A stretch of 64,000 bases of DNA from Candidatus Omnitrophota bacterium. Its GTDB lineage: Bacteria > Omnitrophota > Gorgyraeia > 2-01-FULL-45-10. This document shows, piece after piece, positions 1-64,000 of the stretch. The notes beneath the pieces were generated by a model that saw only the letters and a program-made list of their open reading frames with translations, was not told where the DNA came from and ran no database searches. The first letter of the stretch is position 1, and the number at the start of each line of letters is the position of its first letter. The translations under genes and the position numbers were made by a program. The DNA is taken from positions 6,878-70,877 of the forward strand of contig JAGOLR010000003.1 of the NCBI GenBank assembly GCA_017993955.1. The letters are read 5' to 3'.

Positions 1-241
1 AATATATATGTATGATAACCAGGTCTTCGATATCATAAGGACCCTTAAGCCTTCGGGGCGAGGGGAACTGGAGATAACGGATGTGAATAACGCCTATATT
101 AAAAGGGGCGAGCTTACGTATGGGGTTCTTGATGGCTGGTGGACCGACTCTGGCACATTCGATTCCCTTCTACGAGCTAATAACCTTGTCGCTAAAGATT
201 TCAGGCTGCATAATAAGTGCGGCACGGATGGTAATGATTAG
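1..241 (+). CDS. rfbA: glucose-1-phosphate thymidylyltransferase (RmlA), C-terminal fragment; the 5' end lies outside the window
   Basis: The translation 'ELEITDVNNAYIKRGELTYGVLDGWWTDSGTFDSLL' matches the conserved RmlA C-terminus. It is followed by rfbB/rfbD. Confidence 0.8.
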   Translation, partial: IYMYDNQVFDIIRTLKPSGRGELEITDVNNAYIKRGELTYGVLDGWWTDSGTFDSLLRANNLVAKDFRLHNKCGTDGND

Positions 242-259
242 GAGTATGGTTCAAGCTAT

Positions 260-1288
260 ATGAAAAAGATATTTGTCACCGGGTGCGCAGGGTTTATAGG
301 CTCTAATTTTGTCAGGCACATGCTTAACAAATACCCGGATTACCATATCACGAATCTTGATAAATTGACATATTGCGGTAATCTCGATAACCTTAAAGAT
401 CTTGAAGGTAATAAAAATTATAAATTTGTCAGGGGTGACATCGCGGATGAGAAGACCGTAGACGGCCTTGTAAAAGGTAGCGACGCTGTTATAAATTTTG
501 CCGCTGAGACACACGTCGACCGTTCGATAAGCGATCCTGCGTGTTTTGTCAGGACGAACGTTTTTGGTACGCATGCTCTTTTGGAAGCTGCAAAGAAGCA
601 CCGCGTGGCGCGTTATATTCAGATATCTACCGACGAGGTCTATGGGAGCATCCTCAAGGGAGAATTTAAAGAAGAAGACCCGCTTTTGCCGAACAGTCCT
701 TACTCTGCATCAAAGGCCGGCGCGGATCTTCTTGTCAGATCATACTTTGTTACCTATAAGCTCCCGGTGATAATAACCAGAAGCTCCAATAATTACGGTC
801 CTTATCAGTACCCGGAGAAAGTCATACCGCTCTTTATAACCAATCTAATAGAGGGTAAGAAGGTGCCTTTATATGCGGACGGAATGAATGTGCGGGACTG
901 GTTATATGTGATAGATAATTGCGAAGCCATAGATACAGTTCTGCATAAGGGGGAACCCGGAGAGATATATAATATAGGCGGCGGTAACGAGGTCACCAAT
1001 CTGGAACTGACGCGCACGATCCTTAAAGAACTTGGTAAAGATGAAAGTTCCATAGAATATGTCGCCGATAGGCCCGGGCATGACAAGCGCTATGCCTTAA
1101 GTATATCCAAGATAGCAAAACTTGGATGGAAACCGCGGCATGATTTTCATTCAGCGCTCCGCCTTACCGTTGAGTGGTACAAAAAAAATGCCGCGTGGTG
1201 GAATAAGCTGAAGGCGTGTAAAGTAGTTGTTCCTTCGTCATTGCGAGGGCCTGCCACAGAAGGCGGCGGCCCGAAGCAATCCAATTAA
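260..1288 (+). CDS. rfbB: dTDP-glucose 4,6-dehydratase
   Basis: N-terminal 'KIFVTGCAGFIGSNFVRHML' Rossmann motif, a YxxxK SDR core ('YSASKAGADLLVRSY') and length about 340 aa are typical of RmlB. The last about 20 codons run into a hairpin repeat element. Confidence 0.9.
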   Translation: MKKIFVTGCAGFIGSNFVRHMLNKYPDYHITNLDKLTYCGNLDNLKDLEGNKNYKFVRGDIADEKTVDGLVKGSDAVINFAAETHVDRSISDPACFVRTNVFGTHALLEAAKKHRVARYIQISTDEVYGSILKGEFKEEDPLLPNSPYSASKAGADLLVRSYFVTYKLPVIITRSSNNYGPYQYPEKVIPLFITNLIEGKKVPLYADGMNVRDWLYVIDNCEAIDTVLHKGEPGEIYNIGGGNEVTNLELTRTILKELGKDESSIEYVADRPGHDKRYALSISKIAKLGWKPRHDFHSALRLTVEWYKKNAAWWNKLKACKVVVPSSLRGPATEGGGPKQSN

Positions 1289-1290
1289 TT
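1236..1290. repeat. short hairpin-forming repeat element, copy 1 (tcgtcattgcgagggc...cccgaagcaatccaa)
   Basis: It shares the 'tcgtcattgcgagggc' and 'cccgaa(g/a)caatc(c/t)aa' blocks with the copy at 3518-3560. The core GGGCC/GGCCC arms can pair and are flanked by ATTGC/GCAAT. Confidence 0.55.
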
Positions 1291-2196
1291 ATGAAGCGTG
1301 TACTCATAATCGGCTCGAGCGGGATGCTGGGGTGCGATCTTTCTCGCGAGCTGCGGAAGTCGTATGTAGTTTGGGGTGCCGACGTAGTCCGCAGTCCACG
1401 GTCCATGGTCCACGGTTTTATAAAGTGCGACATATCGGATCGTGGGTGTGTGAGAACAATGATTAAGAAGGTCCGGCCCGATATCGTTATACATGCGGCG
1501 GCATGGACGGATGTGGACAGTTGCGAGAAGGACCCCCGCAAGGCCTATCGCATAAACCGGGATGGCACAGAAAACGTAGCCGTTGCATGCAAAAAATATA
1601 ATGCGACTCTTTTATACATAAGCACGGATTTTGTATTTAACGGCAAAAAGAATACGCCTTATAAGGAATCTGACAAGCCGGGGCCTTTGGGGGTTTATGC
1701 GGACTCAAAATTACAGGGCGAACGCGCCGTCAGGGCAAACATAAAAGACCATATAATTGTCCGCACAAGCTGGTTATACGGGAAGTGCGGAAATAATTTT
1801 GTAGATACCATAATCGCCAAGGCAGCCACTGAACCCGTGCTCAAGGTAGTCGATGACCAGGTCGGATCTCCGACATATACCAAAGACCTGGCCAAAGCGC
1901 TGCATGCACTTATTGATAAAATTTTTTCGATCAACAATAAACGAAAAACGATAAACGCACAAAGCATTTATCATATATCCAATTCCGGAGCAGTCTCCTG
2001 GTTTGATTACGCGAAGACGATCCTGCGTACGTCGCACCTGAAGACAAAAGTCGAGCCCATCTCTTCGTTGGAACTTGGCAGGCCAGCGAAGAGACCCGCA
2101 ATGTCGGCGCTGGATTGTTCAAAGTTTACTAAGTTAACAGGATTTAAGATGCGTAACTGGAAGATGGCATTGAAGGAATATCTAAGAAAGCGCTAA
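1291..2196 (+). CDS. rfbD: dTDP-4-dehydrorhamnose reductase
   Basis: 'VLIIGSSGMLGCDL...IVIHAAAWTDVDSCEKDP...YADSKLQGE' shows the RmlD pattern. It is adjacent to rfbB. It contains a short in-frame tandem repeat (gtccacggtccatggtccacgg). Confidence 0.85.
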   Translation: MKRVLIIGSSGMLGCDLSRELRKSYVVWGADVVRSPRSMVHGFIKCDISDRGCVRTMIKKVRPDIVIHAAAWTDVDSCEKDPRKAYRINRDGTENVAVACKKYNATLLYISTDFVFNGKKNTPYKESDKPGPLGVYADSKLQGERAVRANIKDHIIVRTSWLYGKCGNNFVDTIIAKAATEPVLKVVDDQVGSPTYTKDLAKALHALIDKIFSINNKRKTINAQSIYHISNSGAVSWFDYAKTILRTSHLKTKVEPISSLELGRPAKRPAMSALDCSKFTKLTGFKMRNWKMALKEYLRKR

Positions 2197-2205
2197 AGGG
2201 GAATT

Positions 2206-3510
2206 ATGGTAAAAGAACTGAAAAAAAAGATACTCGATAAAAAAGCGGTTGTCGGGATCATAGGATTGGGATATGTCGGCTTGCCTCTTGCGGTGACTTT
2301 CGCTAAGGGTGGATTCAAGGTATATGGCATAGATATAGATAAGCATCGCGTTGAACGTCTGAAAGAAGGCGAGACGCATATACTGGATGTATCCATAGAC
2401 GATGTTATCGAGACTATGCGCGCCAAAAGATTTATTCCAACGACCGATGCGTCGGTTATAAAGAGTGCCGACGCGGTCATAATATGTGTTCCAACCCCTT
2501 TAAATAAGACCAAGGAGCCGGATGTATCGTTCATAGTATCTGCCGTAGAGAGTATCAAAAAGCATATGAAGCGCGGCCAGATAATAGTGCTTGAGTCGAC
2601 CACATACCCGGGTACTACAGATGAGGTGATGTTACCTGTCCTTGAGGCCGATGGGATGAAAGAGGGGAAAGATTTTTTCCTTGCCTTCTCGCCTGAAAGG
2701 GTCGACCCCGGCAATCCTCACTACAAGACGGAAAATACCCCAAAGGTCATAGGGGGGTTATCTCCTGCTTCAACGGAACTTGCCCAGGCCCTGTATTCGC
2801 AAGTGATCGATAAGATAGTTCCCGTATCATCCGCGAAAGTCGCGGAGATGGTAAAGCTCCTCGAAAATACCTTCCGGATAGTTAACATAGGGCTGGTCAA
2901 CGAGATAATGCTGATGTGCGATAAGCTCGGCATCGACGTATGGGAGGTTATAGACGCGGCTAAGACCAAACCTTATGGCTTTATGCCTTTTTATCCTGGA
3001 CCCGGAGTCGGGGGGCATTGCATACCCGTCGATCCCATATATCTATCTTGGAAGGCCAGGGGGCACGGTTTTGAAGCGCGTTTTATAGATCTTGCTTCGC
3101 ATGTTAACTCGCAGATGCCTCATTATGTAGTCGAGAAGGTAACGTCTGGTTTGAACGAGCATAGGAAATCCTTGAACGGTTCCAAGGTATTGGTTCTCGG
3201 TGTAGCATATAAAAAGGATGTCAAAGATCTCAGGGAATCGCCCTCTATTGAAATAATAGCGCTTCTGCAGAAGAAGGGGGCAAAAGTTTCTTATTACGAC
3301 CCTCTTTTGCCGTATCTTAAAATGGACGGCATAGATCTCGATTCGGTAAAATTTACGAAAGATGTTTTTAGATCGGCGGATTGCGTCGTGATCGTGACTG
3401 ACCATTCGAATGTCGATTATGATTTTATCCTCGATAGTTCGAAACTCGTTATCGATACGCGCAATGTCTTGAAGCATGTCGAAAAGAGAGATAGGATAAT
3501 TAAATTGTAA
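2206..3510 (+). CDS. UDP-N-acetyl-D-glucosamine (or ManNAc) 6-dehydrogenase, WbpA/TviB/WecC family nucleotide-sugar dehydrogenase
   Basis: The 'VGIIGLGYVGLPLAVTFA' NAD-binding N-terminus resembles the TviB/WbpA type rather than the Ugd GxGYVGL type. It has the catalytic Cys region 'GPGVGGHCIPVDP'. Length is 434 aa. Confidence 0.8.
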   Translation: MVKELKKKILDKKAVVGIIGLGYVGLPLAVTFAKGGFKVYGIDIDKHRVERLKEGETHILDVSIDDVIETMRAKRFIPTTDASVIKSADAVIICVPTPLNKTKEPDVSFIVSAVESIKKHMKRGQIIVLESTTYPGTTDEVMLPVLEADGMKEGKDFFLAFSPERVDPGNPHYKTENTPKVIGGLSPASTELAQALYSQVIDKIVPVSSAKVAEMVKLLENTFRIVNIGLVNEIMLMCDKLGIDVWEVIDAAKTKPYGFMPFYPGPGVGGHCIPVDPIYLSWKARGHGFEARFIDLASHVNSQMPHYVVEKVTSGLNEHRKSLNGSKVLVLGVAYKKDVKDLRESPSIEIIALLQKKGAKVSYYDPLLPYLKMDGIDLDSVKFTKDVFRSADCVVIVTDHSNVDYDFILDSSKLVIDTRNVLKHVEKRDRIIKL

Positions 3511-3517
3511 TGCTTAC

Positions 3518-3560
3518 TGGTTATCATCGTCATTGCGAGGGCGAAGCCCGAAACAATCTA
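3518..3560. repeat. short hairpin-forming repeat element, copy 2 (tcgtcattgcgagggcgaagcccgaaacaatctaa)
   Basis: It contains the GGGC-GAA-GCCC mini-hairpin (GCGAAGC-type). It is homologous to the copy at 1236-1290 and is intergenic. Confidence 0.55.
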
Positions 3561-3585
3561 ACAAATATCAACATGAGGATTTCTT

Positions 3586-4518
3586 ATGGGACACTATTTA
3601 GTTACCGGCGGCGCCGGGTTTATAGGTTCGAATATCGTTGAAGAGCTGGTAAGACGCGGCAAGAAAGTCCGTGTCCTGGATAATTTTATAACCGGCAAGA
3701 TGGAAAATATAAAGCCATTTCTTAATAAGATAGAGTTGGTAAAGGGGGATATAAGGGACCGAAGCACCCTCAGAAGGGCCTTTAAGGGTATCGACTATGT
3801 CATTCACCAGGCGGCCTTAAGGTCTGTGCCAAAGTCAGTCGACGATCCATTTACTACAAATGATATAAATGTCGCCGGCACTTTGAATGTACTCTACGAA
3901 GCCAAGATGGCCAAAGTGAAGAGGGTGGTGTATGCATCATCAAGCTCTGCCTACGGCGACGCAAAACATTTTCCGCAGCGGGAGACCGACACCCCGGAAC
4001 CGATATCCCCGTATGGAGTTTCGAAGCTTGCAGCCGAACACTATTGCGTTACCTTCGCAAAAACCTTCGGTCTTGAAACGGTCTCTCTGCGTTATTTCAA
4101 TGTATTCGGACCGCGCCAGAATCCGGAGTCGAAATATTCCGCAGTTATACCCATCTTTATATTTAATATGATAAGGGGGGAGTCACCGGTAGTCGATTGG
4201 GACGGTAAACAGTCCAGGGATTTCACATATGTCGCCAATGTCGTGGAGGCGAATATCAGGTCTTGCACCGCTAAAGGCGTTTCCGGAGAGGTCTTTAATG
4301 TGGCCTGCGGCACGACGACTTCGGTGAATGATATAGTAAGACAACTGAACAGGCTTCTCGGGAAAAAGATTAAGCCCGTCTTTGCGCTAAAACGTCACGG
4401 CGATGTGAGGAAGACATACGCGAGCGTTTCAAAGATGAGGAAACTTCTTGGAATAAAAAAACTGGTAGGTTTTAATGAGGGCCTTGAGCGTACGCTCGAA
4501 TGGTTTCTGGAGAAATGA
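3586..4518 (+). CDS. NAD-dependent sugar epimerase, WbpP/TviC-like (UDP-GlcNAc(A) 4-epimerase family)
   Basis: '[18 protein letters not shown]...[13 protein letters not shown]' and the YxxxK motif ('[11 protein letters not shown]') are present. It is paired with a TviB/WbpA-like dehydrogenase immediately upstream. Confidence 0.75.
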
Positions 4519-5450
4519 AAAAACGAGTGCTGATTACCGGCGGCGCCGGATTTATCGGATCGCATTTATGCGACCTGTTCTTAGGCAAGGGATACAGCGT
4601 AATCTGCGTCGATAACCTGATCACGGGTAAGATGGCGAATATAAGCCATCTGATTCAAGATAAAAATTTCGATTTTGTTAAACACAATGTATCCGAACAT
4701 ATCACAGTGAAGGGGAGAATAGATTACGTTCTCCATTTCGCATCCCCCGCAAGCCCCATAGATTACCTTAAATACCCGATACCTACGCTTAAAGTCGGTT
4801 CGCTGGGGACGCATAATGCCCTGGGCCTGGCAAAGGCGAAAAAGGCCGTCTTCCTTTTGGCATCTACAAGTGAAGTTTACGGCGATCCTCTTGTTAACCC
4901 CCAGCCTGAGTCATATTGGGGAAACGTGAATCCCGTCGGGCCTCGCGGCGTATATGACGAGGCGAAGAGGTTTGCCGAAGCCATGACTATGGCCTATCAC
5001 CGCTATCACGGGCTTGATTGCAAAATAGTCAGGATATTTAATACATATGGGCCGCGAATGCGCGAAAACGATGGCCGCGCCATCCCGAATTTTATCAGCC
5101 AGGCGCTTAGCGGAAAGCCTATCACTGTTTACGGCGATGGCTCACAGACGAGAAGCTTTTGTTATGTTTCGGATCTTGTCGACGGGCTTTATAGGCTTCT
5201 TATGTCACGTGAAAATGATCCGGTAAATATCGGGAATCCTAACGAGATGACGCTCCTCGAGCTTGCGAATTTGATAATTAAACTAACTGGTTCGAGAAGT
5301 AAGATAGTTTATAAAAAATTACCTGTGGACGATCCAAAGGTAAGACGTCCGAATATATATAAGGCAAAAAAAGAGCTGGGTTGGAGACCGGGGGTAGGTC
5401 TCAAACAAGGGCTGATAAGAACGATATCCTATTTTAAGGAGCTGAAATAA
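4515..5450 (+). CDS. UDP-glucuronate decarboxylase (UDP-xylose synthase, UXS/ArnA-decarboxylase family)
   Basis: There is near-collinear similarity to UXS1: '[17 protein letters not shown]', '[10 protein letters not shown]', '[11 protein letters not shown]', '[10 protein letters not shown]', '[10 protein letters not shown]'. The start is taken at the ATG overlapping the upstream stop (ATGA). Confidence 0.9.
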
Positions 5451-6566
5451 GTGCATATACCATTATTAGACCTCAAGGCGCAGTACGCAACTATAAAAAA
5501 TGAAGTCGAAGTTGCGATTAAGAATGTCGTGGAGAACCAGGATTTTATTCTGGGAGAAGAGGTAAAGAATTTGGAGAGGGAGGTTGCGGTATATTGCGGC
5601 ACAAAATATGGCGTTGGAGTAGCTTCGGGTACCGATGCGCTCATACTTGCTCTTAGAGCACTGGATGTGGGTCCCGGAGATGAAGTGGTAACGACCCCTT
5701 TTACATTCTTTGCTACCGCTGAATCTATATCGATTGTCGGCGCTAAGCCGGTATTTGTGGATATAGATCCCAAGACTTATAACATAAACGCAGATTTAAT
5801 AGAAAAAAGTATAACAAAAAAGACGAAAGCCATAATCCCGGTCCATTTATACGGTCAATGTGCCGAGATGGATCCCATAATTAATATAGCCAAGAAATAC
5901 AACCTTAAAATCATCGAAGATGCGGCTCAAGCCATAGGGGCGGCTTATAAAGGCAGAAAGGCCGGTTCGATAGGCGATATCGGAGCGCTCAGTTTTTTCC
6001 CGAGCAAGAACCTTGGCGGTTTTGGTGACGGGGGGATGGTAGTTACCGATGATGGGAAAATTGCCGATCGCGTAAGGACATTGCGTGTTCATGGCAGCTC
6101 GGTACGGTATATTCATTCCGAAATAGGAATGAATTCCCGGCTAGATAATCTCCAGGCTGCGATTTTGAGGATTAAGTTAAAGCACCTTGATAAATGGTTG
6201 GGTGGAAGGAGACAATTGGCATCGTTTTATAAGGAAAAATTTACGAAACTTCCTATCGAGTGTCCAGGTGTTCCGGATTATAGTATTCATACATATCACC
6301 AATACACTCTTAGGGTTTGCGATGGGGTTCCTGGAACAAAAGAAAAGCTGACAAGATTTTTACAAGACGGCGGAATAGAGGCAAGAACGTATTATCCCAT
6401 ACCTCTTCACCTTCAGGACTGTTATAAGCCTTTGGGGTACAAAACGGGGGACATGAATGAATCGGAAAGCGCTTCAAAGGAAGTCTTTTCTATTCCGATT
6501 TTTCCAGAGATATCTATAGCTCAAAGAGACTATATAGTTGACAGGATGGGAAGATTCTTTAAATGA
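5451..6566 (+). CDS. DegT/DnrJ/EryC1/StrS family PLP-dependent sugar aminotransferase (WbpE-like); GTG start
   Basis: 'LLDLKAQYATIKNEVEVAI...GVASGTDALILALRAL' is present. The PLP-Lys region is 'SFFPSKNLGGFGDGG'. Confidence 0.85.
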   Translation: MHIPLLDLKAQYATIKNEVEVAIKNVVENQDFILGEEVKNLEREVAVYCGTKYGVGVASGTDALILALRALDVGPGDEVVTTPFTFFATAESISIVGAKPVFVDIDPKTYNINADLIEKSITKKTKAIIPVHLYGQCAEMDPIINIAKKYNLKIIEDAAQAIGAAYKGRKAGSIGDIGALSFFPSKNLGGFGDGGMVVTDDGKIADRVRTLRVHGSSVRYIHSEIGMNSRLDNLQAAILRIKLKHLDKWLGGRRQLASFYKEKFTKLPIECPGVPDYSIHTYHQYTLRVCDGVPGTKEKLTRFLQDGGIEARTYYPIPLHLQDCYKPLGYKTGDMNESESASKEVFSIPIFPEISIAQRDYIVDRMGRFFK

Positions 6567-6579
6567 AAAAACGGGAGCT

Positions 6580-7614
6580 ATGAGTATGGTAACTCTTGGA
6601 CAAATCGGAGTTGGAGTATGGGGTAAAAACCATTTGCGTAATTACTCTATGATGAACGAATGCAGGGTCAAGATTTGTTGCGACAAGAATAAAAAAGTTT
6701 TAGATATGGTCAAGTCGGATTATAAAGGTGAGATACGAACTACCTGCGATCCGGAAGATATATTTAATGATCCTCAAATCGATGGCGTTGTGATTGCGAC
6801 TCTTCCAGACACTCACGCAGCGTTGGCCATAAAGGCTATGAACAGCGGAAAACATGTATTTATAGAAAAACCTCTTGCTATGAGCACCGCTGAGGGGGTC
6901 CGGATAAAGAAAGCCGCTGAAAAAAGCAAAAAAATATGCATGGTTGGTCATATTCTCCTTTATCACCCCGCGGTTTTAGCGTTAAAAAAATATATAAATA
7001 ACGGATACTTGGGAGATATCCTTTATATATACTCATCTAGGGTCAATCTCGGGCAGGTGCGCAAAGAAGAGAACGCTTTATGGAGCCTCACCTCACACGA
7101 TATTTCTGTAGTTCTTTATCTTTTAGGTAAGTTCCCTGAAAGTGTTTCAGCCGTGGGCGCTTCCTATTTAAGAAAAAACATTGATGATGTGGTTTTTGTA
7201 AATCTTTTTTTTGCTAACAATAAAATTGCTCATATACATGCCAGTTGGTTGGATCCGCATAAAATACGTCAGTTTACAGTTGTGGGGTCTAAGAAGATGG
7301 CAGTTTTTAACGATATGGAAGCGTCCGAAAAACTGAAGATATATGATAAGGGCTTTGATAAGATCATGGATAAAAATTCTTATGAGTCATTTCTTGCTAT
7401 ACGTAGCGGCGACGTCTTATCTCCTAAGATAGATATTGAAGAGCCACTTAAACGGGAATGCATGTATTTCCTGAAATGTATTAATGATAATCGTCAGCCT
7501 CTTACTAATGTTAACAACGGAATAGAAGTGCTGAAAATATTGGAAGCTGCTCAAAAATCGCTCGATAGTGGCGGAAGAAATATTGCACTGAGACAAAGCC
7601 CCAGGTGCAGATGA
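6580..7614 (+). CDS. Gfo/Idh/MocA family NAD-dependent oxidoreductase (WbpB-like UDP-sugar 3-dehydrogenase). The start is uncertain: ATG at 6580 or 6586, or TTG at 6538
   Basis: 'IGVGVWGKNHL' Rossmann motif and 'HVFIEKPLAMSTAEG' are present. A GGGAG Shine-Dalgarno sits at 6573-6577. Confidence 0.8.
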   Translation: MSMVTLGQIGVGVWGKNHLRNYSMMNECRVKICCDKNKKVLDMVKSDYKGEIRTTCDPEDIFNDPQIDGVVIATLPDTHAALAIKAMNSGKHVFIEKPLAMSTAEGVRIKKAAEKSKKICMVGHILLYHPAVLALKKYINNGYLGDILYIYSSRVNLGQVRKEENALWSLTSHDISVVLYLLGKFPESVSAVGASYLRKNIDDVVFVNLFFANNKIAHIHASWLDPHKIRQFTVVGSKKMAVFNDMEASEKLKIYDKGFDKIMDKNSYESFLAIRSGDVLSPKIDIEEPLKRECMYFLKCINDNRQPLTNVNNGIEVLKILEAAQKSLDSGGRNIALRQSPRCR

Positions 7615-8189
7615 AAAAGAGCTATTTTGTTCATAAAACAGCAATATTGGATAACGGTGCCGATGTAGGTGCAGGCACCCAGATATGGCATTTCAGTCAC
7701 ATTGCTTCCGGTGCCAGGATAGGCAAGAATTGCAAGATAGGTCAGAATGTTTACATAGCGTCTGGTGTTCATATAGGGGACAATGTAAAGATACAGAATA
7801 ATGTTTCTATATATGAAGGCGTAATATTGGAGGATAACGTTTTTTGCGGGCCATCCTGCGTTTTCACTAATATCATAAATCCACGCTGTCTTTATCCAAG
7901 AAACAGTAAGGCTTTTTACAGGCCGACCATAGTAAAGAATGGATCCTCAATAGGAGCAAACGCCACAATAGTGTGCGGGGTCACCCTGGAAAGCAATTCA
8001 TTTGTTGGGGCCGGGTCTGTCGTGACCAGTAATATACCGGCTTTTGGATTAGTTTATGGTAATCCTGCCAGGCTAAAGGGGTGGATATGCAGCTGCGGCG
8101 AAAAACTTGAATTCAGAGGTAAATCCGTGAAATGCAAAATATGTTCGCGTAAATTCATAAAAGAAAAGAACGAAGTAAAAGTTGTTTAG
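7605..8189 (+). CDS. left-handed beta-helix (hexapeptide) N-acetyltransferase, WbpD/WlbB-like
   Basis: Hexapeptide repeats 'AILDNGADVGAGTQIWHFSHIASGARIGKNCKIGQNVYIASGVHIGDNVKI' are present. It is adjacent to the WbpB/WbpE-like genes. Confidence 0.8.
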   Translation: MQMKKSYFVHKTAILDNGADVGAGTQIWHFSHIASGARIGKNCKIGQNVYIASGVHIGDNVKIQNNVSIYEGVILEDNVFCGPSCVFTNIINPRCLYPRNSKAFYRPTIVKNGSSIGANATIVCGVTLESNSFVGAGSVVTSNIPAFGLVYGNPARLKGWICSCGEKLEFRGKSVKCKICSRKFIKEKNEVKVV

Positions 8190-8252
8190 GTGCCATCTCT
8201 TCAAAAATCACTCATCTTTCCAAAAATATCCTTAAGCGCAGGTACAATTATA

Positions 8253-8281
8253 TTGACTCATCGGTCTTTCTTTGCTACCAT
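8253..8281 (+). promoter_or_regulatory. candidate sigma70 promoter: TTGACT-N17-TACCAT
   Basis: TTGACT (8253-8258), a 17-nt spacer, and TACCAT (8276-8281). It lies in a 112-nt non-coding gap about 20 nt upstream of the MarR-EPS regulator ATG. Confidence 0.45.
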
Positions 8282-8301
8282 ATGTTCAATTAGTGAACAC
8301 A

Positions 8302-8681
8302 TGAATAAAAAATACGATATATTAAATTCTGAAAAAGTCCTGCTTATCCTGAAAGAGATAGAATCCAATCCTCAGGTTACACAGCGTTACTTATCCAAGA
8401 GGTGTTCTATAAGCCTGGGGAAAGTGAATTACCTCATCAACGCGCTTCTCTGTAAAGGCATACTTAAAGTACAGAACTTTAAGAATTCCAAAAGCAAAAT
8501 TGCTTATATGTATCTTTTTACTCCATACGGAGTAAAAACTAAATTTGATCTTACCCGTAGGTTTTTAGAGTTTAAGATACAGGAATATGCTAAGCTTAAA
8601 GAAGAGATTGAGAATTTTAAAAAAGAGGTTGGTTCTCCAATGGCGGTCAATGTTTGCGATGGAGGCGTTGATGTCGAATAA
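8302..8681 (+). CDS. MarR-family winged-helix transcriptional regulator, EPS-locus-associated type
   Basis: 'LNSEKVLLILKEIESNPQVTQRYLSKRCSISLGKVNYLINALLCKGIL' contains an HTH and is about 126 aa. The ATG at 8302 is preferred over the longer ORF-track start at 8190. Confidence 0.7.
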
Positions 8682-9403
8682 TCATTGTACGCAGCAATAT
8701 TTTAGCAATGTTTCGTCCAGGGTTGCCAACAAACCGCTCTACACTTCTCGTGAAGATAAGCCGGCATGGGTTAATTCGGTATTTAGCGATATTCTTAAAG
8801 AATCCCACACAGTGCTTGACGTGGGGTGCGATATGAAACAACTGGGAAGGCTGCTCTCCGATAGGATCGCATACAAAGGCATAGATATATGCGGTAAACC
8901 GGATATTAAATTGGACCTTGATCAAACGCTTAAAATTCCTTTTGCAGATAAAGAATTCGATCTCGTATTTTTGCGCCGAAGTTCTCGAGCACCTGGAAAA
9001 CTTCCACGCTATATTTGATGAGTTATGCCGGGTCTCTTCAAAGTATCTACTTATCAGCCTACCCAATGCACTTGCAGGAGTGCAGCTATATTATGCGAAT
9101 AAGATATATACGCGCGATCCCGAATCACGTAAAACGTTTGGAAAGCATATGAAGTTCTACGGTCTACCGCCAGAGAGGCCTTTTGACAGGCATCGTTGGT
9201 TTTTCAACGCCGAAGAGGCAGTAGAATTTATGTTATACCGCTCGGGAAAGAACGGCTTTGAATTAAAGGAAGTTCTTCATACCTTAGACTGCGAAAATAA
9301 ATATATAAATATATTTAGGCTTATCGCATCGGGTTTTGATAGAAAAAGAATGATAAATAATTATAGCAATACTATATGGTTCTTGTTGAGAAGACGATCA
9401 TGA
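8671..9403 (+). pseudogene. class I SAM-dependent methyltransferase interrupted by a +1 frameshift in a T5 run (8968-8972)
   Basis: Frame 1 gives '...VLDVGCDMKQLGRLL...DKEFDLVF'. Frame 2 continues 'CAEVLEHLENFHAIFDELCRVS...', so the DLVF-CAEVLEHL methyltransferase motif is split. Removing one T restores one 244-aa ORF. Confidence 0.65.
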
Positions 9404-10575
9404 CTCGCGGGCTTAAAGACATAAAGCTGGCTTTGTTTTTTTCTGCTGGCGTTGGACTGGATGTTTGGGCTGCTAACGGCATGCTTGATCGAGAGCTTGC
9501 TCTTTACAAAGCGCTTTCCGCGTGCCTGGCAGAAGTTGATTTCATCACTTATGGAGGCGTCGGAGATCTAAAATATGCGGACCACGTTAAAGAAATAAAT
9601 TTGTTCGCTAACCCGTGGATCAGGAGACCGCATAAACTTGAAAAATATCTTTTAACATTAAATTCGGCTATAGTACAAGCGCGTCAGCATAAATTATTCA
9701 AGAACGTGGATGTGTTAAAGACTAACCAGATAAGCGGCTCGGAAGTGGCAGTTTCAGTAAAAAAGAAGTTTGGCAAAAAACTTATAGTGAGATGTGGTTA
9801 CGTGCCTTCCAGACTTATGAATATAGCATCCGGTCATTCTATTAGCATGGCTAATTTAGGTAATCCCCGAAGCATTTATGTAGCTGAAAAGAGCGCATTT
9901 GCCAATGCAGATGTCGTAATAGTGCCTACGGAAAATGATAAAAAATGGGTGATGGAGGTATATAAGACAGAAAATTGTAAGATTAGGGTATTGCCTAATT
10001 ATGTTGAGACGGAACGGTTCAAGGAACAACCATATGTCGAAAAAAAATACGACATTGTAATTGTTGCGCGAAACTCCCATGAGAAAAACATACCCAGCAT
10101 AATAGACGCCCTGAAATATCTGAAAAGCGAAGGTATTGATCTGTCAGTCATCTTTGTGGGGTCGTCAGGTATGTCTGATGTGGTGCAAAAGAATAAGGAG
10201 CTGTTTAATATAACAACGGCTGGTAATGTAGAAAGCAAAGACATGCCGTTCATTTATTCATCGTCAAAAATATTTCTAATAGCGTCATTTTATGAAGGCA
10301 ATTCCAAGGTGCTTCTTGAAGCAATGAGCTGTGGGTTGCCTTGTATAGGCACCGATGTTGATTCTATAAATACCATTATAACCCACCGCAAGACCGGATA
10401 TCTTTGTCGAACGGATGGCGTCGCCATTGCGAATGCGATAAAGGATGTTATCAGGGATGAGCACCTTCAGAAGGCTATGGGGCAAAACGCCAGGCGTCTT
10501 GCAATAGACCGTTTTTCAATAGAAGGCATTATAAAAGCAGAATTGGATATAATCGGAGAAGTGGCGCAAAAATAA
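9400..10575 (+). CDS. glycosyltransferase family 4 (GT-B, GT1/GT4 superfamily)
   Basis: The C-terminal 'EGNSKVLLEAMSCGLPCIGTDVDSINTIITHRKTGYL' has the E-x7-E-type GT4 motif. ATGA overlap with the upstream ORF. Confidence 0.75.
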   Translation: MTRGLKDIKLALFFSAGVGLDVWAANGMLDRELALYKALSACLAEVDFITYGGVGDLKYADHVKEINLFANPWIRRPHKLEKYLLTLNSAIVQARQHKLFKNVDVLKTNQISGSEVAVSVKKKFGKKLIVRCGYVPSRLMNIASGHSISMANLGNPRSIYVAEKSAFANADVVIVPTENDKKWVMEVYKTENCKIRVLPNYVETERFKEQPYVEKKYDIVIVARNSHEKNIPSIIDALKYLKSEGIDLSVIFVGSSGMSDVVQKNKELFNITTAGNVESKDMPFIYSSSKIFLIASFYEGNSKVLLEAMSCGLPCIGTDVDSINTIITHRKTGYLCRTDGVAIANAIKDVIRDEHLQKAMGQNARRLAIDRFSIEGIIKAELDIIGEVAQK

Positions 10576-10578
10576 ATT

Positions 10579-11625
10579 ATGGTAATACCCGAAACGTCTG
10601 TTATTATGAGTGTTTTTAACACTGAGGCCTATCTCGCTCAAGCTATTGATAGCGTGCTCAATCAGACGTACCGCGATTTCGAGTTTATAATCGTAAATGA
10701 CGGCTCTACCGATCACACTCTAAACATGCTAGAGGAATATAAGAAAAAGGATGACCGTATAGTACTGATGGATAACCGCAAAAACATAGGAGTGGCTAAG
10801 TCTCTCAATATAGCATTGAATGCATGCAGGGGCAAATATGTTGCCCGTATGGATCCAGACGATATCTCTTTGCCAGGCAGACTATTGGCGCAGATTACAT
10901 ATATGAATGCTAATCCTGATGTAGGGCTTCTTGGAAGTTGTGTTAAAAGCATTGACGAGAAAGGCCGCGTTACGGGAGCATGGGCATACCCTTGCGATGA
11001 TTTATCGATAAAATGGCGGCTATTGTTTTCCAATGCTTTTGCTCATCCCTCAGTTGTTTATAAACGAGGTATAGTTCTAGGGTTTGGAGGTTATAATGAA
11101 TATATCGGAAGCGGCATTGATTTCGATTTGTGGGTAAGGATGAGTGCCTCAACACGAATGCATGGTTTGAAAGAGTTTTTAGTTTTGTGGCGCACACACC
11201 CAGAATCCATGACCGCAAAGTATGGAGAGCGTAGAAAAAAGGTATATTTATCGGTCATCAGGGAGCATATAAGTAATTATCTAGGTATCGTAATATCAAG
11301 CAAGCAGGCTGAGGAGCTTTATAGAATCGAATCCGGATATAGCGCTTCGACATCTCAAGATGTCGCAGAAATATCAGATCTCATGGAAGATATGTATTTA
11401 AAATTTATGAAAAAGCACGCAGTTCGCAGTGCTTTTTCCAAGAATTATCTTTTATCTTCTATGCTTGTCAAAAATGCAGCGATCAATGTGCGAAGATGGC
11501 CGGCAGCTTCTATGCGGCTAATGAGTCTTGCGGCTACAAAATATTTTTCACCCCGAGCATTCACAGAGCTTTCGTTATATAAGTCTCTAGCCTTATCTAT
11601 AGCCGGTAAGGTGCCAGTATGCTGA
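10579..11625 (+). CDS. glycosyltransferase family 2
   Basis: 'SVIMSVFNTEAYLAQAIDSVLNQTYRDFEFIIVNDGSTD' and a DxD-like motif 'ARMDPDD'. Confidence 0.8.
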   Translation: MVIPETSVIMSVFNTEAYLAQAIDSVLNQTYRDFEFIIVNDGSTDHTLNMLEEYKKKDDRIVLMDNRKNIGVAKSLNIALNACRGKYVARMDPDDISLPGRLLAQITYMNANPDVGLLGSCVKSIDEKGRVTGAWAYPCDDLSIKWRLLFSNAFAHPSVVYKRGIVLGFGGYNEYIGSGIDFDLWVRMSASTRMHGLKEFLVLWRTHPESMTAKYGERRKKVYLSVIREHISNYLGIVISSKQAEELYRIESGYSASTSQDVAEISDLMEDMYLKFMKKHAVRSAFSKNYLLSSMLVKNAAINVRRWPAASMRLMSLAATKYFSPRAFTELSLYKSLALSIAGKVPVC

Positions 11626-12476
11626 TCAAGCCAGAGCTTGTAAAAAAAATAAACATGTATTTTCATGACGAAGAATCCAGGAATTTTGAGAAAAGGCATA
11701 CGACTCGCATCAAGGAAGAGCTTGATTTTTATGCCGATTTTTTTAAAAAAAATTTGGTAAATAAAAACCCGCATCCAAGAGTGCTGGATATAGGATCAGG
11801 AACTGGGCTTGTAGGCCAGGCGATGGGATCGTACAATGTAAGGCTGGTCTCTACCGATATATCTTACAATATGTTAAGCGTTGCCAGGAAAAATGTTGGC
11901 AGCGGGATTAAAAAAAATATTGATTTTGCCATTTGCGACGCCGAGAAATTGCCTTTTTGCGACGGCGCGTTTGATATAGTGACATGTAATGCCGCGATGC
12001 ACCATTTCCCTTCACCGGCAAAATTCATTGCAGAAGCCATGCGGGTCCTGTCCCGCTGCGGTTGTATGGTTGTAGGCTTTGAAGCGAATAGGAGATTCTG
12101 GTCGAATGCCACTCTGTCTATTATGTATAGGATATTTAGCAAACTGACCAAAGCGTCAAAGGACCATGGACATACAAGCTACGCTGATATCTGTTTGTCT
12201 GTAAATGAAAGGCTTGTGGCCGAGGGTGTTATATCCAGCCATATAAATAGCGTGGATATGCTCAGGCTCGTTGATATACACTCCCCAAACTCGGGACAAA
12301 AGATCGATAGGGATGAAGGCTTTGATGCGGTGTGGTTAAGGGATAATTATTTTAAACCTTATGAATGCACCATATATTATCATTATAGCGGATTGCCAAA
12401 ACTTATTGAATTTATTAATAGGTCAGTATTTGCTGCGAGCGCGCCAAAATTTAGCCTTATCATAAAAAAGAAATAA
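11619..12476 (+). CDS. class I SAM-dependent methyltransferase
   Basis: 'VLDIGSGTGLVGQAM' (motif I) and 'FDIVTCNAAMHHF'. Confidence 0.75.
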   Translation: MLIKPELVKKINMYFHDEESRNFEKRHTTRIKEELDFYADFFKKNLVNKNPHPRVLDIGSGTGLVGQAMGSYNVRLVSTDISYNMLSVARKNVGSGIKKNIDFAICDAEKLPFCDGAFDIVTCNAAMHHFPSPAKFIAEAMRVLSRCGCMVVGFEANRRFWSNATLSIMYRIFSKLTKASKDHGHTSYADICLSVNERLVAEGVISSHINSVDMLRLVDIHSPNSGQKIDRDEGFDAVWLRDNYFKPYECTIYYHYSGLPKLIEFINRSVFAASAPKFSLIIKKK

Positions 12477-12481
12477 ATGAC

Positions 12482-13603
12482 ATGAAAAAGATTTTATTCG
12501 TTGTAGTGCATCTAAATTACGGAGGGGCTGAGGTCGGTCTTCTGACGATATTAAAGAGCATTAATAAAGATTTATTTGATTGCAGGGTTGTTTGCATTGA
12601 AAAGAAAGGTCCTGTCGGCGAGGCTATCGAGGCGCATGGCTTACAAGTGACGTATCTGAACGATAATGCTCGTTTATATAATATAGGCCTTTTTTTTAAG
12701 ATCCTGCGTATTCTTAAAAAAGAGAGGCCCGACGTACTTCATACTTCCTTATTTTATGCGAACTTTTTTGGCAGGGTAGCGGCGTTGTTTTGCAGACCTC
12801 CTGTCATACTGTCGGAAGAGAGAAGCATGTATACCGAAAAACGTTTTTATCACGTTATTATCGATCGTATTCTATCAAAGATAACGGATAGGATAATAGT
12901 ATGTTCGCAATCGGTGCTTGAGTTTACAGCTAACCAGGAAAAGATAGATAAAACCAAGTTCTGCCTTATATATAACTCTGTCGATGCGGGTAGATTTCCG
13001 GCTTCTGAAAATACCAGTGCCCTGAGGGAGAAATATGGTTTGCCAATAGAAGGATATATTGTTGGTTCTGTCGGATCTTTGATATCCAAAAAAGGTCACG
13101 AGGTACTCATAGAGGCTGCTGCTATCCTCAGTAAAGATATTACCGATCTTAAGGTCATTATCGTCGGAGAGGGCGGGAGAAAAGATGATCTGGTCGCTCT
13201 CGCGTCAAAACTTGGCCTTGGGAAGCGCGTGGTGTTCATGGGGCCGCGTGATGATGTGCCGCAGATGATGAAGATGATGGATATTTTTGTGCTTCCGTCA
13301 TTTCAGGAAGGTTTTCCGAGAACTGTCATTGAAGCCATGTATACAGAGATTCCTGTTGTAGCGACAAATATAAGCGGCATACCCGAGATAATATCCGATG
13401 GCGATAACGGAATACTTATACCAGCAGGAGATGCCAACGCTATAGCCCAAAAATGTCTTATGCTGTACCGAAACCCCGGCCTTCGTAAAAGCATAGGTAT
13501 CAATGCGAAGAAGAAAGTGGAGTCGGGGTATATGCCGCAAGATTACTCATGCCGGCTGGAAGGATTGTACTCCGAATGCTTAAAGGAGAAGGCGCGTGCG
13601 TAA
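12482..13603 (+). CDS. glycosyltransferase family 4
   Basis: 'KILFVVVHLNYGGAE' and the C-terminal 'PSFQEGFPRTVIEAMYTEIPVVATNISGIPEII'. Confidence 0.8.
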   Translation: MKKILFVVVHLNYGGAEVGLLTILKSINKDLFDCRVVCIEKKGPVGEAIEAHGLQVTYLNDNARLYNIGLFFKILRILKKERPDVLHTSLFYANFFGRVAALFCRPPVILSEERSMYTEKRFYHVIIDRILSKITDRIIVCSQSVLEFTANQEKIDKTKFCLIYNSVDAGRFPASENTSALREKYGLPIEGYIVGSVGSLISKKGHEVLIEAAAILSKDITDLKVIIVGEGGRKDDLVALASKLGLGKRVVFMGPRDDVPQMMKMMDIFVLPSFQEGFPRTVIEAMYTEIPVVATNISGIPEIISDGDNGILIPAGDANAIAQKCLMLYRNPGLRKSIGINAKKKVESGYMPQDYSCRLEGLYSECLKEKARA

Positions 13604-14660
13604 AATAGTTACCATAGTAGGTGCAAGACCGCAATTTATCAAGATGCCGCTTGTTTCAAAAGCTTTAAAATCTTTGGGTATCAAAGAGATAGTAATTCAT
13701 ACCGGACAACATTATGATAAAAATATGTCGTGTTTATTTTTTGAAGAACTCGGCCTTCGAAAACCTGACTACAACCTGAGAGTGAAGAATGGACCGAGTT
13801 ATTTGCAGCTGGCAGATATGTTGTTCGGATTAGGAAGGGTTCTTGCAAAGGAGCGCCCAAGCCTTGTGCTTCTATATGGGGACACTAATTCGACACTGGC
13901 CGGGGCCATAGCCGCAGTCAAGGCAGGCATAAGGATAGCGCACATAGAAGCAGGTCTAAGAAGTTTTAACGCAGATATGCCTGAAGAAATTAATAGAGTT
14001 CTCACTGATAGTGTCTCCAGTATATTCTTTTGCCCTACGCGTACCGCTTTGAATAATCTAAAAAAAGAAGGCAAAATAAAGAATGCCTACCTTGTTGGTG
14101 ATGTAATGTTCGATTCTATAAAATACTTTAGCAGTAAGTTAAAAAAACCTGCGACAAGGGGCAGATATATACTTTGCACTGTCCACAGAGCTGAAAATAC
14201 CGATGATCCTTGTAGATTGACAGAAATATTTTATGCATTGGGCAAGGCAGGTGAGAAGGTTGTGATGCCGCTTCATCCGCGAACTGCAAAATATATCAAA
14301 AAATACCGTATAGGCATAGAATCCAATATAGAGATTACTTTGCCCGCGAGTTACTTTGAGATGCTGAGCTTAGAAAGAAATGCGGATATTATAGTAACGG
14401 ATTCCGGCGGAGTGCAGAAAGAGGCGTATATATTTGGCATACCCTGCGTTACTTTGCGTAATGAAACAGAATGGGTTGAAACAGTGTCGAGAGGTAATAA
14501 TTTTTTGGCCGGAGCAGATAGTGGCAAGATATTGGCTATGTTGCGAAAAGCGGCTGGTATTAAAAGAAATCGCGCTGCGTCGAAATTTTACGGAGATGGC
14601 TTTGCGCACAATCGTATAGCCAGGATAATAAACAAGAGTTTGATGAATGATGAAAACTAA
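13596..14660 (+). CDS. UDP-N-acetylglucosamine 2-epimerase (non-hydrolysing), WecB/WbpI-like; GTG start
   Basis: 'IVTIVGARPQFIKMPLVSKAL...IHTGQHYD' and 'DSGGVQKEA'. Confidence 0.85.
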   Translation: MRKIVTIVGARPQFIKMPLVSKALKSLGIKEIVIHTGQHYDKNMSCLFFEELGLRKPDYNLRVKNGPSYLQLADMLFGLGRVLAKERPSLVLLYGDTNSTLAGAIAAVKAGIRIAHIEAGLRSFNADMPEEINRVLTDSVSSIFFCPTRTALNNLKKEGKIKNAYLVGDVMFDSIKYFSSKLKKPATRGRYILCTVHRAENTDDPCRLTEIFYALGKAGEKVVMPLHPRTAKYIKKYRIGIESNIEITLPASYFEMLSLERNADIIVTDSGGVQKEAYIFGIPCVTLRNETEWVETVSRGNNFLAGADSGKILAMLRKAAGIKRNRAASKFYGDGFAHNRIARIINKSLMNDEN

Positions 14661-15621
14661 AAAGATATTGATAACAGGCGTTGCCGGTATGATCGGTTCA
14701 CACCTATCCGACCTTCTTCTTGAGAAAGGATTTAAGGTAGTGGGTATGGATGATCTTTCTGTGGGAAGGCTGGAAAATATACAGCATAATTTGCGCGATA
14801 TAAACTTTCGGTTTGTTAAGGGCAGCATCCTAGATACCAAAGCTCTTGAGTCAGCTGCGAGAAACGTGGATACCATAGTTCATCTGGCAGCTTCAAAGAA
14901 GATAGGCGAAGCTGGCGACGCTTTTAAAACGCTTATCATCAATGCGGATGGTACAAGGAATGTTCTTGAGGCTGCCAAAGAAAAACGGTTGAAGGTCATA
15001 TATGCCTCAACTTCCGATGTGTACGGAGTTTCTAAGGATATACCGTTCAGGGAGGATGGGGACCTGGTTATAGGATGCCCTACCGCGAAAAGATGGTCAT
15101 ATGCCATATCGAAAGCATACGGCGAACAGATGGCATTTGCTTATTATAAAGAATTTGGTGTCCCAATAGTTGTTATAAGATATTTTGGAGGCTTTAGCCC
15201 CAGAGCGAGCTTTAGTGCAAGCGGCGGGCATATACCGCTATTTATTGACGCGATACTTAATGACAAGACTATTGTTATACATGGAGATGGCGGGCAGACG
15301 AGATCGATGGGGTATGTGAGCGACCTCGTTGATGGTACAATACGGGCATTGGCGAACCCCGATGCAATTGGCGAAATATTTAATATAGGTAATGATGAGG
15401 AAGTAAGCGTTATAGATTCTGCCTATATGATCCATAAGATCGCAAGTACCGGTAAAAAAATTAAAATAAGGTTTGTACCGCAAAAAAAAATCTTTGGTAC
15501 CTATGAAGATATCAAACGCCGAGTGCCATCGCTGAGCAAAGCCAGGAAACTTCTTGGTTACAGACCCATGGTGAACTTAGCTGAGGGCATAAGGATAACT
15601 ATTGAGGCGCGCAGGAGATGA
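14647..15621 (+). CDS. NAD-dependent epimerase/dehydratase (extended SDR), specificity unknown
   Basis: 'ILITGVAGMIGSHLSDLLLEKGFKVVGMDDLSVG' and 'YAISKAYGEQM' (YxxxK). Confidence 0.75.
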   Translation: MMKTKKILITGVAGMIGSHLSDLLLEKGFKVVGMDDLSVGRLENIQHNLRDINFRFVKGSILDTKALESAARNVDTIVHLAASKKIGEAGDAFKTLIINADGTRNVLEAAKEKRLKVIYASTSDVYGVSKDIPFREDGDLVIGCPTAKRWSYAISKAYGEQMAFAYYKEFGVPIVVIRYFGGFSPRASFSASGGHIPLFIDAILNDKTIVIHGDGGQTRSMGYVSDLVDGTIRALANPDAIGEIFNIGNDEEVSVIDSAYMIHKIASTGKKIKIRFVPQKKIFGTYEDIKRRVPSLSKARKLLGYRPMVNLAEGIRITIEARRR

Positions 15622-16997
15622 CGAAACAGAAAACCGTTTTGCTTATGCATCCACGACCCATATATCCACCTATGGCAGCATTGTATCTAGCCGGAGCGCT
15701 CGAGAGAGCCGGAGTGCGGTGTGAGATTTTGCCATCAAATTGCTCAAAAGACGAGTTGGCCAATGTGGTAGAATCCATAAAACCTGATGTCGTGGCGATG
15801 TCCGTTATAACTTCTCAGGACATACCATTTTTTGTCGGTCATGCAAAGTTTGTGAAGAATAGTTATTCTTCCATTCCAGTCGTGTGGGGAGGCATACACC
15901 CATCTTTGAATGCCGAACAGTGCGCGAGCGAGGATTTTATAGATTATGTGATAACCGGGCATGGCGAAGCCGCGCTTCCTGAATTTATGCAAAACCTCGG
16001 AGCATTGCGGTGCTCGGGTAAGATAATAAGAGGTTCGAGCGTTAAGGATATGGATGGCTATTCGCCGATGTGGGAAAAGATAGATATATCGAAGTTCGTA
16101 TTTCCGGAAGAATATTCCGTGCATAGCCCGGATAAAATAGCTTACGATGCAAACGGTCATAAAAAGAAAAATAATATATTTTATTATTTGATTACAAGCA
16201 GGGGGTGCGTTTATAATTGCACATTTTGCTCGGAACCGCTGGGCGTGATAAACAGGACCAGTGATGGCAGAAGGAATTGGAGTGCTCATTCTTTTGAATG
16301 GGTTAAGCGGGAGGTTACCTATATAAAAAATGAGCTTGGTAAAAAAAATATAAAACTCGACGGCATAGGCATATGGGATGATATGTTCTGGGTTGATATG
16401 GAAAGGTCCTATAGGATACTTGATTTACTTAAGTCGGAGAACCTTGGTTATTTTATAGAAGCCAGGGCAGACCAGCTTTTAAGAGATGACGCAGCGCTGC
16501 TTCGCAAACTGGGAGATACCGGGTGTATACAGGTATTCGTTGGGGCAGAGTCTGCCGACCAGACGACATTAAATTATCTGCGCAAAGGAACCAAATTTAC
16601 GGATTATGTTAAACTGATCGAGTTGGGCGAGAAATGCCATGTTGCCGTAAGGTTGTCCTTAATAATAGGGTTTCCGGGCGAGACAGACGATAGCGTTAAT
16701 AAGACTCTGGATTTTTCGGATTGGGTTTCGGCTAAAAAAGGCTATGCTTCGATAAGCGGCCCAAAAATATTTACTCCATACCCAGGCACTGTTGAGTTTG
16801 ACCGGGCAGTGGCTAGAGGACTTGTTATACCCAAGGATACCGTAGGATGGGGTGAGATACATAGGAAATCCGAAAGATATATCGCTCTATACCCCTGGCT
16901 TACGCAAAATCTTTTGCCCGATACCATAAAAAGGCTTGAGAAGCTTTTAGCTCGGTGCGGAGATTCAGTAAAAACAAACGAACCTGTTTTTAAATAA
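15618..16997 (+). CDS. B12-binding domain radical SAM protein (class B radical SAM)
   Basis: The N-terminal cobalamin-binding-type domain is followed by 'ITSRGCVYNCTFCSEP' (CxxxCxxC). Length is 459 aa. Confidence 0.75.
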   Translation: MTKQKTVLLMHPRPIYPPMAALYLAGALERAGVRCEILPSNCSKDELANVVESIKPDVVAMSVITSQDIPFFVGHAKFVKNSYSSIPVVWGGIHPSLNAEQCASEDFIDYVITGHGEAALPEFMQNLGALRCSGKIIRGSSVKDMDGYSPMWEKIDISKFVFPEEYSVHSPDKIAYDANGHKKKNNIFYYLITSRGCVYNCTFCSEPLGVINRTSDGRRNWSAHSFEWVKREVTYIKNELGKKNIKLDGIGIWDDMFWVDMERSYRILDLLKSENLGYFIEARADQLLRDDAALLRKLGDTGCIQVFVGAESADQTTLNYLRKGTKFTDYVKLIELGEKCHVAVRLSLIIGFPGETDDSVNKTLDFSDWVSAKKGYASISGPKIFTPYPGTVEFDRAVARGLVIPKDTVGWGEIHRKSERYIALYPWLTQNLLPDTIKRLEKLLARCGDSVKTNEPVFK

Positions 16998-17000
16998 TTT

Positions 17001-17618
17001 ATGAATAAATTGCTGGCAAATCTAGCATTAAAATTGCAGAAAGAGCAGGGTTTTGCTTTAAAGACAATCCTTGCTGCGAATGAGATGTATATACGCTTCT
17101 ACGCGTTATTTCTTCGGCGAAATATAAAAGTTGAAAGGATCGAGATAAAATTTTCGGCAAACCACTTAGAATTGGTAATGAGACGCCTTGATGCGAGCGA
17201 TATCCCCCGACTTGAATATTTTTTCAAGCATTCCATAAATACTAAAAGTGCAGCTTTTATTATGCCGCACAGGACCGATCGGGTGTCTTTACAATACCTG
17301 TTTGGTAAAACATCCCACATTCCTATGGGGATATTCTGCGGTGATGCTCTTGTGGGCTATGCGTTGATAAGGCTCTTATTCCCGGATAGAGCCTCTTATT
17401 CTATATTCGTAGCTGACAATTGGCAGGGTAAGGGGATAGGCACTGCGGCCCTGGAAATGCAGCTTGGCTTGATAAAAGATCTGAAATTTAAGCCGTATTC
17501 TGCAGTATGCAAGAATAATGCGAGATCGATAGGGATGCTAAAGAAGTTGAATATAGAATTTACCCAAGATTTAGGGGATTGTTTTGAGGTCAAAGATATG
17601 GGTTGTAGAAGGAGATGA
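17001..17618 (+). CDS. GNAT-family N-acetyltransferase
   Basis: 'FVADNWQGKGIGTAALEMQLGLIKDL' shows an acetyl-CoA-binding motif. Confidence 0.6.
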   Translation: MNKLLANLALKLQKEQGFALKTILAANEMYIRFYALFLRRNIKVERIEIKFSANHLELVMRRLDASDIPRLEYFFKHSINTKSAAFIMPHRTDRVSLQYLFGKTSHIPMGIFCGDALVGYALIRLLFPDRASYSIFVADNWQGKGIGTAALEMQLGLIKDLKFKPYSAVCKNNARSIGMLKKLNIEFTQDLGDCFEVKDMGCRRR

Positions 17619-18598
17619 CGACACCATCCGCTAAGCTTAGTTGTTCCGTATCGGTCGATGTTGACTCTTTCGATTCTCTTTGGCGGTTCTATTGCGGTAA
17701 AAGAGCCAACCTTTGCGGACCAGACCCGGTATACAGATATGCGGTGCCCAGGTTTCTGAAACTTTTCGACGAGTGTAATCTTAAAGCGACTTTTTTCGTT
17801 GTTGCGAATGACTTTGTTGGCTCAAATCAAAACAGGGAGATTTTAAGGGATATTATTTCGAGAGGGCATGAAGTCGCTAACCATAGTTTGAACCATGAAT
17901 TTGCATTCTCATCGCTTTCTCGGCATGATAAAGAAGCAGATATTATAAATTCTACGGATATTATAAAGGATGCCTGCGGTGTTTTGCCTCGCGGTTTTAG
18001 AATACCAGGTTATGACATAGATGAGGTAACAATAGATATTTTGGACAAAAATGGGTATCTTTACGATTCATCGCTCTACAAATTCCCTTTGTACCCTTTT
18101 TTGCGTAGACTGGCTTATATGAAGATCAAGGGTGTTTTAAAAAATCCGATATTTAATAATCTAACCGAAGAAACTTACCGGATTTTGCAGTCACCCATTA
18201 TGCCGTATCACCCCGTTTACGGTAAGTTCTGGAGGGTAGGCAAAACAGAGAGAAAAATATTGGAAATGCCTGTTAGCGTAATCCCATTATTGTGTTTACC
18301 ATTTAATAGTACTTTTTTATTTTTGTCTGGAAGGCCTTTGTTTGAATTGGGCTTATGGATGACCGAGAAGATGGGTATAGATTTGAATTATAATTTTCAT
18401 TCAACAGATATGCTTTCATCGATCAACGATGATGTGCATGTGAAGCATCCCGGTATCGGATTGGACTATAAGAAAAAGTTCTTTATATTCAAGAACATGA
18501 TAAGCAGGATCAGACGAGCGTACAATTTTATTACTTTAGAAGAGTTAGCGAAAAAATCCTATCATGAATGTGGAAAAGCGCATGGAAGTAACAAATAA
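17615..18598 (+). CDS. polysaccharide deacetylase (NodB-homology, CE4 family)
   Basis: 'KATFFVVANDF...GHEVANHSLNHEF' matches NodB motifs. Confidence 0.75.
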   Translation: MTTPSAKLSCSVSVDVDSFDSLWRFYCGKRANLCGPDPVYRYAVPRFLKLFDECNLKATFFVVANDFVGSNQNREILRDIISRGHEVANHSLNHEFAFSSLSRHDKEADIINSTDIIKDACGVLPRGFRIPGYDIDEVTIDILDKNGYLYDSSLYKFPLYPFLRRLAYMKIKGVLKNPIFNNLTEETYRILQSPIMPYHPVYGKFWRVGKTERKILEMPVSVIPLLCLPFNSTFLFLSGRPLFELGLWMTEKMGIDLNYNFHSTDMLSSINDDVHVKHPGIGLDYKKKFFIFKNMISRIRRAYNFITLEELAKKSYHECGKAHGSNK

Positions 18599-19286
18599 AG
18601 AGATAAGGCTGCGAAGGTTTTATGGGGATGTAGCCCGTGTGCAGAACAGGGCTATTCTCGGTTTTATGACGGGTGTGCGCGTTCTGGATGTCGGTTGCGG
18701 CTATGGATGTCTTGTAGATCAGATAAAAAGAGAAAAAACAGGTATCGAGGTAATTGGTATTGATGTCGATCCGGAATCAATAAAAATTGCCAAAAGTATG
18801 TATGGTATCGATGTGAGGCCGGTATCTGTTTGTAATATGAATTTCCCGGACGGTTATTTCGATACGGTTATATTGAGAGAGGCTGTCCATCATCTCTATC
18901 ATGAAGCAGATTTTGCAAGGGCAATGTCTGAAATAGGGAGAGTTTGCAAAAAAGAGCTTATAATATTCGATCCCAACCCAAATTGGGTCGTAAAGTTATG
19001 CAGAAAGATAATAAGACACAGCGATCCGGAAGCGGACCCGACCTCTATTATGAACGCTATCGAAAAAAACGGATTCAAGGTCACCTCTTGTATATGGAGG
19101 GACGTAGTTGCGTTCCCTGCGAGCGGAGGTTTTGTGGGGAGAGAAATCGTGCCAAATAACAGTTTTATCAAAAAGTACATTTTGTTGATAGATGAATGGC
19201 TTAATCTTATATGTAGGAAGCTGCGTATACAGCGATATATCTGTTGGCGTTATATCATATATGCTACTAAAAAACATCACATATAG
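18564..19286 (+). CDS. class I SAM-dependent methyltransferase (the start may be the ATG at 18582)
   Basis: 'VLDVGCGYGCLVDQI' and 'FDTVILREAVHHL'. Confidence 0.7.
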   Translation: MNVEKRMEVTNKEIRLRRFYGDVARVQNRAILGFMTGVRVLDVGCGYGCLVDQIKREKTGIEVIGIDVDPESIKIAKSMYGIDVRPVSVCNMNFPDGYFDTVILREAVHHLYHEADFARAMSEIGRVCKKELIIFDPNPNWVVKLCRKIIRHSDPEADPTSIMNAIEKNGFKVTSCIWRDVVAFPASGGFVGREIVPNNSFIKKYILLIDEWLNLICRKLRIQRYICWRYIIYATKKHHI

Positions 19287-19292
19287 CCCGAG

Positions 19293-20072
19293 GTGCCCTT
19301 GGTATTTTTTGTAATACCTGCCTATAACGAGGAAGAAAACATATCACATCTTCTAGGATCCGTAGAAAAAAAGATGTGCGAGATAGGTCTGCCCTACAAG
19401 ATAGTTATAATAGATGACGGGAGCAAAGACGGCACCAGTTCTCTTCTCCAGGGATATAGTGCAGATTTCCCGGTCGTGCTATTAAAGCATGAAGTTAACA
19501 GGAATGTAGGACAAGTATTCCGGACCGGTTTCCGTTATGTCATAGATCATGCTAAGACCGGGGACGTGGTCATAACAAAAGAATCGGACAATACAGGCGA
19601 TCTTAACCTGTTGCCAGAAATGCTCGATAGGCTCAATAACGGGTCAGATATTGTTCTGGCATCGTGCTATGCCAAAGGCGGGAAGGTGCTTGGCGCCACT
19701 ATTGATAGAGTCATCATGAGCAGGGTGGTTAATTCGATGATGAGGCTCCTATTTCCTGTCAAGGGCGCCAGTACTTACAGTTCATTTTATCGGGCTCATA
19801 AAGTAGATGTATTGAAGAAAGCAATGTCAGTGTATGGTGAAAAACTTATCGAGGAATCCGGATTTACATGCATGGCGGAAATGCTGATAAAGTTTAGCAG
19901 GCTCTCTATGAATATTTCCGAGATACCGATGATTCTCCGATGTGATACAAGGAAAGGCAAGAGCAAGATGAATAAAACCAGAACAATCCTTGCCTATTTC
20001 CGTCTCATATTTAAGGAGTTAAAGATGCTGAATCTGCAGCAGATGAGCGAAGAAAATATGTCAGGATATTAA
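19293..20072 (+). CDS. GT2 polyprenol-phosphate glycosyltransferase (DPM1/ArnC/GtrB-like); GTG start
   Basis: 'FFVIPAYNEEENISHLLGSV...KIVIIDDGSKDGTS'. It has a short single-domain GT2 architecture and is followed by GT-C-like membrane proteins. Confidence 0.7.
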   Translation: MPLVFFVIPAYNEEENISHLLGSVEKKMCEIGLPYKIVIIDDGSKDGTSSLLQGYSADFPVVLLKHEVNRNVGQVFRTGFRYVIDHAKTGDVVITKESDNTGDLNLLPEMLDRLNNGSDIVLASCYAKGGKVLGATIDRVIMSRVVNSMMRLLFPVKGASTYSSFYRAHKVDVLKKAMSVYGEKLIEESGFTCMAEMLIKFSRLSMNISEIPMILRCDTRKGKSKMNKTRTILAYFRLIFKELKMLNLQQMSEENMSGY

Positions 20073-20091
20073 TAAGAGGCGGCGGATTTCT

Positions 20092-21609
20092 TTGATTAAA
20101 AATATTTCCTATATAAATGCAGTGATATTTACACTTCTTTTAGGGCTGGCTTTGTCGGTGCGGATTATCAATATGAATAAGGATTTCACCGGAGATGAAA
20201 CTCTCCTGATCGGCATATCAAAGCTTGATGTAGGCAGTGTGATCCCCGCCCTTAAACATATCGATGCCTATCCGCCTTTAACTTATCTGGCGATCCATTA
20301 TATGATGCAGGTTAGCCATTCCGAAGCCTTCGTGCGGCTTTATTTTGTTTTCTTCGGTATCGGGAATTGTGTATTGATATATTTGATGGCAAGGGAATTA
20401 TTGGATGAAGGATTCGCGAATATAGTGCTCATGCTCTCAGCCTTATCGCCCCTGCTAATTTTTGCATCTCAATATGTGAGAAGTTATATCGATTCGTCTT
20501 TTTGGATGCTTGCCTCAGTTTTATTTATGTTAAAAATATTGAAAGGATCAAACTCCCGATTTTGCTGGATTGGGTATATGATTTCGGCCTCTTTAGCAGT
20601 ATATACTTTTTATTTTTCCGCACTTCTTATATTTACGCAATTTTTATTTGTTACCGTGTTTTTTCATAATAATATGAAGTATCTTGTGAAATGGTATGCC
20701 GCTTTTTTAACAGTCGGCATTCTTTTTTTGCCATGGGCACCTTCAGCCTTGCAGCAGTTTCGCAATGCATCAAGCATAATATTCGATTGGTCGTCAAAAG
20801 GTTTTGTCATAGGTCCGTTTAAGGTGGGGGTATATTTGCGGAATATTTCCGCGATACTGGGTTTTGATCCTTTCTTTATGGTCTTCGAAAAAGGCATAAA
20901 TGCCCATTTCTCCAGGTTTTCTTTGTTGGTAGTTGCTATTATAGCAGCAGCGATATTTTTACTGGCCTTGGTTCGATCAGTCAGAATACTTTTATTCAGG
21001 TTTCAAAGCAGGCGTTATATCGCATGGTTCTTTCCTTTTATGGTTTTTGTCCCGGTTTTATCGGCGTGGGTTGCGGCAGCTCTTATTAATACATATCCCA
21101 CCTCAAAATATTTTGTCGCATTTCATTCGATGTATCTGATACTTTTATCTATTATTATCATTTCCGTGCTGAAAAAAAACAAAGTTTTTGGTTTTATCTT
21201 TGTTTTTACAGTTGTCTTGGCCTATGCTTTAAGAATCCCACAGGCTGTGTCAGTAGAATTCGATAACAAAGGAGCTATGTCTTATCTGCAGGATAAAGTC
21301 GAATCAGGAGCGCCTGTTTTGTGTATACGATCACTGCTAAATGAGAGTATGAAGGACGCGATAAGGCTAGATCCTTTCATAAAATTAAACGAAAAGGGCA
21401 CAGAATATATCGTGTCATCCATGAGTGAATGGAGTAGTGTAAAAAACAGAATTAGCGTTTTTCCAAAAGTGTTAGGATATAAAATATACGGTAACGATGA
21501 AATTTTTGGGGCCAACAAGCTTTTGGACAATCTGGCCGAGGATGCCGGATTTTCCATTTCTAGCGTGAAGAAATTTAAGAATATTGACGTCATAGAATAT
21601 GAAAAATAG
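20092..21609 (+). CDS. polytopic membrane protein, putative GT-C-fold glycosyltransferase (ArnT/PMT-like); TTG start
   Basis: About 11 predicted hydrophobic helices. An early loop carries 'NKDFTGDETLL' with a DE motif. It is located directly after the polyprenol-P GT2. Confidence 0.5.
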   Translation: MIKNISYINAVIFTLLLGLALSVRIINMNKDFTGDETLLIGISKLDVGSVIPALKHIDAYPPLTYLAIHYMMQVSHSEAFVRLYFVFFGIGNCVLIYLMARELLDEGFANIVLMLSALSPLLIFASQYVRSYIDSSFWMLASVLFMLKILKGSNSRFCWIGYMISASLAVYTFYFSALLIFTQFLFVTVFFHNNMKYLVKWYAAFLTVGILFLPWAPSALQQFRNASSIIFDWSSKGFVIGPFKVGVYLRNISAILGFDPFFMVFEKGINAHFSRFSLLVVAIIAAAIFLLALVRSVRILLFRFQSRRYIAWFFPFMVFVPVLSAWVAAALINTYPTSKYFVAFHSMYLILLSIIIISVLKKNKVFGFIFVFTVVLAYALRIPQAVSVEFDNKGAMSYLQDKVESGAPVLCIRSLLNESMKDAIRLDPFIKLNEKGTEYIVSSMSEWSSVKNRISVFPKVLGYKIYGNDEIFGANKLLDNLAEDAGFSISSVKKFKNIDVIEYEK

Positions 21610-22999
21610 TGTAGTTGCTATAATAATTTCAATATTGCTGGCAGCCTTTGTAACAATATTTTTATCGGCTGCCGTATGGATCATGGGTGTGTGGGCTCTT
21701 TGTATATTCCTAATATTTCAGGTTGTGAAGTCATTTGAGGATAGAAAGATAGTATTTTTTACCATCATATGGGCCCTAATCGTAAGGTTCATATTGGTGT
21801 GCCTTTACGGAATCGTTTGCCATAAGATGCATACTCCGGACGTGTTGGGTGATGCGTGCGCTTATAGCTCATATGGCATATATCTGGCAGAGATATTTAC
21901 AGGAAAACCATATCCCAGATTTCCGGTCGTGTCTATACTATGGAATTCGCTGATGGGTGATAGTCCAAAAATGGGGGAGTATCAGGTGAATTGCATAGCT
22001 TATTTGCAGGGCATCGCTTTTTCCGTATTCGGATATTCAACTCTGACTATAAAACTTTTTAATTCGTTATTAGGGGTTATGACTGGTTTTGTAGCGTACA
22101 TTTTTTTACGTAAAAAAATAGGCACTCGCGTAGCAGCCATTTCACTTTTCTTGATCCTCTTCTATCCCAGCATTTTAGTATGGTCTATAACAGGCCTTAA
22201 AGATACGCTGCTTATGTTTTTATCGCTATTGTCGATGACGGCGATGCCGGGCTTGTTTACACTTGGGAAAAAGCTAAAAGAAAAGATAACGCCATGCGTT
22301 ATTATACTACTTTGCGCAATTGTATCGGGTCTTACCAGAAAAGGGATGATGTATTTCTATCTTTTGGTTTTGACAATGACTTATATTTTTATTATGCTTG
22401 CCGAAAGAAAAATTTTAAAGAAAACTTTTGTAGCGCTTTTTTTATTCGCATCGGTTTTATTCCTTACCAATTTAGGTAATGTGAGAAGCGGATTTGCGAG
22501 TATTGCAAATAAGGTTATAGTTTACCAAAAAGGACAGAGCACATCTAAAGGAAAGACCTTTTACAAGGTCTACCCCGATAGGTTCTACAAATTAGTTGGC
22601 CCCAACAAAAGCTTTATGCCGGAGGGACTGTCCTTAGGAGAGGTCGCCGTATCTTTCTTTAAAGGAACGACATATTTTTTCTTTTCCCCATTTCTTACTC
22701 ACTTAAAAATAAGCCGACATTTAATATTCGTTTATGTTCAGGCGCTTTTCTCCTTATTTATCTTTCCGCTCATGATTATCGGAGTGAATTGGTCGCTTCG
22801 CCATCAAATGCGTTCTTTTCTTCCGATGTTCATATTCATGACGTTATCCTGGGCTATCGGAGGATTGATTTCGGGAAATATAGGCACAGCTTTTAGGCAT
22901 AGAGATATGATAATGCCGGCCTATCTTATATTTGCTGTTATAGGATTTTGTAAATTATTTAGGCTGAAAGACGATTTGGAAGACAAGGGCTGGAAATAG
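21599..22999 (+). CDS. polytopic membrane protein, putative GT-C-like glycosyltransferase/polymerase
   Basis: Multiple TM helices are predicted. It is second in a row of three large membrane proteins. Confidence 0.4.
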   Translation: MKNSVVAIIISILLAAFVTIFLSAAVWIMGVWALCIFLIFQVVKSFEDRKIVFFTIIWALIVRFILVCLYGIVCHKMHTPDVLGDACAYSSYGIYLAEIFTGKPYPRFPVVSILWNSLMGDSPKMGEYQVNCIAYLQGIAFSVFGYSTLTIKLFNSLLGVMTGFVAYIFLRKKIGTRVAAISLFLILFYPSILVWSITGLKDTLLMFLSLLSMTAMPGLFTLGKKLKEKITPCVIILLCAIVSGLTRKGMMYFYLLVLTMTYIFIMLAERKILKKTFVALFLFASVLFLTNLGNVRSGFASIANKVIVYQKGQSTSKGKTFYKVYPDRFYKLVGPNKSFMPEGLSLGEVAVSFFKGTTYFFFSPFLTHLKISRHLIFVYVQALFSLFIFPLMIIGVNWSLRHQMRSFLPMFIFMTLSWAIGGLISGNIGTAFRHRDMIMPAYLIFAVIGFCKLFRLKDDLEDKGWK

Positions 23000-24672
23000 T
23001 GCCGAACCAAAAAAATGCTACAACTATAGTCTTGTTTATATTGCTGTTAAATGCAATTCTCACTGTTTATGGTATTAATTGGGGTTTGCCTGATAGGTGG
23101 AATGTCGATGAACAGGTTGCGAAATCTCTAAGACTTATAGCGTCGCGCTCTATATTTACAGTCGTAGACACTGCCCATCCTCAATTATATAACATTGTCT
23201 TGGCGTTATTTATGTTGCCGTATCTTGCAATCCTTAAGATTGCAGGTTATCCGTTGGTGATCATACAATCTGCCGCTTCGGTTTCCTGGATAAATCTTGC
23301 TGCAGCCAGGCCAGATTTTGCGGTGAATATATATCTAATAGGCAGGTCTGCTTCTGTTCTTTTTAACCTGGCAAGCATAATATTGCTTTATCAAATCGCT
23401 AAAATCGCATACGGGAAAAAAGAAATAGCGTTATTTTCTATATTGATAATGTCTTCGAGCATGGGGTTTGTAGAGATGGGGCACTTTGCCAAGGGGACTT
23501 CGTTGTTATTTTTGCTATTATTAAGTGTTGTGTTTTTTATTTTTAAGTCTCTCAAAACAGATTTTAAAAGGAACTATTATATAGCCGCCTTTCTGGCTGG
23601 AAGTTGCGTCGCGACCCAGGCGGATGGTGCATTGTCAGTGTTTTATCTGGCTGCCGGTTTATTAATGCATATTCATGATAAGAAAACCGGTGTAAAAGAA
23701 GTGTCCGGCTACCTTTTGATAAGTTTTTTATTGTTTATAACCGGGATAATCTTATTATGGCCTGCTCTATGGGTCAATTTAAATAAATATTTCATCGGCT
23801 CATTGGCTGCTTATTCTACAAGTCATCCAATCAGCCTGGCTATATTGAAAGAAAAAATAATATCGAACCTAGCGCAGCTTGTTTATATATTTACTCCGTC
23901 TATTGCTTTATTTGTATTTGCAGGTAGTGTCAGCAGTATTTTTACATGGAGGTCCTGCTATCCGTACACGCCTATTTTTTTATTTGTACTTATACCGTAC
24001 TTTTTGATGGCGATATTTTATTTCACCGCTTTCCCCGGATCATCGACAAAATTTTTAATACACGCTGTACCCGCGCTTTCAATATGGGGCGGCGCAGCTA
24101 TCTATAAATTTATTGATTTTACCGGTAGTCTTAGAATATTCAGGATCGCCGTTGTCGCAGTGATGTTTGCTTTTGCTGTGCTGTACACTGCAAAAGGGGA
24201 TGCCGTATTTGCGAAATATGATACAAGATACTCCAGTGGAAATTGGATAAAGGAGAATATTCCTGTTTCGGCATCCTTGGAGCATTTTCAAGAAATCGAT
24301 CTTTTGTTCCCATCTTCCATACTGAAGACCCATCGAGTGATATTTCATGGTAAGGATTCAAGAGATTACGATGGAAAGCGATTTTATGACTCGGAGGACA
24401 TGAGTATTATGAATAGTTATATTAACGATTTAGATCCTGACAGCGTTAAGTCAGATTATATCGTACTGGCTTCCGGAAAGGATTTTTTGATGCCGCTTTC
24501 TATGCAGTCTTCGAACGCAGACCATAATATTATCTATAGACTTCTTGAAGGTTCGCAAGGTAATTACCAACTGGTAAGAAGATTCGAATATGATGAGTCT
24601 GTATTATTTAATCCCAGACCGGCGTATACCGCGCCCGTAATTTCTATTTTTAAACGCATAGAAGAAAGGTGA
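22999..24672 (+). CDS. polytopic membrane protein, putative GT-C-fold glycosyltransferase (ArnT/PMT-like)
   Basis: N-terminal TM helices with 'GINWGLPDRWNVDEQ' in the first loop. It has a large C-terminal soluble domain (about 170 aa). Confidence 0.45.
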   Translation: MPNQKNATTIVLFILLLNAILTVYGINWGLPDRWNVDEQVAKSLRLIASRSIFTVVDTAHPQLYNIVLALFMLPYLAILKIAGYPLVIIQSAASVSWINLAAARPDFAVNIYLIGRSASVLFNLASIILLYQIAKIAYGKKEIALFSILIMSSSMGFVEMGHFAKGTSLLFLLLLSVVFFIFKSLKTDFKRNYYIAAFLAGSCVATQADGALSVFYLAAGLLMHIHDKKTGVKEVSGYLLISFLLFITGIILLWPALWVNLNKYFIGSLAAYSTSHPISLAILKEKIISNLAQLVYIFTPSIALFVFAGSVSSIFTWRSCYPYTPIFLFVLIPYFLMAIFYFTAFPGSSTKFLIHAVPALSIWGGAAIYKFIDFTGSLRIFRIAVVAVMFAFAVLYTAKGDAVFAKYDTRYSSGNWIKENIPVSASLEHFQEIDLLFPSSILKTHRVIFHGKDSRDYDGKRFYDSEDMSIMNSYINDLDPDSVKSDYIVLASGKDFLMPLSMQSSNADHNIIYRLLEGSQGNYQLVRRFEYDESVLFNPRPAYTAPVISIFKRIEER

Positions 24673-24676
24673 AAAA

Positions 24677-25780
24677 ATGATATCTGTATTCGGTTCCAGA
24701 GTCGGGAAGGAAGAAATAGAGGAGATCAGGACAAGTATAGACAGCCAATGGCTCGGTATAGGGCCAAAAACAAAAAAGTTTGAAGAAAAATTTGCTGAAC
24801 GGCTAGGCCTTCCGTCGTTTGTAATGCTCAATAGCGGTTCAAATAGTCTCTACATGGCTATCAAGGTATTGAATCTCCCCAAAGGCTCCGAAGTCATATT
24901 ACCATCATTTACCTGGATAGCATGCGCGCATGCCATAGCGCTTGCGGGATGCAGGCCTGTGTTCTGCGATGTAGATTTCGAGACTCAGAATGTTACAGCC
25001 GAAACTGTAAAGTCGTGCATAACGGATAAGACCCGCGCTGTAATGGTGGTGCATTATGCCGGCAAACCTGTCAAGATGAAGGAGATAATGGGGTTGGGGT
25101 TCCCAGTAATTGAGGATGCTGCGCATGCCGTCGACTCGATGGTGGGAGATCGGTATTGCGGTTCCATGGGGGACGTCGGAATATACAGTTTTGACGCTGT
25201 AAAAAATTTAAGCATAGGAGAAGCGGGTGGGATCACGACAAAAGATGCGCGTCTTGTCGATATGATCAAGAAGTTGAGGTATTGCGGAATAGGTAAATCC
25301 GGGTTCGAGGCTTCGACTTCAAAACAGCGCTGGTGGGAATATGACATAGTGGATTTTTTTCCCAAGATGATTCCGGACGATATTGCTTCGTCGATAGGCA
25401 TAGCGCAGCTGGCTAAGCTGGATGAGAATCAGGCTATACGGAAGAAGTATTGGAATGTTTATAAGAAAGAGCTCGGAGGTCTGTCGTGGCTTGAGCTTCC
25501 TGAAGATGCAGACGATGGCGAGCGGCATTCGTATTTTACTTACTGTATACGGGTCAAAAATAATCGTCGCGACGCTCTCGCGCAGTATCTTTTTAAAAAT
25601 AATATATATACGACATTGAGGTTTCATCCTCTTCATATGAATCCGATATACGGTTCTGTTGCTAAACTGCCAAATAGCGAAAGATTGAATGAAGTAGCTC
25701 TCAATATACCGCTCCATCCGGGGCTGTCCGAATCAGACCTTAACTGCGTGATAGAAAAGATAAGGGATTTTAATGGCTGA
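24677..25780 (+). CDS. DegT/DnrJ/EryC1/StrS PLP-dependent sugar aminotransferase (ArnB-like)
   Basis: '[31 protein letters not shown]' and '[16 protein letters not shown]' (PLP-Lys). Confidence 0.8.
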
Positions 25781-27152
25781 TCGTTTAAATCGAAATAAAA
25801 GGAAAATAGCAGTCGTTGGCGGAGGATGCGCCGGGCTCGCTGCGGCATTGCGTCTTTTGAAAAACGGTCATGAGGTCTCGGTTTTTGAGGAAAGGGAGCG
25901 AGTGGGCGGGCTTGCCGGAGGCGTTGTTATAAACGGAAACCTGTATGATTACGGGCCGCATCTATTCCATACAACGGATCCTGAGATACTCCATGATATC
26001 CAAACAATAGCGCGGGATGATATTTTTGTTGTGCAGAGATCAATACTCATAAAATTTTTAGGCTCATATTTTAAATACCCTCTATCGATTCCTGACGCTA
26101 TGTCAAAGTTGCCCCCTTCAACTTTATTTAAGGCCATGCTAAGCTTTATCTATCATAATGCCAGATCGCTTTTAATAAAACCTAAGATCAGGACGTCAGA
26201 AACCGTTCTTTTGAGTCAGTACGGAAAAGTTTTATATGAATTATTTTTTAAATCATACATAGAGCACGTATGGGGAATATCGCCCTCGCAGTTTTCTCCT
26301 AAATTTGCGTCTCAACGGATACCAAGGCTTTCGGCGGTGGACTTCTTATACAAGATCGTTTCAAGTATCCACAAAACATTCTCGAGGCATATCCCGGTAG
26401 GCGATTATGTCGAGAATGTGGAAGGGTCTCTTTATTCAACAGAAAAAAGTTTTTTTGGAGTTGCGGAGAAGATGGCGTATGAAATAGAGCGAAAGGGCGG
26501 GGGTGTTCATCTGGACTCCCGCGTAACAAAGATAAAGCGGCTGCCGGAAGGCGCTTTTACAGTAGAGGTTAATTCAGAAGAAAGAGGCGAAGTCTATGAC
26601 GGAGTGATCAGCACGGCGCCTCTCGGGGCACTGGTAGATATACTGGAGCCTTCTATCGACGAGGATGCTAAGAGGGCCGCAAAAGAACTCAAGCATCGTC
26701 CGATAGTTTTTGTCGGGCTACTGATAAAAAAAGAAAAGGTCCTTCCTGCGGCAATTATGTATTTTCGCGAGTTATCATTCAATAGAATAACGGATCTTTC
26801 TTATTTCGGGATAAAGGTAGAACCCGAGAAGCATACTTTAATAATAGCTGAGATAGCATGCGACACGAATAGCAGGTTCTGGAAAGACGAATCTCATGCG
26901 GCTGAAAGCGTTATCCGGGAACTTTTAGCGGATAATATTGTAGAGAAGGCTGACATTAAGGAAGCGCACGTGTTCAGGTCTAGATATGCGTATCCGGTAT
27001 TTGCTCTAGGTTTTGAGGATAACCTGGATAAGGTATTGCGGGCTTTATATTCTTATGGAAACATCAGGACTGCGGGCAGACAGGGCCAGTTCAAATATGT
27101 GAATATACATGTAGCTATAAAGATGGGCTACGACGCCGCAGATTCATTTTGA
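25773..27152 (+). CDS. FAD/NAD(P)-binding oxidoreductase (amine-oxidase/protoporphyrinogen-oxidase-like fold)
   Basis: '[40 protein letters not shown]' shows a dinucleotide-binding motif. Confidence 0.6.
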
Positions 27153-27859
27153 GCGGAATATATTGGAAAGAAAGGTTTTTAGCAATGAGTGATAGAGACT
27201 ATTTTAAAAGAGCTCTAACGTTTTCCGTATTTGATAAAATAGCTTTTTCAGTCAGGCGGAGAATATTCGATCTGTTCTTACAATATATTAAACCGGGTAG
27301 GGAGGAAAGCATTGTAGATATAGGCGTATTTGCCGGTTCGGAAGATCCTGATCAAAACTTTCTTGAGCAGTTTTACGATTATCCGCATCGTATAACAGGT
27401 GTCGGCATAGAAGACGCATCCTTTTTAGAAAGACAATACCCAGGGTTAAGGTTTGTCAAAGTATCACCAGGAGAAAAGTTGCCATTTAAAGACGGCCAGT
27501 TCGACGTCGGATTTTCTAGTGCTACGATAGAACATGTGGGTAGTAGAGAAGATCAAAGATTATTCCTTGAGGAAGGTCTCAGGGTATGCCGCCGGTTTTT
27601 TTTAACCACCCCTAACCGGTTTTATCCGATTGAGTTTCATACTCGACTACCCCTATTGCATTGCCTGCCGCAACCATTATTTAGAAGGATATTGAAAATG
27701 ATCGGGCTCGATTTCTATTCTGAAGAGAAGAACCTGAATCTTCTTGGCAAAAAGGACCTGATGAACCTAGTTCCTACATCGTATCGAAGTAAAGCAAGCA
27801 TGATACCTTGTCGCCTATTAGGCGTTACTTCTAATCTTATCCTCGTAGTTAAAAAATAG
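27149..27859 (+). CDS. class I SAM-dependent methyltransferase-like protein
   Basis: '[12 protein letters not shown]' and '[13 protein letters not shown]'. Confidence 0.5.
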
Positions 27860-27866
27860 TGAAACT

Positions 27867-28379
27867 ATGGATAAACAAATAACTATACGACAATCTGGGG
27901 CCGATGAATTAGTTTTGCGCAGCATCAGCGGACAGGATTGCGAGAGGTTGCGCAAGTGGAAGAACGCAAATAAGAGCGCTTTTTTTTATGATAAGCACAT
28001 AACGAGTGAAGATCAAAATAAGTGGTATCTTGGATATTTGCGGGATCCTCAGAATTACATGTTCATATTGGAGCATTCTTCCGCGCCTATAGGGTGCATA
28101 GGTTTTAAGCTGGTTTGTGAAGGTGCTGACATATACAATGTCATTATGGGAGATTTGAACTATAGGCGAAAAGGTATTTTGTCTATAGGGTTAAATATGT
28201 TATGCAGCTACATAAAAAAATCTCATACTGAAAAAATATTTTTAAAGGTGCTTGATAAAAATACAACGGCTCATCGATTTTATTTAAAAAACGGATTTAT
28301 AATAACCGGCAAAAAAGAGGACCACCTTGTCATGGAAATGAGACGTAGCGTTATCTTGCCCATTGAGATATCAGAGTAA
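27867..28379 (+). CDS. GNAT-family N-acetyltransferase (PseH-like sugar N-acetyltransferase)
   Basis: 'LRSISGQDCERLRKWKNANKSAFFY' resembles the PseH N-terminus. It is a small (170 aa) GNAT fold. Confidence 0.5.
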   Translation: MDKQITIRQSGADELVLRSISGQDCERLRKWKNANKSAFFYDKHITSEDQNKWYLGYLRDPQNYMFILEHSSAPIGCIGFKLVCEGADIYNVIMGDLNYRRKGILSIGLNMLCSYIKKSHTEKIFLKVLDKNTTAHRFYLKNGFIITGKKEDHLVMEMRRSVILPIEISE

Positions 28380-28380
28380 A

Positions 28381-29565
28381 ATGAAGGTCCTTTATATAAC
28401 TTATGATGGATTGACAGATCCGCTTGGGGCCTCTCAGGTACTCCCGTATTTGAGTGGCATGGCAGACGCTGGCATTAAGTTTACTGTCATATCGTTTGAA
28501 AAAAAAGAAAAAATTAAAAATGTAATGTTGTGTAAGGCCGCTTGTTTAAAAATGGATCTCGCTACCCTGCAGTATCATAAAAAACCGCCTTTATTTTCTA
28601 CTTGTTATGATATTGCATGTGGAATAATTAAAGCATGTACAATAGTCAGGAAGGAGGGTCAAAAGATCGTACATGCCAGAGGATATGTGGCAGCTTTGGT
28701 AGCCCTCTTTATCAAGCGGATCTTTAAAACAAAATTTGTTTTTGATATGAGGGGTTTTTGGGCGGATGAGAGGTCCGAGGCAGGATTATGGAAAAAAGAC
28801 AGCCGGATCTATCGGGTAGCAAAATATTTCGAAAAACAATTTTTTTTAAAAGCGGATTATATAATATCGCTTACAAATAGCGGCAAGGAGGAGATCGCGA
28901 AACTGGGTTACCTAAAAAGTCGCCCACTTTATATAGAGGTTATCCCGACGTGCGTTGATCTTGAAAAATTCAAGCTAATTCCGGCAAATAAAACACCGGG
29001 ACAACTCAGTAAAAAGAATACGCTAGTTTATGTGGGGTCTGTCAGCACATGGTATATGCTGAAAGAGATGATAGATTTTGCTATTATGGCAAACAAGGCG
29101 GGGTTGGCTGATAAATTTATTATAGTAACCCATGAAACTGATTACGCCAAGAAGGCGCTGAAGATTGGATGTGATGACTTTATATCTGTAGTTAGCGCAA
29201 ATAGAGATGAGGTCCAAAACTATATCTCTTCAGCCAGTATCGGCCTCGCTTTTTACAAGCCCGGATACTCTAGAAAAGGTTGCTGCCCTACCAAATTAGG
29301 GGAATATCTTGCCTGCGGTGTGCCGGTTATAATAAATAGCGGTGTTGGCGATAGCGACGCTTTAGTGATGGGTGAAAGGGTCGGTGTTGTGTTAGATGAA
29401 TTTTCTGAATCCGAATATTCACGCGCAATCGATATAATTCGCGGACTTCTCGCTGAAGGCGAATCATTAAGGCTGAGATGCCGCGCTGCAGCCGCAAAAT
29501 GCCTTTCTCTTGAAACCGGTGTAAAAAGATATATAGATGTATATAGGAGCTTGTCTCGTAGGTGA
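28381..29565 (+). CDS. glycosyltransferase family 4 (exosortase/PEP-CTERM-locus-type GT)
   Basis: 'MKVLYITYDGLTDPLGASQVLPYL' at the N-terminus and a GT-B C-terminal domain. An alternative upstream start is at 28363. Confidence 0.7.
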   Translation: MKVLYITYDGLTDPLGASQVLPYLSGMADAGIKFTVISFEKKEKIKNVMLCKAACLKMDLATLQYHKKPPLFSTCYDIACGIIKACTIVRKEGQKIVHARGYVAALVALFIKRIFKTKFVFDMRGFWADERSEAGLWKKDSRIYRVAKYFEKQFFLKADYIISLTNSGKEEIAKLGYLKSRPLYIEVIPTCVDLEKFKLIPANKTPGQLSKKNTLVYVGSVSTWYMLKEMIDFAIMANKAGLADKFIIVTHETDYAKKALKIGCDDFISVVSANRDEVQNYISSASIGLAFYKPGYSRKGCCPTKLGEYLACGVPVIINSGVGDSDALVMGERVGVVLDEFSESEYSRAIDIIRGLLAEGESLRLRCRAAAAKCLSLETGVKRYIDVYRSLSRR

Positions 29566-30656
29566 ATATACTATTTTGGGTCCCCTATCCCAAAGAGGGG
29601 GCTAGTAACAGATACAGAATAGGGCAGTATCTGCCGTATCTAGATAAGGCTGGAATAAAATATTCCATACGCAGCTTTTGGACATCCGGATCATATGCTG
29701 TGCTCTATAAAGAGGGGCATTATGTAAAGAAAACGTTTTATTTTTTATCCGGGGTGTTATCGCGTATAATGGATATTTTTTTATTACATAGGTACGATCT
29801 GGTTTTTGTTCACAGGGAGGCGGTGCCTATAGGGACCAGTATCTTCGAATCCCTGCTAACCATATTGAGAAAACCTTTCATATTTGATTTTGATGATGCT
29901 ATTTTCCTGCCCAGTTCCAGCCGGTATAATAATTTCATAGAAAAATTGAAAAGACCTGATAAGGTAAAAAAAATCATAAAGATGAGCAGTTGCGTCATCG
30001 CCGGGAATAATTATCTTGCGGAATTTGCCCGTGTCTATAATGATCATGTCAAGGTGATAAATACTCCTATAGATACAGAAAAATACGCTCCTACGGTTAA
30101 CGGGTCTGCGCGGGATGCCGTTATTATTGGATGGATGGGCAGCGCAACAACTTTGGAATTCATCGATATGCTCAAAGGCGTTTTTAAACGGCTGGAAGCA
30201 AGATTTGCCGACAAAGTAACAGTAAAGATAGTCGGAGGGGATGTTCCTAAGGAGGACTTTCCATCTAATGTTGTCAGCAAGCCCTGGGCATTGGATGAAG
30301 AACCCGTTGACCTGACCTCATTCGATATAGGCATAATGCCGATGCCGGACAATGAGTGGACGCGCGGGAAATGTGGTTTTAAGGCGATATTATATATGAG
30401 TTGCGGTATACCATGCGTTTCATCTCCTGTTGGTATAAACAAGGATGTAATTGAGGACGGCGTTAACGGATTTTTAGCTTACAGTGACGATGAATGGTTT
30501 GAAAAACTGTCTTTCCTTATAGAAAATCCTGCAGAACGAAACAGGCTGGGGAAGGCTGCCAGAAAGACTATTGAAGCAAAGTATTCTCTCAAGGTTAACG
30601 CCCCAAAATTTCTAAACGTATTTAAAGATATATCAGTAAGAAAGGCTGCCAAATAA
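29562..30656 (+). CDS. glycosyltransferase family 4
   Basis: GT-B fold with C-terminal 'GFKAILYMSCGIPCVSSPVGINKDVIEDGVNGFL'. Confidence 0.7.
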   Translation: MNILFWVPYPKEGASNRYRIGQYLPYLDKAGIKYSIRSFWTSGSYAVLYKEGHYVKKTFYFLSGVLSRIMDIFLLHRYDLVFVHREAVPIGTSIFESLLTILRKPFIFDFDDAIFLPSSSRYNNFIEKLKRPDKVKKIIKMSSCVIAGNNYLAEFARVYNDHVKVINTPIDTEKYAPTVNGSARDAVIIGWMGSATTLEFIDMLKGVFKRLEARFADKVTVKIVGGDVPKEDFPSNVVSKPWALDEEPVDLTSFDIGIMPMPDNEWTRGKCGFKAILYMSCGIPCVSSPVGINKDVIEDGVNGFLAYSDDEWFEKLSFLIENPAERNRLGKAARKTIEAKYSLKVNAPKFLNVFKDISVRKAAK

Positions 30657-32548
30657 TGTGCGGTATATGCGGCATAATTGACGCAAAAGGCGCTTTTGTA
30701 AGCCAGGAAAAGATACGTTTGATGGCAGATGCAATGGCTCACAGGGGGCCAGATGATAGCGGCTTTTACTTGAGCCCGTCCAGTTCTCCTCGCGCAGGAC
30801 TTGGGCATAGAAGACTTAGTATCATAGATCTGAGTTCTCATGGGCATCAGCCGATGGAAAACGAGGATGGCAGTCTGCGTATAGTTTTAAACGGAGAGAT
30901 CTATAATTACTGCGAATTGCGGTCCGAACTGGAAAGTAAAGGTCATCTTTTCAGGTCACATACAGACACAGAGACTGTTATCCATCTTTATGAGGAATAT
31001 GGGGAAGACTGCGTTAAGTTTATGCGTGGCATGTTCGCATTCGCTATATGGGATGAGAATAAAAAGATATTATTTGCGGCCCGTGACAGAGTGGGGAAAA
31101 AGCCATTTTTGTATTTTAACGGCTCTAACGTTTTTATTTTTGCTTCCGAATTCAAATCCTTGTGCGCGAGCGGAGCTGTAAGCGCGGGGATAAACCCTAT
31201 TTCCCTAAACTACTATATGGCATTAGGGTATGTGCCTTCCCCGATGACCATTTATAAAGATATCCTTAAGTTGCCGCCGGCTCACAGCCTTATATTGAAG
31301 GCTGGGAAGGTGTCGATAAAAAGATATTGGGAGTTGGACTATTCTAAAAAGATAGAAATATCCGAAGAAGATGCCGCATCGGAGGTTATCAGATTGCTTA
31401 GAGAAGCTGTTAATATAAGACTCCGCAGTGATGTGCCGCTCGGCGCCTTTTTAAGTGGAGGTATAGATTCCAGCGCTATAGTGGCGATGATGAGCCGGGA
31501 ATCCGGCTCCAGGATCAAGACATTCTCTATAGGATTCGAAGATAAGGCTTTTAACGAACTATGTTATGCCAGGGCCATAGCAAGCAGATTTTCTACGGAA
31601 CATAACGAATTTATCGTAAAACCTGACGCGCTTAAAATATTGCCTCTTCTTGTGGAGAGATACGGTGAACCTTATGCGGATTCGTCATGTATACCTACAT
31701 ATTACGTATGTAATGAGACAAGAAAGCATGTTACTGTCGCGCTTAACGGTGACGGTGGAGATGAGCTATTTGCAGGATATGATAGGTACCAGGCTATTTG
31801 TGCGTCGGACTTTTACAATAAGTTGCCCCATCCCGCTAAGTTACTGGCCAAGAGTTTCGCCGTAGTGTTGCCGGATTCTACAGACTTCAAGAATCGTTTT
31901 CGAAGGTTAAAAAGGTTTTTTGACGGTATAGAGCTTCCTATAGAGCAACGGTATATGCGGTGGATCAGCATATTTAACAGCGAGATGCGGTCCGTGATAT
32001 ATTCCGAGAGCTTTAAGGATATAGTGGGATCTTCAGACCCATCAGAAGTCATCAGGCCATATCTGGCCACCATAGGAAATCTGGATATCCTTGACGGTGT
32101 TTTATCCGCAGATACACATACTTATTTACTCCACGATCTTCTTGTCAAGGTAGATATAGCGAGCATGTCAAACTCGCTTGAAGCGCGCTCGCCTTTTTTA
32201 GACCACAAGCTTATGGAATTTGCCGCTAAACTTCCGCCTGGCTATAAGATGAAAAACCTGGTTAAAAAATATATATTAAAAAAAGCTCTTAAGGGTATTC
32301 TGCCGGAAAGGAACATATGCCGTAATAAGATGGGGTTCGGCGTTCCTGTGGGCGCATGGTTCAGGGATGAGCTCAAAAATTTTTTAAAAGATATACTCTT
32401 TTCACAAAGTTCTTTATCCAGAGGCTATTTTAAGCCCGATGAGATCAAGAATCTGGTGCTTGAGCATGCTTCGGGTAAAAAAGATCATGCTTTCAGACTC
32501 TGGTCCTTGTTAATGCTTGAATTATGGCATAAGAGGTTCATTGATTAA
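30656..32548 (+). CDS. asparagine synthase (glutamine-hydrolysing)-family amidotransferase (AsnB/WbpS/WbpG-like)
   Basis: N-terminal nucleophile 'MCGICGI' and the 'SGGIDSS' PP-loop. Length is 630 aa. Confidence 0.85.
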   Translation: MCGICGIIDAKGAFVSQEKIRLMADAMAHRGPDDSGFYLSPSSSPRAGLGHRRLSIIDLSSHGHQPMENEDGSLRIVLNGEIYNYCELRSELESKGHLFRSHTDTETVIHLYEEYGEDCVKFMRGMFAFAIWDENKKILFAARDRVGKKPFLYFNGSNVFIFASEFKSLCASGAVSAGINPISLNYYMALGYVPSPMTIYKDILKLPPAHSLILKAGKVSIKRYWELDYSKKIEISEEDAASEVIRLLREAVNIRLRSDVPLGAFLSGGIDSSAIVAMMSRESGSRIKTFSIGFEDKAFNELCYARAIASRFSTEHNEFIVKPDALKILPLLVERYGEPYADSSCIPTYYVCNETRKHVTVALNGDGGDELFAGYDRYQAICASDFYNKLPHPAKLLAKSFAVVLPDSTDFKNRFRRLKRFFDGIELPIEQRYMRWISIFNSEMRSVIYSESFKDIVGSSDPSEVIRPYLATIGNLDILDGVLSADTHTYLLHDLLVKVDIASMSNSLEARSPFLDHKLMEFAAKLPPGYKMKNLVKKYILKKALKGILPERNICRNKMGFGVPVGAWFRDELKNFLKDILFSQSSLSRGYFKPDEIKNLVLEHASGKKDHAFRLWSLLMLELWHKRFID

Positions 32549-32549
32549 T

Positions 32550-33251
32550 ATGAGAAACGCAGCGCGAAAAATTATCATTGTAGGAGTGATAGCGCTCAGC
32601 TTTATTGTAATTTTAAACATCGATGTAACTACCAAGCAGAGCGTGAACTATGTAATTTCTATTAAGCATCTGCCTTTATATCTGAAAATACTGGATTTTT
32701 ACGACAGGCATTATCACTACTTACTATTGGTAAGAGAAATAGTTGCCGGCGAGAAGGATGACGAAAAAAAAGTAATGAAAATAATGGAATGGACTTTAAA
32801 AAATTTAGCCAAGCAACCCAGTGAGCTTCCTGTAATCGATGACCATGTGTGGCATATAATAGTAAGGGGGTACGGTGTCGATGAGCAGTTCCAGGATGTT
32901 TTTTGTACGTTATGTAATTATGCCGGCGTAAATGCGTTCTTTGACAAGGTTCGCGGTGACGGGAGGGTTCGCGTGCTGTCGTTTGTGAGGCTTGGCAATG
33001 AATGGCGGATTTTTGATGCCGCTGAAGGGATATATTTTTTGAATAAAAGCGGTAAAATGGCTACCATAGAAAATATTGAAAAGATGGACTGGCACCCAGT
33101 TAGTATTGGCGGAGCACTTTCCAATGGTTTATATCAAGACCTGTTTAATAATTTGAAATATATTGATTTTCAAAAATGGAATAATAAAAGGTCTAGCATA
33201 CAGGCTCCTTGGGCACGTTTCAGTTATTTCTTGACAAAACCCCATTTATGA
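32550..33251 (+). CDS. membrane-anchored hypothetical protein with a transglutaminase-like core lacking the catalytic Cys/His (inference)
   Basis: N-terminal TM 'KIIIVGVIALSFIVILNI'. 'VFCTLCNYAGVNAFF' and 'LGNEWRIFDAAEG' resemble the TGase-core motifs (L-C-R-A-L-G-I-P-A-R and G-W-x-x-F-D-P-T), but with Gly/Arg at the catalytic positions. Confidence 0.35.
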   Translation: MRNAARKIIIVGVIALSFIVILNIDVTTKQSVNYVISIKHLPLYLKILDFYDRHYHYLLLVREIVAGEKDDEKKVMKIMEWTLKNLAKQPSELPVIDDHVWHIIVRGYGVDEQFQDVFCTLCNYAGVNAFFDKVRGDGRVRVLSFVRLGNEWRIFDAAEGIYFLNKSGKMATIENIEKMDWHPVSIGGALSNGLYQDLFNNLKYIDFQKWNNKRSSIQAPWARFSYFLTKPHL

Positions 33252-33278
33252 GTATAATCGTTTAGAACATTTTAAACG
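33231..33278 (+). promoter_or_regulatory. consensus sigma70 promoter TTGACA-N16-TATAAT followed by the inverted repeat CGTTTA-N8-TAAACG (candidate operator)
   Basis: TTGACA at 33231-33236, TATAAT at 33253-33258, and the IR 'cgtttagaacattttaaacg' at 33259-33278. It sits about 30 nt upstream of the regulator gene at 33310. Confidence 0.55.
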
Positions 33279-33309
33279 ATAAAAACTAACCACTTCAATA
33301 AGGCTCTCT

Positions 33310-33804
33310 ATGAATACCAAGCTATTCCAAGCTCAAGACAGATTTATCAGCTATATATGCTCAATATGTGATGATTTCGGGTTTAATAGATTTGTTGCCC
33401 AATTGTACGGAGTACTGTACATGAGTGATAAGCCGCTATCGTTGGATGATATAACTGAAAGACTCGGAGCTTCCAAGGGGAATGTCAGCATAAATATCCG
33501 AGAATTGGAAAAATGGGGCGCCGCAAGAAAAGTCTGGATTAAAGGGTCCCGCAAGGACTATTATGAGGCAGAGCTGGATATAAAGAAGATAATATCCAGT
33601 AAACTAAAAACTTCCATGCAAAGGCGTCTTGCGGGGATGTCATCCATGGTCGATGATGTTATGGATATAGTCAAGGACGATCCCGGAAATTTGAGTGAAG
33701 AAGAAAGGGCTGCCGCAAAATTTGTTGCCGAGAGAATGGATCGGATCCAAGAGCTGAAGAAGTTAGCTTCCACAGCGCTTTCATTGGCAGAAAAGTTTTT
33801 ATAG
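33310..33804 (+). CDS. GbsR/MarR-type winged-helix transcriptional regulator
   Basis: 'LSLDDITERLGASKGNVSINIRELEKWGAARKVW' shows an HTH. It is a small 164-aa protein heading the downstream block. Confidence 0.6.
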   Translation: MNTKLFQAQDRFISYICSICDDFGFNRFVAQLYGVLYMSDKPLSLDDITERLGASKGNVSINIRELEKWGAARKVWIKGSRKDYYEAELDIKKIISSKLKTSMQRRLAGMSSMVDDVMDIVKDDPGNLSEEERAAAKFVAERMDRIQELKKLASTALSLAEKFL

Positions 33805-33812
33805 AAAAGACT

Positions 33813-35081
33813 ATGAATATAGATGCGATAATCCCGGCTCGAAAAGGAAGCAAGCGAATATATCATAAAAATACTCTTTTGATAGGTGGCAAACCTCTTA
33901 TCGAGTATACGCTCGAGGCGGCTCTTTCTTCTAAGTCTATACGTTCGACCTATCTTTTTACCGATGATAAAGAACTGATAAGAAAATACAAAACTAATCG
34001 TTCTGTTAATATAATATCCAGACCGGAGAGACTTTCGCAGGACGACACCTCTCTGAAAGATTCCGTTTTGTATGCAATCAAAGCGTTACTAAAAAAATCG
34101 CCCGCGGATATATATGCCATCCTTCCTCCAGTAGCTCCATTTAGGTCTGCGGCTCACGTGGATTCAGTAATTGAATTTGCTGCGTCATTACCGAAGTATG
34201 ACAGTATCGCTAGCGCTGTATCAGACCGGACCTCCGGTGGGTATAGGCTGAATAAAGCAATATGGCTAATTCCTACCAATAAGACAAATCGACTTAACGA
34301 CATGCTCATCTCATCCAGATCACGCATGTACATGATGGACGAATTTGATGGCTTAGCCATTGAGACTCCCTATGATGTTATGATTGCCGAGGCTGTTCTT
34401 GATTTCCAGAAGGAGCGGTTTAGCTGGGATGCGCGAGGCGGATATAATGTGCAGCGCTTTTACGCGCATGACGATGGCCTTATGAATATCAGACGAAACA
34501 TATTCGATGCAGCTGCTTACGAACGCCATTTTGGCCGTTATAAATATTTCCTCCCCCATATAAAGCGTGCCGACGAAGTGTTGGACATCGCGTGCGGCAG
34601 CGGATACGGCAGCGAAATCCTGGCGGGTAAGGCAAGATCGGTTCATGGTGTCGATACCGATGGCACTACGATAGAATATGCCAGGCGTAATTATGCAAAG
34701 CCCAATGTGCGTTTTACAACATCAACTATAGAGGCATTCTCACCTAAGAAACGTTATGATAAGATAATAAGCGTTGAGACGATAGAGCATCTTAAGGATC
34801 CCGCTTCGTATCTGGCCAGAGCTAATGGGTGGCTGAAGCCTGGCGGGACGATGTGGCTTACGTGCCCGTTGTCGGAGCAGGGAATGCAGGAAACAAACAA
34901 TCCTTTTCACATAGTTAATATCACATACGAATCTCTCAAGTCCATGATGGAAAAACATTTCGAAAAAGTAGATTTCTTTGACCTTACCGGTTCGGCTGTA
35001 TTTTTCGTGGATACGCTGAACAATAAAACGCGGTATATCGTTGCGAGAGGGATCGCAGGTAAACGCACTAAGAAGATATAA
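33813..35081 (+). CDS. bifunctional protein: N-terminal acylneuraminate (CMP-nonulosonate) cytidylyltransferase domain fused to a C-terminal class I SAM methyltransferase domain
   Basis: N-terminal 'AIIPARKGSKRIYHKNTLLIGGKPLIEYTLEAA' is NeuA/PseF-like. C-terminal 'VLDIACGSGYGSEILAGKARSVHGVDTD' is methyltransferase motif I. Confidence 0.7.
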   Translation: MNIDAIIPARKGSKRIYHKNTLLIGGKPLIEYTLEAALSSKSIRSTYLFTDDKELIRKYKTNRSVNIISRPERLSQDDTSLKDSVLYAIKALLKKSPADIYAILPPVAPFRSAAHVDSVIEFAASLPKYDSIASAVSDRTSGGYRLNKAIWLIPTNKTNRLNDMLISSRSRMYMMDEFDGLAIETPYDVMIAEAVLDFQKERFSWDARGGYNVQRFYAHDDGLMNIRRNIFDAAAYERHFGRYKYFLPHIKRADEVLDIACGSGYGSEILAGKARSVHGVDTDGTTIEYARRNYAKPNVRFTTSTIEAFSPKKRYDKIISVETIEHLKDPASYLARANGWLKPGGTMWLTCPLSEQGMQETNNPFHIVNITYESLKSMMEKHFEKVDFFDLTGSAVFFVDTLNNKTRYIVARGIAGKRTKKI

Positions 35082-36433
35082 TGAAAAAAATCACAAATAC
35101 TCCAATAGTTACGCCGCATAACGACATGACAATGTCGCTCCCGACAACTGTTCATATCGAGCTTACATCATCGTGCTGTTTTACGTGCCGTCATTGTTAC
35201 AACTTCTGGCGCAAAGGAAAGGCAAAGCCGGTATTTATTTCGCAGGAACAATTGGACAGGATACTGGATGAATTGATCGATACTGGCATAATGCATGTGA
35301 TATTTACCGGAGGCGAGCCGTTATTGAACAACGCCGTTCTCCTGCACGGTATAAAAAAGATGAAGGATGCCGGAGCCAGCGTCACATGTAACTCAACGCT
35401 GGCTGTGGCGAATACGCTTGAGCAAATGAAAAAATTGCATGCTGCAGGCTTGGAGCATATATTGACTTCATTGAATTCGCATAAGCCGGATATTAATGAC
35501 CATCTGGTATCTGTCAAGGGGGCTCACCAGCGCATAGTTGCCGGTATAAAGAATGCTGTTTCTGCCGGTATCAGGATAAGCGTTAATATGATAATATCGA
35601 AGACTAACATAAGCGATATTTATGAAACGGCGAGACTGGCTCATTCGCTGGGCGCCAAAAAATTTTTTGGAACACGCGTGGTTCCCCACATCTCCAAGAA
35701 CGCTAGTGAGCAGAGTGAGTTCATAATATCGGAGAAAGATGCCAGGTTTATACTTGACGAGCTTCTTAGGGTGGAGAAAGACTTTGGTATGCAAGTTGGT
35801 ACATTGATTCCATTCCCCTTCTGTATGATGGTGGAGAAGGAAGAGGATCTCGTAAAATTCGAAAAATTTTATTCTCATGGATGCCCGTCCGGGAACAAAA
35901 TGATATCTCTTAATGCAAATGGCGACGCTCATGCTTGTGTTCATGAAAGCATGAGCTATGGAAATATCCTAGATATCGGCATAAAAGGCGTGTGGGCGAA
36001 TATGAACCCATGGCGATCCGGTGAATATTTTCCGGATGAATGCAAGGCTTGTGTGATGTTCGAACGTTGTAACGGAGGATGCAGGTTATGTGCCTTTGCC
36101 TATAATGGCACCATGAAATCAGCCGATAATCTTCGTAAAGGGTGGAAGTTTGCGATGCCTGTTTCCGAAGATGAATTGGGTGACATGTCGTTGACTGACA
36201 CAAAATGTCTCGTGCCGCAGAATATGCGTTTTAGGAAAGAGGATGGTTTTTATATCGCTGATCGTTTTGGTTCCGAGATATTATGTGTAAAGAACGAAAT
36301 AGCATTGGTGCTGCGGGATTATCAGAAGAAAGGGAAAGCGTTTTTTCCCAAAGAAGCCGGATTAAAAGATCCGGAAACAGTGAGGTCTCTTTTGAAGGAA
36401 AAACTGTTGTTGAAAGAGGACGTTTCGAAATAG
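35081..36433 (+). CDS. radical SAM protein with a C-terminal SPASM/twitch-type Cys-rich domain
   Basis: 'ELTSSCCFTCRHCYN' (CxxxCxxC), later 'TGGEPLL', and C-terminal 'CKACVMFERCNGGCRLC'. Confidence 0.75.
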   Translation: MKKITNTPIVTPHNDMTMSLPTTVHIELTSSCCFTCRHCYNFWRKGKAKPVFISQEQLDRILDELIDTGIMHVIFTGGEPLLNNAVLLHGIKKMKDAGASVTCNSTLAVANTLEQMKKLHAAGLEHILTSLNSHKPDINDHLVSVKGAHQRIVAGIKNAVSAGIRISVNMIISKTNISDIYETARLAHSLGAKKFFGTRVVPHISKNASEQSEFIISEKDARFILDELLRVEKDFGMQVGTLIPFPFCMMVEKEEDLVKFEKFYSHGCPSGNKMISLNANGDAHACVHESMSYGNILDIGIKGVWANMNPWRSGEYFPDECKACVMFERCNGGCRLCAFAYNGTMKSADNLRKGWKFAMPVSEDELGDMSLTDTKCLVPQNMRFRKEDGFYIADRFGSEILCVKNEIALVLRDYQKKGKAFFPKEAGLKDPETVRSLLKEKLLLKEDVSK

Positions 36434-36434
36434 A

Positions 36435-37106
36435 ATGACGAAACATTACGCGTTGATACCTGCAAAGGAAGAATCAAGCCGCTGCATAAACAAGAACTGG
36501 CGCAAATTTATCGGGGATCGCTCGCTTGTAGATTTTGCAATAAGTACTGTGCCTTCCGGAATTTTTGAAAAGATCAGCATCTCTACAGATAAGCTAGATT
36601 TTGTGGCGCCAAAAGGTGTTGTGAAGCATCTCAGGCGCAAGTCTATGGCGACCAAGAACTCCTGTGTAAAAGACGTAATCCGCCTGCTTATCGAAGAATA
36701 CGATGTTGCAGATAACGATTATTTGTGGCTTTTGAATCCCACATCCCCATTCAGGGCCAGGGGAGACTACGCGAGCATAACCGGTATTATTAAAACGCAT
36801 AGGCCGGACTCGGTCGTGTCGGCATTAAAGCTGCATCCGTTCATTTGGAAAGACGGCAAACCGTTGTTTGAGACTAAGGGCAAGAGAAAAAATACGGAAG
36901 ATTTCAAGGAAGAATATCTGGTCGAGAACGGCATGTTCTATGTGTTTCGCGCCGGGGCCTTTTGCCGCACGCATTCGTGGTATAGCGGTAAGGTATGTTT
37001 GTATAGGCAGAAAGGCATGTGGCCGTCTGTCGATATAGATACCGAAGAAGATTTTATTGAGGCGCAGGAATTGGCAAAGATGTGGACTGGCAAAAAGAGA
37101 AGGTGA
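36435..37106 (+). CDS. acylneuraminate cytidylyltransferase-family protein (CMP-sugar synthetase)
   Basis: 'ALIPAKEESSRCINKNWRKFIGDRSLVDF'. Length is 223 aa. Confidence 0.65.
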   Translation: MTKHYALIPAKEESSRCINKNWRKFIGDRSLVDFAISTVPSGIFEKISISTDKLDFVAPKGVVKHLRRKSMATKNSCVKDVIRLLIEEYDVADNDYLWLLNPTSPFRARGDYASITGIIKTHRPDSVVSALKLHPFIWKDGKPLFETKGKRKNTEDFKEEYLVENGMFYVFRAGAFCRTHSWYSGKVCLYRQKGMWPSVDIDTEEDFIEAQELAKMWTGKKRR

Positions 37107-37110
37107 AGCC

Positions 37111-37959
37111 ATGTTACGCTTTAAGGACATAGAGGGTATTTACCTGATAGCGGAAATAGGTATTAACCATAACGGTGATCTGGATATCGCCAAGCGGCTT
37201 ATTGATGCAGTATTTGCCTGTTCCTGGAATTGTGCTAAATTCCAGAAACGCGATCCCGATCTTTGCGTTCCGGAAAGGCAGAAGCATGTTGCTAAGGATA
37301 CGCCCTGGGGAAAGATGTCGTATCTTGCGTATAAGAAGAGGATAGAGTTTGGCAAAAAAGAATACGATTATATCGATGAATACAGCAAGTCGAAGCCGCT
37401 CGACTGGACGTCTTCAGTCTGGGATATGAACAGCCTGAAATTCATGCTACAGTATAAGGTGCCTTTCCTGAAAATACCATCTGCAAAGATATCCGACAAA
37501 AAATTGGTAGAAGCGGTTGCTAAGACCGGTATACCGGTTATCGCGTCAACGGGGATGAGTGTCATGAAAGAGGTCGATGATCTCGTGGACATATTGAAGC
37601 GCTACTCGTGCGAATTTGCCCTCATGCATACCAACTCTACTTACCCTACTCCAATAGAAGATATTAACATTCGCTGCATACATACTCTCAAGAAACGTTA
37701 TAACTGCGTTGTCGGATACAGCGGTCATGAGTATAATGTCGAACCCACCGTTTATGCAGCGGTACTGGGTGCAAAGATAATCGAGCGGCACATAACCCTG
37801 AACCACAAGATGTGGGGGACCGACCAGGCTGCTAGCCTCGAAGTGGCTGCTATGGATCTTTTGCGGAAAAGGATTCGCGATATCGATCTGGTGATGGGGG
37901 ATGGCAGGAAGAGAGTCACCCGCGGAGAAGAAGAGATTAGGTTAAAACTGAAGAAATGA
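37111..37959 (+). CDS. N-acetylneuraminate-synthase-family (NeuB/PseI/LegI-like) nonulosonic acid synthase, short form
   Basis: 'IYLIAEIGINHNGDLDIAKRLIDA...CAKFQKR' and 'GYSGHE'. The SAF domain appears truncated. Confidence 0.75.
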   Translation: MLRFKDIEGIYLIAEIGINHNGDLDIAKRLIDAVFACSWNCAKFQKRDPDLCVPERQKHVAKDTPWGKMSYLAYKKRIEFGKKEYDYIDEYSKSKPLDWTSSVWDMNSLKFMLQYKVPFLKIPSAKISDKKLVEAVAKTGIPVIASTGMSVMKEVDDLVDILKRYSCEFALMHTNSTYPTPIEDINIRCIHTLKKRYNCVVGYSGHEYNVEPTVYAAVLGAKIIERHITLNHKMWGTDQAASLEVAAMDLLRKRIRDIDLVMGDGRKRVTRGEEEIRLKLKK

Positions 37960-38639
37960 GTGCAGGGAGGATGAGCAATATGCCCGGACCGGATTTTGAT
38001 AAGCAATTCGAATACGAGAACAATTTCTATCTGACAGCGCCTGTTAATCGAATCAGTAAGTTTGCTACGCATCTTGAGTTATTCAGAAAGGTTTCCGGCG
38101 TTGCGGGCGAGATAGTTGAATGCGGTGTTTTTAAGGGGGTTTCGTTATCCCGGCTGATAAAATTCAGGGCGCTTTTCGAGAATGCATTTAGCAAGAAGAT
38201 CATAGGATTTGATACGTTTGGGGAGTTTCCGGAAGCGCGATACGCTGACGATATAGGGAAAAGGGCCCAGTTTGTCAGGGAGGCCGGCAGTCGCAGCATT
38301 GGCTTGGAGGAATTCATCTCCTTGCTGAAAAAACTCGACCTCTATCAGAACATCGAGCTGATTGAAGGCGATATACTTAAGACGGTCCCGGAGTATACGG
38401 CGAAAAACCCGCATCTTAAGATATCGCTTTTACATATTGATGTTGATCTGCATGAGGCGACTGATGTTTGTCTGAAAGAACTGTATCCGCGCGTCTCAAA
38501 AGGCGGGATAGTGATACTCGATGATTACGGCGCTTTTGCCGGAGCGAACAAGGCCATCGATGACTTCTTCGCAGGCAAAAAAATGAAGATAAATAAGCTG
38601 CCGTATTCGAATGCGATTTCTTTCGTTGATGTGATTTAG
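37956..38639 (+). CDS. TylF/MycF-family sugar O-methyltransferase (class I SAM MTase)
   Basis: 'GEIVECGVFKGVSLSRL', 'LLHIDVDLHEAT' and 'GGIVILDDYG' match macrocin-O-MT family motifs. Confidence 0.7.
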   Translation: MSAGRMSNMPGPDFDKQFEYENNFYLTAPVNRISKFATHLELFRKVSGVAGEIVECGVFKGVSLSRLIKFRALFENAFSKKIIGFDTFGEFPEARYADDIGKRAQFVREAGSRSIGLEEFISLLKKLDLYQNIELIEGDILKTVPEYTAKNPHLKISLLHIDVDLHEATDVCLKELYPRVSKGGIVILDDYGAFAGANKAIDDFFAGKKMKINKLPYSNAISFVDVI

Positions 38640-38660
38640 CGCAAGTGGAAAATCCTGTTT

Positions 38661-40259
38661 ATGGCAACTATTCTGATGGTTTACTGTAACAGGCTGGTCT
38701 CCGGGGTTCAGTATTCGGGCATAGCCAGTATGTCAGCCTTTGCAAAGAGAGGCGGTCATAAGTACCTGCTTTTTGACGCAGCGGCATATACGAATGAAAA
38801 AAAGGCAGGATCTTACCGGTCATATAAAGATAACAAGTTCCTTATCGACTTGGAATTCAGGCCGATAACGAATGCGGAAGTTATGCCATTCAAAAAGCCG
38901 ATGGCGGAATTATTGGCCGACCTTGAAAGCGAGCTCTTAAAGAGCAAGGTTGACGTGGTCGGTTTCTCTTCTTTTTCGGACGACTGGCCATTCACCCTTT
39001 TTCTTATACGGAAGGTTCGAGCTATGCTTCCGTCGACCCCCATAATTGTCGGAGGAGTGCACGCAACGGTCGCGCCTGATGAGGTTATTAAGCATGAAGA
39101 AGTCACGATGCTTTGCGTCGGAGAGGGTGAAGAAGCGCTTGTCGAGTTGCTAGACTCGATTGATAAAGGCCAGATCGACACGGCCATACAGAATTTGTGG
39201 ATTAAGACTGGTGATGCTGTCATCAAAAATAGTTTGCGGCCCCTCGTAAGGCTGGATGGTAGTTTTCCGAAAGCGGATTGGACGCTTTACAATGACATGC
39301 ACTTCTATTATCCATTTGAGGGCAAGCTGTTTCGCAGGGGCAGTGTCTTTGCAAGCAGGGGTTGTCCTTATTCATGCAGTTATTGCATAAACGATCTTTT
39401 TATGCGGCTCTATGCAGGGGATAAACCGTGCCGTTTTAAAGGAGTATCATATCTTATAGATGAGATATCGCGTTTAAAGGATACGTATGCTTTGGAGTTT
39501 TTGCGCTTCTGGGACGAAACATTCCTGGCAATGCCCCGTACATATCTGTCCGATTTTGAAAAAGAGTATAAAAGAGAGATTGGGCTTCCTTTTACAATAG
39601 AGACCACGGCCACGACGGTAACTGACGAGCGGTCCAGAATACTTGCAGAGATGGGATGTCAGTCAGTTAGTGTTGGCGTCGAGACGTCAAACGAACATTT
39701 GCGGACAGGTCTTCTCGGCAAGAAAGTTAGCAATGCTGCATACGATGAATGCTTTAGGCTGCTCACCAAGTACGGTTTGCGCAAAGTGGCTAATTTCATG
39801 TTCTTTCTCCCTCATCAGACGCTTGATGACATGTGGAATGATGTGCATGCCTGCAAGAAGTGGAAAATAGACCATCCTTCCGCAAGGATATTCTATCCGT
39901 ATCCTGGCACGACACTGAGGGAGTATTGCATGCGAAACGGAATGATAGACACCGCTGCGCTTGGCTGGATTGAAGATGAAGAAGCGATTAAATCGCTCAA
40001 CAACCTGAGTGAAAATTATATAACGTTCCAGGATACGGTCATGAAATGCGACACGCGCCTAAAGAGAGAAGGCAAAAAGATACTCGATAATTTTATACTT
40101 TTTCAGGAGACCGAAGTGCAGTCTCATGCTCGCCTTGTAGAATTATTAGACAGAGATGACTACGATGCAAAAAGCGTTATACGAACTATGGAATGCGATG
40201 TCTACAGAAAGCGTTTTGGCGAGGAGCCAGTATTAAAAAAGAGCCTGGATGCGATATGA
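38661..40259 (+). CDS. B12-binding domain radical SAM protein
   Basis: 'ASRGCPYSCSYCIND' (CxxxCxxC) and an N-terminal B12-binding-like domain. Length is 532 aa. Confidence 0.75.
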   Translation: MATILMVYCNRLVSGVQYSGIASMSAFAKRGGHKYLLFDAAAYTNEKKAGSYRSYKDNKFLIDLEFRPITNAEVMPFKKPMAELLADLESELLKSKVDVVGFSSFSDDWPFTLFLIRKVRAMLPSTPIIVGGVHATVAPDEVIKHEEVTMLCVGEGEEALVELLDSIDKGQIDTAIQNLWIKTGDAVIKNSLRPLVRLDGSFPKADWTLYNDMHFYYPFEGKLFRRGSVFASRGCPYSCSYCINDLFMRLYAGDKPCRFKGVSYLIDEISRLKDTYALEFLRFWDETFLAMPRTYLSDFEKEYKREIGLPFTIETTATTVTDERSRILAEMGCQSVSVGVETSNEHLRTGLLGKKVSNAAYDECFRLLTKYGLRKVANFMFFLPHQTLDDMWNDVHACKKWKIDHPSARIFYPYPGTTLREYCMRNGMIDTAALGWIEDEEAIKSLNNLSENYITFQDTVMKCDTRLKREGKKILDNFILFQETEVQSHARLVELLDRDDYDAKSVIRTMECDVYRKRFGEEPVLKKSLDAI

Positions 40260-41650
40260 AGATACTCCTGATAGTGTATGATAACGATTCCTTCCTTCAT
40301 TGGTTTCCCCTCGGACTTGGCTATATAGCGGCCGTTCTAAAAAGAGAGGGCCATGACGTGGAGATTTATCAGCAGGATGCGCACCATTTCCCTGAATCTC
40401 ATCTCACTGCACATCTTGAAAAGTCCCACTATGATGTAGTCGGAATCGGGGTTATAGCGGGTTATTATCAATACAGAAAAATCCTGAAGATTTCCGAGGC
40501 CATACGGAGGTCGAAAGATAAGCCGTTTTTTATTATAGGCGGCCATGGCCCAACACCCGAGCCGGAATTTTTCCTGAAGAAGACCGGGGCCGATGCGGTC
40601 ATTCTGGGCGAAGGAGAGGAAACGGTAGTGGAATTATGTGATGCGCTGAGTCGTGGGAGATCATGGAAGGATGTCAAGGGTATCGCGTATATCGATAACG
40701 ATACCGGAAAGCGTGTGATGACCGGATCTAGGCCGCTCATTAAGGATCTAGATACTATACCCTATCAGGCATGGGACCTTTTCGATATCGGCTATTACTC
40801 ATTATTCCGATTTCCGAATATAAGTCATAATCAGCGCGGCCTGCCCATAATTACCGGCCGCGGTTGCCCGTATACCTGCAATTTTTGCTATCGAATGGAG
40901 AAAGGCATGCGTCCCCGGACCGCCCAGAGCATAGTTGCTGAGGTTCGGGAATTGATGAAGAGATATGGCGTGACTTATATATCTTTTTGTGATGACCTTT
41001 TTATGGTGTCTGAGGCCAGGACAAAGGATTTGTGCGATGCATTCCTGACTGCCGGGCTTGGCATTAACTGGTATTGTAACGGCAGACTTAATTTTGCGTC
41101 AAAGGAAATACTACAACTGATGAAAAGGGCCGGTTGCGTTTTTGTGAATTATGGCATCGAGGCAATGGATGACCGGATACTGAAAAATATGAACAAAGCG
41201 CTGACTATTGAGCAGATAGTGAGGGGCGTAGAAAATACGCTCGCTGTCGGCATTAGCCCCGGATTAAATATTATATTCGGTAACATAGGTGAAGACAGGG
41301 AAACTCTTAATAAAGGAGTTGCGTTCCTGCTTAAGTACGATGATGCATCCCAGCTCAGGACGATAAGGCCCGTGACGCCGTATCCCGGATCTCCGCTGTA
41401 TTACGATGCGATCGATAAGGGATTGTTGAAGGATTGCGAAGATTTTTATGAAAGAAAGCATATAAATTCCGATCTGCTGACGGTTAATTTTACTGGAATG
41501 AGCGATATTGATTTTCATCAGTCTCTTCTAGAGGCAAACAAGGCATTGCTGGCAAATCATTTTAAGAAGAAGCTGCAAAGGGCTGTAGAGCAGTCAGAAA
41601 GTCTGTATATCAAAAAGAATGCCGCATTTCGCGGTTTTAGGCAGACATGA
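40256..41650 (+). CDS. B12-binding domain radical SAM protein
   Basis: 'TGRGCPYTCNFCYRME' and N-terminal 'KILLIVYDNDSF...GLGYIAAVL'. ATGA overlap with the upstream gene. Confidence 0.75.
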   Translation: MKILLIVYDNDSFLHWFPLGLGYIAAVLKREGHDVEIYQQDAHHFPESHLTAHLEKSHYDVVGIGVIAGYYQYRKILKISEAIRRSKDKPFFIIGGHGPTPEPEFFLKKTGADAVILGEGEETVVELCDALSRGRSWKDVKGIAYIDNDTGKRVMTGSRPLIKDLDTIPYQAWDLFDIGYYSLFRFPNISHNQRGLPIITGRGCPYTCNFCYRMEKGMRPRTAQSIVAEVRELMKRYGVTYISFCDDLFMVSEARTKDLCDAFLTAGLGINWYCNGRLNFASKEILQLMKRAGCVFVNYGIEAMDDRILKNMNKALTIEQIVRGVENTLAVGISPGLNIIFGNIGEDRETLNKGVAFLLKYDDASQLRTIRPVTPYPGSPLYYDAIDKGLLKDCEDFYERKHINSDLLTVNFTGMSDIDFHQSLLEANKALLANHFKKKLQRAVEQSESLYIKKNAAFRGFRQT

Positions 41651-41661
41651 GGCTTAAATAA

Positions 41662-43578
41662 ATGGGCCGATCAGGCGGTTCGGAAACAACAAATGTCTGG
41701 GTTCAGAAGATCGGGATAGTGCATATAATCATATTTGCTATGAAGGGTATCTTTTGCAGATATGCCGTATATTATGATGTCCGCGGCATTGACGTAATGA
41801 CAGGTTGGTTTATTGGGTTGCTTAGAAAGTCAGGATTGTGTGGTAATTTTTATCCTGAAAAGTTTCTCCTGGCGGAAAAGGAAGGGGAGGGCTTTGCATC
41901 GGTTCAAAGCATGTTTAAAGACCTGGATAAATCAATCGACAATTTTGTAGCGAAGCACTATGCTGCGGAATCGGACAGGTTAAAAAGGACCATAAAGTCG
42001 TATGTTGCGTATGCGTTGCGAAATAATAGCGCTTTCATGATCGCAGCCGGACGCAAGGCCGATGATACGAAAGGGGGTCGAAACCTGTTTTGTATAAGAA
42101 GGCACCCTCTCAATCACATACTGATTGACTACTATGTGAAAGAGCTAGGTTTGTTGGTAGGGGAGTGCGGCTTGCGGGACGTGATAATGTTTTATCTTAC
42201 CTCGTGTCTGTCTATCTGTTCGTCGGTCCTTTTCGCATGTATACCTGAAAGGACGATCCGCGATGCGGTGAATGTGAAACCGTCGATCTGGGTGGAATAT
42301 GCACCGCTTGATATATTGGATTTCTCTTTTTGGAGCGACTTCGTTGACAGGAGCGATTTTGATATAGTGGCGTATTTTGACCGGCCTGACTATGGTGATA
42401 TGGATAAAATTAAGTCGAAAGTCATATCGCGCGGGTTCAAGTGGGTGCAGTTTAACCATCCCCGATCGGCAAGACTTGGCAAGGTTTGTCTGCGCAGGCT
42501 TTTCAGAGGCTTGCCTTTCAGAGGTTATCGCGGTCTGCCCCTCTGGGCCCACATATTCCGCGTTGAATACCAGCTGACTTTTCTTTTGTATGAGGCTATT
42601 TTTAAGCGCTTTAAGGTTAAAATACTCATTCAGCATCAGGAGGCTGCCTGGAAGCAGAATGTTCAAGCTGCCGCCGTTGAATCGGCCGGGGGTATTATGA
42701 TCGGGTACAACTGGTCTATCTATTATTTCCGGTATCTACCGACGCATACATTTCCGCAGCATGTCTATTTTGTGTGGGGGAATGAGGTAGGCCGTTGTAT
42801 TGAGAAGATTGATAAACCGAAGTGCCTTCTGCCATCCGGGCTATGGATAACGTATGATGCCAAGGATGCACCGGCGGCACTGGAGAGCCTTGATAAAGGG
42901 ATTGCATTCAAGATCGCTATTTTCGACAATTCGACTGGTCAAACAACGGCATATTCGCCGGAAATGCTGCTAAGGTTCTATGTGATGCTTTTACGGTTAC
43001 TTGCGGATCATCGCGATTGGGGTGGCATCATAAAGAGTAAAAGCTACGATACGGCTGTTTTGGGATCATTTGCGGGCGGTGAGGAGGTGGTGGCGCAGAT
43101 GGAAGCGCTTATCGCTTCCAGGCGACTTGTGGTCCTCGATCGTAATTATAGTCCATTAGCCGCGTCATCAAACGCTGATATTTCAGTTTGTTTTGGTTTA
43201 AATACCGCAGGCATTATTTCTGGAATACACGGTCTCAGGTCTATTCATTGGGACTGCGGGGGCATAGTGACGCGTGTGGAGAATGCGGAATATTACAAGG
43301 ATATCGCGTATGTTGCGCTTGAAGATCTTAGCGCGGCGATCCTGAAGGCGGCTGCAGGAGACCGAAGTGTAGGGGATTTTTCAAAATGGCGTCAGCAGTT
43401 TAACTATTTTGACGATTTTCGCGCGGCCGAACGCGTCGGAGATTTTATACAAACGTATATGACCGAGCTCCTTCAGACAGGAGATGTGCACCAATCGTTG
43501 GCTCGATCCGTGCAAAGGTATAATCTGAAGAATAATTATACGAGGTCCAGTGCGGAGGTGGTTTTTGCGAAAGCATGA
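41662..43578 (+). CDS. hypothetical 638-aa protein of unknown function; the C-terminal region is paralogous to the C-terminal domain of the 47458-49629 gene product (candidate CMP-sugar transferase-like domain)
   Basis: There are no recognisable catalytic motifs of the common families. It shares 'A[DH][HR]..' and 'A(A/H)SS(N/T).(D/S)IS' segments with the 47458 gene product. A large antisense ORF within it is considered a shadow ORF. Confidence 0.4.
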   Translation: MGRSGGSETTNVWVQKIGIVHIIIFAMKGIFCRYAVYYDVRGIDVMTGWFIGLLRKSGLCGNFYPEKFLLAEKEGEGFASVQSMFKDLDKSIDNFVAKHYAAESDRLKRTIKSYVAYALRNNSAFMIAAGRKADDTKGGRNLFCIRRHPLNHILIDYYVKELGLLVGECGLRDVIMFYLTSCLSICSSVLFACIPERTIRDAVNVKPSIWVEYAPLDILDFSFWSDFVDRSDFDIVAYFDRPDYGDMDKIKSKVISRGFKWVQFNHPRSARLGKVCLRRLFRGLPFRGYRGLPLWAHIFRVEYQLTFLLYEAIFKRFKVKILIQHQEAAWKQNVQAAAVESAGGIMIGYNWSIYYFRYLPTHTFPQHVYFVWGNEVGRCIEKIDKPKCLLPSGLWITYDAKDAPAALESLDKGIAFKIAIFDNSTGQTTAYSPEMLLRFYVMLLRLLADHRDWGGIIKSKSYDTAVLGSFAGGEEVVAQMEALIASRRLVVLDRNYSPLAASSNADISVCFGLNTAGIISGIHGLRSIHWDCGGIVTRVENAEYYKDIAYVALEDLSAAILKAAAGDRSVGDFSKWRQQFNYFDDFRAAERVGDFIQTYMTELLQTGDVHQSLARSVQRYNLKNNYTRSSAEVVFAKA

Positions 43579-44053
43579 TCGCAAGATCGTTCTGCGGAAT
43601 ATATCTTTGATCGTATACGACTTTGACGGTGTCCTTACGGATAATAAGGTCATTCTCCGCGAAGACGGTATGGAGAGCGTGGTCCTTAACAGGTCAGACG
43701 GTATGGCTATGAGAATGATCATGGATAGAGGGATTGAGCAGATCATAATAACGTCGGAAGTGAACAACATAGCGCTCGCGCGATCAAAAAAGTTGGGGAT
43801 AGCGGCAATGAGCAGGGTGAATGATAAGAAGAGGGCCCTTGTGGAGTATTGCGGTAAGCGCGACGTACCATTGAGCCGGGTTTTGTATATCGGAAATGAT
43901 ATAAATGATCTTGAAGTCATGAAAGCGGTCGGGGTTGCTGCGTGTCCTTCGGATGCGTGCGATGAGATCAGGACGATCGCCGATCTGATCCTGCGTTCGC
44001 GCGGAGGGTGCGGCGTTGTGCGGGAACTATTGAACTCATTACAGGCTTTATAG
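43550..44053 (+). CDS. HAD-IIIA family sugar-phosphate phosphatase (KdsC / nonulosonate-9-phosphate phosphatase-like)
   Basis: 'LIVYDFDGVLTDN' (DxDGV motif) and 'YIGNDINDLEVMKAVGVAACPSDA'. Confidence 0.8.
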   Translation: MRRWFLRKHDRKIVLRNISLIVYDFDGVLTDNKVILREDGMESVVLNRSDGMAMRMIMDRGIEQIIITSEVNNIALARSKKLGIAAMSRVNDKKRALVEYCGKRDVPLSRVLYIGNDINDLEVMKAVGVAACPSDACDEIRTIADLILRSRGGCGVVRELLNSLQAL

Positions 44054-44073
44054 TGAAAGATCGATAAAAGGAG

Positions 44074-44976
44074 ATGCGGTATATGGGAAAGAGGACTGTG
44101 AAGATCGGCACTAAAGTTATCGGCGATGCAATGCCCTGTTATGTGATCGCTGAGATAGGCATTAACCATAACGGATCCTTGGACATAGCAAAAAGGCTCA
44201 TCGATGCCGCCTACGATTCGGGGTGCGATGCGGTCAAGTTTCAAAAACGGACTATCGACATAGTTTATAGTCAGGAGGAGTTGTCCAAACCCCGAGAGAG
44301 CCCGTTCGGCAAAACGAATGGTGACTTGAAGAGGGGGTTGGAATTCGGCGCGAAAGAATATGCTGAGATTGACTCGTATTGTAAGGCCAAAGGCATTGTC
44401 TGGTTTGCCTCGTGCTGGGACGAGAATTCAGTGGACTTCATCAGTCGATTCGAAGTACCGTGTTATAAGGTAGCCTCGGCATCGCTTACCGATGATGCTT
44501 TATTGAAGCATCATCGCGCAAAGGGCAGGCCAATCATCCTTTCGACGGGGATGAGTGACATGAGGATGATCGAGCATGCCCATGATGTCCTGGGAGAGGA
44601 TGATTTGATCATTATGCACTGCACGAGCACCTATCCTTCAAAACCGGAAGAGCTCAATCTTGGCGGCATACGGACGTTGCTGCAAAGATTTAATCTGCCG
44701 ATAGGGTATTCCGGTCATGAGGTTGGCCTATACACGACATTCGCTGCCGTTGTACTTGGCGCATCCGTCGTTGAACGTCACATCACCCTGGACAGGTCAA
44801 TGTGGGGCAGTGACCAGGCCGCTTCCGTTGAACCTCAGGGATTCAAGCGCCTGGTTTCGGATATTCGAACCTGGGAGCAGGCAAAGGGGGATGGCGATAT
44901 TCGGATATATGAAAGCGAAATACCCATTATAAAGAAGTTAAGGCGGGTGGGCGGAGATGTCGGTGTCAAAGCATAG
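44074..44976 (+). CDS. N-acetylneuraminate-synthase-family (NeuB-like) nonulosonic/ulosonic acid synthase, second paralog
   Basis: 'CYVIAEIGINHNGSLDIAKRLIDAAYDSGCDAVKFQKR' and 'GYSGHE'. Confidence 0.75.
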   Translation: MRYMGKRTVKIGTKVIGDAMPCYVIAEIGINHNGSLDIAKRLIDAAYDSGCDAVKFQKRTIDIVYSQEELSKPRESPFGKTNGDLKRGLEFGAKEYAEIDSYCKAKGIVWFASCWDENSVDFISRFEVPCYKVASASLTDDALLKHHRAKGRPIILSTGMSDMRMIEHAHDVLGEDDLIIMHCTSTYPSKPEELNLGGIRTLLQRFNLPIGYSGHEVGLYTTFAAVVLGASVVERHITLDRSMWGSDQAASVEPQGFKRLVSDIRTWEQAKGDGDIRIYESEIPIIKKLRRVGGDVGVKA

Positions 44977-45682
44977 AATAGTCGCGGTGATACCCGCCAG
45001 AGGCGGTTCGAAAGGCATTCCCGGGAAAAATATCATAGATTTTTGCGGAAAGCCTTTAATAGCGTGGTCGATCGAGCAGGCCTTGGGTAGTGCTTTGATT
45101 GAAAGAGTGTATGTCTCTTCAGATGATGCCGAGATATGCAAAATTTCAGAATATTACGGAGCGACAGCCATCAAGCGTCCCGCGAGCCTGGCGACTGCCA
45201 GCGCTTCAACGGAAGGTGCGCTCAGCCATGCGGTGCGATCCGTAGAAGATTCCAGCGGTAAAAGCATAGATGCGGTCGTATTTCTTCAAGCTACATCTCC
45301 CCTGAGGGTTACTATAGATATCAATTCCGCCATCGATCTGTTTGTCTCTAAAAAAGCGGACTCTCTTTTTTCCGGTTCCTTGCTCGATGATTTTTGCGTC
45401 TGGGAGCGTAAAGGCCGCAGGCTGAATAGCCTGACCTATGATTATAAGAACAGAGGTCGTAGGCAGGAGAGGGAGCCGCTTTTTCTTGAGAATGGCTCGA
45501 TCTATATATTTAAACCGTCAGTGATCAGGCGGTATAACAACAGGCTTGGTGGCAGGATTGTTTTTTATCCGATGCCTTTTTGGAAATCTTATGAAATAGA
45601 CAAGTCCGAAGATGTAGAGATTTGTGAGTATTACATGCGCAAGAATATACTCAGGAAGGGAGGGTCATGGTGCAAAGACTAG
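44957..45682 (+). CDS. acylneuraminate cytidylyltransferase (CMP-nonulosonate synthetase, NeuA/LegF/PseF-like)
   Basis: 'IVAVIPARGGSKGIPGKNIIDFCGKPLIAWSIEQA' and 'LQATSPLR'. Confidence 0.8.
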   Translation: MSVSKHRIVAVIPARGGSKGIPGKNIIDFCGKPLIAWSIEQALGSALIERVYVSSDDAEICKISEYYGATAIKRPASLATASASTEGALSHAVRSVEDSSGKSIDAVVFLQATSPLRVTIDINSAIDLFVSKKADSLFSGSLLDDFCVWERKGRRLNSLTYDYKNRGRRQEREPLFLENGSIYIFKPSVIRRYNNRLGGRIVFYPMPFWKSYEIDKSEDVEICEYYMRKNILRKGGSWCKD

Positions 45683-46644
45683 TCTATATGAACGGGAAGT
45701 TCGTCCCGGAATCGGAGGCAAAAATTTCAATATTCGATTCGGCATTAATGTTTGGGGACATGGTATTTGAGATGACAAGGTCTTTCAATAAAAAACAGTT
45801 CAAACTTGTTGAGCATCTCGAGCGCTTATATTATGGTATAAAAATATTCAGAATACCTATGAAGATCGATATTGAAGAAATGGAGCATCTTTGCGAAGAG
45901 GTCGTCAGTAAAAATGAACAGGCTTTTGGTAAACACGACGAGCATAGACTTATGATAAACGTGAGCAGAGGCCCCCTAGCTATATACAGCCATGTTTTCG
46001 CAGACAAGTTAGAGCCAACGCTGGTAATAGCAGACTTTCCATTAAAATGGACAGTTACCGGGATGGGAAAACTTTTTGATAAAGGTATAAATGCCGTTAT
46101 AACATCTCAGCGCGCCATACCAGCCTATCTACTGGATCCTAAGATAAAGAATCGAAGCAGGATACATTATCAGATGGCGAATATAGAGGCTTCTTATCAC
46201 AAGGGTGATAATAACTGGGCGCTCTTACTCGACCCAGATGGCTTTATTGCTGAAGGTACAGGAGATAATTTTTTTATAGTTAAGGACGGCATTGTGATAA
46301 CCCCCGAAGGTCGCAATATACTTAGGGGTATAAGCAGGGCTTATGTTTTTGAACTCTGCGAACAATTGAAACTAAAATATATAGAGAAGAATATAGAGCC
46401 TTACGATGTCTATACTGCTGATGAAGCTTTTATGACCGGCACGCCCTTTTGTGCGTTGCCTGTAACCAGTCTGAACGGGATATTGATCGGAAGCGGCGGC
46501 AGGATGGGTAAGATAACAAAACGGATTTTAGACAGGTGGGGAGAAAATGTCGGTGTCGATATAGTCGCCCAGATAAAAAAGTTTAATGAAGAAACCGAGA
46601 ACCTGAATAAGGTTGCCGGTCCCACGCCCTACAAATTCGATTAA
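45667..46644 (+). CDS. PLP fold-type IV aminotransferase (branched-chain/D-amino-acid aminotransferase family). The start is possibly the ATG at 45688
   Basis: 'MNGKFVPESEAKISIFDSALMFGDMVFE' is the typical BCAT/DAAT N-terminus. Confidence 0.7.
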   Translation: MVQRLVYMNGKFVPESEAKISIFDSALMFGDMVFEMTRSFNKKQFKLVEHLERLYYGIKIFRIPMKIDIEEMEHLCEEVVSKNEQAFGKHDEHRLMINVSRGPLAIYSHVFADKLEPTLVIADFPLKWTVTGMGKLFDKGINAVITSQRAIPAYLLDPKIKNRSRIHYQMANIEASYHKGDNNWALLLDPDGFIAEGTGDNFFIVKDGIVITPEGRNILRGISRAYVFELCEQLKLKYIEKNIEPYDVYTADEAFMTGTPFCALPVTSLNGILIGSGGRMGKITKRILDRWGENVGVDIVAQIKKFNEETENLNKVAGPTPYKFD

Positions 46645-46660
46645 AAACAGGAAACAAAAA

Positions 46661-47461
46661 ATGGCCAAATGCTTTAATGGTTTGACGACCGTTAATGTGG
46701 AACTTACGAGTATCTGCAATAAGGACTGTTGGATGTGCGGAAGGCGTAAGATAGATCGGGAATATCCGGCAATTAAACTTGGTTATGGAAACATGGATAT
46801 AAGACTCGTGCGGTCCATAGCTCATCAATTGCCTGATGACATAGTAGTGCAGTTGCACAATAACGGTGAACCATTGATGTATCCGGAATTTGGCACAGCA
46901 GCGAAACTTTTTTCTAGGCAGTTAAGGTGCGCCGATACTAATGGCAAGCTCCTCGTTGAGAAGGCCGATGAGATAATTGGTAACATGGATACGCTTACCG
47001 TATCTACTTTCGAGAATGATGAGGAAGCCGATGAACAGTATAGACTCGTGAAAAAGTTTCTTAAGCTTAAACGTGACAGGAAGCCCAACGTGATAATAAG
47101 GTGCTTAGGAGACGTGAAGCTTGAAAGATACAGGAAGCTGGGTTGTATAATAGCAACGCGCATACTCCACTCTCCGCTCGGTAGTTTTAACTACAGAAAG
47201 AAAGCCACCGTACCGGAGATAGGGATATGCCTGGATCTTTTGAATCATATGGTAATAAGGCGGGATGGGAAAGTGTCGACATGCGTGAGATTTGATCCCC
47301 TCGGCTTAGGAGTCATAGGGGATTGTACCATGGGAAAATTATCGGATATATGGGCCGGGCTAAAACGTAAAAAGTTGATCAATTATCATCTGAAGGGCAG
47401 GCGGGATAAAGCACCGTTGTGCAGTTATTGTGAATTCTGGGGCGTTCCAACAGGGTATTGA
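46661..47461 (+). CDS. radical SAM protein (small, about 266 aa)
   Basis: 'ELTSICNKDCWMCGRR' (CxxxCxxC) and 'HNNGEPLM'. Confidence 0.7.
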   Translation: MAKCFNGLTTVNVELTSICNKDCWMCGRRKIDREYPAIKLGYGNMDIRLVRSIAHQLPDDIVVQLHNNGEPLMYPEFGTAAKLFSRQLRCADTNGKLLVEKADEIIGNMDTLTVSTFENDEEADEQYRLVKKFLKLKRDRKPNVIIRCLGDVKLERYRKLGCIIATRILHSPLGSFNYRKKATVPEIGICLDLLNHMVIRRDGKVSTCVRFDPLGLGVIGDCTMGKLSDIWAGLKRKKLINYHLKGRRDKAPLCSYCEFWGVPTGY

Positions 47462-49629
47462 TGATTACAATAAGAAAAAATATTAACAATATAGACGAAT
47501 TTCATAGCCCTGCAGGCAAGGTTGCGATGCATGGGGATGGTCAATCCAAATCTGTGAAGACCTTCAATAAGTTGATTGCTGAAGGGAAGGTGCGTCTGGA
47601 GGAAGTACCGTGTCTATGCGGTGGGGAGACATTTGATCTTATAGCGTCTATTGACAGGCATAACATTTCGCAAAAAACGGTCGTTTGTACGCGTTGCGGC
47701 TTGGTCCAATCCAATCCCAGAATGATGAAGGATGATTGCAGGGATTTTTATTGCTCGGATTTATACCGCAGATGTTATGAAGGAGATGACTATATAGCTA
47801 CTGCTGAAAGGCGGTATGAGGCAAATTATGGTGTTCATATTTATGAGGTAGTAAAAAAGGTTAGAAATATACAAAAAGGTATGTCTGTATTTGAAGTCGG
47901 CGCTGGAGGCGGATGGAACCTTATTCACTTTATGAAAGCAGGCGCTACGGTCGAGGGCTTAGAATATAGTCCGTCGCTTGTTGAATTTGGTAAGCGGCAT
48001 GGAGTGAAGATGACTCAATGCCCGGTTTCTCCGAAGGAAAGAGCTCATGATTTGATAATAGCTAGCCATGTGTTGGAACACGCGGCTGATCCGTTATCAT
48101 TTTTATTATCATTGACAAAACAACTTAAAGATGACGGCCTGATTTATGTGGAAGTGCCTAATATATTGGATTTTAGTATAAAACAATTGCAGAGCGCGCA
48201 TATTTATTATTTTACGCCAGCTACTTTAAGAAGGCTGTGCGCAGCAGCAAGACTGGGTATTGTTTTTAGGGGATCAACTCAGGGTGGCCATCTGTTTGTT
48301 ATATTAAAAAAGGCATCTAAGTATAAAGCCCATGGTTTGGTGAAAAATGATTATTGGACGATTCGGTGCAAGATGCTTGAGGTCAAGTTAAAATACATGG
48401 TGCGAAATTTGTTGAAAAATGTAAGAACTAAAAATTCCAAAATCTTGGATTCTCATACAAAAATTAAAAAGGTTATTTATATAGTAGAATCTCCATTTTG
48501 CCAACGGGATCGCGAAAGGTTTGGCATAGAACTAGTAAGACAGGCCGGATTCGAGGTAGAGATATGGGACTTTACGCCTTTCCTTTATCGTGAAGTGCAT
48601 GATAAGGTGAAAGTTAAGGATCCTACGACCATATCCGATGTAAAGACTGTTTTGACCCATAGCGAGGCTTTGGGAATGATATCCAATCTTGAAAAAAGTG
48701 TATTTGTGATGAGCATGTTATTTTATGGGCCTAAAACATTTCAGATATTTAAGGCTATAACTAAAGCAAAATTAAAATATGCGATATTTGCGGCGAATGC
48801 GATACCGAATATAAATGTAAGAAAAACAAAGGAGGATATTTTCCGCAAACTGCGAAAGATGAAGCCCAAAAATTTGTTGGATAGGATTTGCATGGAGCTG
48901 CCTTTTTATTTAATGGGCATCAAGCCTGCCACTTTTCTTTTGGCAGGCGGTGCTAATTCAACAATAGCCTTTACGCGTTTCCCGGTAAATGCTAATACAA
49001 AAACTATCTGGATGCATTCGCTAGATTACGATATTTATTTACAAGAAAGGCGGACAAATTGCTTAATAGATAATAAAATGGGGGTATTTCTGGATGAAGA
49101 TGTGTGTTTTCATCCGGAATACGTGCGCATGGGGGAACCACCATTTTCTACTGCCGGCAAATATTTTTCTATACTAACCCGATTTTTCGATGACATCAAA
49201 GACCGCTATGGAGTCGAAATAACTATAGCGGCTCACCCGCGTTCAAAATATGAAGATTTTGGTGATTTTTTTTCAGGAAGGCAAGTGACGCGCTGGAGGA
49301 CGGCAGAACTTGTTAAGAAGTCAGCGTTTGTGATAGCACATTCAAGTACTTCTATAAGTTTTGCAGTTTTGTTCAGAAAGCCCATCATCTTTATAACTAC
49401 CGATGACCTTGAGAACAGTCCGCAGGGTGGATTGATCAAGACAATGGCCATGCAATTTAACAAAAAACCTATAAATATAAATAAAGTTCGCTATGTAGAT
49501 TTAGAAAAAGAAATGTTTGTGGATGATTTTTTATATACGAGATATAAAGAGCATTATATAAAAAGGAGCATATCTAAAGATGTTCCTTTTTGGGAAATAT
49601 TTGCTCATAATCTCAAAGAGGTTTCCTAG
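47458..49629 (+). CDS. two-domain protein: N-terminal Zn-ribbon + class I SAM methyltransferase; C-terminal about 420-aa domain with His-Pro / Ser-Ser motifs (putative CMP-sugar-dependent glycosyltransferase, inference)
   Basis: N-terminal 'CLCGG...CTRCG' and 'VFEVGAGGGWNL', 'LIIASHVLEHAADP'. C-terminal 'ITIAAHPRSKYEDF' followed about 35 aa later by 'FVIAHSSTSISFA'. Confidence 0.55.
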   Translation: MMITIRKNINNIDEFHSPAGKVAMHGDGQSKSVKTFNKLIAEGKVRLEEVPCLCGGETFDLIASIDRHNISQKTVVCTRCGLVQSNPRMMKDDCRDFYCSDLYRRCYEGDDYIATAERRYEANYGVHIYEVVKKVRNIQKGMSVFEVGAGGGWNLIHFMKAGATVEGLEYSPSLVEFGKRHGVKMTQCPVSPKERAHDLIIASHVLEHAADPLSFLLSLTKQLKDDGLIYVEVPNILDFSIKQLQSAHIYYFTPATLRRLCAAARLGIVFRGSTQGGHLFVILKKASKYKAHGLVKNDYWTIRCKMLEVKLKYMVRNLLKNVRTKNSKILDSHTKIKKVIYIVESPFCQRDRERFGIELVRQAGFEVEIWDFTPFLYREVHDKVKVKDPTTISDVKTVLTHSEALGMISNLEKSVFVMSMLFYGPKTFQIFKAITKAKLKYAIFAANAIPNINVRKTKEDIFRKLRKMKPKNLLDRICMELPFYLMGIKPATFLLAGGANSTIAFTRFPVNANTKTIWMHSLDYDIYLQERRTNCLIDNKMGVFLDEDVCFHPEYVRMGEPPFSTAGKYFSILTRFFDDIKDRYGVEITIAAHPRSKYEDFGDFFSGRQVTRWRTAELVKKSAFVIAHSSTSISFAVLFRKPIIFITTDDLENSPQGGLIKTMAMQFNKKPININKVRYVDLEKEMFVDDFLYTRYKEHYIKRSISKDVPFWEIFAHNLKEVS

Positions 49630-49631
49630 AT

Positions 49632-51434
49632 ATGAAAAAAAATAAAATATCGTTAGTTTTAGGATATCTGGGTAAGTACAGGAGTCTTTCAGTATCTATA
49701 TTCCTGTTTGTTGCTTTTGGGTCTTTTTTGGAGGTTTTTAGCGTAGGGCTTTTATTGCCTATTCTGCAGGGCATGATGGGGAGCCAGAATATATTTAACG
49801 GAATTCCAGTTCTTAGGTGTTTAAATAGTTTTTTTAACGGATGGGACAGGAAAGATCTATTAACATTTTTGCTTCTGGCTTTCTTTATTATATTTACCTT
49901 AAAAAACATGGTATTTTATATGGGCAATGTCATAATATCAAAACAGCGTTTTCTTTTGACTCGGGACCTTCAGAAAGAATTTTTTGATAAGCTTATGCAC
50001 GCGGGGGTGTCCTTTTATGACTCCATCAAATCAGGTCATGTTGTAAATAGTATATATAATGAAACGGTACGAATCGGGAATTTTATAAACTGCACTTTAA
50101 GAGTATTTGCGATGTTCGTTAGGATGTTCGTGAATGCCGTTATTTTATTTATTATATCTTGGCAATTCACTATATTGGCGCTTTTAGCTTTTTTCGCTAT
50201 ACGTTTTCCGCTCCATATTATAATGAATAGGATAAGGGAGACAGGGATAATGGTTAACAAAAAAATAGCGGATTTGACATTTACTATGCTTGAAGCCATA
50301 AATGGCATACGCATAATAAAGATATTCTCTGGCGAAGATAAAGAACGCGCAAAATTCGCAGAAGCCGTGCAAACCACCTATAACCTTCATTACGCGAATA
50401 TAAAAAACGCTGAATCAATATTGCCGCTTACGCAAATTGCTTTTTTCGGTATATTTATAATATTTTTTCTGGTTCTTTTGCGGACAATTACTATGGATCT
50501 GGCGAAGATCATTCCTTATGTAGCAGCCTATCTCTATGTATCAAAGAATGTTCTTACCGATTTTGGCGCCTTGCAGGACCGCAGGGCGGAAGCGTTAAGT
50601 TATTTGGGGGCTCTGGATTCTTATAATGAGATGACGCAGAAGATAGATGCTGCTGTTATGCCGGATGGCGCTAGGGAGTTTGTCAGGATAAATAAAGAGA
50701 TCCGTTTTGATAATGTGTCATTCGGTTATAATGCGGATAAGAAAGTCCTTGATGGTCTGTCTTTTTCTATACCAAAGAACAAGACTACGGCTTTGGTCGG
50801 TTCTTCGGGTAGCGGTAAAACCACGCTTGCCTATCTCTTGTTGAGATTCTATGATGCCGTTAATGGCAGGGTGCTAGTGGATGACTGTGATATTCGGGAG
50901 CTTTCCATGAAATCGTGGAGGTCTAAGATAGGTTTTGTCTCTCAGGATGTATTTATTTTTAACGCGTCTGCTAAGGAAAATATAACTTATGGAAAGCCTG
51001 ATGCTACCGATGCTCAAGTCCGGTCTGCGGCCATGACAGCAGAAATTGATACTTACATATCTGGATTGCCCAATGGATACGATACCATTCTTGGAGAAAG
51101 AGGTATCAAGCTGTCTGGAGGACAACGCCAGAGGATATCCATAGCCAGGGCATTAATACAGAACCCGGAAATCCTTATACTTGATGAAGCTACCAGCCAT
51201 CTCGATACAAAAACTGAGCGGCAGATACAGAGAGCTATAGAAAAATTATCAAAAGACCGCACTGTAATTGTTATAGCCCATAGACTTTCCACTATATTGG
51301 AAGCAGATAATATACTTGTTTTAGGTTCTGGGAAGATATTGGAAAGCGGAAAGCATGCCGACCTCATAAGATCAGGTGGACAGTATAAAAATCTTTACGA
51401 GACACAATTTGAGACAGCAGCACGGAACAGTTAA
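49632..51434 (+). CDS. ABC transporter, fused permease/ATPase (type I exporter, MsbA/PglK-like)
   Basis: N-terminal 6-TM region, Walker A 'GSSGSGKTT', signature 'LSGGQRQRISIARAL' and Walker B 'ILILDEATSHLD'. Confidence 0.9.
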   Translation: MKKNKISLVLGYLGKYRSLSVSIFLFVAFGSFLEVFSVGLLLPILQGMMGSQNIFNGIPVLRCLNSFFNGWDRKDLLTFLLLAFFIIFTLKNMVFYMGNVIISKQRFLLTRDLQKEFFDKLMHAGVSFYDSIKSGHVVNSIYNETVRIGNFINCTLRVFAMFVRMFVNAVILFIISWQFTILALLAFFAIRFPLHIIMNRIRETGIMVNKKIADLTFTMLEAINGIRIIKIFSGEDKERAKFAEAVQTTYNLHYANIKNAESILPLTQIAFFGIFIIFFLVLLRTITMDLAKIIPYVAAYLYVSKNVLTDFGALQDRRAEALSYLGALDSYNEMTQKIDAAVMPDGAREFVRINKEIRFDNVSFGYNADKKVLDGLSFSIPKNKTTALVGSSGSGKTTLAYLLLRFYDAVNGRVLVDDCDIRELSMKSWRSKIGFVSQDVFIFNASAKENITYGKPDATDAQVRSAAMTAEIDTYISGLPNGYDTILGERGIKLSGGQRQRISIARALIQNPEILILDEATSHLDTKTERQIQRAIEKLSKDRTVIVIAHRLSTILEADNILVLGSGKILESGKHADLIRSGGQYKNLYETQFETAARNS

Positions 51435-51470
51435 TCGGGCAACCAGTTTATATAAGATCATGGTGAAAAT

Positions 51471-53009
51471 TTGAAGATTACATTGATTTCTCCATATTCA
51501 GATGTGCAATCATTCGGATTGCGTTCCATGTCTTCATGCATTAAAAAAAATGGACATGAAACTCAAATATTGTTTTTGGTGAATCATTTTTCGCGCCCAT
51601 ATAGTAATGAAGTACTTGAAGAAGCGGTCAAGGCATCAAGCGGTTCGGATCTTATTGGTATATCGCTGATGACTAATTTTTTTGATAACGCTGTCCAGAT
51701 AACCCGCAAGTTTAAAAAGGATCTTAATGTGCCGGTAATTTGGGGAGGCGTTCACCCTACATTAAGACCTAAAGAATGTCTTGATTATGCGGACATCGTC
51801 TGTATCGGTGAAGGCGAAACTACCATTGTTGAAGTTTTGTCTGCATTCGAAGAAAAGAGACCGCTTCGCGGGATTAAGGGCATATGGTTCAAGGATAATG
51901 AAGATATTATCAGGAACGAAATGAGGCCGCTTATAAACGAACTTGATGCCATCCCATTCCCCGATTACGACTACGAGGGTCATTGTATATTGAGCGATGG
52001 GCATATAAGTCCAATGAACTCAAAAGTTCTGAACAAATATACACATGGTGCCTATGTTACTATGTCCACAAGAGGTTGCCCTTTTATATGTACGTATTGT
52101 TGTAATAATTTCTTTCATAAATTATATCAGGGCGAGAAGATAATTAGAAAAAGGACTATCGATAATATAATCAAAGAGCTGGTAACGGCAAAAAATATGT
52201 TCCCATTTATCACAAACATGAGGTTTGAGGATGATTGTTTTTTTGTTTACACTGATGAGGAGATAGAAAAATTTAGCCACAATTATAAAAAAGAAGTAGG
52301 CCTACCTTTATTAATTCCCGGGATATCGCCTTCGACGTTCAGTAGAAATAAGTTATCTATGCTTGCGGATGCCGGACTTCGCTGGATAAGAATGGGTATA
52401 CAAACAGGCAGTGAGCGGACTAAACAAATGTACAAGCGTGTCTATTCTAATGAAAAGGTCGCCGATGTTATTAAAACTATCAATGAATTCAAGGACAGGA
52501 TAATGTTGCCTAGTTACGATGTTATTCTGGATAATCCATGGGAAACGGACGAAGACCTTACTGACACTCTGCTCTTCTTGTCGGCCCTTCCCGTTCCATA
52601 TAAGCTAAACCTCTTTTCGCTTGTATTTTACCCTGAAACAGAATTGTATGAGAAGGCGAAGAGGGACGGCATTATTCGAGATGATCTTAATGATGTGTAC
52701 CGGAAATATGTGGCGGGCTGTAAAAAAACCTATGTAAACAATTTGTTCTTTCTCTTGAACGATTATGCTTCGGTAGGGAAACGTTTGCCTCCTGGCGCAA
52801 TTAAGTTGCTTACGGACCAGAAACTTAGGTGTTTGAAGCTGAGTTGGATTATATATGTTTTCTTTAAGATTCGCATCCTTCTTTCCTTCCGGAGGTTATG
52901 GAGAGTCAGCTATTATCTAAGTGAAGCTATGAAAGACATGAAGAAAGGTGAATATGCAAGAATTAAAAGGTTCTTTGGTATAGTGCGCCTGAAAAAGGAG
53001 GGGCAATGA
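51471..53009 (+). CDS. B12-binding domain radical SAM protein (TTG start; the exact start is uncertain)
   Basis: 'STRGCPFICTYCCNNF' and N-terminal 'KITLISPYSDVQSFGLRSM'. Confidence 0.7.
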   Translation: MKITLISPYSDVQSFGLRSMSSCIKKNGHETQILFLVNHFSRPYSNEVLEEAVKASSGSDLIGISLMTNFFDNAVQITRKFKKDLNVPVIWGGVHPTLRPKECLDYADIVCIGEGETTIVEVLSAFEEKRPLRGIKGIWFKDNEDIIRNEMRPLINELDAIPFPDYDYEGHCILSDGHISPMNSKVLNKYTHGAYVTMSTRGCPFICTYCCNNFFHKLYQGEKIIRKRTIDNIIKELVTAKNMFPFITNMRFEDDCFFVYTDEEIEKFSHNYKKEVGLPLLIPGISPSTFSRNKLSMLADAGLRWIRMGIQTGSERTKQMYKRVYSNEKVADVIKTINEFKDRIMLPSYDVILDNPWETDEDLTDTLLFLSALPVPYKLNLFSLVFYPETELYEKAKRDGIIRDDLNDVYRKYVAGCKKTYVNNLFFLLNDYASVGKRLPPGAIKLLTDQKLRCLKLSWIIYVFFKIRILLSFRRLWRVSYYLSEAMKDMKKGEYARIKRFFGIVRLKKEGQ

Positions 53010-53773
53010 CGTTAAAGGCAAGATTGCGGTCCGGTAAGCTTACCATAGGTTCATGGATAACGATAGGAAATTTGTCTGTGGCCGAGATCATGGCTCGCGC
53101 GGGATTCGACTGGCTGGCTATCGACATGGAGCATTCGGCTATAACGCTTGATAAAGCTCAAGAGCTCATCCAGGTCATCGGGCTATGCGGCACTCCGGCG
53201 CTTGTCAGAGTCGGAGAAAATGACCCGGTTGTCATAAAACGGGTCATGGATGCCGGAGCGCAAGGGGTTATTGTCCCAATGATAAATTCTGCCCGGGACG
53301 CTCTGGCGGCGGTGCGCGCGGTCAAGTACCCGCCTATGGGGACGCGTGGCGTAGGCCTTGCGCGGGCGCAGGGATACGGACTGGGTTTTTCGGCCTATGC
53401 CGGATGGGTGAACAGAGGAAGTATCGTGATAGCGCAGATCGAGCATATTACGGCTGTCGATAATCTGGACGAGATCCTGGCTGTTGACGGCATAGACGCG
53501 TTCATCGTTGGGCCGTATGACCTGTCCGCATCGATGGGCATACCGGGAAAATTCGAAGATTTGCGGGTCAAGAACGCCCTTTCCAGGATCATGCGGACGG
53601 CAAAGGTCCATAAAGCGGTCGCTGGATTTCATGTCATACCGCCTAATGCGAAGGAAGTGTTGAAGAAAGTGCGGGAAGGTTACAGATTTGTTGGGTTCAG
53701 TCTTGATACACTCTTTCTGGGAGCGAAGTGCAGAGATGAATTCTCATTATTAAAGGACGGGTTAAAAAGATGA
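53006..53773 (+). CDS. HpcH/HpaI-family class II (pyruvate-dependent) aldolase
   Basis: 'GSWITIGNLSVAEIMARAGFDWLAIDMEHS' and 'VIVPMINSARDA' match the 2-keto-3-deoxy-acid aldolase family. Confidence 0.8.
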   Translation: MTLKARLRSGKLTIGSWITIGNLSVAEIMARAGFDWLAIDMEHSAITLDKAQELIQVIGLCGTPALVRVGENDPVVIKRVMDAGAQGVIVPMINSARDALAAVRAVKYPPMGTRGVGLARAQGYGLGFSAYAGWVNRGSIVIAQIEHITAVDNLDEILAVDGIDAFIVGPYDLSASMGIPGKFEDLRVKNALSRIMRTAKVHKAVAGFHVIPPNAKEVLKKVREGYRFVGFSLDTLFLGAKCRDEFSLLKDGLKR

Positions 53774-54537
53774 ATATAATCGGAATCATACCCGCGCGTA
53801 TGTCCTCAAGTCGCTTTCCCGGCAAACCTTTGGCAGAGATCGCCGGCATCCCGATGATAGGGCATGTCTATTACCGCAGTACGATGAGCAAGATGTTGGA
53901 CCGGGTCTATATTGCAACATGTGACGATGAGATTAGAAGATATGCCGTTTCGATAGGCGCCGGGGTCATTATGACGGGCGCTCACCATCAGCGGGCTTCG
54001 GACAGGGCTGCGGAGGCGATGTTGAAGATCGAGCGACAAAATGGCAAGAAGGTAAGCGTTGTCGTCATGATACAGGGTGATGAACCGATGCTTACCCCGC
54101 AAATGATAGATCTTGCGGTGAAGCCTATGGTGAAAAACAGACGGATACAGGTGGTTAATCTTATGTCGCCAATGAAGGATGTCTGCGAGCATGAAGACCC
54201 CAACGAAGTCAAGGTGGTCGTGGATAAGGAAGGTTATGCGCTCTATTTTTCCAGAGAGCCGATACCTTCAAGAAAGAAAGGTGCGACGCGAATCCCTATG
54301 CTGAAGCAGGTCTGTATAATACCCTTTAGGAGGGATTTTCTGATCAGATTTAATAAGCTTACCCCGACACCGCTAGAGATAATCGAATCTGTGGATATGC
54401 TGAGAGTGCTTGAGCATGGATATAAGGTAAAGATGGTGATGAGCCTGAATGATACGTACAGCGTCGATACGCTGGACGACCTGCGATGCGTGGCGAAACA
54501 TCTCATAAGAGATCCTCTAGTGAAGAGATACGCATAA
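53770..54537 (+). CDS. kdsB: 3-deoxy-manno-octulosonate cytidylyltransferase-like (CMP-Kdo synthetase family, KdsB-like)
   Basis: 'IIGIIPARMSSSRFPGKPL', 'IQGDEPM' and 'VKVVVDKEGYALYFSREPIP' are collinear with E. coli KdsB. Confidence 0.8.
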   Translation: MNIIGIIPARMSSSRFPGKPLAEIAGIPMIGHVYYRSTMSKMLDRVYIATCDDEIRRYAVSIGAGVIMTGAHHQRASDRAAEAMLKIERQNGKKVSVVVMIQGDEPMLTPQMIDLAVKPMVKNRRIQVVNLMSPMKDVCEHEDPNEVKVVVDKEGYALYFSREPIPSRKKGATRIPMLKQVCIIPFRRDFLIRFNKLTPTPLEIIESVDMLRVLEHGYKVKMVMSLNDTYSVDTLDDLRCVAKHLIRDPLVKRYA

Positions 54538-54551
54538 GAGAGGCGCGTGCT

Positions 54552-55490
54552 ATGGATGCCGGAAAAAGTTCAACAGTCCCTGCGAAATGCGAACTCTGTG
54601 ATGCTTCGATACGCAAGCCCTCGATTATCGGTAATGATGTATACGGCGGCAGCGCGGATCAAAAATTCTACCGGTGCCCGCACTGCGACGTAGCTTTTTT
54701 ATATCCCCGCATGAGCGAGAAGGATGAAAAACGTTTTTATGCTCAGGAATTCGAAAGATTTATGGAGAAACGCGCCGGAAAAGATTTTGATTGGAGAGGC
54801 CCGGAGGCCCATATCCAGTCGAATCAGAAGCAATACGCGAGGCGCCTTCCGTTCTTTGAGGAGCTTCTGTCGCCGTCCTTGAGCGTTCTCGAAGTAGGTT
54901 GCTCATCCGGTTTTATGCTCTTGCCGTTGAAAGAACGGGGATTGGATGTAGTAGGGATAGAGCCATCCGGAGGTTTTTCCGGATTTTTGAAACAGAAAGG
55001 CATAGATGTCTATAGTTCTATGCAGGACTTAAAAGACAGTGCCGTAGACGTGAAAGAGTTTGACCTGGTGATGCATTTTTTTGTTCTGGAGCATATGCGA
55101 GATCCGGTAAAATTCATGCGAGATACGCTTGGATTTTTAAAACCAGGTGGTGTCATGATATGCGAGGTCCCAAGCAGAAGCGATCCGCTGCTTACCATAT
55201 ATAATATCCCGGCATTTCATAAGTTCTACTGGTCTGTGGCACATAATTATTATTTTAATCGTCCATCACTGGAATATGTTTTATATCAAGTGTGCGATGA
55301 TTTCGAAATTCTGCCGGAACAGCGTTACGACATATCCAATCATATGACATGGGCATTGGAAGGAAAACCCGGGGGGCAGGGGAAATATACGTCGTTTTTT
55401 ACGCCCGAACTGGAAAGCTCTTATCTGGAGAGTATGAAGAGGACCGGACACTGTGATACGATGGTAGTCCGCATTTGTAAAAAAGGATAA
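54552..55490 (+). CDS. SAM-dependent methyltransferase with an N-terminal CxxC...CxxC zinc-ribbon (C-methyltransferase-like architecture); alternative start at 54486
   Basis: 'CELCDAS...YRCPHCDVAF' and 'VLEVGCSSGFML', 'FDLVMHFFVLEHMRDP'. Confidence 0.7.
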   Translation: MDAGKSSTVPAKCELCDASIRKPSIIGNDVYGGSADQKFYRCPHCDVAFLYPRMSEKDEKRFYAQEFERFMEKRAGKDFDWRGPEAHIQSNQKQYARRLPFFEELLSPSLSVLEVGCSSGFMLLPLKERGLDVVGIEPSGGFSGFLKQKGIDVYSSMQDLKDSAVDVKEFDLVMHFFVLEHMRDPVKFMRDTLGFLKPGGVMICEVPSRSDPLLTIYNIPAFHKFYWSVAHNYYFNRPSLEYVLYQVCDDFEILPEQRYDISNHMTWALEGKPGGQGKYTSFFTPELESSYLESMKRTGHCDTMVVRICKKG

Positions 55491-55495
55491 ATGAT

Positions 55496-56461
55496 ATGAG
55501 AGCGGCATTGGTTACCGGAGGAGCTGGTTTTATAGGGTCACATTTGTCGGAAAGGCTTCTGAGAGAAGGGTGGAAGGTCTATGTGGTTGATAACCTCTCG
55601 ACCGGTTTTAAAGAGAACATCCCTGCGGGGGCCGAATTTGTCTTTCTTGATCTTTCGAAAGATGATTTTGCGCAATCGCTTCCCCGAATCCGATTTGATG
55701 CTGTTTTTCACCTGGCCGCGCAATCTTCGGGAGAGATCTCGTTTGATGACCCTGTCTACGACTTGAAGACCAATTGTCTGAGCACTCTTATATTGCTCGA
55801 TTGGTGTGTGAAACATGGTATTAAGCGGTTTCTCTATACCAGTTCTATGTCGATATACGGGGACCAGGAGCAGCAGCCCGTGAGAGAAGATGCGCCTTTT
55901 GCGGCAAAATCTTTTTATGGTGCAGGCAAGCTGGCTTCTGAAAGCTATGTGAATATCTACTCGAAGATGGGCATTGACACCACATCGCTGCGCCTTTTCA
56001 ATGTGTATGGACCGGGTCAGAATATGCAGAATCTCAGGCAAGGCATGGTCAGTATATTCATGGCGTATATACTCAAGAAGGAAGAGATACTTGTCAAGGG
56101 CTCGCCCGATCGTTACAGAGATTTTGTCTATATTGACGATGTTGTTGAGGCGTATATGAAGTGCCTTACGAACACACGGACGTTCGGGAAGACGTATAAT
56201 GTAGCTTCGGGCGAACGGAATTATGTGCGTGATCTTATCGAACTCGAACTCAAAGCATTCGGGTATGACTCGGCCGCCTATCCGGTCAGATATAGCGGAA
56301 CGACGCCAGGCGATACTTTCGGCATATTCGCCGATACCGCGGCCATTCAAATGGATACGGGATGGAGCCCGAGGTTTTCTCTGGCGGAAGGGCTGAAGAG
56401 GATGTCTGAATGGGCTATCTCGGCCAAGCAAATATCTACAGCGCCCCGGAGGCATAAATGA
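55496..56461 (+). CDS. NAD-dependent sugar epimerase/dehydratase (GalE-like SDR)
   Basis: '[19 protein letters not shown]' and '[11 protein letters not shown]'. Confidence 0.75.
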
Positions 56462-57519
56462 AAAAGGCATTGATTACCGGAATAACTGGGCAGGATGGTT
56501 CTTATCTTGCGGAATTTCTTTTGTCGAAGGGTTACGAAGTGCATGGGATTATTCGCCGTTCAAGTAGTTTCAATACTAAGCGGATAGAGCATCTGTACCA
56601 GGATTCGCATCTGCCGGGGACCCGTCTACTGCTGCATTACGGGGATCTATCCGATGAGGGGCAGATAACGGATCTCATATACAATATCCGCCCTGAAGAA
56701 ATATACAATTTGGGGGCCCAGAGTCATGTTAAGGTCAGTTTTGACATGCCTAAATATACGGGCGATGTTGATGCGCTGGGAACGACAAGATTGCTGGAAG
56801 CGATAAGGCGTAGTGGTATAAAGACTAGATTTTATCAGGCGTCATCAAGCGAAATGTTCGGTTCCGCGCCCGCGCCACAGGATGAAACGACTCCTTTTCA
56901 TCCGCGCAGCCCGTATGCCTGCGCAAAAGTGTACAGTTATCATATGACGATCAACTACCGGGAAGCATACGGCTTATTTGCGTGTAACGGCATCCTTTTT
57001 AATCATGAATCTCCACGTCGAGGCAGTACATTTGCAACCAGGAAGATTACTCGCGGTCTGGCCAGGATCCGCGCCGGATTGGATAAGAAGATATATCTCG
57101 GCAATCTGGAATCGAAGAGAGATTGGGGATTCGCTCCCGAATATGTAGAGGCAATGTGGATGATGATGCAGCATGACCGTCCGGATGATTACGTGCTAGG
57201 AACAGGCGAAACTCACTCATTGAAAGAGTTGCTCGAGAACGCATTCGGGTATGTCAATGAGGACTGGAAAAAATATGTAGAGATCGACGCGCGCTATTTT
57301 CGGCCTACGGAAGTCGAGAACCTGCGGGCTAATTCCGCTAAAGCTAAAAAGACGTTCGGATGGAGCCCGAAGATCAAGTTTCCGGAGTTGATTCAGATCA
57401 TGGTAGATTACGATTTTCTGTTCTTGGGAATGGAGCCGCCTGGCAAAGGGTTTGAACTATTAAAACAACAAAATCTGGCCTGGACCGATCATACTCTGCT
57501 CAATGAGGATCACCGATGA
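56458..57519 (+). CDS. gmd: GDP-mannose 4,6-dehydratase
   Basis: '[37 protein letters not shown]' is nearly identical in pattern to E. coli Gmd. Confidence 0.92.
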
Positions 57520-58448
57520 TGGAAAGGGAAAGCAGGATATACATTGCCGGTCATAAAGGTCTGGTTGGCAGCGCCCTGATGAGGATGCTGTCGGGACGGG
57601 GCTACCGGAATGTTATTGTGAAGCGGCGCGACGAGCTTGATCTTAGGTGTCAACTATCAGTGAGATCGTTTTTTGAAAAAGAAAGACCTGACTATGTCTT
57701 TCTCGCGGCAGCAAAAGTTGGCGGTATCTGGGCTAATGATTCTTATCCTGCGGATTTTATTTATGACAATGTAATGATACAGAGCAACGTGATTCACGAG
57801 GCATACCGCGCCAACGTAAAGAAACTATTGTTCCTTGGAAGCTCATGCATCTACCCCAGGGATTGCCCTCAGCCTATTAAAGAAAGATATCTTCTTTCCG
57901 GACCTCTTGAAAAAACGAATGAAGCGTATGCTGTGGCGAAAATATGCGGCATAAGGATGTGCCAATCGTATCGAAAACAGTACGGGTGCAATTATATTTC
58001 GGGCATGCCGACAAACTTATATGGACCGAACGACAATTTTGATCTGAAATCGGCTCATGTCATACCTGCACTAATCAGGAAATTTTACGAAGGCAAGGTG
58101 CAAAATAAGCCGAGCGTAGAAATCTGGGGCAGCGGGAACCCGCGTAGGGAGTTTCTTTATGTCGACGATCTTGCTGAGGCCTCTTTGTTCTTGATGGAGC
58201 AGTACAACGAGTCCGAAATAATCAACATAGGCACCAATAAGGATGCCTCGATCATAGAGATTGCCGGTATTATAAAGGAGTGTATCGGTTATAAAGGAGC
58301 GATTGTATGTAACCCCGCCATGCCGGATGGCACCCCTCAAAAGCTCTTAGATGTGACCAGGATCAACGCTCTTGGCTGGGCCGCAAAGACGCTTCTGCAA
58401 GACGGGATACGGAATACGGTAAAGTGGTACACAGAGGAACAGAAGTAA
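57516..58448 (+). CDS. fcl: GDP-L-fucose synthase (GDP-4-keto-6-deoxymannose 3,5-epimerase/4-reductase)
   Basis: '[15 protein letters not shown]', '[11 protein letters not shown]', 'PADFIYDN' and '[10 protein letters not shown]' are collinear with Fcl/WcaG. Confidence 0.9.
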
Positions 58449-59890
58449 TGCAAGATCTCTTAGACAGCTGCTACTCAGATTATAGGGACAGAAGGGCAGG
58501 GCACTGGGATGCGGTCGCTAGCCACATGGATCATATGTTCCAAGGAGGACGCTATTATCATAAACGATTGGAAGAGATATACCGCTTTTTGGTGCCGCGT
58601 GGACAAAAAGTGCTTGAGATCGGTTGTGGAAATGGCGAGCTCCTTGCATCGCTTGAGCCTTCGAAAGGTGTCGGGATAGATTTTTCTTCGCAAATGATAG
58701 AAAGGGCCAAGAGAAGATATCCTCGCCTTACGTTTTTTCTTATGGATGCGCATGAACTGGCGATAGATGATACATTCGATGTCATAATCCTATCGGATAT
58801 AGTCGATGATCTCTACGATGTGTTGACTGTCTTGCGGCAGCTTAAGAAAGTTTCAAATCCTCGTACAAGAATAATAATTAATTCGTACAGCCGTTTGTGG
58901 GAGCTGCCGCTGAAGCTGGCAAGACTATTAAAATTGAGCAGACCCACTTTGACCCAGAATTGGCTTACGGTCGAAGATATCCGAAATCTTCTCTTTCTTG
59001 CAGATATCGAGGTCGTGCATAAAACCGAAGAGATTCTGGTGCCGGTGCACATTCCTTTTGCCGCCGCTTTTTTCAACCGGTTCCTGGTAAAGATATGGCC
59101 GTTTAATAATCTGGCGCTGACCAATTTTATAATCGCGCGCCCGGTTTCCCGCGTTAGTATCCAGACGGATCAGCCTATGGTGTCGGTTATCGTCCCCGCC
59201 CGCAACGAAGCTGGGAACATACCGAACATAATTGCGCGGGTGCCGGAGATGGGTTCCGGGACCGAGCTTGTATTTGTTGAGGGGTTCTCAAGCGATGATA
59301 CATATGAGGAGATAGAAAAGGCGATTTCTGCGCATCCTGAAAGACGATGTAAACTTTTGAAGCAACCAGGTAAAGGGAAAGGGGACGCTGTTAGGGCGGG
59401 GTTTGCAGCGTCCAGCGGCGATGTCCTTATGATATTAGATGCCGATCTGACCGTTGCGCCAGAAGATCTGAAACGTTTCTACGAAGTATTGATTTTAAAC
59501 AAGGCGGAATTTGTCAATGGAGTGCGACTGGTCTACCCAATGGAAGAGAGATCGATGTATTTCTTTAATTTGTTGGGCAATAAGTTCTTCAGTATTGTTT
59601 TTTCGTGGATCATAGGACAGCCCACAAAAGATACTCTTTGCGGAACAAAAGTTCTATGGCGGTCCGAGTACGAGAGTATCGTCGCGAACAGGGCGTATTT
59701 TGGTGATTTCGATCCTTTTGGTGATTTCGACCTGCTTCTTGGAGCGGCGAAGTTAAACTTGAAGATAGTAGAATTGCCGGTTAGGTACCGCAAAAGAGTT
59801 TATGGAATGACCAACATACAGCGATGGAAACACGGCCTTCTACTGCTAAGGATGTCCATTTTTGCCGCCAAACGTATAAAATTTATATGA
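58448..59890 (+). CDS. bifunctional protein: N-terminal class I SAM methyltransferase fused to a C-terminal GT2 (polyprenol-phosphate/DPM1-like) glycosyltransferase
   Basis: N-terminal 'VLEIGCGNGELLASL' and 'FDVIILSDIVDDL'. C-terminal 'VSVIVPARNEAGNIPNI' and 'LMILDADLTVAPEDL'. TAATG overlap with fcl. Confidence 0.7.
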   Translation: MQDLLDSCYSDYRDRRAGHWDAVASHMDHMFQGGRYYHKRLEEIYRFLVPRGQKVLEIGCGNGELLASLEPSKGVGIDFSSQMIERAKRRYPRLTFFLMDAHELAIDDTFDVIILSDIVDDLYDVLTVLRQLKKVSNPRTRIIINSYSRLWELPLKLARLLKLSRPTLTQNWLTVEDIRNLLFLADIEVVHKTEEILVPVHIPFAAAFFNRFLVKIWPFNNLALTNFIIARPVSRVSIQTDQPMVSVIVPARNEAGNIPNIIARVPEMGSGTELVFVEGFSSDDTYEEIEKAISAHPERRCKLLKQPGKGKGDAVRAGFAASSGDVLMILDADLTVAPEDLKRFYEVLILNKAEFVNGVRLVYPMEERSMYFFNLLGNKFFSIVFSWIIGQPTKDTLCGTKVLWRSEYESIVANRAYFGDFDPFGDFDLLLGAAKLNLKIVELPVRYRKRVYGMTNIQRWKHGLLLLRMSIFAAKRIKFI

Positions 59891-59894
59891 CATC

Positions 59895-60686
59895 ATGCCC
59901 ATGATCACTATCCTGAAGAATATTTTCGCTCACCCCTTAACGAAGGGACTCGATCTCAACGATCCAAAGACTACGGAATTGAGACGCAGGATCGTAAGAG
60001 AAAAAAAATTTTTAAGAAAGGTATACGAAGAATGGTATTTGCAGTTATCTGATTCCATGCGTGACACTGACGGAGTGGTTTTGGAAATAGGCGCGGGAGC
60101 GGGGTTCCTTGAAGAATATATGCCAGGCATTGTAAAGTCAGATATTTCTAAAACTACGGGTATCGATGTGGTTATGGATGCCTGTCGGCAATTTCCTTTT
60201 TCCGATGGTTCCCTAAGTGCCATAGTAGGGATTAATGTCCTTCATCATTTATCGGATCCGAAAAAGTTTTTTTCCGAAGCTTCTAGGTGTGTGCGAAAGA
60301 ACGGGTGCATCTATATGATAGAGCCTTGGGTAACGTCGTGGTCGTCTTTTGTATACAAAAGATTGCATGACGAACCTTATTTTCCTGATGCTGCTGATTG
60401 GGGGTTTGTCAGCAATGGACCTCTAACTAGTGCCAACAGTGCTTTGCCGTGGATCATGTTTGAAAGGGATCGCCGGGTATTCGAGCGGGAATTCCCCGCC
60501 TGGAAGATCAGCGGGATTAGTTTGCAAATGCCGTTTCTGTATTTGTTATCCGGAGGGGTTTCGTTGAGAAGCCTGAGCCCTGGCTTTACTTTTTCGACCT
60601 GGAAATGCATTGAAAAGCTATTTGGGCCTTTCATGCAGCGGTGGGCCATGTTCGCGAATATAAAACTTGTTAATGCGAATAAGTAG
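59895..60686 (+). CDS. class I SAM-dependent methyltransferase
   Basis: 'VLEIGAGAGFLEEYM' and 'IVGINVLHHLSDP'. Confidence 0.7.
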   Translation: MPMITILKNIFAHPLTKGLDLNDPKTTELRRRIVREKKFLRKVYEEWYLQLSDSMRDTDGVVLEIGAGAGFLEEYMPGIVKSDISKTTGIDVVMDACRQFPFSDGSLSAIVGINVLHHLSDPKKFFSEASRCVRKNGCIYMIEPWVTSWSSFVYKRLHDEPYFPDAADWGFVSNGPLTSANSALPWIMFERDRRVFEREFPAWKISGISLQMPFLYLLSGGVSLRSLSPGFTFSTWKCIEKLFGPFMQRWAMFANIKLVNANK

Positions 60687-60718
60687 CGCTGATCCATGGC
60701 GAAAAATAAGGAGAAAAG

Positions 60719-61789
60719 ATGCTAAAAAGTGCATGGTCAAATATGGTACGAAAATACAGTTTTTTTCGTTATTATGTTCGACCTTTTCGTTTTTCGATGT
60801 TTCGGTATCAGATGGGGCAACGTTTAAAATCACGGCTAAGCATTTCTGGTGGGTTTAGGATCATAGATCTTGCGATAACATACTCTTGCAATCTTCATTG
60901 CAAACACTGCTCTGCTTCTGTGCTGGAAAGCGAACGAGCTCCGCTCGGCCTCGAAGAGTACAAAAAAATCACATGCCAAGCAAAATCTTTTGATAATTTA
61001 TCGTACAATATAACCGGTGGCGAGCCGCTTATGGTCGAATGGCTTGACGATCTTATACCTGTGCTTGATCCTGCGCGTCATTTTATCAGTATTCAGACGA
61101 ATTGCATGCTTTTAAGTGCAAAAAGGGCAAAACAATTAGCTCGTCTAGGCGTGAATTGCATAACAACGAGTCTGGATAGCGCAGATGAAAAGGAACACAA
61201 TCATTTTAGAGGGTCGTCAGACTCATACAGGAAAGTGCTCGAAGGTTTGGATAATGCGATTAAGGCGGGGATGAGTGTGCTCGTCGGCGGCACCGTGACT
61301 CACCAGAACTTGCGGTCTGCGGAGCTACAACGGTTAATAGAGAAGGTGAATAGTCTTGGCGCGATCTTTCTTTTTAATATTGGCGTGCCATGCGGTGAGT
61401 GGAAAGATAACCGGGATATGTTGTTCAGGGATGACGACAGGGACTATCTTTTGAAGCTCATGGAAACATATCCGATGACATCTACGGATCACGAAATAAA
61501 TCGTCATACCGTAGGATGCCCCGCAGGAAAAGAGAAGGTATATATCACTTCATATGGCGATGTATTGCCATGCCCATTTATACATGTTTCGTTTGGTAAT
61601 GTGCGTACAATGCCTCTAGCAGAAATTATCGCGCGAATGAATAAAATAAGTTTGTTTGGAAAATACGCAAACATATGCGTTGCTGCTGAAGACAGGGATT
61701 TTCAGAAGAATGTGCTTTCGAGGGTTGGTTCTGTGTCTGAGCCGAATAGAGCTCCAATTTCCTATAAAGACGTATACGGGGAGCTGTGA
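60719..61789 (+). CDS. radical SAM protein with a C-terminal Cys-rich (SPASM/twitch-like) region
   Basis: 'ITYSCNLHCKHCSA' (CxxxCxxC) and 'GGEPLM', later 'GCPAGKEKVYITSYGDVLPCPF'. An AAGGAG Shine-Dalgarno lies upstream. Confidence 0.7.
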   Translation: MLKSAWSNMVRKYSFFRYYVRPFRFSMFRYQMGQRLKSRLSISGGFRIIDLAITYSCNLHCKHCSASVLESERAPLGLEEYKKITCQAKSFDNLSYNITGGEPLMVEWLDDLIPVLDPARHFISIQTNCMLLSAKRAKQLARLGVNCITTSLDSADEKEHNHFRGSSDSYRKVLEGLDNAIKAGMSVLVGGTVTHQNLRSAELQRLIEKVNSLGAIFLFNIGVPCGEWKDNRDMLFRDDDRDYLLKLMETYPMTSTDHEINRHTVGCPAGKEKVYITSYGDVLPCPFIHVSFGNVRTMPLAEIIARMNKISLFGKYANICVAAEDRDFQKNVLSRVGSVSEPNRAPISYKDVYGEL

Positions 61790-62772
61790 TGACTAACCGA
61801 AAAGATTCTAAAGTACGCTGCGAATGCGTTACTTGTGCCGTGTGTGGAAGCGACCGAAGCGGCGTCGTTGCGAGCGGGTTTGACTATGAGTATTGGACCG
61901 TAGATCAAAAGTTCACCTTTGTCAATTGTCTTGATTGTGGCCACCTCTATTTAAACCCCAGGCCAATTCGCAGTGAGGCGGATTCGATCTATCCGAAAAA
62001 TTATTATACACTTTCAGGAAGACATACTTCGCGTTCATCAAAAACTATTTCTTTTTTTAAGAATATAATAATCAAAAAGCGCCTCTCGTTCTTTAACCAG
62101 ATCCTTGATTCAAATGCGAGTGTTTTAGAGGTAGGCTCGGGTGATTGCTCATTATTGATCAGCCTTAAAAAAACTTATCCGAGGTTGAATCTCTCTGGCA
62201 TAGATCTTGCGTACAGTGACATCGTGAAATCGCAATGTAGCGAGATAGGGATTGCACTTATCGAAGGTGCCATTGAAGATCTGCGGTTGCCAGAGAGCGC
62301 GTACGATCTAGTTATTATGAATCAGCTGATAGAGCATCTGTGGGATCCTCAGGGAGTAGTTTCTAAAATAGGATTATCGCTTAAGCCAGCCGGATTTATC
62401 AGCATCGAAACACCGGAAGCATGCGGATATGACAGACAATTCTTTTTCAATTCTTTCTGGGGGGGATATTACTTCCCGCGGCATATGAACCTGTTTTCTT
62501 TTGATAGTATTAAAAGGTTGTTGGAGAAGAATGGTTTTTCTGTTACAGGTCATTATTCGTTGGTCGCGCCGATAGTATGGGCATTCAGTTTTAAGGCATT
62601 TTTTTGCCGTACTCGGAACTCGAAGCATAGGGGCGGCGTGCTAGACAGGTTCTTTAGTGACGCGAATTCTTTTTGTCTTGCATTCTTTTCGTTTTTGGAC
62701 ATATGTGCGATATTTTTTGGATTGACGACGTCAAATCAAAAAATCATAGCGAGGAAAAATGAGAAGACCTAA
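61786..62772 (+). CDS. SAM-dependent methyltransferase with an N-terminal zinc-ribbon (C-methyltransferase-like architecture)
   Basis: 'CVTCAVCGS...CLDCGHLY' and 'VLEVGSGDCSLL', 'DLVIMNQLIEHLWDP'. Confidence 0.7.
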   Translation: MMTNRKDSKVRCECVTCAVCGSDRSGVVASGFDYEYWTVDQKFTFVNCLDCGHLYLNPRPIRSEADSIYPKNYYTLSGRHTSRSSKTISFFKNIIIKKRLSFFNQILDSNASVLEVGSGDCSLLISLKKTYPRLNLSGIDLAYSDIVKSQCSEIGIALIEGAIEDLRLPESAYDLVIMNQLIEHLWDPQGVVSKIGLSLKPAGFISIETPEACGYDRQFFFNSFWGGYYFPRHMNLFSFDSIKRLLEKNGFSVTGHYSLVAPIVWAFSFKAFFCRTRNSKHRGGVLDRFFSDANSFCLAFFSFLDICAIFFGLTTSNQKIIARKNEKT

Positions 62773-62787
62773 TGTCGCGGAGAATGT

Positions 62788-63591
62788 TTGCTTGTGTATA
62801 TATTGCTGGAACCGGGCAGGCTTAATACCATGAGTGAGCATAGTAGGGCACGGGCCGATAACGAGATAGTTCATGGTAGAGCGCTTGCTGTGTCGGACAC
62901 TGAGTTCATTTGGGGATGGGGAACGCCGGCGGGTCGTTTACGAGCCACGAGAAGGGCCGATCTTATCGCTAAGGGTGCGGGATTAAGGCCAGGAGCAGTC
63001 GCTCTAGAGATAGGATGTGGCACCGGAATGTTTACCCAGATCTTTGCCCGGTCCGGAGCCAGGATCTTGGCTGTCGATATCTCTCCTGATTTATTGCAGA
63101 AAGCCAGAGCGCGCGATCTGTCTTCAAGCGATGTCACTTTTCTGGAAAAAAGGTTCGAAGATTGCGATTCGCTTGGGCCGTTCGATGCGATCATCGGTTC
63201 ATCCATACTGCACCATTTGGAAGTAAGGGAAGCATTATCGAAAATATATAACCTGCTCAAGCCAGGCGGTGTTATCAGTTTTGCCGAGCCTAACATGATG
63301 AACCCGCAGATATTTCTCGAGCGGAAATTTCGTAAGTTCTTTCCTCATATTTCACCGGACGAGACGGCGTTTATACGGTGGGAGTTGCGGAAAACATTAA
63401 TTGGTGCAGGCTTTAGCAGTATTGATGTCAGGCCGTTCGATTTTTTGCATCCGGCTATACCGCCTCCGTTTATTGGTATCGCTACCGCGATAGGACGCGT
63501 CATTGAGCGAACTGCCGCGCTCAAGGAGTTCGCGGGGTCTCTTTATATATATGGCAAAAAGCCTGAACGGACCGGCGTGACGCAGGGATGA
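62788..63591 (+). CDS. class I SAM-dependent methyltransferase (the start is possibly the ATG near 62830)
   Basis: 'ALEIGCGTGMFTQIFARSGARILAVDIS' and 'FDAIIGSSILHHL'. Confidence 0.7.
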   Translation: MLVYILLEPGRLNTMSEHSRARADNEIVHGRALAVSDTEFIWGWGTPAGRLRATRRADLIAKGAGLRPGAVALEIGCGTGMFTQIFARSGARILAVDISPDLLQKARARDLSSSDVTFLEKRFEDCDSLGPFDAIIGSSILHHLEVREALSKIYNLLKPGGVISFAEPNMMNPQIFLERKFRKFFPHISPDETAFIRWELRKTLIGAGFSSIDVRPFDFLHPAIPPPFIGIATAIGRVIERTAALKEFAGSLYIYGKKPERTGVTQG

Positions 63592-64000
63592 ATGATATGG
63601 CTATGAAGCTATCAAAAAAAGAGTTGTGGATTTCAGCTTTTATCCTGTTCTTATTGGTATGTATTGATTTCAGTCCTATTGTTTCGAGTTCGGGTTATCC
63701 GCTCGCCGACATTGATAATAACTGGAGCTATGCATTCAAGTATCATGCTGCCCGGAGTATCAGCGATGGGGAGTTTCCGCTGTGGAATACCTATTTTTTA
63801 CGGGAACGCCTTTATATGATAATGACATCTCCAATAACCCCTTGAATTGGATAGCGCTCGCTTTTGCTCTGGTGCTGAATTATTTTCGTAACCCGTATCT
63901 AGCGTATTCTCTGCTCATTGCCGTACAGATATTTTTAATGGGCTGGTTTACCTATATAGCAGCTCGTAAGGTCTTTGGCTTAATACCCGCGATTGCCTAT
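63588..64000 (+). CDS. membrane protein (partial at the window end) with an apparent -1 frameshift at a T6 run (about 63794-63799)
   Basis: Frame A 'MNDMAMKLSKKELWISAFILFLLVCI...EFPLWNTYF' stops at 63845. An overlapping frame continues 'TGTPLYDNDISNNPLNWIALAFALVLNYF...GLIPAIAY' to the window end. One extra T would join them. Confidence 0.4.

Follow-up and report, generated by a model that had tools for sequence, protein, structure and literature searches.

The 422-amino-acid (422-aa) product of one open reading frame (ORF) in an Omnitrophota genome is a true single-polypeptide fusion of a NeuA-type cytidylyltransferase (CT)-like domain and a class I SAM methyltransferase (MT), and this bacterial architecture is conserved but rare. 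The involvement of the fusion in the biosynthesis of nonulosonic acids (NulO) is well supported, because it lies in a conserved gene module that includes a separate cytidylyltransferase (CT2), a SAF-less NeuB-family synthase, and a HAD phosphatase. With moderate confidence, we propose that the fusion is the MT of a conserved NulO pathway, found mainly in the Omnitrophota, that it would methylate its substrate near the CMP-activation step, and that its CT-like domain would be a noncatalytic binding or tethering module. The window analyzed here is a 64,000-nucleotide stretch of a Candidatus Omnitrophota contig; its features are listed in Table 1.

A preliminary description of this DNA had placed, in a single 422-aa ORF, a NeuA/PseF-like CT domain (residues about 1 to 225) and a complete class I SAM MT. 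The ORF was found as described, and Pfam searches, an AlphaFold2 (AF2) model, and Foldseek comparisons agreed that both folds are present in the one polypeptide. The identity of the CT domain stood; its boundary did not, since the CT fold in the AF2 model (mean pLDDT, 86.4) stops near residue 200. Residues 201 to 206 are disordered, residues 207 to 250 form a linker, and a Rossmann-type MT occupies residues 251 to 415, approximately; how the two domains are placed relative to each other in the model is uncertain (pTM, 0.59). In the Foldseek comparisons, the N-terminal half resembled CMP-NeuAc, CMP-Kdn, and CMP-Pse synthetases, and the C-terminal half resembled class I MTs. The ATG of the fusion lies 8 nucleotides past the TAG of the upstream regulator gene, and its TAA shares one base with the start codon of the following gene (TAATG).

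The same fusion is present in other genomes: besides the identical database record, 22 full-length homologues (42 to 65% identity, 97 to 100% query coverage) were found in independent assemblies. Mean pairwise identity within this fusion family was 68% for residues 207 to 250, 58% for the MT domain, and 47.5% for the CT domain, and the segment that spans the junction is the best-conserved stretch. To judge from the homologues and from the conservation of the junction, the fusion is under selection. CT-MT architectures make up two colinear families (hhalign probability, 100%; E value, 3.7e-46; 409 columns) with about 60 database clusters between them, and there are singletons besides, and some of them carry the automatic name [quoted passage not shown] The initial remark that no equivalent was known from the canonical sialic, Leg, and Pse pathways holds for the characterized Neu, Leg, and Pse pathways, but the architecture itself is not unique. 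A literature search returned no relevant account of a CT-MT fusion, of NulO in Omnitrophota, or of "PFTS."

Table 1. Features of the fusion ORF and its neighborhood (positions are those of the window)
Feature	Position	Strand	Remarks
MarR/GbsR-like winged-helix regulator	33310..33804	+	Directly upstream of the fusion; kept in contexts L001 to L003 (58-77% identity)
Fusion ORF, 422 aa	33813..35081	+	ATG start; identical to NCBI MBP7055351.1 (Candidatus Omnitrophota MAG)
NeuA-type CT-like domain (CT1), residues 1-200	33813..34412	+	Fold kept; catalytic set incomplete
P-loop PARKGSKRIYHKN	33834..33872	+	Equivalents of R12, S15, K16, K21, and N22 retained
In-frame 28-aa deletion site, between G143 and Y144	34239..34244	+	Family protein alignment
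A182-I-E184 instead of metal-binding D-I-D (NmCNS D209/D211)	34356..34364	+	Alignment
Family-specific linker and MT N-terminal extension (ARGGYNVQRFYAHDD...AAYERHFGRYKYFL)	34431..34562	+	Most conserved segment
Class I SAM MT domain	34563..35057	+	Pfam, profile, AF2 model, Foldseek
MT motif I VLDIACGSGYGS	34578-34613	+	Residues 256-267; glycine-rich loop
ETIEHLKDP	34776-34802	+	Residues 322-330; motif IV region
Radical SAM/SPASM-like enzyme	35081..36433	+	Start overlaps fusion stop; in 4/8 other contexts (62-80% identity)
CT2, divergent cytidylyltransferase	36435..37106	+	Downstream of the fusion in every context
NeuB1, SAF-less NeuB-family synthase	37057..37959	+	In 7/8 other contexts (62-87% identity)
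TylF-type O-methyltransferase	37956..38639	+	
Two B12-binding radical SAM enzymes	38661..41650 (38661..40259; 40193..41650)	+	Second in 6/8 other contexts (57-76% identity)
Conserved 638-aa protein, function unassigned	41662..43578	+	Homologues have precomputed Pfam PF27878 "PFTS_polysacc"
HAD phosphatase (Kdn-9-P/KdsC-like), NeuB2, and canonical NeuA-type CT3	43550..45682	+	Second ulosonic-acid module
CT4 (KdsB-like)	53770..54537		Followed by an MT at 54486..55490

By sequence and in the model, the MT domain is intact and complete. The Pfam families Methyltransf_25, Methyltransf_23, Methyltransf_11, and Methyltransf_31 matched residues 242 to 359 (approximately) at E values of about 1e-15, and these and Methyltransf_12 scored above their gathering cutoffs. 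Both motifs that had been quoted beforehand are present: motif I (xLDxGCGxG) reads VLDIACGSGYGS, with G262, G264, and G266 invariant in the family, and ETIEHLKDP falls in motif IV (ISVETIEHL), where E322 and E325 are invariant, as are D281 and D283 at the acidic end of strand 2 (GVDTD). In the AF2 model, the domain has a Rossmann-type fold of alternating strands and helices (residues 255 to 414; pLDDT mostly above 85). Most invariant columns of the family lie within residues 209 to 402, and the MT half of the window copy keeps every invariant residue. Residues 207 to 232 of the linker are missing from stand-alone MT matches, which begin at about profile positions 232 to 243. The Foldseek matches include PMT, NodS, UbiG-like, and YcgJ MTs. 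With regard to substrate, the PDB and NCBIfam matches were generic (PMT, UbiG, NodS, and BioC) and all below equivalog cutoffs; no curated NCBIfam equivalog was reached, the best being UbiG (56.5 bits against a cutoff of 102.95). A Pfam search of the C-terminal domain gave no SGNH or HAD match.

The CT1 domain of the window copy has the fold of its family. Pfam CTP_transf_3 matched with an E value of 3.8e-16 (60 bits against a cutoff of 22.6) over residues 5 to 127 only (profile positions 2 to 118 of 217), and neither the Pfam nor the PDB sequence matches extend past about residue 125; a family-profile search, however, covered the full domain (6ifd, E value of 1e-34; 1eyr, 9e-26). The NeuA-type alpha/beta nucleotidyltransferase fold is present in the AF2 model, for which 6ifd, 1eyr, 9t4z, 9ftc, and 1qwj were the top Foldseek matches (E values down to 4e-16; target-normalized TM-scores of about 0.7 to 0.81). 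The P-loop (PARxGSKGxxxKN, with R12, K21, and N22 in the Neisseria meningitidis synthetase NmCNS) is recognizable as PARKGSKRIYHKN, the equivalents of R70 and S80 are retained, and the STDD and RP..S motifs are shared with the NeuA/PseF/LegF-type synthetases.

The catalytic set of this domain is incomplete, a feature that the preliminary description had missed. The 28-aa deletion takes out the dimer arm and the RRQDQP motif, which most homologues carry, and with them the equivalents of Arg165 and Gln166, which belong to the RRQD arm that completes the sugar site of the partner subunit. In its full length the deletion is confined, within the family, to the window copy, and the model is confident across the site; the gap is clear in the protein alignment, whereas a MAFFT DNA alignment with the locus of the closest homologue (about 63% identity) did not place it. 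The DIDT metal site reads A182-I-E184-T, and the equivalent of Gln104 in the (L)QPTSPLR motif is Pro105 in the window copy and L, F, S, P, or N across all 23 family members. In NmCNS, the D209A mutant had no measurable activity, D211A lowered kcat 15,000-fold, and R165A and Q166A left activity absent or strongly reduced (PMC2901514). Having lost both the two Asp metal ligands and the dimer arm with its Arg and Gln, CT1 of the window copy is most likely catalytically dead or crippled. Residual or altered activity could nevertheless persist, since the P-loop is intact and Glu184 could still bind metal; in KdsB-type enzymes, the second acidic ligand sits elsewhere in the sequence (PMC2901514).

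The gene neighborhood places the fusion beside a second, well-conserved CT. The order of fusion, radical SAM gene (where present), and CT2 was observed in all eight other distinct contexts (L007 is a duplicate of the L002 contig), and a NeuB gene follows CT2 immediately in seven of them; in L003, NeuB is about 5 kb downstream, and the NeuB-cupin fusion of L004 matches NeuB1 at only 27%. Genes for the HAD protein, a B12-radical SAM enzyme, and the 638-aa protein are usually present; the last of these had no Pfam or NCBIfam match in local libraries and no PDB sequence match. In all CT2-seeded metagenomic loci with enough upstream DNA, CT2 is preceded by the fusion or by the radical SAM gene. CT2 has an invariant motif set of its own (ALIPAKxxSSRCxNKNW, LLNPTSPFR, KRxNT, ENGMF, and DIDTE), which fits an active enzyme, and CT2 is likely the true synthetase of the module. 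Besides the fusion, the window encodes three CTs (CT2, CT3, and CT4), and with CT2 always adjoining, nucleotide activation by the fusion itself is doubtful. At least seven other genes in the window encode MT domains; the one that follows CT4 was considered as an unfused orthologue of the fused MT and was rejected, as the identity is only 24%. As for the acetamidino-forming enzyme that accompanies PtmH-type NulO N-methyltransferases, the window has an AsnB-type amidotransferase gene (30656..32548), but this gene lies outside the conserved core.

Across the fusion family, at least one catalytic-motif change was seen in 12 of the 23 members, 6 of which are severely degenerate. Every canonical residue examined was kept in the other 11 (except for the Gln104 equivalent, which is not Gln in any of the 23), which suggests an active CT domain in some lineages at least. 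Severely degenerate members do not group together but are dispersed over a neighbor-joining tree of the MT domain, which has no support values and is only indicative, and the ratio of CT to MT divergence was 1.39 to 1.42 for pairs with a degenerate member versus 1.12 for intact pairs. The P-loop itself is gone in the most degenerate members, which weakens a nucleotide-binding role for those proteins. The catalytic motifs appear to have decayed repeatedly, with CT2 always adjacent.

The second colinear family (P0270 to P0310, from MAGs named Syntrophus, Phycisphaerales, and others) consists of a CT2-type CT fused to the MT, and it shares the pathway core of HAD, radical SAM, SAF-less NeuB, and B12-radical SAM proteins. 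In this sister family, all CT motifs are kept in 20 of 20 members, CT and MT are equally conserved, and the fused CT is the only one present in contexts L117 and L118. The family of the window differs in that CT2 has a gene of its own and the CT1 of the fusion is degenerate to a varying extent; in Fisher's test between the two families, the P value was 1e-4 when any change was counted and 0.023 when only severe changes were, values that carry no phylogenetic correction and are only indicative. In an independent fusion, P0142, the fused CT is likewise the only one near NeuB. Several times, then, a CT-MT fusion has emerged or been maintained in a NulO setting, and this recurrence speaks for a functional connection of the MT with the activating enzyme.

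It was originally suggested that the fusion couples methylation to nucleotide activation. The NulO cluster and the recurrent fusion are in keeping with such coupling, but the deleted arm and the Ala/Glu metal site speak against a CT activity of the window protein's own. A truly bifunctional enzyme, whose own CT would activate a NulO with CTP and whose MT would carry out a coupled methylation of the substrate or product, is accordingly unlikely, although the P-loop, R70 and S80 equivalents, and overall fold are kept, the family consensus resembles CMP-NeuAc synthetases over the whole domain, nearly half of the family retains the canonical residues, and the CT of P0142 and of the sister family, where no other CT is near NeuB, must be active. 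Against it, the Arg165/Gln166 segment and the Asp209 equivalent, both of them needed for activity in NmCNS, are missing from the window copy; CT1 scores 64.8 bits with the PseF equivalog TIGR03584 (NCBIfam), for which the cutoff is 205.7; a well-conserved CT2 is always adjacent, with a canonical CT3 and a KdsB-like CT4 also encoded in the window; and the catalytic residues vary across the family while being uniformly kept in the sister family.

We give an equally low probability to the idea that the MT acts elsewhere, on the assembled glycan (for example, in terminal capping), on another intermediate, or on a protein, with the CT-like domain serving as a scaffold or docking to glycan assembly. 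Outside the family, the domains most closely related to the MT core belong to multidomain glycan enzymes, in which two or three MT domains are combined with GT2, GT4, or Capsule_synth domains, and one sister-family locus adjoins an ABC exporter with a Wzt_C domain, a domain that recognizes terminal caps in some O-antigen systems; the loss of the P-loop in the most degenerate members would also fit. However, the CT-MT fusion recurs specifically beside NeuB and the sister family fuses CT2 to a homologous MT, both of which point to the substrate or product of the CT, and glycan-level methylation could be carried out by the other MT-domain genes of the window. That the fusion, or the window copy of it, is an artifact of a frameshift or assembly join, a possibility raised at the outset, or a decaying pseudogene is very improbable: the full deletion and the shortest length in the family (422 aa versus 432 to 461 aa) are peculiar to the window copy, but the artifact was rejected because the architecture is common to independent assemblies and samples and the junction is its most conserved segment, and in addition the frame is continuous, the identical protein occurs on two contigs (NCBI, Logan, and ENA), the MT half keeps all invariant family residues, the gene is tightly packed with its neighbors, its stop overlapping the next start, and model confidence does not drop where the 28 aa are deleted.

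For the pathway in which the fusion is a NulO MT with a noncatalytic CT-like domain, we infer the substrate, the order of the steps, and the noncatalytic role as follows. NeuB1 would make an ulosonic acid, possibly in a phosphate form that the HAD phosphatase would dephosphorylate, and CT2 would convert the acid into a CMP-sugar. The MT of the fusion, judging from its gene context, would methylate the NulO on O or N at or around CMP-activation, and the radical SAM, TylF-type, and B12-radical SAM enzymes may decorate it further. The CT-like domain would bind the CMP-sugar or nucleotide or would act as a tether to CT2, bringing the MT beside the activating enzyme. NeuA-type enzymes dimerize mainly through the arm that is deleted here, which weakens the idea of tethering to CT2 for the window copy.

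A more elaborate version of this proposal is only tentative, and we think it rather improbable in full. The CT-like domain would be a pseudoenzyme, a paralogous NeuA fold that lost catalysis independently in at least four lineages and was kept for docking the MT on CT2, in a heterodimer that mimics the obligate NeuA homodimer, or for capturing nascent CMP-NulO, so that methylation is channeled at activation; in the sister family, with CT2 and MT covalently joined, the same complex would exist as a single chain. The pathway would yield a NulO bearing many O/N- and C-methyl groups, restricted to Omnitrophota and a small number of other lineages without cultured members, and this NulO might cap the end of an exported glycan.

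CT1 has its fold, P-loop, STDD, and RP..S motifs in common with CMP-NulO synthetases of the NeuA/PseF/LegF type (NmCNS, 1EYR; Vibrio cholerae CMAS, 6IFD; Aeromonas caviae CMP-Pse synthetase, 9FTB/9FTC; and the CMP-Kdn synthetase PpNeuA, 9T4Z). Unlike them, it has a deleted RRQD arm, an Ala-x-Glu metal site, and Pro for Gln104, and none of these enzymes has the C-terminal MT of the window fusion. Two-domain synthetases are known: NeuA of Escherichia coli K1 and group B Streptococcus combines the CT with an SGNH O-acetylesterase, and vertebrate CMAS combines it with a HAD-like C-terminal domain. The window fusion shares their order of N-terminal CT and C-terminal accessory domain, and they provide a precedent for the coupling of activation and modification as well as for a noncatalytic partner domain. 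However, the CT of the window fusion is partnered by a class I SAM MT, and it is this CT, rather than the accessory domain, that seems to have lost catalysis. The likeness to the known bifunctional NeuA fusions is thus one of logic only, and the window fusion does not belong to that group.

Separate MT genes have been described beside pseF in Clostridium (upstream and uncharacterized) and in neu loci (Geobacillus sam1) (PMC13317340, PMC5109656), and PtmH (Cj1325/6) is needed for Leg5AmNMe7Ac in Campylobacter coli. Stand-alone NulO-pathway MTs of this kind, encoded among or beside NulO/CT genes, presumably act on the NulO before it is transferred (PMC13317340, PMC5109656). PtmH, the Clostridium MT, and Geobacillus sam1 are encoded by separate genes, whereas the MT of the window is fused; the window has its own unfused analogue in CT4 and the MT that follows it. 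By analogy only, the fosfomycin pathway offers an example of CMP as a handle for methyltransferases and of the co-occurrence of cytidylyltransferase and B12-radical SAM genes. In that pathway, the cytidylyltransferase domain of Fom1 makes a CMP conjugate that is used by the B12-radical SAM methyltransferase Fom3; it differs in that the substrate is a phosphonate rather than an ulosonic acid and in that the CT family and MT type are others.

NulO, such as sialic, legionaminic, and pseudaminic acids, are sugars of the bacterial surface and influence how hosts, phages, and predators recognize the cell. Methylated NulO derivatives are known, but to our knowledge the responsible enzymes are poorly defined. 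No new principle of biology is at issue, since fusions of NeuA to modifying domains and MT genes beside CT genes were already known. The fusion and its sister family tie one class I MT to the CMP-activation step of an uncharacterized NulO pathway that occurs in uncultured members of the Omnitrophota and in a small number of further lineages without cultured members, among them MAGs labeled Nitrospirae and Planctomycetia, and they name a small set of genes (fusion, CT2, NeuB1, and HAD) for making and identifying a new methylated CMP-NulO. In addition, the contrast between the two families is a natural experiment on how an enzyme domain may become a noncatalytic module: where the fused CT is the only CT observed, all catalytic motifs are kept, and where a separate CT2 is present, the fused CT decays.

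The 422-aa protein joining a NeuA-type cytidylyltransferase (CT) to a class I SAM methyltransferase (MT) is almost certainly real, and its architecture is conserved, rare and uncharacterised. The ORF is exactly as outlined in the preliminary description, whose two motif strings lie at residues 256-267 and 322-330, and the domain check proposed there gave Pfam matches above the gathering scores both for CTP_transf_3 (E 3.8e-16) and for each of several class I MT models (E ~1e-15). An identical protein, MBP7055351.1 (annotated "methyltransferase domain-containing protein"), is deposited from a Candidatus Omnitrophota MAG; two contigs carry it, of which the longer measures 71.7 kb. The search for the same fusion in other genomes, also proposed earlier, yielded another 22 homologues of full length (432-461 aa, with 42-65% identity at 97-100% coverage), drawn from NCBI MAGs and from assemblies at JGI, ENA and Logan. 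Within the family, conservation peaks across the junction (residues 207-250), where mean pairwise identity is 68%, compared to 47.5% for the CT domain and 58% for the MT. Given the identical deposited protein, the several assembly sources and this conserved junction, an assembly artefact is rejected. Only two full-length clusters at 50% identity were present among 1.84 billion representatives, and only 4 of 185,579 species-representative genomes carried the family. Two of these are Omnitrophota, and the others are MAGs that bear the labels Nitrospirae and Planctomycetia.

An AlphaFold2 model built from the family alignment was confident (mean pLDDT 86.4). In it a CT fold occupies residues ~1-200 and a Rossmann-type MT residues ~251-415, with a disordered hinge at 201-206 and then a linker that is partly structured between them; the placement of the CT relative to the MT is uncertain (pTM 0.59). 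Foldseek searches of the PDB matched the first half to CMP-NeuAc, CMP-Kdn and CMP-Pse synthetases and the second to class I MTs. The gene is tightly packed in its operon, since only 8 nt separate it from the stop of the upstream regulator and its TAA shares a base with the ATG of the downstream radical SAM gene (TAATG).

Positions of the genes and loci discussed (in the window unless another locus is named)
Feature	Position	Strand	Remarks
CT-MT fusion	33813..35081	+	ATG start, 422 aa
MarR/GbsR-like winged-helix regulator	33310-33804		directly upstream of fusion, mid-cluster
CT2	36435-37106		divergent CT, 223 aa; orthologues in loci L001-L009, L087-L095
NeuB1	37057-37959		~300 aa
638-aa protein	41662-43578		in almost all related loci, 27-57% identity
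NeuB2	44074-44976		~300 aa
HpcH/HpaI aldolase	53006..53773		directly before CT4
CT4	53770..54537		KdsB-like, fourth CT gene; full-length CTP_transf_3, E 2.4e-51
Class I MT gene	54486..55490		overlaps CT4 by ~50 nt
B12-binding radical SAM enzymes	15618-16997, 38661-41650 (two), 51471-53009		at least four
SPASM-type radical SAM enzymes	35081, 46613		two; gene starts
SAM MT-domain genes	11619, 18564, 27149, 37956, 47458, 54486		at least seven with the fusion
PMT_2-like (GT-C type) membrane proteins	20092-24672		three consecutive large genes
L096 CT2-MT fusion	L096, 2045-3313		422 aa
P0142	L086, contig JBAZEN010000004.1, 10001-11740		independent CT-MT fusion, 579 aa; another Omnitrophota MAG

The family consensus matches CMP-NeuAc synthetases across the whole CT domain (6ifd, E 1e-34; 1eyr, E 9e-26) and contains all of the classic motifs (PARxGSKGxYKKN, STDD, RP..S, PTAPLR, YYRRQDQP..Y.LNGAIW and SVDIDTPYD). 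The match of the window protein ends at residue ~125, because an in-frame 28-aa deletion between G143 and Y144 has removed the arm bearing RRQD and the family's V-D-I-D-T reads L-A182-I-E184-T. In the Neisseria meningitidis CMP-NeuAc synthetase, activity was absent or strongly reduced in R165A and Q166A and too low for measurement in D209A, while kcat fell 15,000-fold in D211A and 800- to 20,000-fold in Q104L, Q104E and Q104N (PMC2901514). By alignment with these mutants, the window protein is missing three or four determinants that are each individually needed in that enzyme, and its CT domain is likely to be catalytically impaired. In its nearest relative, P0002, the first Asp is already replaced by Ser and RRQ reads RYQ. 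The P-loop and the equivalents of R70 and S80 are retained in the window protein, so a nucleotide-binding role is still plausible.

When six catalytic CT positions were scored in 23 aligned family members, all six were kept in 11 and at least one was changed in 12. Degeneration is severe in six members (the window protein, P0018, P0019, P0021, P0022 and P0023), some having lost the P-loop itself. A neighbour-joining tree built from the linker and MT region, without support values, scatters these six, which suggests that catalytic function was lost independently at least four times. The CT/MT divergence ratio was higher, at 1.39-1.42, in pairs that include a degenerate member, compared to 1.12 in intact pairs. 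No scored catalytic position is among the invariant columns of the CT domain in the family alignment, and most of the family's invariant columns fall within residues 209-402. The MT is the constant, selected function of the fusion protein.

In the window, activation most probably falls to CT2 and not to the fused CT-like domain. CT2 is a distinct, well-conserved subfamily of the NeuA superfamily with the invariant motifs ALIPAKxxSSRCxNKNW, LLNPTSPFR, KRxNT, ENGMF and DIDTE. CT2 is barely detected by Pfam (E 6.8e-5) and scores only 54 bits against NCBIfam PseF; its P-loop has the KdsB-like S-S-R pattern. It is always found with the fusion and a NeuB lacking the SAF domain. At locus L096, NeuB precedes a gene that itself joins an N-terminal CT2 orthologue (48% identity, E 4e-74) to a C-terminal homologue of the window MT (32% identity, E 1e-21). 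The L096 protein stands for a whole sister family with about 40 clusters (P0270-P0310; loci L117 and L118), which is colinear with the window family (hhalign probability 100%, E 3.7e-46, 409 columns). In both sister contexts examined, L117 and L118, the fused CT is the sole CT, within a compact set of HAD, CT-MT, radical SAM, NeuB, unknown gene and B12-radical SAM enzyme. Every CT motif was kept in 20 of 20 sister members, in which the CT (49%) is as well conserved as the MT (47%). The difference between the families was significant for any change (12/23 versus 0/20; Fisher p = 1e-4) and for severe change (6/23 versus 0/20; p = 0.023), both without phylogenetic correction. The catalytic residues of a fused CT are untouchable when no other CT is seen; with CT2 present as a gene of its own, the fused CT can decay freely. 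At L117 the sister cluster comes immediately after exporter genes (ABC2_membrane and ABC_tran/Wzt_C), a hint that the glycan is capped and exported by an ABC system.

The entire 64-kb window is a glycan-biosynthesis island on a single strand. Around the fusion the order is transglutaminase-like protein, regulator, fusion, radical SAM enzyme, CT2, NeuB1, TylF O-methyltransferase, two B12-radical SAM enzymes, 638-aa protein, HAD phosphatase, NeuB2 and CT3 (canonical NeuA type). The order fusion, (radical SAM), CT2 recurs in all eight other distinct genomic contexts, with NeuB directly after CT2 in seven and further downstream in L003; the HAD, B12-radical SAM enzyme and 600-638-aa protein are usually also present. 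When metagenomes were scanned with CT2 as the seed, ten orthologous loci emerged, and those with enough upstream DNA had the fusion or radical SAM gene upstream in all but L096. This recurrent context supports well a role in a nonulosonic acid (NulO)-type pathway, to which the fusion very likely belongs. The regulator, which three other distinct loci share at 58-77% identity, suggests that the module from the fusion to NeuB1 is separately regulated. Neither NeuB protein has the SAF/antifreeze-like domain at its C-terminus (profile coverage 1-276 of 329), and both score under the NeuB and PseI equivalog cut-offs. NeuB2 lies between canonical CT3 and the KdsC-like HAD phosphatase, whose best match, below cut-off, is Kdn-9-P phosphatase; this suggests that synthesis passes through a phosphorylated intermediate, as it does for Kdn or animal-type Neu5Ac. 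The 638-aa protein had no match in local Pfam or NCBIfam copies, nor in the PDB by sequence; its homologues carry the precomputed annotation PF27878 "PFTS_polysacc", and it is a candidate NulO transferase or polymerase.

Such MTs are repeatedly fused or adjacent to NulO cytidylyltransferases, an argument that the substrate or product of the CT is what the MT acts on, and we lean towards NulO or CMP-NulO as its target. CT2 would activate the NulO in the window and the MT would methylate it at or around CMP activation, while the dead or crippled CT-like domain may bind the CMP moiety or CMP-sugar or, instead, keep the MT tethered to CT2. Enzymes of the NeuA type form obligate dimers that swap arms; with the arm lost, the classical dimer interface is disfavoured for the window copy. 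Alternatively, the MT may methylate the assembled glycan, since the nearest relatives of its core outside the family reside in multi-domain glycan enzymes; PDB and NCBIfam matches were all generic and assigned no acceptor atom. The preliminary description had coupled methylation to nucleotide activation of a nonulosonic acid in one polypeptide, a reading that is partly supported: the tie of the MT to a NulO and CT context stands, but activation by the same chain fits poorly with a window CT that has neither the RRQD arm nor the Asp pair.

Elsewhere in the island, B12-radical SAM genes are unusually dense and, together with the other radical SAM and MT genes, lead us to expect a glycan that is probably heavily C- and O/N-methylated. 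The PMT_2-like proteins are probably polyprenol-dependent glycosyltransferases or polymerases; their genes coincide with the GC minimum of the window (0.38), where AT skew is strongly negative (-0.15).

At least three further proteins combine a CT with a class I MT at differing lengths: P0206 (486 aa), P0171 (542 aa) and P0142, the only CT in view at its locus, which is flanked on one side by a NeuB-SAF/NeuC-like 2-epimerase pair and on the other by HisF/HisH-like genes and a B12-radical SAM enzyme. The CT4 and MT pair of the window is an unfused analogue and, with the adjacent aldolase, possibly forms a third keto-acid sugar module. JGI names such fusions automatically as [quoted passage not shown], and our literature searches found no published description of a CT-MT fusion. 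Separate MT genes beside pseF or within neuraminic-acid loci have been described, as has PtmH for Leg5AmNMe7Ac (PMC13317340, PMC5109656). The fusion is a variation on known themes, namely NeuA enzymes that carry modifying domains and MT genes that neighbour CT genes, and its architecture is part of an interesting, conserved NulO module in uncultured bacteria.

Follow-up and report, generated by a model that had tools for sequence, protein, structure and literature searches.

The two open reading frames studied here, ORF A and ORF B, belong to a very large gene cluster for a sugar coat and lie on the + strand of the window, i.e., the whole 64,000-nucleotide stretch of DNA that was analysed, and both of them, like the strings quoted from them in an earlier, sequence-only reading, were found where that reading had placed them. 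The window holds two NeuB genes and, as had been counted, four genes for CMP-sugar synthetases (CTP_transf_3, at 33813, 36435, 44957 and 53770); that a recognisable CMP-sugar transferase is missing was borne out too, no sialyl-, Kdo-, capsule- or TagF-type Pfam match being found among the + strand ORFs of at least 150 aa. The features are as follows.

33813..41650, + strand: genes upstream of ORF A (Pfam), i.e., a CTP_transf_3-methyltransferase fusion, a radical SAM gene, CTP_transf_3, NeuB, a TylF-type methyltransferase and two B12-binding radical SAM genes
41662..43578, + strand: ORF A (638 aa), for which a GT-B protein with an additional alpha/beta region at its N-terminus is predicted
43000..43026, + strand: 'LADHRDWGG', ORF A residues 447-455, a string of the sequence-only reading; its His is not a conserved motif
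43033..43041, + strand: K458-S459-K460 of ORF A, in 'WGGIIKSK'
43201..43212, + strand: N514-T515-A516-G517 of ORF A, in 'CFGLNTAG', the loop that follows strand 4 in the C-terminal Rossmann half
43550-44053, + strand: HAD phosphatase, between A and B (Pfam)
44074-44976, + strand: NeuB-type synthase, between A and B (Pfam)
44957-45682, + strand: CTP_transf_3 cytidylyltransferase, between A and B (Pfam)
45667-46644, + strand: class IV aminotransferase, upstream of ORF B (Pfam)
46613-47461, + strand: SPASM radical SAM gene, directly upstream of ORF B (Pfam)
47458..49629, + strand: ORF B, a methyltransferase and GT-B fusion of 723 aa (from the TTG at 47458) or 722 aa (from the ATG at 47461)
47611..47700, + strand: Zn-ribbon-like four-Cys motif (C52-x-C54 ... 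C77-x2-C80) at the methyltransferase N-terminus, from Cys conservation
47869..48249, + strand: class I SAM methyltransferase core, ORF B residues 138-264
48466..49626, + strand: ORF B GT-B domain, residues 337-723 (~385 aa), belonging to a large family without annotation whose members are stand-alone proteins of ~390 aa
49015..49041, + strand: 'HSLDYDIYL' (domain H180, D183, Y184, D185), end of the N-terminal Rossmann half
49081..49122, + strand: GVFLDEDVCFHPEY, with domain D206 and H212; forms the first strand plus loop within the C-terminal Rossmann half
49225..49245, + strand: 'IAAHPRS', the HP motif, ORF B residues 590-596 (H593-P594 = domain H253-P254)
49330..49365, + strand: VIAHSSTSISFA, ORF B residues 625-636 (domain H288, S290, T291), loop after the fourth strand
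49632..51434, + strand: ABC exporter, membrane and ATPase domains in one protein (Pfam ABC_membrane and ABC_tran), 3 nt downstream of ORF B

The neighbourhood of ORF A, HAD phosphatase, CTP_transf_3 and NeuB recurs in a relative (L005/L006), where an ABC exporter also adjoins the relative of ORF B, this place being taken by a Wzx-type flippase in other loci. The 722-aa product of ORF B is called on three contigs, including NCBI JAHZTK010000866.1 and the Logan assembly of SRR11088414. Its fused architecture is found in ORF B alone among the best 150 family representatives and in none of the 55 loci; in L005-L007, L016 and L021, the methyltransferase is encoded by a separate upstream gene, adjacent to or overlapping the GT-B gene. 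The earlier description of this part as a Zn-ribbon methyltransferase proved accurate: the core matches Pfam Methyltransf_23 (E 3.4e-16), as well as Methyltransf_11, _31 and _12, and all four cysteines (CxC...CxxC) are kept in the orthologues of L005, L007, L021 and L016.

Clustered at 50% identity, the family of the ORF B GT-B domain runs to about 4,800 clusters, spread over bacteria and archaea; it has neither a Pfam model nor a name. Domain searches of both proteins agree with the earlier statement that neither matches GT2/GT4 signatures; there is likewise no Pfam match to a Glyphos_transf or TagB-type domain in ORF A, ORF B or 42 relatives of the latter, of which two each show weak matches to Epimerase_2 (best E 8.4e-4) and Glyco_transf_52. 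A GT-B fold is confidently predicted for the ORF B domain (AlphaFold), which among solved structures comes closest to TarL/TagF, UDP-GlcNAc 2-epimerases and a polysialyltransferase. GT-B is predicted for ORF A as well, and the solved folds most like the two proteins are those of TagF/TarL and Epimerase_2 rather than GT52/GT80, against the earlier expectation. UDP-GlcNAc 2-epimerases score equal to TarL in structure comparison; judging from the models, the fold alone cannot separate transferases from GT-B epimerases or hydrolases.

Conservation was assessed over 297 members of the ORF B family, while residue roles in both ORFs were placed by the secondary-structure register of AF2 models. Of the HP and SS motifs on which the sequence-only reading was built, the former is essentially invariant (H and P 295/297 each, R255 249/297, S256 260/297), but the unit kept in the latter is 'x-S-T', not 'S-S', its first Ser being present in only 79/297. 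In the VIAHSSTSISFA loop, whose His lies 35 residues from that of 'IAAHPRS', H288 is kept in 255, S290 in 283 (plus 12 T) and T291 in 224 members. This motif conservation is far beyond chance, and the register points to a putative CMP-phosphate-binding loop. The arrangement is nevertheless not specific to sialyl/Kdo transferases, as had been supposed, since 'PLHPRT ... TDSGG' stands in matching register in the UDP-GlcNAc 2-epimerase of the window. D206 (296/297) ranks first in conservation across the ORF B family; it lies within GVFLDEDVCFHPEY, where H212 is kept in 271/296 and position 214 is Asp in 263/297; in 'HSLDYDIYL', H180 (283/297), D183 (276/297), Y184 (288/297) and D185 (263/297, plus 27 E) are candidates for a catalytic base or for contacts on the acceptor side. 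Conservation of ≥90% is confined almost wholly to residues 180-372 (the donor half) and the N-terminal half is variable, which is the pattern expected of a fixed donor with changing acceptors.

ORF A is a distant, sub-threshold relative of the uncharacterised PFTS_polysacc family (TIGR04417/PF27878), with an HMM E-value of 2.3e-5 over residues 294-549 (23.5 bits against a curated cutoff of 100). This likeness is weak but consistent: 12 of 33 ORF A relatives match PFTS_polysacc (best E 5.2e-9), homologues carry weak precomputed PF27878 matches, and both occur in polysaccharide loci. A difference is that ORF A has 'LN(S/T)A' at the place of the presumed 'PFTS'-type loop. PFTS_polysacc has no known function; we found no paper mentioning it, nor any on members of the ORF A or ORF B families.

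The HP/SS segments of ORF A that had been matched to those of ORF B are chance strings and are not conserved. H450 of 'LADHRDWGG' is Asn in 28 and His in 2 of the 33 relatives; in PLAASSNADISVCFG (residues 498-512), S502 is Ala in 18/33 and S503 in 15/33; and the spacing, described as similar, is 52-53 residues from His to Ser, not ~35. What is invariant near these strings is K458 and K460 (33/33 each) and P498, plus N514 (31/33), S/T515 (33/33) and A516 (32/33). In the strand register of the AF2 model, K458-S459-K460 takes the position of H-P-R in ORF B, and the N514-G517 loop is a putative phosphate-binding loop that may correspond to 'HSSTS'. Finally, ORF A and ORF B show no sequence or profile similarity to each other (best BLASTP E = 4.5; hhalign probability 0.85% with full-length profiles and <1% with separated halves), so that the claim of two paralogous domains is unsupported; such a failure to align was one of the two outcomes that the sequence-only reading itself had named as refuting it.

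Gene context was scored within 10 kb in 34 well-flanked (≥15 kb) B-family loci from very diverse bacteria and archaea. NeuB and a CMP-synthetase each occur in 30/34 and one or the other in all 34, against GT4 in 10 and GT2 in 8. A canonical Epimerase_2 or PseG-like gene accompanies B in 20/34 loci, none lying within 10 kb in the other 14, and a Wzx flippase is directly downstream of B in at least nine. Besides B and a flippase, the loci of M. burtonii and Methanoperedens carry a complete legionaminic-type set (dehydratase, DegT, acetyltransferase, Epimerase_2, NeuB, CTP_transf_3), and neither contains a known NulO transferase; B is an extra gene rather than a step of the NulO pathway. In the 18 well-flanked A-family loci, NeuB (17/18), CMP-synthetase (17/18) or either (18/18) are the commonest neighbours, GT2 (6/18) and GT4 (2/18) being rarer, and most of these loci have neither a B-family gene nor any known NulO transferase. 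Such co-localisation fits any step of NulO metabolism, not transfer alone.

Among known systems, (poly)sialyltransferases of GT38/GT52/GT80 share with ORF B the GT-B fold and an invariant HP followed ~35-45 residues on by a Ser-rich phosphate loop (H311 and S355/S356 in PmST1). Their donor is a CMP-nonulosonate, as context implies for ORF B, but ORF B has no recognised D/E-D/E-G motif and no significant sequence or profile match to them, and its family occurs mainly in bacteria and archaea from the environment, whose pathways are of the legionaminic/pseudaminic type rather than for Neu5Ac. KpsC/KpsS/WbbB (GT107/GT99) resemble ORF B in their CMP-ulosonate donor and in an HP His that protonates the CMP phosphate, and D206, an invariant Asp after a beta-strand, recalls the KpsC nucleophile region, a resemblance only; ORF B has no Pfam Capsule_synth match. 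In structure comparison, TarL and TagF come first or nearly so for both ORFs, and CMP is the leaving group of TagF/TagB-like enzymes, as in the reaction proposed here, whereas ORF B has no sequence-level membership of that group and a spacing of 41 rather than ~135 residues separates its two conserved His. The Pse/Leg transferases of Tannerella forsythia (Tanf_01245, TFUB4_00887) are TagB-like GT-B proteins with an HP motif, and their genes adjoin NulO genes with only a methyltransferase between (PMC5420450). The fold is common to these and both window proteins, the HP motif is shared with ORF B and absent from ORF A, and the CMP-NulO neighbourhood is alike, the intervening methyltransferase being fused in ORF B. 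The HP-motif His binds the CMP phosphate in GT38/GT80 sialyltransferases (PMC2169525), and in beta-Kdo transferases it donates a proton to the departing CMP (PMC10148158), as does the corresponding His in TarL (PMC10901376).

On balance, ORFs A and B are probably two unrelated, unannotated GT-B enzymes, most likely transferring CMP-activated nonulosonic/ulosonic acids, an assignment with good support for B and less for A. What the analysis shows is how the proteins are predicted to fold, which motifs are kept, how large the family is and which genes lie nearby; donor, acceptor, residue roles and stereochemistry are inferred. The earlier proposal of candidate CMP-sugar transferases survives on the fold and on the linkage to NeuB/CMP-synthetase genes, not on its motif argument, which fails for A.

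For ORF A, it is an unlikely, though not far-fetched, alternative that the protein merely resides in NulO loci, as a conventional NDP-sugar GT-B glycosyltransferase or a scaffold without catalytic activity, and does not transfer the NulO. In many NDP-sugar GT-B enzymes, the diphosphate is bound by a Lys/Arg pair, and ORF A has invariant K458/K460 in place of an HP motif; yet its NeuB/CMP-synthetase linkage is well above that of GT2 or GT4, another candidate for NulO transfer is missing from most A loci, and CMP-Kdo-dependent GT30 enzymes are not known to have an HP motif either.

Less probable still, in our view, is a role upstream of NeuB for the ORF B domain and/or ORF A, as hydrolase or 2-epimerase of nucleotide sugars (a functional analogue of NeuC/LegG or PseG). 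Epimerase_2 proteins (UDP-GlcNAc 2-epimerase/NeuC/LegG) also take part in NulO loci and, like ORF B, carry in the C-terminal half 'HP(R)' following strand 2 and a loop of small residues following strand 4; a low-confidence hhalign alignment pairs 'AAHPRS' with 'LHPRT' and 'HSSTS' with 'TDSGG', and the weak Epimerase_2 matches and the 14 B loci devoid of a canonical enzyme point the same way. However, the hhalign probability is only 3.9% (B) and 0.1% (A), neither window protein has an HMM match, the conserved residues of the N-terminal half differ, and the ribose-binding acidic residue past the DSGG loop is unmatched in that alignment. Bona fide Epimerase_2 genes moreover share loci with B, some legionaminic pathways being complete, and B also occurs in HAD-phosphatase-type NeuB modules, where no hydrolase is needed, besides UDP/GDP-sugar-type pathways, which argues that its role is independent of how the precursor arises; its variable N-terminal and conserved C-terminal halves likewise suit a transferase. 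Finally, TagF/TagB-like polyol-phosphate transferases, using a CDP-activated alcohol to add phosphodiester-linked units, are very improbable, for although B has two conserved His (H212, H253), just as TagF-like enzymes have two invariant ones, the spacing is 133-140 residues in TarL and TagF against 41 in B, Glyphos_transf matches are lacking, the gene-dense window leaves no space for a CDP-glycerol/CDP-ribitol synthase, its four cytidylyltransferases all being of the CMP-ulosonate type, and no IspD/CTP_transf_like genes were found in the Pfam-annotated relatives' loci.

If A and B do transfer CMP-activated nonulosonic acids, the NeuB and CTP_transf_3 neighbours would make the donors. The C-terminal Rossmann half of ORF B would bind CMP, with His593 of the HP motif and the S-T loop (residues 627-631) contacting the phosphate and aiding CMP departure, while a His or an acidic residue where the two domains meet (candidates: D546, i.e., domain D206, D523/D525, H520 and H552) would activate the acceptor hydroxyl or serve as nucleophile; the same sugar or glycan is probably the substrate of the fused Zn-ribbon SAM methyltransferase. 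ORF A would be another candidate transferase from this type of locus, its donor assignment being less secure because Lys458 and Lys460 stand where the HP motif would be. The acceptor would be a lipid-linked glycan, which would receive the sugars at the cytoplasmic face and then be exported by the neighbouring ABC exporter, whose place a Wzx flippase takes in other organisms. Since relatives of these families nearly always lie beside genes for activated sialic-acid-like sugars, they are good candidates for the transferases of such sugars.

Nonulosonic acids (NulOs: sialic, legionaminic and pseudaminic acids and their relatives) cap the surface glycans of many bacteria and archaea. The window corresponds to a 64-kb glycan-biosynthesis locus of a Candidatus Omnitrophota MAG, in which all genes lie on one strand and intergenic gaps stay within ~240 nt. 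A Pfam scan of all plus-strand ORFs of at least 150 aa recovered several GT4 and GT2 genes, three PMT_2-like membrane proteins and more than 10 SAM methyltransferases, along with the features below.

Main features of the locus (window positions; ORFs A and B are the two proteins under study, the other entries are from the Pfam scan)
41662–43578, plus strand: ORF A, 638 aa (100% identity to NCBI MBP7055358.1, KBB52_00700)
47458–49629, plus strand: ORF B, 723 aa (722 aa from the ATG at 47461)
33813 (methyltransferase-fused), 36435, 44957, 53770, plus strand: four CTP_transf_3 cytidylyltransferases
37057, 44074, plus strand: two NeuB-type synthases
43550, plus strand: KdsC-like HAD phosphatase
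53006, plus strand: HpcH aldolase
13596, plus strand: the single Epimerase_2
49632, plus strand: ABC exporter
15618–16997, 35081–36433, 38661–41650, 46613–47461, 51471–53009, 60719–61789: radical SAM genes

The radical SAM genes include four B12-binding, two SPASM and one other, and their unusual density, together with that of the methyltransferases, suggests that the ulosonic acids made here are heavily C-/O-methylated or otherwise tailored. None of the plus-strand ORFs of at least 150 aa in the window matched the sialyl-, Kdo-, capsule- or TagF-type transferase families, so that the sequence-only reading was right in describing a locus with four CMP-sugar synthetases and no recognisable CMP-sugar transferase; both ORFs and every string quoted from them were also found where that reading had placed them.

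Several other genes of the locus are worth recording. The cytidylyltransferase at 33813–35081 combines CTP_transf_3 (residues 5–127) with a class I SAM methyltransferase (residues ~242–359) and is the second methyltransferase fusion in the locus besides ORF B, while 58424–59890 encodes a 488-aa methyltransferase–GT2 fusion protein. The three PMT_2-like (GT-C-type) polytopic membrane proteins (505, 466 and 557 aa; weak Pfam matches) stand in tandem at 20092–24672. Two long minus-strand ORFs (42145–42666, 173 aa; 43381–44244, 287 aa) lie across ORF A, the HAD gene and NeuB, and are almost certainly spurious shadows, because the overlapped plus-strand genes have homologues and Pfam matches. At 53006–54537, the HpcH/HpaI aldolase is paired with a full-length CTP_transf_3; the same pair occurs in M. 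burtonii (locus L001, 12979–20170), followed by 2-Hacid_dh, SDR, cyclase, HAD and methyltransferase genes and a 548-aa ORF devoid of Pfam match and of any relation to A or B. This set, of which HpcH is found within 5/34 loci of the B family (see below), may represent a ulosonic-acid module of the aldolase route that includes a candidate transferase of its own.

ORF B is made of two parts. Residues 138–264 form a class I SAM methyltransferase (Methyltransf_23, E = 3.4e-16), the core of which is preceded by a CxC...CxxC kept in orthologues, in agreement with the Zn-ribbon methyltransferase initially proposed for this half, whereas Pfam and NCBIfam give no match for the C-terminal ~385 residues. 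An exhaustive profile search related this domain (residues 337–723) to stand-alone ~390-aa “hypothetical” proteins, none carrying a Pfam domain, which we call the B family: 4,783 representatives, each standing for a 50%-identity cluster, at E ≤ 1e-3, of which 2,699 reach E ≤ 1e-30. Its members are spread over Omnitrophota, methanogens, Methanoperedens, CPR bacteria, cyanobacteria and gut Firmicutes/Bacteroidota; among cultured organisms, M. burtonii (WP_011499640.1/Q12VN0), Raphidiopsis brookii D9 and Schaedlerella arabinosiphila DSM 106076 encode homologues. Even at E ≤ 10, Pfam yielded four sub-threshold matches only for 42 relatives; the family has neither a Pfam model nor a name, and no paper on it was found. 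AlphaFold2 predicts a GT-B fold for the domain (pLDDT 91, pTM 0.89; 42-sequence alignment), for which the top Foldseek ranks are 2-epimerases and GT1 enzymes.

Across 297 family members (domain numbering), the best conserved positions are D206 (296/297; D546 in ORF B), H253 and P254 (295/297 each; H593–P594 in ORF B), Y229 (294) and Y353 (294/295), followed by K301 and Y184 (288 each), S290 (283, plus 12 Thr), H180 (283), D183 (276) and H212 (271/296). Positions conserved at 90% or more fall almost all within residues 180–372, the N-terminal Rossmann half being variable. The arrangement of an HP motif followed by two serines, on which the transferase proposal had been based, is therefore real in this family, except that the conserved pair is S290–T291.

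The fusion to the methyltransferase is unusual, being found in 0/55 related loci and 0/149 other best B-family representatives. Five loci have the orthologous methyltransferase as a separate gene directly upstream of B, abutting or overlapping it. The fusion is probably genuine, an assembly or frameshift artefact being unlikely, since gene calls on three contigs, from two assemblies or more, give the same 722-aa ORF, though these assemblies could share reads.

To describe the gene context of the B family, 49 loci were collected by scanning a single genome for each species, and their six-frame ORFs were searched with the annotated proteins of the window, the unassigned ORFs being clustered and Pfam-labelled. 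These loci belong to archaea (Methanoperedens, Methanoregula, Methanomicrobiales, Thermoplasmatales, Woesearchaeota) and to bacteria (Omnitrophota, CPR phyla, Syntrophales, Nitrospirae, cyanobacteria, Magnetospirillum, Zetaproteobacteria, Spirochaetia, Bacteroidota, Lachnospiraceae, Veillonellaceae). In terms of raw co-occurrence, each of the 34 loci that span 15 kb or more has a NeuB or CMP-synthetase (CTP_transf_3) gene within 10 kb of B (30/34 for each of the two), and the same interval holds DegT in 23/34, a PtmE-like NTP_transferase+CBS in 22/34, Epimerase_2 in 19/34, PseG-like genes in 4/34, GT4 in 10/34 and GT2 in 8/34. A Wzx-type flippase gene lies directly downstream of B in at least 9/49 loci. 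The loci of M. burtonii and Methanoperedens combine a complete legionaminic-acid-type gene set with B and a flippase, and their genes include no known NulO transferase; in Omnitrophota, B is instead accompanied by HAD-phosphatase-type NeuB modules and an ABC exporter. As both kinds of partners occur with B, the family follows CMP-NulO production irrespective of the precursor pathway and is surplus to the biosynthetic steps. We also observed a trio composed of a HisF-like His_biosynth, a HisH-like GATase and a ~400-aa ORF without Pfam match in nine B loci (e.g., L014 5426–8219, L019 6318–9120) and in eight loci of the ORF A type (e.g., L056 5795–8576), which is probably an amidotransferase set making acetamidino-substituted NulOs.

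Known enzymes of similar build provide the frame for interpreting these data. GT-B sialyltransferases bear an HP motif in their C-terminal half, the His of which binds or protonates the CMP phosphate, and a D/E-D/E-G motif in their N-terminal half (PMC2169525); the HP-motif His acts likewise in beta-Kdo transferases (PMC10148158), and the corresponding His of TarL has the same phosphate role (PMC10901376). With the GT38/GT52/GT80 sialyltransferases, A and B have in common the predicted two-Rossmann GT-B fold, but the HP motif is shared by ORF B only, and the D/E-D/E-G string is not conserved in the family alignments at the sequence level, the nearest acidic motifs of ORF B (D183-Y-D185 and D206-E207) not being followed by Gly. 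Neither ORF has a Pfam match to a sialyltransferase family, and Glyco_transf_52 appears at E = 0.0087 in 2/42 B relatives. By analogy, the closest functional precedent for B is the Pse/Leg transferase pair of Tannerella forsythia, which is TagB-like, contains HP and is encoded beside NulO genes behind a methyltransferase (PMC5420450).

One alternative function is that of a UDP-GlcNAc 2-epimerase (NeuC). GT-B epimerases score as high as transferases in fold comparisons with A and B. Moreover, judging from sequence, an HP motif with a small-residue loop is not diagnostic for transferases, because the LHPRT...TDSGG of the window epimerase aligns by hhalign, at low confidence and for motif register only, to the AAHPRS...HSSTS of ORF B. 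Yet B is not the sole such candidate in its loci, a canonical Epimerase_2 or PseG-like gene being present alongside in 20/34 of them (and beside A in loci L056–L058). Pfam does not match A or B to Epimerase_2, 2/42 B relatives giving weak matches below the cutoff (best E = 8.4e-4), and hhalign against a 16-sequence Epimerase_2 profile returned probabilities of 3.9% (B) and 0.1% (A); kinship with Epimerase_2 or PseG-like proteins was thus rejected at the profile level (at most 3.9%, against self-built profiles). The predicted folds of A and B are also close to TagF/TarL. TagF-like enzymes use two invariant catalytic His as base and leaving-group protonator (PMC10901376), which are 133–140 residues apart in TarL/TagF; as candidate counterparts, ORF B has the conserved H212 and H253, 41 residues apart, and ORF A has H325 and H367 with none at the second position. 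Glyphos_transf (PF04464) matches neither A, B nor the 42 B relatives at E ≤ 10, and no CDP-glycerol/CDP-ribitol synthase was found in the window ORFs or in the loci of Pfam-annotated relatives. Finally, the retaining beta-Kdo transferases GT99/GT107 differ from both ORFs, which have no Capsule_synth HMM match and no global structural resemblance to KpsC/WbbB.

ORF A had been regarded as a paralogue of B with the same motif, and on these two points the sequence-only reading fails. No sequence or profile similarity links A to B, whether by BLASTP (best E = 4.5), by hhalign of the family profiles (probability 0.85%) or by comparing N- and C-halves separately (<1%), so that paralogy was rejected as unsupported at the sequence level. 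Both ORFs are predicted to adopt a GT-B fold and have the same structural nearest neighbours; when the two family alignments were run as profiles against PDB sequences, 0 matches came back at E ≤ 10. The presumed motif His (H450) is Asn in 28/33 relatives, and the two serines are often Ala (S502 in 18/33, S503 in 15/33). According to the strand order of the predicted models, the invariant K458-S-K460 takes the position of the H-P-R of ORF B, and N514-(S/T)515-A516 that of its S-T loop; the loop presumed equivalent to the PFTS motif reads G-L-N-(S/T)-A-G. The AlphaFold2 model (pLDDT 87.3) has further beta-alpha units, made by ~200 additional residues at the N-terminus. Pfam has no match for ORF A, and its score against TIGR04417 (“PFTS motif polysaccharide biosynthesis protein”), 23.5 bits for a cutoff of 100, makes it a clade related to PFTS_polysacc and not a member by the NCBI criterion; TIGR04417 is weakly matched by 12/33 relatives, several of which have weak precomputed PF27878 (PFTS_polysacc) matches.

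Three look-ups and a scan of metagenomes supplied loci with ORF A homologues. Again as raw co-occurrence, NeuB and CMP-synthetase genes are each found in 17/18 loci of at least 15 kb (one or the other within 10 kb in 18/18) and B12-binding radical SAM genes in 15/18, the latter directly upstream of the ORF A homologue in 9/30 cases, while a B-family gene is present in only 2/41 A loci. Two further proteins were noticed, neither of them related to A or B: the ~590-aa family PF27859 (LIC12162), compared by hmmsearch, recently modelled and with no function found, in 5/18 loci (e.g., L056 20656–21950, L057 19487–21274), and a 625–648-aa ORF without Pfam match or relation to LIC12162, directly upstream of CTP_transf_3 and Hydrolase_3 in the Omnitrophota locus L005/L006 (17518–19464), which has both A and B homologues.

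Taken together, the predicted fold, the nearly invariant HP motif, a conserved donor half facing a variable acceptor half and the near-obligate linkage to CMP-NulO genes, as well as the coexisting NDP-sugar hydrolases, the adjacent flippase and the loci devoid of known transferase, argue that the B family is a CMP-nonulosonate glycosyltransferase, which is the best explanation and a well-supported one. For ORF A, gene context and predicted fold make a second transferase plausible. The initial guess of CMP-sugar transferases is thus retained for both, at these different strengths. Alternatively, B might move the NulO from CMP onto polyprenyl phosphate, yielding a lipid-phospho-NulO carrier instead of directly decorating a glycan. 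Such a role could account for the flippase gene that very often follows B and for the few other glycosyltransferases in its loci, but it fits poorly with the variable acceptor (N-terminal) half, and we consider it highly improbable. The same holds for its sequel, in which a Wzx or ABC flippase would move the carrier across for use outside the cell by GT-C-type enzymes such as the PMT_2-like proteins at 20092–24672, GT-C genes not being enriched near B; no lipid-linked sialic-acid-type donor of this kind is known.

A and B are best described, as CMP-nonulosonate transferase candidates, as unannotated sequence families within a known enzyme kind. The papers found on new sialyl/NulO transferase families deal with neither, and we found no paper on the PFTS motif, on NulO in Omnitrophica or on legionaminic acid in M. 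burtonii. If B is the missing transferase, it would represent a new family of glycosyltransferases, and archaea would gain their first candidate NulO transferases, for which cultured organisms are available as test systems; the chemoenzymatic synthesis of legionaminic and pseudaminic glycosides would also have more enzymes to draw on; ORF A, if the transferase reading is true, would make a second, HP-less class.

What the first reader, a model, noticed from the sequence alone, without database searches (positions are those of the whole stretch)
53006..54537. HpcH/HpaI pyruvate aldolase translationally coupled to a KdsB-like CMP-ulosonate synthetase
No KdsA (Kdo-8-P synthase) or KdsD is present. 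Instead a class II pyruvate-dependent aldolase (255 aa) overlaps the start of a clear KdsB homolog (ATGA junction at 53770). HpcH-family aldolases condense pyruvate with aldehydes to give 4-hydroxy-2-keto acids. Acting on a sugar aldehyde, this would produce a 3-deoxy-2-ulosonic acid through a PEP-independent route. KdsB would then activate the product. This is an atypical biosynthetic logic for a Kdo-like sugar.
Basis: inference. Interest (0 to 1): 0.65.

Follow-up and report, generated by a model that had tools for sequence, protein, structure and literature searches.

The report
Aldolase-based route to a CMP-activated sugar acid
A pyruvate aldolase and a Kdo-activating-type enzyme are paired here and in hundreds of bacteria, archaea and some viruses, which points to an undescribed way of building a sialic/Kdo-like surface sugar without the usual PEP-dependent synthase.

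Summary
ORF 53006-53773 is a catalytically intact HpcH/HpaI class II aldolase. ORF 53770-54537 is a KdsB-type cytidylyltransferase. They share an ATGA overlap inside a 64-kb one-strand glycan cluster of a Candidatus Omnitrophica MAG.

The pairing is not chance:
- At least 594 species-representative genomes carry an aldolase orthologue, including archaea, CPR bacteria, Chloroflexota and Actinobacteria, which make no LPS.
- 78 of the best 80 loci have a CTP_transf_3 gene on the same strand within 8 kb. It is either KdsB-like or a dedicated NeuA-type clade.
- Natural fusions exist: HpcH-cytidylyltransferase, KdsB-like-2-hydroxyacid dehydrogenase and KdsB-like-GFO.
- Distant viral versions keep the trio, once next to a GT29 sialyltransferase-family gene.
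- KdsA and KdsD are absent from every locus examined.

The KdsB-like clade keeps its catalytic residues but replaces Kdo-contacting H181 and Y185, so the sugar is probably not Kdo.

Most relatives add a PGDH-like dehydrogenase, a phosphatase and sugar-phosphate enzymes that this window lacks. The exact product, and whether the donor is pyruvate or hydroxypyruvate, stay unresolved. Ten literature searches found no description. It is interesting and untested biochemically.

The parts
51471..53009 (+). B12-binding radical SAM enzyme, a putative C-methyltransferase. Its stop overlaps the aldolase start (ATGA). The deposited call starts at 51528.
   Evidence: Pfam B12-binding + Radical_SAM; gene call. 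B12-rSAM genes lie within 7-8 kb of the aldolase in 10-17 of 80 related loci, sometimes between HpcH and KdsB-like. Its role is inferred.
53006..53773 (+). HpcH/HpaI-family class II (metal-dependent) pyruvate aldolase of a distinct, highly conserved glycan-cluster clade.
   Evidence: Pfam 128.5 bits. About 40% identity to YfaU/RhmA and HpaI. Catalytic H43, R68, E146 and D172 align to YfaU H49, R74, E153 and D179 and are invariant in 27 orthologues. Below every equivalog cut-off: HpaI 182 vs 369, GarL 156 vs 407, RhmA 155 vs 441.
53770..54537 (+). KdsB-type CTP:ulosonate cytidylyltransferase (CMP-sugar synthetase) with an altered sugar pocket.
   Evidence: CTP_transf_3 175 bits. Passes the kdsB HMM cut-offs. 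38% identity to E. coli KdsB. R10, R15, K19, Q98, D100, R157, R213 and D235 are kept; H181Q, Y185I, E210D, Q211M and S74R are changed clade-wide.
54486..55490 (+). Class I SAM methyltransferase (Methyltransf_23), probably tailoring the sugar.
   Evidence: Pfam. Orthologues at 44-45% identity sit beside SDR_A after HpcH-KdsB-like in a Hadarchaeia archaeon (L026) and an Ignavibacteria MAG (L062).
55496..56461 (+). GalE-like extended SDR (SDR_A), the third conserved member of this sub-cassette.
   Evidence: Pfam Epimerase 205 bits. 51% identical to the SDR directly after KdsB-like in L001 and L004. Also present in L026, L062 and L071. Its function (epimerase or oxidoreductase on the activated sugar) is inferred.

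Best explanation
The aldolase and the KdsB-like enzyme are two consecutive steps of a PEP-independent pathway to a CMP-activated 2-ulosonic acid that is not Kdo.

Step 1 (inferred): the class II aldolase forms the C3-C4 bond by adding the metal-bound enolate of pyruvate to the aldehyde of a free or phosphorylated aldose. This gives a 4-hydroxy-2-keto sugar acid.

Step 2 (inferred from family membership and intact catalytic residues): the KdsB-type enzyme attacks CTP with the anomeric C2-OH of the cyclised ulosonate. This gives the CMP-sugar plus PPi, and it pulls the otherwise reversible aldol reaction forward.

Step 3 (inferred): the coupled B12-radical SAM enzyme, the methyltransferase and the GalE-like SDR tailor the sugar, possibly at the CMP stage. 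Glycosyltransferases of the cluster then add it to a surface glycan.

Shown here: gene order and coupling, conservation of catalytic residues, conserved co-occurrence, fusions, and the absence of KdsA/KdsD. Not shown: the substrates, the product and the direction of the aldolase reaction.
For: - Coupling: ATGA overlaps link rSAM, HpcH and KdsB-like.
- Breadth: at least 594 species-representative genomes carry an orthologue. These include Hadarchaeia, Methanoperedens, Thermoplasmatales, Saccharibacteria/Nealsonbacteria, Dehalococcoidia and Actinobacteria, which have no LPS Kdo.
- Co-occurrence: 78/80 loci have a same-strand CTP_transf_3 gene within 8 kb, and the 2 exceptions are cut by contig ends. 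KdsB-type occurs in 50 loci. Where it is missing, a separate NeuA-type clade sits next to HpcH (25/27 such genes; 49% identity within the clade, 28-29% to NeuB-linked ones).
- Spacing and co-evolution: 26/49 pairs are 50 bp or less apart, and Mantel r = 0.39, p = 0.001.
- Fusions: P0121 is a full HpcH + CTP_transf_3 protein, P0125 is a second one, and P0215 is HpcH + 2HADH. KdsB-like is also fused to 2HADH, GFO, a Hexapep acyltransferase or GT2.
- Reverse check: two of three independently chosen KdsB-like genes have an adjacent HpcH, and the third is cut by the contig end.
- CMP-sugar transferase families lie next to the cassette: MptE-like/Maf and GT29 on viral contig L118.
- No KdsA or KdsD occurs anywhere.
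- In the window, both NeuB genes have their own adjacent cytidylyltransferase. HpcH is therefore the only unpaired C-C bond-forming enzyme.
- The aldolase catalytic tetrad is invariant.
- The KdsB-like catalytic residues are invariant while H181 and Y185 are replaced. Y185 and Q98 bind the Kdo C5-OH according to PMC12199768.
Against: - There is no biochemical evidence of any kind.
- Aldol condensation is thermodynamically less favourable than PEP-dependent synthesis.
- Known HpcH-family enzymes are catabolic.
- 36/42 full-flank relatives also carry a PGDH-like 2-hydroxyacid dehydrogenase. It is often accompanied by a phosphatase plus SDR_B and a lactonase (a bona fide Pgl in Aquimarina), or by GFO plus a GmhA-like SIS. 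The simple pyruvate + aldose model does not assign roles to these enzymes.
- The window lacks all of them, so it may be an incomplete or dependent variant.
- The acceptor aldehyde cannot be named.
Confidence: 0.6

Rival explanations
1. The route is the same, but the aldolase donor is hydroxypyruvate (or 3-phosphohydroxypyruvate) rather than pyruvate. The PGDH-like enzyme would make it from 3-phosphoglycerate, with the HAD/IMPase phosphatase removing the phosphate. The product would then be a 3-hydroxy (Ko-like, non-3-deoxy) 2-ulosonic acid.
For: 2HADH is the most frequent partner after the cytidylyltransferase (54-58/80 loci) and co-evolves with HpcH (Mantel r = 0.49). Its closest solved relatives are 3-phosphoglycerate dehydrogenases (1WWK, 203 bits). 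It is fused to KdsB-like in at least 6 protein clusters and to HpcH in P0215. A phosphatase (HAD2 or an IMPase-family protein) usually accompanies it. From my own knowledge, HpcH-family aldolases are reported to accept hydroxypyruvate as a nucleophile.
Against: The window and the rest of its contig have no 2HADH and no HAD2. Even so, its aldolase shows no distinguishing residue at conserved columns. The variants with a DHQS-like enzyme lack a phosphatase. The substrate of 2HADH is not established.
Confidence: 0.2
2. The ulosonate is made oxidatively, not by the aldolase. The proposed chain is aldose-6-P, then lactone (SDR_B or GFO), then aldonate-P (Pgl or a cyclase-type lactonase), then 2-keto-aldonate-P (PGDH/KguD-like 2HADH), then 2-keto-aldonate (phosphatase), then the CMP-sugar. 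In this reading the HpcH enzyme acts on the 2-keto-3,4-dihydroxy acid as a retro-aldol/aldol epimerase or chain-exchanging enzyme.
For: SDR_B, Pgl, 2HADH and HAD2 lie in that order in L083 and L094, and the Aquimarina protein passes the pgl cut-off (189 vs 124). SDR_B gives a weak hit to Azf-type G6P dehydrogenase. A 2-ketogluconate reductase is among the 2HADH relatives. Module Y (GmhA-like SIS + GFO + 2HADH + IMPase) fits the same scheme with a heptose phosphate.
Against: This does not explain the window, L026 and similar loci, where HpcH and KdsB-like occur without any of these enzymes. HpcH, not the dehydrogenases, is the gene fused to and translationally coupled with the cytidylyltransferase. 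No epimerase role is documented for this family.
Confidence: 0.13
3. The pairing is incidental. The KdsB-like protein activates genuine Kdo (for LPS or capsule) or a NeuB-made nonulosonate. The aldolase would then make a side-chain or acyl substituent, or serve salvage or catabolism.
For: The protein passes the curated kdsB HMM cut-offs. Omnitrophota are diderms. Two NeuB genes lie in the same cluster. Characterised HpcH enzymes are catabolic.
Against: The clade occurs in archaea, CPR bacteria, Chloroflexota and Actinobacteria, which lack Kdo. Kdo-contacting H181 and Y185 are replaced clade-wide. NeuB lies within 7 kb in only 9/80 loci, and both window NeuBs have their own cytidylyltransferases. 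Fusion proteins exist. No hpa/hpc/gar/rhm catabolic genes occur in any locus.
Confidence: 0.05

Closest known systems
Kdo pathway (KdsD, KdsA, KdsC, KdsB)
   Same: The end step is the same: a KdsB-family enzyme makes a CMP-activated 2-ulosonic acid. Many relatives also have a SIS-type sugar-phosphate isomerase and a phosphatase, which mirror KdsD and KdsC.
   Different: No KdsA (PEP-dependent DAHP-synthase-fold enzyme) or KdsD occurs anywhere. C-C bond formation is assigned to a class II pyruvate aldolase instead. The sugar pocket of the cytidylyltransferase is changed. The cassette occurs in organisms without LPS.
Nonulosonic acid pathways (NeuB/NeuA, PseI/PseF, LegI/LegF, Kdn-9-P synthase)
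   Same: The logic is the same: condense a 3-carbon keto-acid unit with an aldose, activate the product with CTP through a CTP_transf_3 enzyme, and transfer it with Maf-type or sialyltransferase-type enzymes. One flavour of the cassette uses a NeuA-type cytidylyltransferase.
   Different: The condensing enzyme is not NeuB (PEP-dependent). NeuB is absent from most loci (9/80 within 7 kb).
Sialic acid aldolase NanA plus CMP-sialate synthetase (catabolic enzyme in vivo; the pair is used for one-pot chemoenzymatic synthesis, from my own knowledge)
   Same: A pyruvate-dependent aldolase makes the ulosonate and a CTP-dependent synthetase pulls the equilibrium. This is exactly the coupling proposed here. 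In Aquimarina a YhcH/DUF386 protein, otherwise found in the nan operon, sits between the two genes.
   Different: NanA is a class I (Schiff-base, DHDPS-fold) aldolase and works catabolically in cells. Here the enzyme is a class II metal-dependent HpcH-fold aldolase embedded in biosynthetic clusters.
YfaU/RhmA, GarL and HpaI (characterised HpcH-family aldolases)
   Same: Same fold and catalytic tetrad, about 40% identity. They act on 2-keto-3-deoxy sugar acids.
   Different: Those enzymes sit in catabolic operons. This clade scores far below their equivalog cut-offs and has clade-specific invariant residues (for example H147 and H209). It is found only in glycan clusters.
Kdo aldolase activity, EC 4.1.2.23 (my own knowledge; the one paper holding the term does not develop it)
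   Same: A reversible pyruvate + aldose reaction giving an octulosonate.
   Different: It was described as a catabolic activity. I could not connect it to a gene family with the tools used here.

Membership tests
HpcH/HpaI class II pyruvate aldolases (PF03328) | Domain match above the Pfam gathering score | tested here: met
   128.5 bits vs cut-off 25, covering profile positions 3-213 of 221.
HpcH/HpaI class II pyruvate aldolases (PF03328) | Catalytic His and Arg plus the Glu/Asp metal ligands (YfaU H49, R74, E153, D179) | tested here: met
   H43, R68, E146 and D172 align to these positions and are invariant in 27 orthologues.
Specific catabolic aldolases HpaI, GarL and RhmA (equivalog level) | Score above the curated equivalog cut-off | tested here: not met
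   HpaI 181.8 vs 368.8; GarL 155.8 vs 406.75; RhmA 155.5 vs 441.
Specific catabolic aldolases HpaI, GarL and RhmA (equivalog level) | Catabolic hpa/hpc, gar or rhm operon context | tested here: not met
   The neighbours are glycan-biosynthesis genes in the window and in all 80 related loci.
KdsB (CMP-Kdo synthetase) | HMM score above the curated cut-off | tested here: met
   TIGR00466 169.5 vs 155.2; NF009905 298.2 vs 255; NF003952 268.5 vs 193.
KdsB (CMP-Kdo synthetase) | CTP-binding and catalytic residues (E. coli R10, R15, K19, Q98, D100, D235) | tested here: met
   All are conserved in the window protein and in 37/37 close orthologues.
KdsB (CMP-Kdo synthetase) | Kdo-contacting residues H181 and Y185 (active-site residues in PMC12199768) | tested here: not met
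   H181 is Q in 36/37 and Y185 is I in 34/37. E210D and Q211M are also changed clade-wide. H181 and Y185 are conserved in the canonical KdsBs 3OAM and 8EES.
KdsB (CMP-Kdo synthetase) | Works with KdsA/KdsD in a Kdo-producing organism | tested here: not met
   No KdsA or KdsD in the contig or in 84 loci. The clade is present in archaea and in monoderm and CPR lineages. The rest of the source genome could not be searched.
KdsB (CMP-Kdo synthetase) | Enzymatic activity on Kdo + CTP | not testable with these tools
   This needs an enzyme assay.
PEP-dependent ulosonate synthase route (NeuB or KdsA partner) | A NeuB/KdsA-family synthase dedicated to this cytidylyltransferase | tested here: not met
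   The window NeuBs at 37057 and 44074 each abut another CTP_transf_3 gene. NeuB lies within 7 kb of HpcH in only 9/80 loci.

The most novel reading that the evidence does not exclude
A widespread cassette, found in at least 594 species across bacteria and archaea and in distant form on viral contigs, makes a so-far unidentified CMP-activated ulosonic acid through a class II aldolase instead of a PEP-dependent synthase. The sugar may be non-3-deoxy, C-methylated, or of unusual chain length. This would be a third, independent biosynthetic logic for sialic/Kdo-like surface sugars, and the KdsB-like genes in these genomes would be systematically misannotated as CMP-Kdo synthetases.
Probability: 0.5. 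Interest if true: 0.8.

Novelty: new variant of a known kind. Interest (0 to 1): 0.72.

Why it matters
All textbook routes to Kdo and to the sialic-acid-like nonulosonic acids form the carbon skeleton with PEP-dependent synthases (KdsA, NeuB). Genome surveys predict these sugars from those genes.

If the aldolase route is real, three things follow. A whole class of acidic surface sugars is invisible to such surveys. Many 'CMP-Kdo synthetase' annotations in archaea, CPR bacteria, Chloroflexota, Planctomycetota, Omnitrophota and viruses are wrong. A natural aldolase + synthetase pair, in some cases fused, would also become available for making CMP-activated sugar acids.

The hypothesis is directly testable, because a cultured carrier exists (Aquimarina hainanensis KCTC 42423, locus L083).

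Tried and rejected
1. Literature. Terms combined with HpcH were cytidylyltransferase, nonulosonic and CMP. Other queries covered pyruvate-dependent aldolase with KdsB, the usual annotation names, Kdo aldolase, and Pse5Am7Gra/glyceroyl. The Tannerella paper states that the genetic basis of the N-glyceroyl group is unknown and mentions no aldolase or PGDH. I could therefore neither support nor dismiss a 'glyceroyl side-chain supply' reading from the literature. I rejected it because most loci lack NeuB.

2. Missing accessory genes. I looked for the 2HADH/HAD2/SDR_B module in the unseen 6.9 kb of the source contig, and it is not there.

3. Donor signature. I looked for an aldolase residue signature separating loci with and without 2HADH as a proxy for donor specificity. 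There is none.

4. Kdo-contact residues. I tried to obtain a full list of Kdo-contacting residues from two further KdsB papers. Neither gives one, so the pocket argument rests on Q98, Y185 and H181 from PMC12199768.

5. Viral orthologues. I searched viral contigs for orthologues. Only distant relatives (43% identity or less) were found, but they keep the same neighbourhood.

6. Not used. I did not run structure prediction or fold search. Sequence similarity to solved YfaU/HpaI and KdsB structures is unambiguous, and a model would not identify the substrate.

7. Product. I considered naming a specific product: KDG-type hexulosonate, DAH-type heptulosonate, a 3-deoxy-hexulosaric acid from tartronate semialdehyde, or a Ko-like octulosonate. 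I rejected doing so because the evidence does not discriminate between them.
Full report
**What is there**

The window is a 64-kb stretch of contig JAHZTK010000866.1 from a Candidatus Omnitrophica MAG, GCA_020047475.1. Essentially all of its roughly 60 genes lie on the + strand and encode glycan-biosynthesis functions. These include NDP-sugar dehydratases and epimerases, aminotransferases, glycosyltransferases, many methyltransferases, several radical SAM enzymes, an ABC exporter, and Gmd/Fcl.

At the stated coordinates there are two 255-aa ORFs. ORF 53006-53773 is an HpcH/HpaI-family protein: Pfam 128.5 bits and about 40% identity to YfaU/RhmA and HpaI. ORF 53770-54537 is a KdsB-type cytidylyltransferase. 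It matches CTP_transf_3 at 175 bits, passes the curated kdsB cut-offs, and is 38% identical to E. coli KdsB.

The KdsB-like ATG overlaps the aldolase TGA (ATGA). A second ATGA joins the upstream B12-binding radical SAM gene to the aldolase. Nothing resembling a terminator or promoter stands out in 51-58.6 kb.

KdsA and KdsD are indeed absent. However, the cluster contains two SAF-less NeuB-family synthases (37057-37959, 44074-44976) and a KdsC-like phosphatase (43550-44053). It also contains three other CTP_transf_3-type genes: 33813-35081 (fused to a methyltransferase), 36435-37106 and 44957-45682. Each NeuB abuts its own cytidylyltransferase. The KdsB-like enzyme is therefore the one cytidylyltransferase whose only neighbouring C-C bond-forming enzyme is the aldolase.

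**Are the enzymes functional?**

The aldolase residues H43, R68, E146 and D172 align with the YfaU catalytic His and Arg and the metal ligands H49, R74, E153 and D179. They are invariant in 27 orthologues.

The protein nevertheless scores far below the equivalog cut-offs for HpaI, GarL and RhmA. It belongs to a tight separate clade, 53-72% identical across phyla.

The KdsB-like protein keeps R10, R15, K19, Q98, D100, R157, R213 and D235 (E. coli numbering). Its clade uniformly changes H181 to Q, Y185 to I, E210 to D, Q211 to M and S74 to R. Y185 and Q98 hydrogen-bond the Kdo C5-OH, and H181 lies in the active site (PMC12199768). H181 and Y185 are conserved in the canonical KdsBs aligned. The enzyme thus looks catalytically competent but tuned to a sugar other than Kdo.

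**Is the pairing more than chance?**

- A scan of species-representative genomes found at least 594 loci encoding an aldolase relative. The 80 best (53-63% identity) come from Planctomycetota, Omnitrophota, Nitrospirota, Desulfobacterota, Bacteroidota (including cultured Aquimarina hainanensis), Chloroflexota, Actinobacteria, Patescibacteria, Firmicutes and at least six archaeal lineages.
- 78 of these 80 loci have a CTP_transf_3 gene on the same strand within 8 kb. The two exceptions are cut by contig ends.
- In 50 loci the gene is KdsB-type. Where KdsB-type is absent, a distinct NeuA-type clade lies directly next to the aldolase. The CMP-transferase is thus replaced by a non-orthologue but never lost.
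- 26 of 49 HpcH-to-KdsB-like pairs are 50 bp or less apart, and nine share the 4-bp overlap. Their distance matrices correlate (Mantel p = 0.001).
- Querying with the two window proteins concatenated recovered a full-length natural fusion: P0121, with HpcH at residues 6-230 and CTP_transf_3 at 259-475. It also recovered a second, truncated fusion (P0125) and an HpcH-2HADH fusion (P0215). KdsB-like is additionally fused to a 2-hydroxyacid dehydrogenase (at least 6 clusters), to GFO/IDH/MocA, to a hexapeptide acyltransferase and to GT2.
- Starting instead from KdsB-like proteins, two of three long contigs show an adjacent HpcH, and the third is cut by the contig end.
- Transferase families that use CMP-ulosonates lie beside the cassette. 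An MptE-like/Maf-type domain sits between the NeuA-type gene and HpcH and after KdsB-like in L095.
- On viral contig L118 a GT29 sialyltransferase-family gene precedes CTP_transf_3, HpcH, 2HADH and an SDR, with overlapping ORFs.
- Viral HpcH genes are only about 30% identical to the window aldolase. Even so, 28 of 40 viral loci have a cytidylyltransferase and 15 have a 2HADH.
- No locus has KdsA or KdsD, and none shows an hpa/hpc, gar or rhm catabolic context.

**The wider cassette**

De novo clustering of neighbours shows a core of HpcH, a cytidylyltransferase and a PGDH-like 2-hydroxyacid dehydrogenase. The dehydrogenase is present in 54-58 of 80 loci and in 36 of 42 loci with full flanks. 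Its closest solved relative is P. horikoshii PGDH. Two alternative accessory modules attach to this core.

- Module X is SDR_B, a hydrolase and a HAD-IA phosphatase. The hydrolase is either a cyclase-family protein or a bona fide 6-phosphogluconolactonase, as in Aquimarina, with a weaker match in L094.
- Module Y is a GFO/IDH/MocA oxidoreductase, a GmhA-like SIS_2 isomerase, and a third component. That component is either an inositol-monophosphatase-family phosphatase, or a classical SDR plus a TIGR04425 'AroB-related sugar phosphate phospholyase'.

Phosphate removal is thus provided in three different ways. This suggests that a phosphorylated sugar or sugar acid is an intermediate. Tailoring genes (methyltransferases, B12-rSAM, DegT, Hexapep) are enriched in the KdsB-type flavour.

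The window has HpcH, KdsB-like, a methyltransferase and SDR_A, a sub-cassette that recurs in a Hadarchaeia archaeon and an Ignavibacteria MAG. It has none of 2HADH, SDR_B, HAD2, SIS or GFO associated with the pair, either in the window or in the rest of the contig. Its aldolase carries no distinguishing residue at conserved columns.

**Most likely mechanism (confidence about 0.6)**

The aldolase condenses a 2-keto-acid donor with an aldose or aldose phosphate to give a 2-ulosonic acid. In this window the donor is most simply pyruvate. The KdsB-type enzyme converts the product to the CMP-sugar, with PPi release making the reversible aldol step effectively irreversible. The coupled rSAM, methyltransferase and SDR tailor the sugar, and cluster glycosyltransferases install it on a surface polymer.

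Rivals:
- (a) The same route with hydroxypyruvate supplied by the PGDH-like enzyme and a phosphatase. This explains the commonest partners but not this window.
- (b) An oxidative route to 2-keto-aldonates through SDR_B or GFO, a lactonase, 2HADH and a phosphatase, with HpcH as an epimerase or chain exchanger. This is coherent for modules X and Y, but it does not explain loci that lack them, nor the HpcH-cytidylyltransferase fusions.
- (c) An incidental pairing in which KdsB-like acts on Kdo or on NeuB products. Distribution, pocket changes, fusions and NeuB scarcity all argue against this.

**Comparison with known systems, and novelty**

The system works like the Kdo and nonulosonate pathways at the activation and transfer steps. 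At the condensation step it works like the NanA + CMP-sialate-synthetase coupling used in vitro. It is not a member of the KdsD/KdsA/KdsC/KdsB pathway, because KdsA and KdsD are absent and the Kdo-contact residues are not conserved. It is also not a NeuB-type pathway.

Ten full-text searches found no description of the pairing.

I rate it a new variant of a known kind. It is a widespread, uncharacterised and probably misannotated cassette whose central chemistry is a testable departure from the PEP-dependent rule. The main uncertainty is the complete lack of biochemical data, which leaves the product unknown.

Noticed in passing
L118 4554-8577; L112 5977-8395; 40 viral loci L096-L135: IMG/VR viral contigs carry distant HpcH aldolases (27-43% identity) with the same neighbours. 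A CTP_transf_3 gene is present in 28/40 loci and a 2-Hacid_dh in 15/40. In L118 a GT29 sialyltransferase-family gene lies directly upstream. This would be a virus-encoded version of the cassette.
   Followed up: partly
window 43550-47461 (and L004 3387-6770): A second conserved module consists of a KdsC-like HAD, a SAF-less NeuB, a PseF-like cytidylyltransferase, a class IV (IlvE-like) aminotransferase and a radical SAM/SPASM protein. The last four are 50-75% identical to an equivalent block in L004. A class IV aminotransferase next to NeuB is unusual for nonulosonate pathways.
   Followed up: partly
window 33813-35081, 36435-37106, 37057-37959: A third ulosonate-type set is present: a CTP_transf_3-methyltransferase fusion protein, a very divergent PseF-like protein (54 bits) overlapping the start of a second SAF-less NeuB, and a radical SAM gene between them. 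The cluster thus encodes four CTP_transf_3-type proteins in all.
   Followed up: no
window 15618-16997, 38661-40259, 40193-41650, 51471-53009: Four B12-binding radical SAM enzymes sit in one glycan cluster, alongside many class I methyltransferases. This suggests heavily C- and O-methylated sugars.
   Followed up: no
proteins P0129, P0131, P0133, P0135, P0139, P0156, P0176, P0182, P0169, P0189, P0201: The KdsB-like domain is repeatedly fused at its C-terminus to a PGDH-like 2-hydroxyacid dehydrogenase, a GFO/IDH/MocA oxidoreductase, a hexapeptide acyltransferase, or GT2 + Zn-ADH. This hints that oxidation and acylation happen close to, or at, the CMP-sugar stage.
   Followed up: partly
L035 13516-14598 and 12 other loci: A TIGR04425 'AroB-related putative sugar phosphate phospholyase (cyclizing)' scores 440 bits against a cut-off of 400. 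It is always paired with a classical SDR and takes the place of the phosphatase in one cassette variant. Its role is unexplained.
   Followed up: no
window 30656-32548: An asparagine-synthase-type amidotransferase is closest to the XrtA/PEP-CTERM-system amidotransferase family (648 bits, below the cut-off of 817). It possibly amidates a sugar carboxylate.
   Followed up: no
window 41662-43578, 20092-21609, 21599-22999: Three large proteins (638, 505 and 466 aa) have no Pfam or NCBIfam match. A 33%-identical relative of the 638-aa protein lies upstream of ABC, HpcH and KdsB-like in L078. They are candidate novel transferases or polymerases.
   Followed up: no
L002 8810-9718 (- strand): In the Nealsonbacteria locus a second, very divergent HpcH-like gene (weak Pfam hit, 302 aa) lies on the opposite strand between the aldolase and the KdsB-like gene.
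   Followed up: no
L004 12238-14190; L001 12307-14277: A roughly 650-aa protein within the cassette matches TIGR04326, the 'LIC13510 family surface carbohydrate biosynthesis protein' (216 bits, below the cut-off of 250). It is a candidate transferase for the CMP-sugar and is absent from the window.
   Followed up: no
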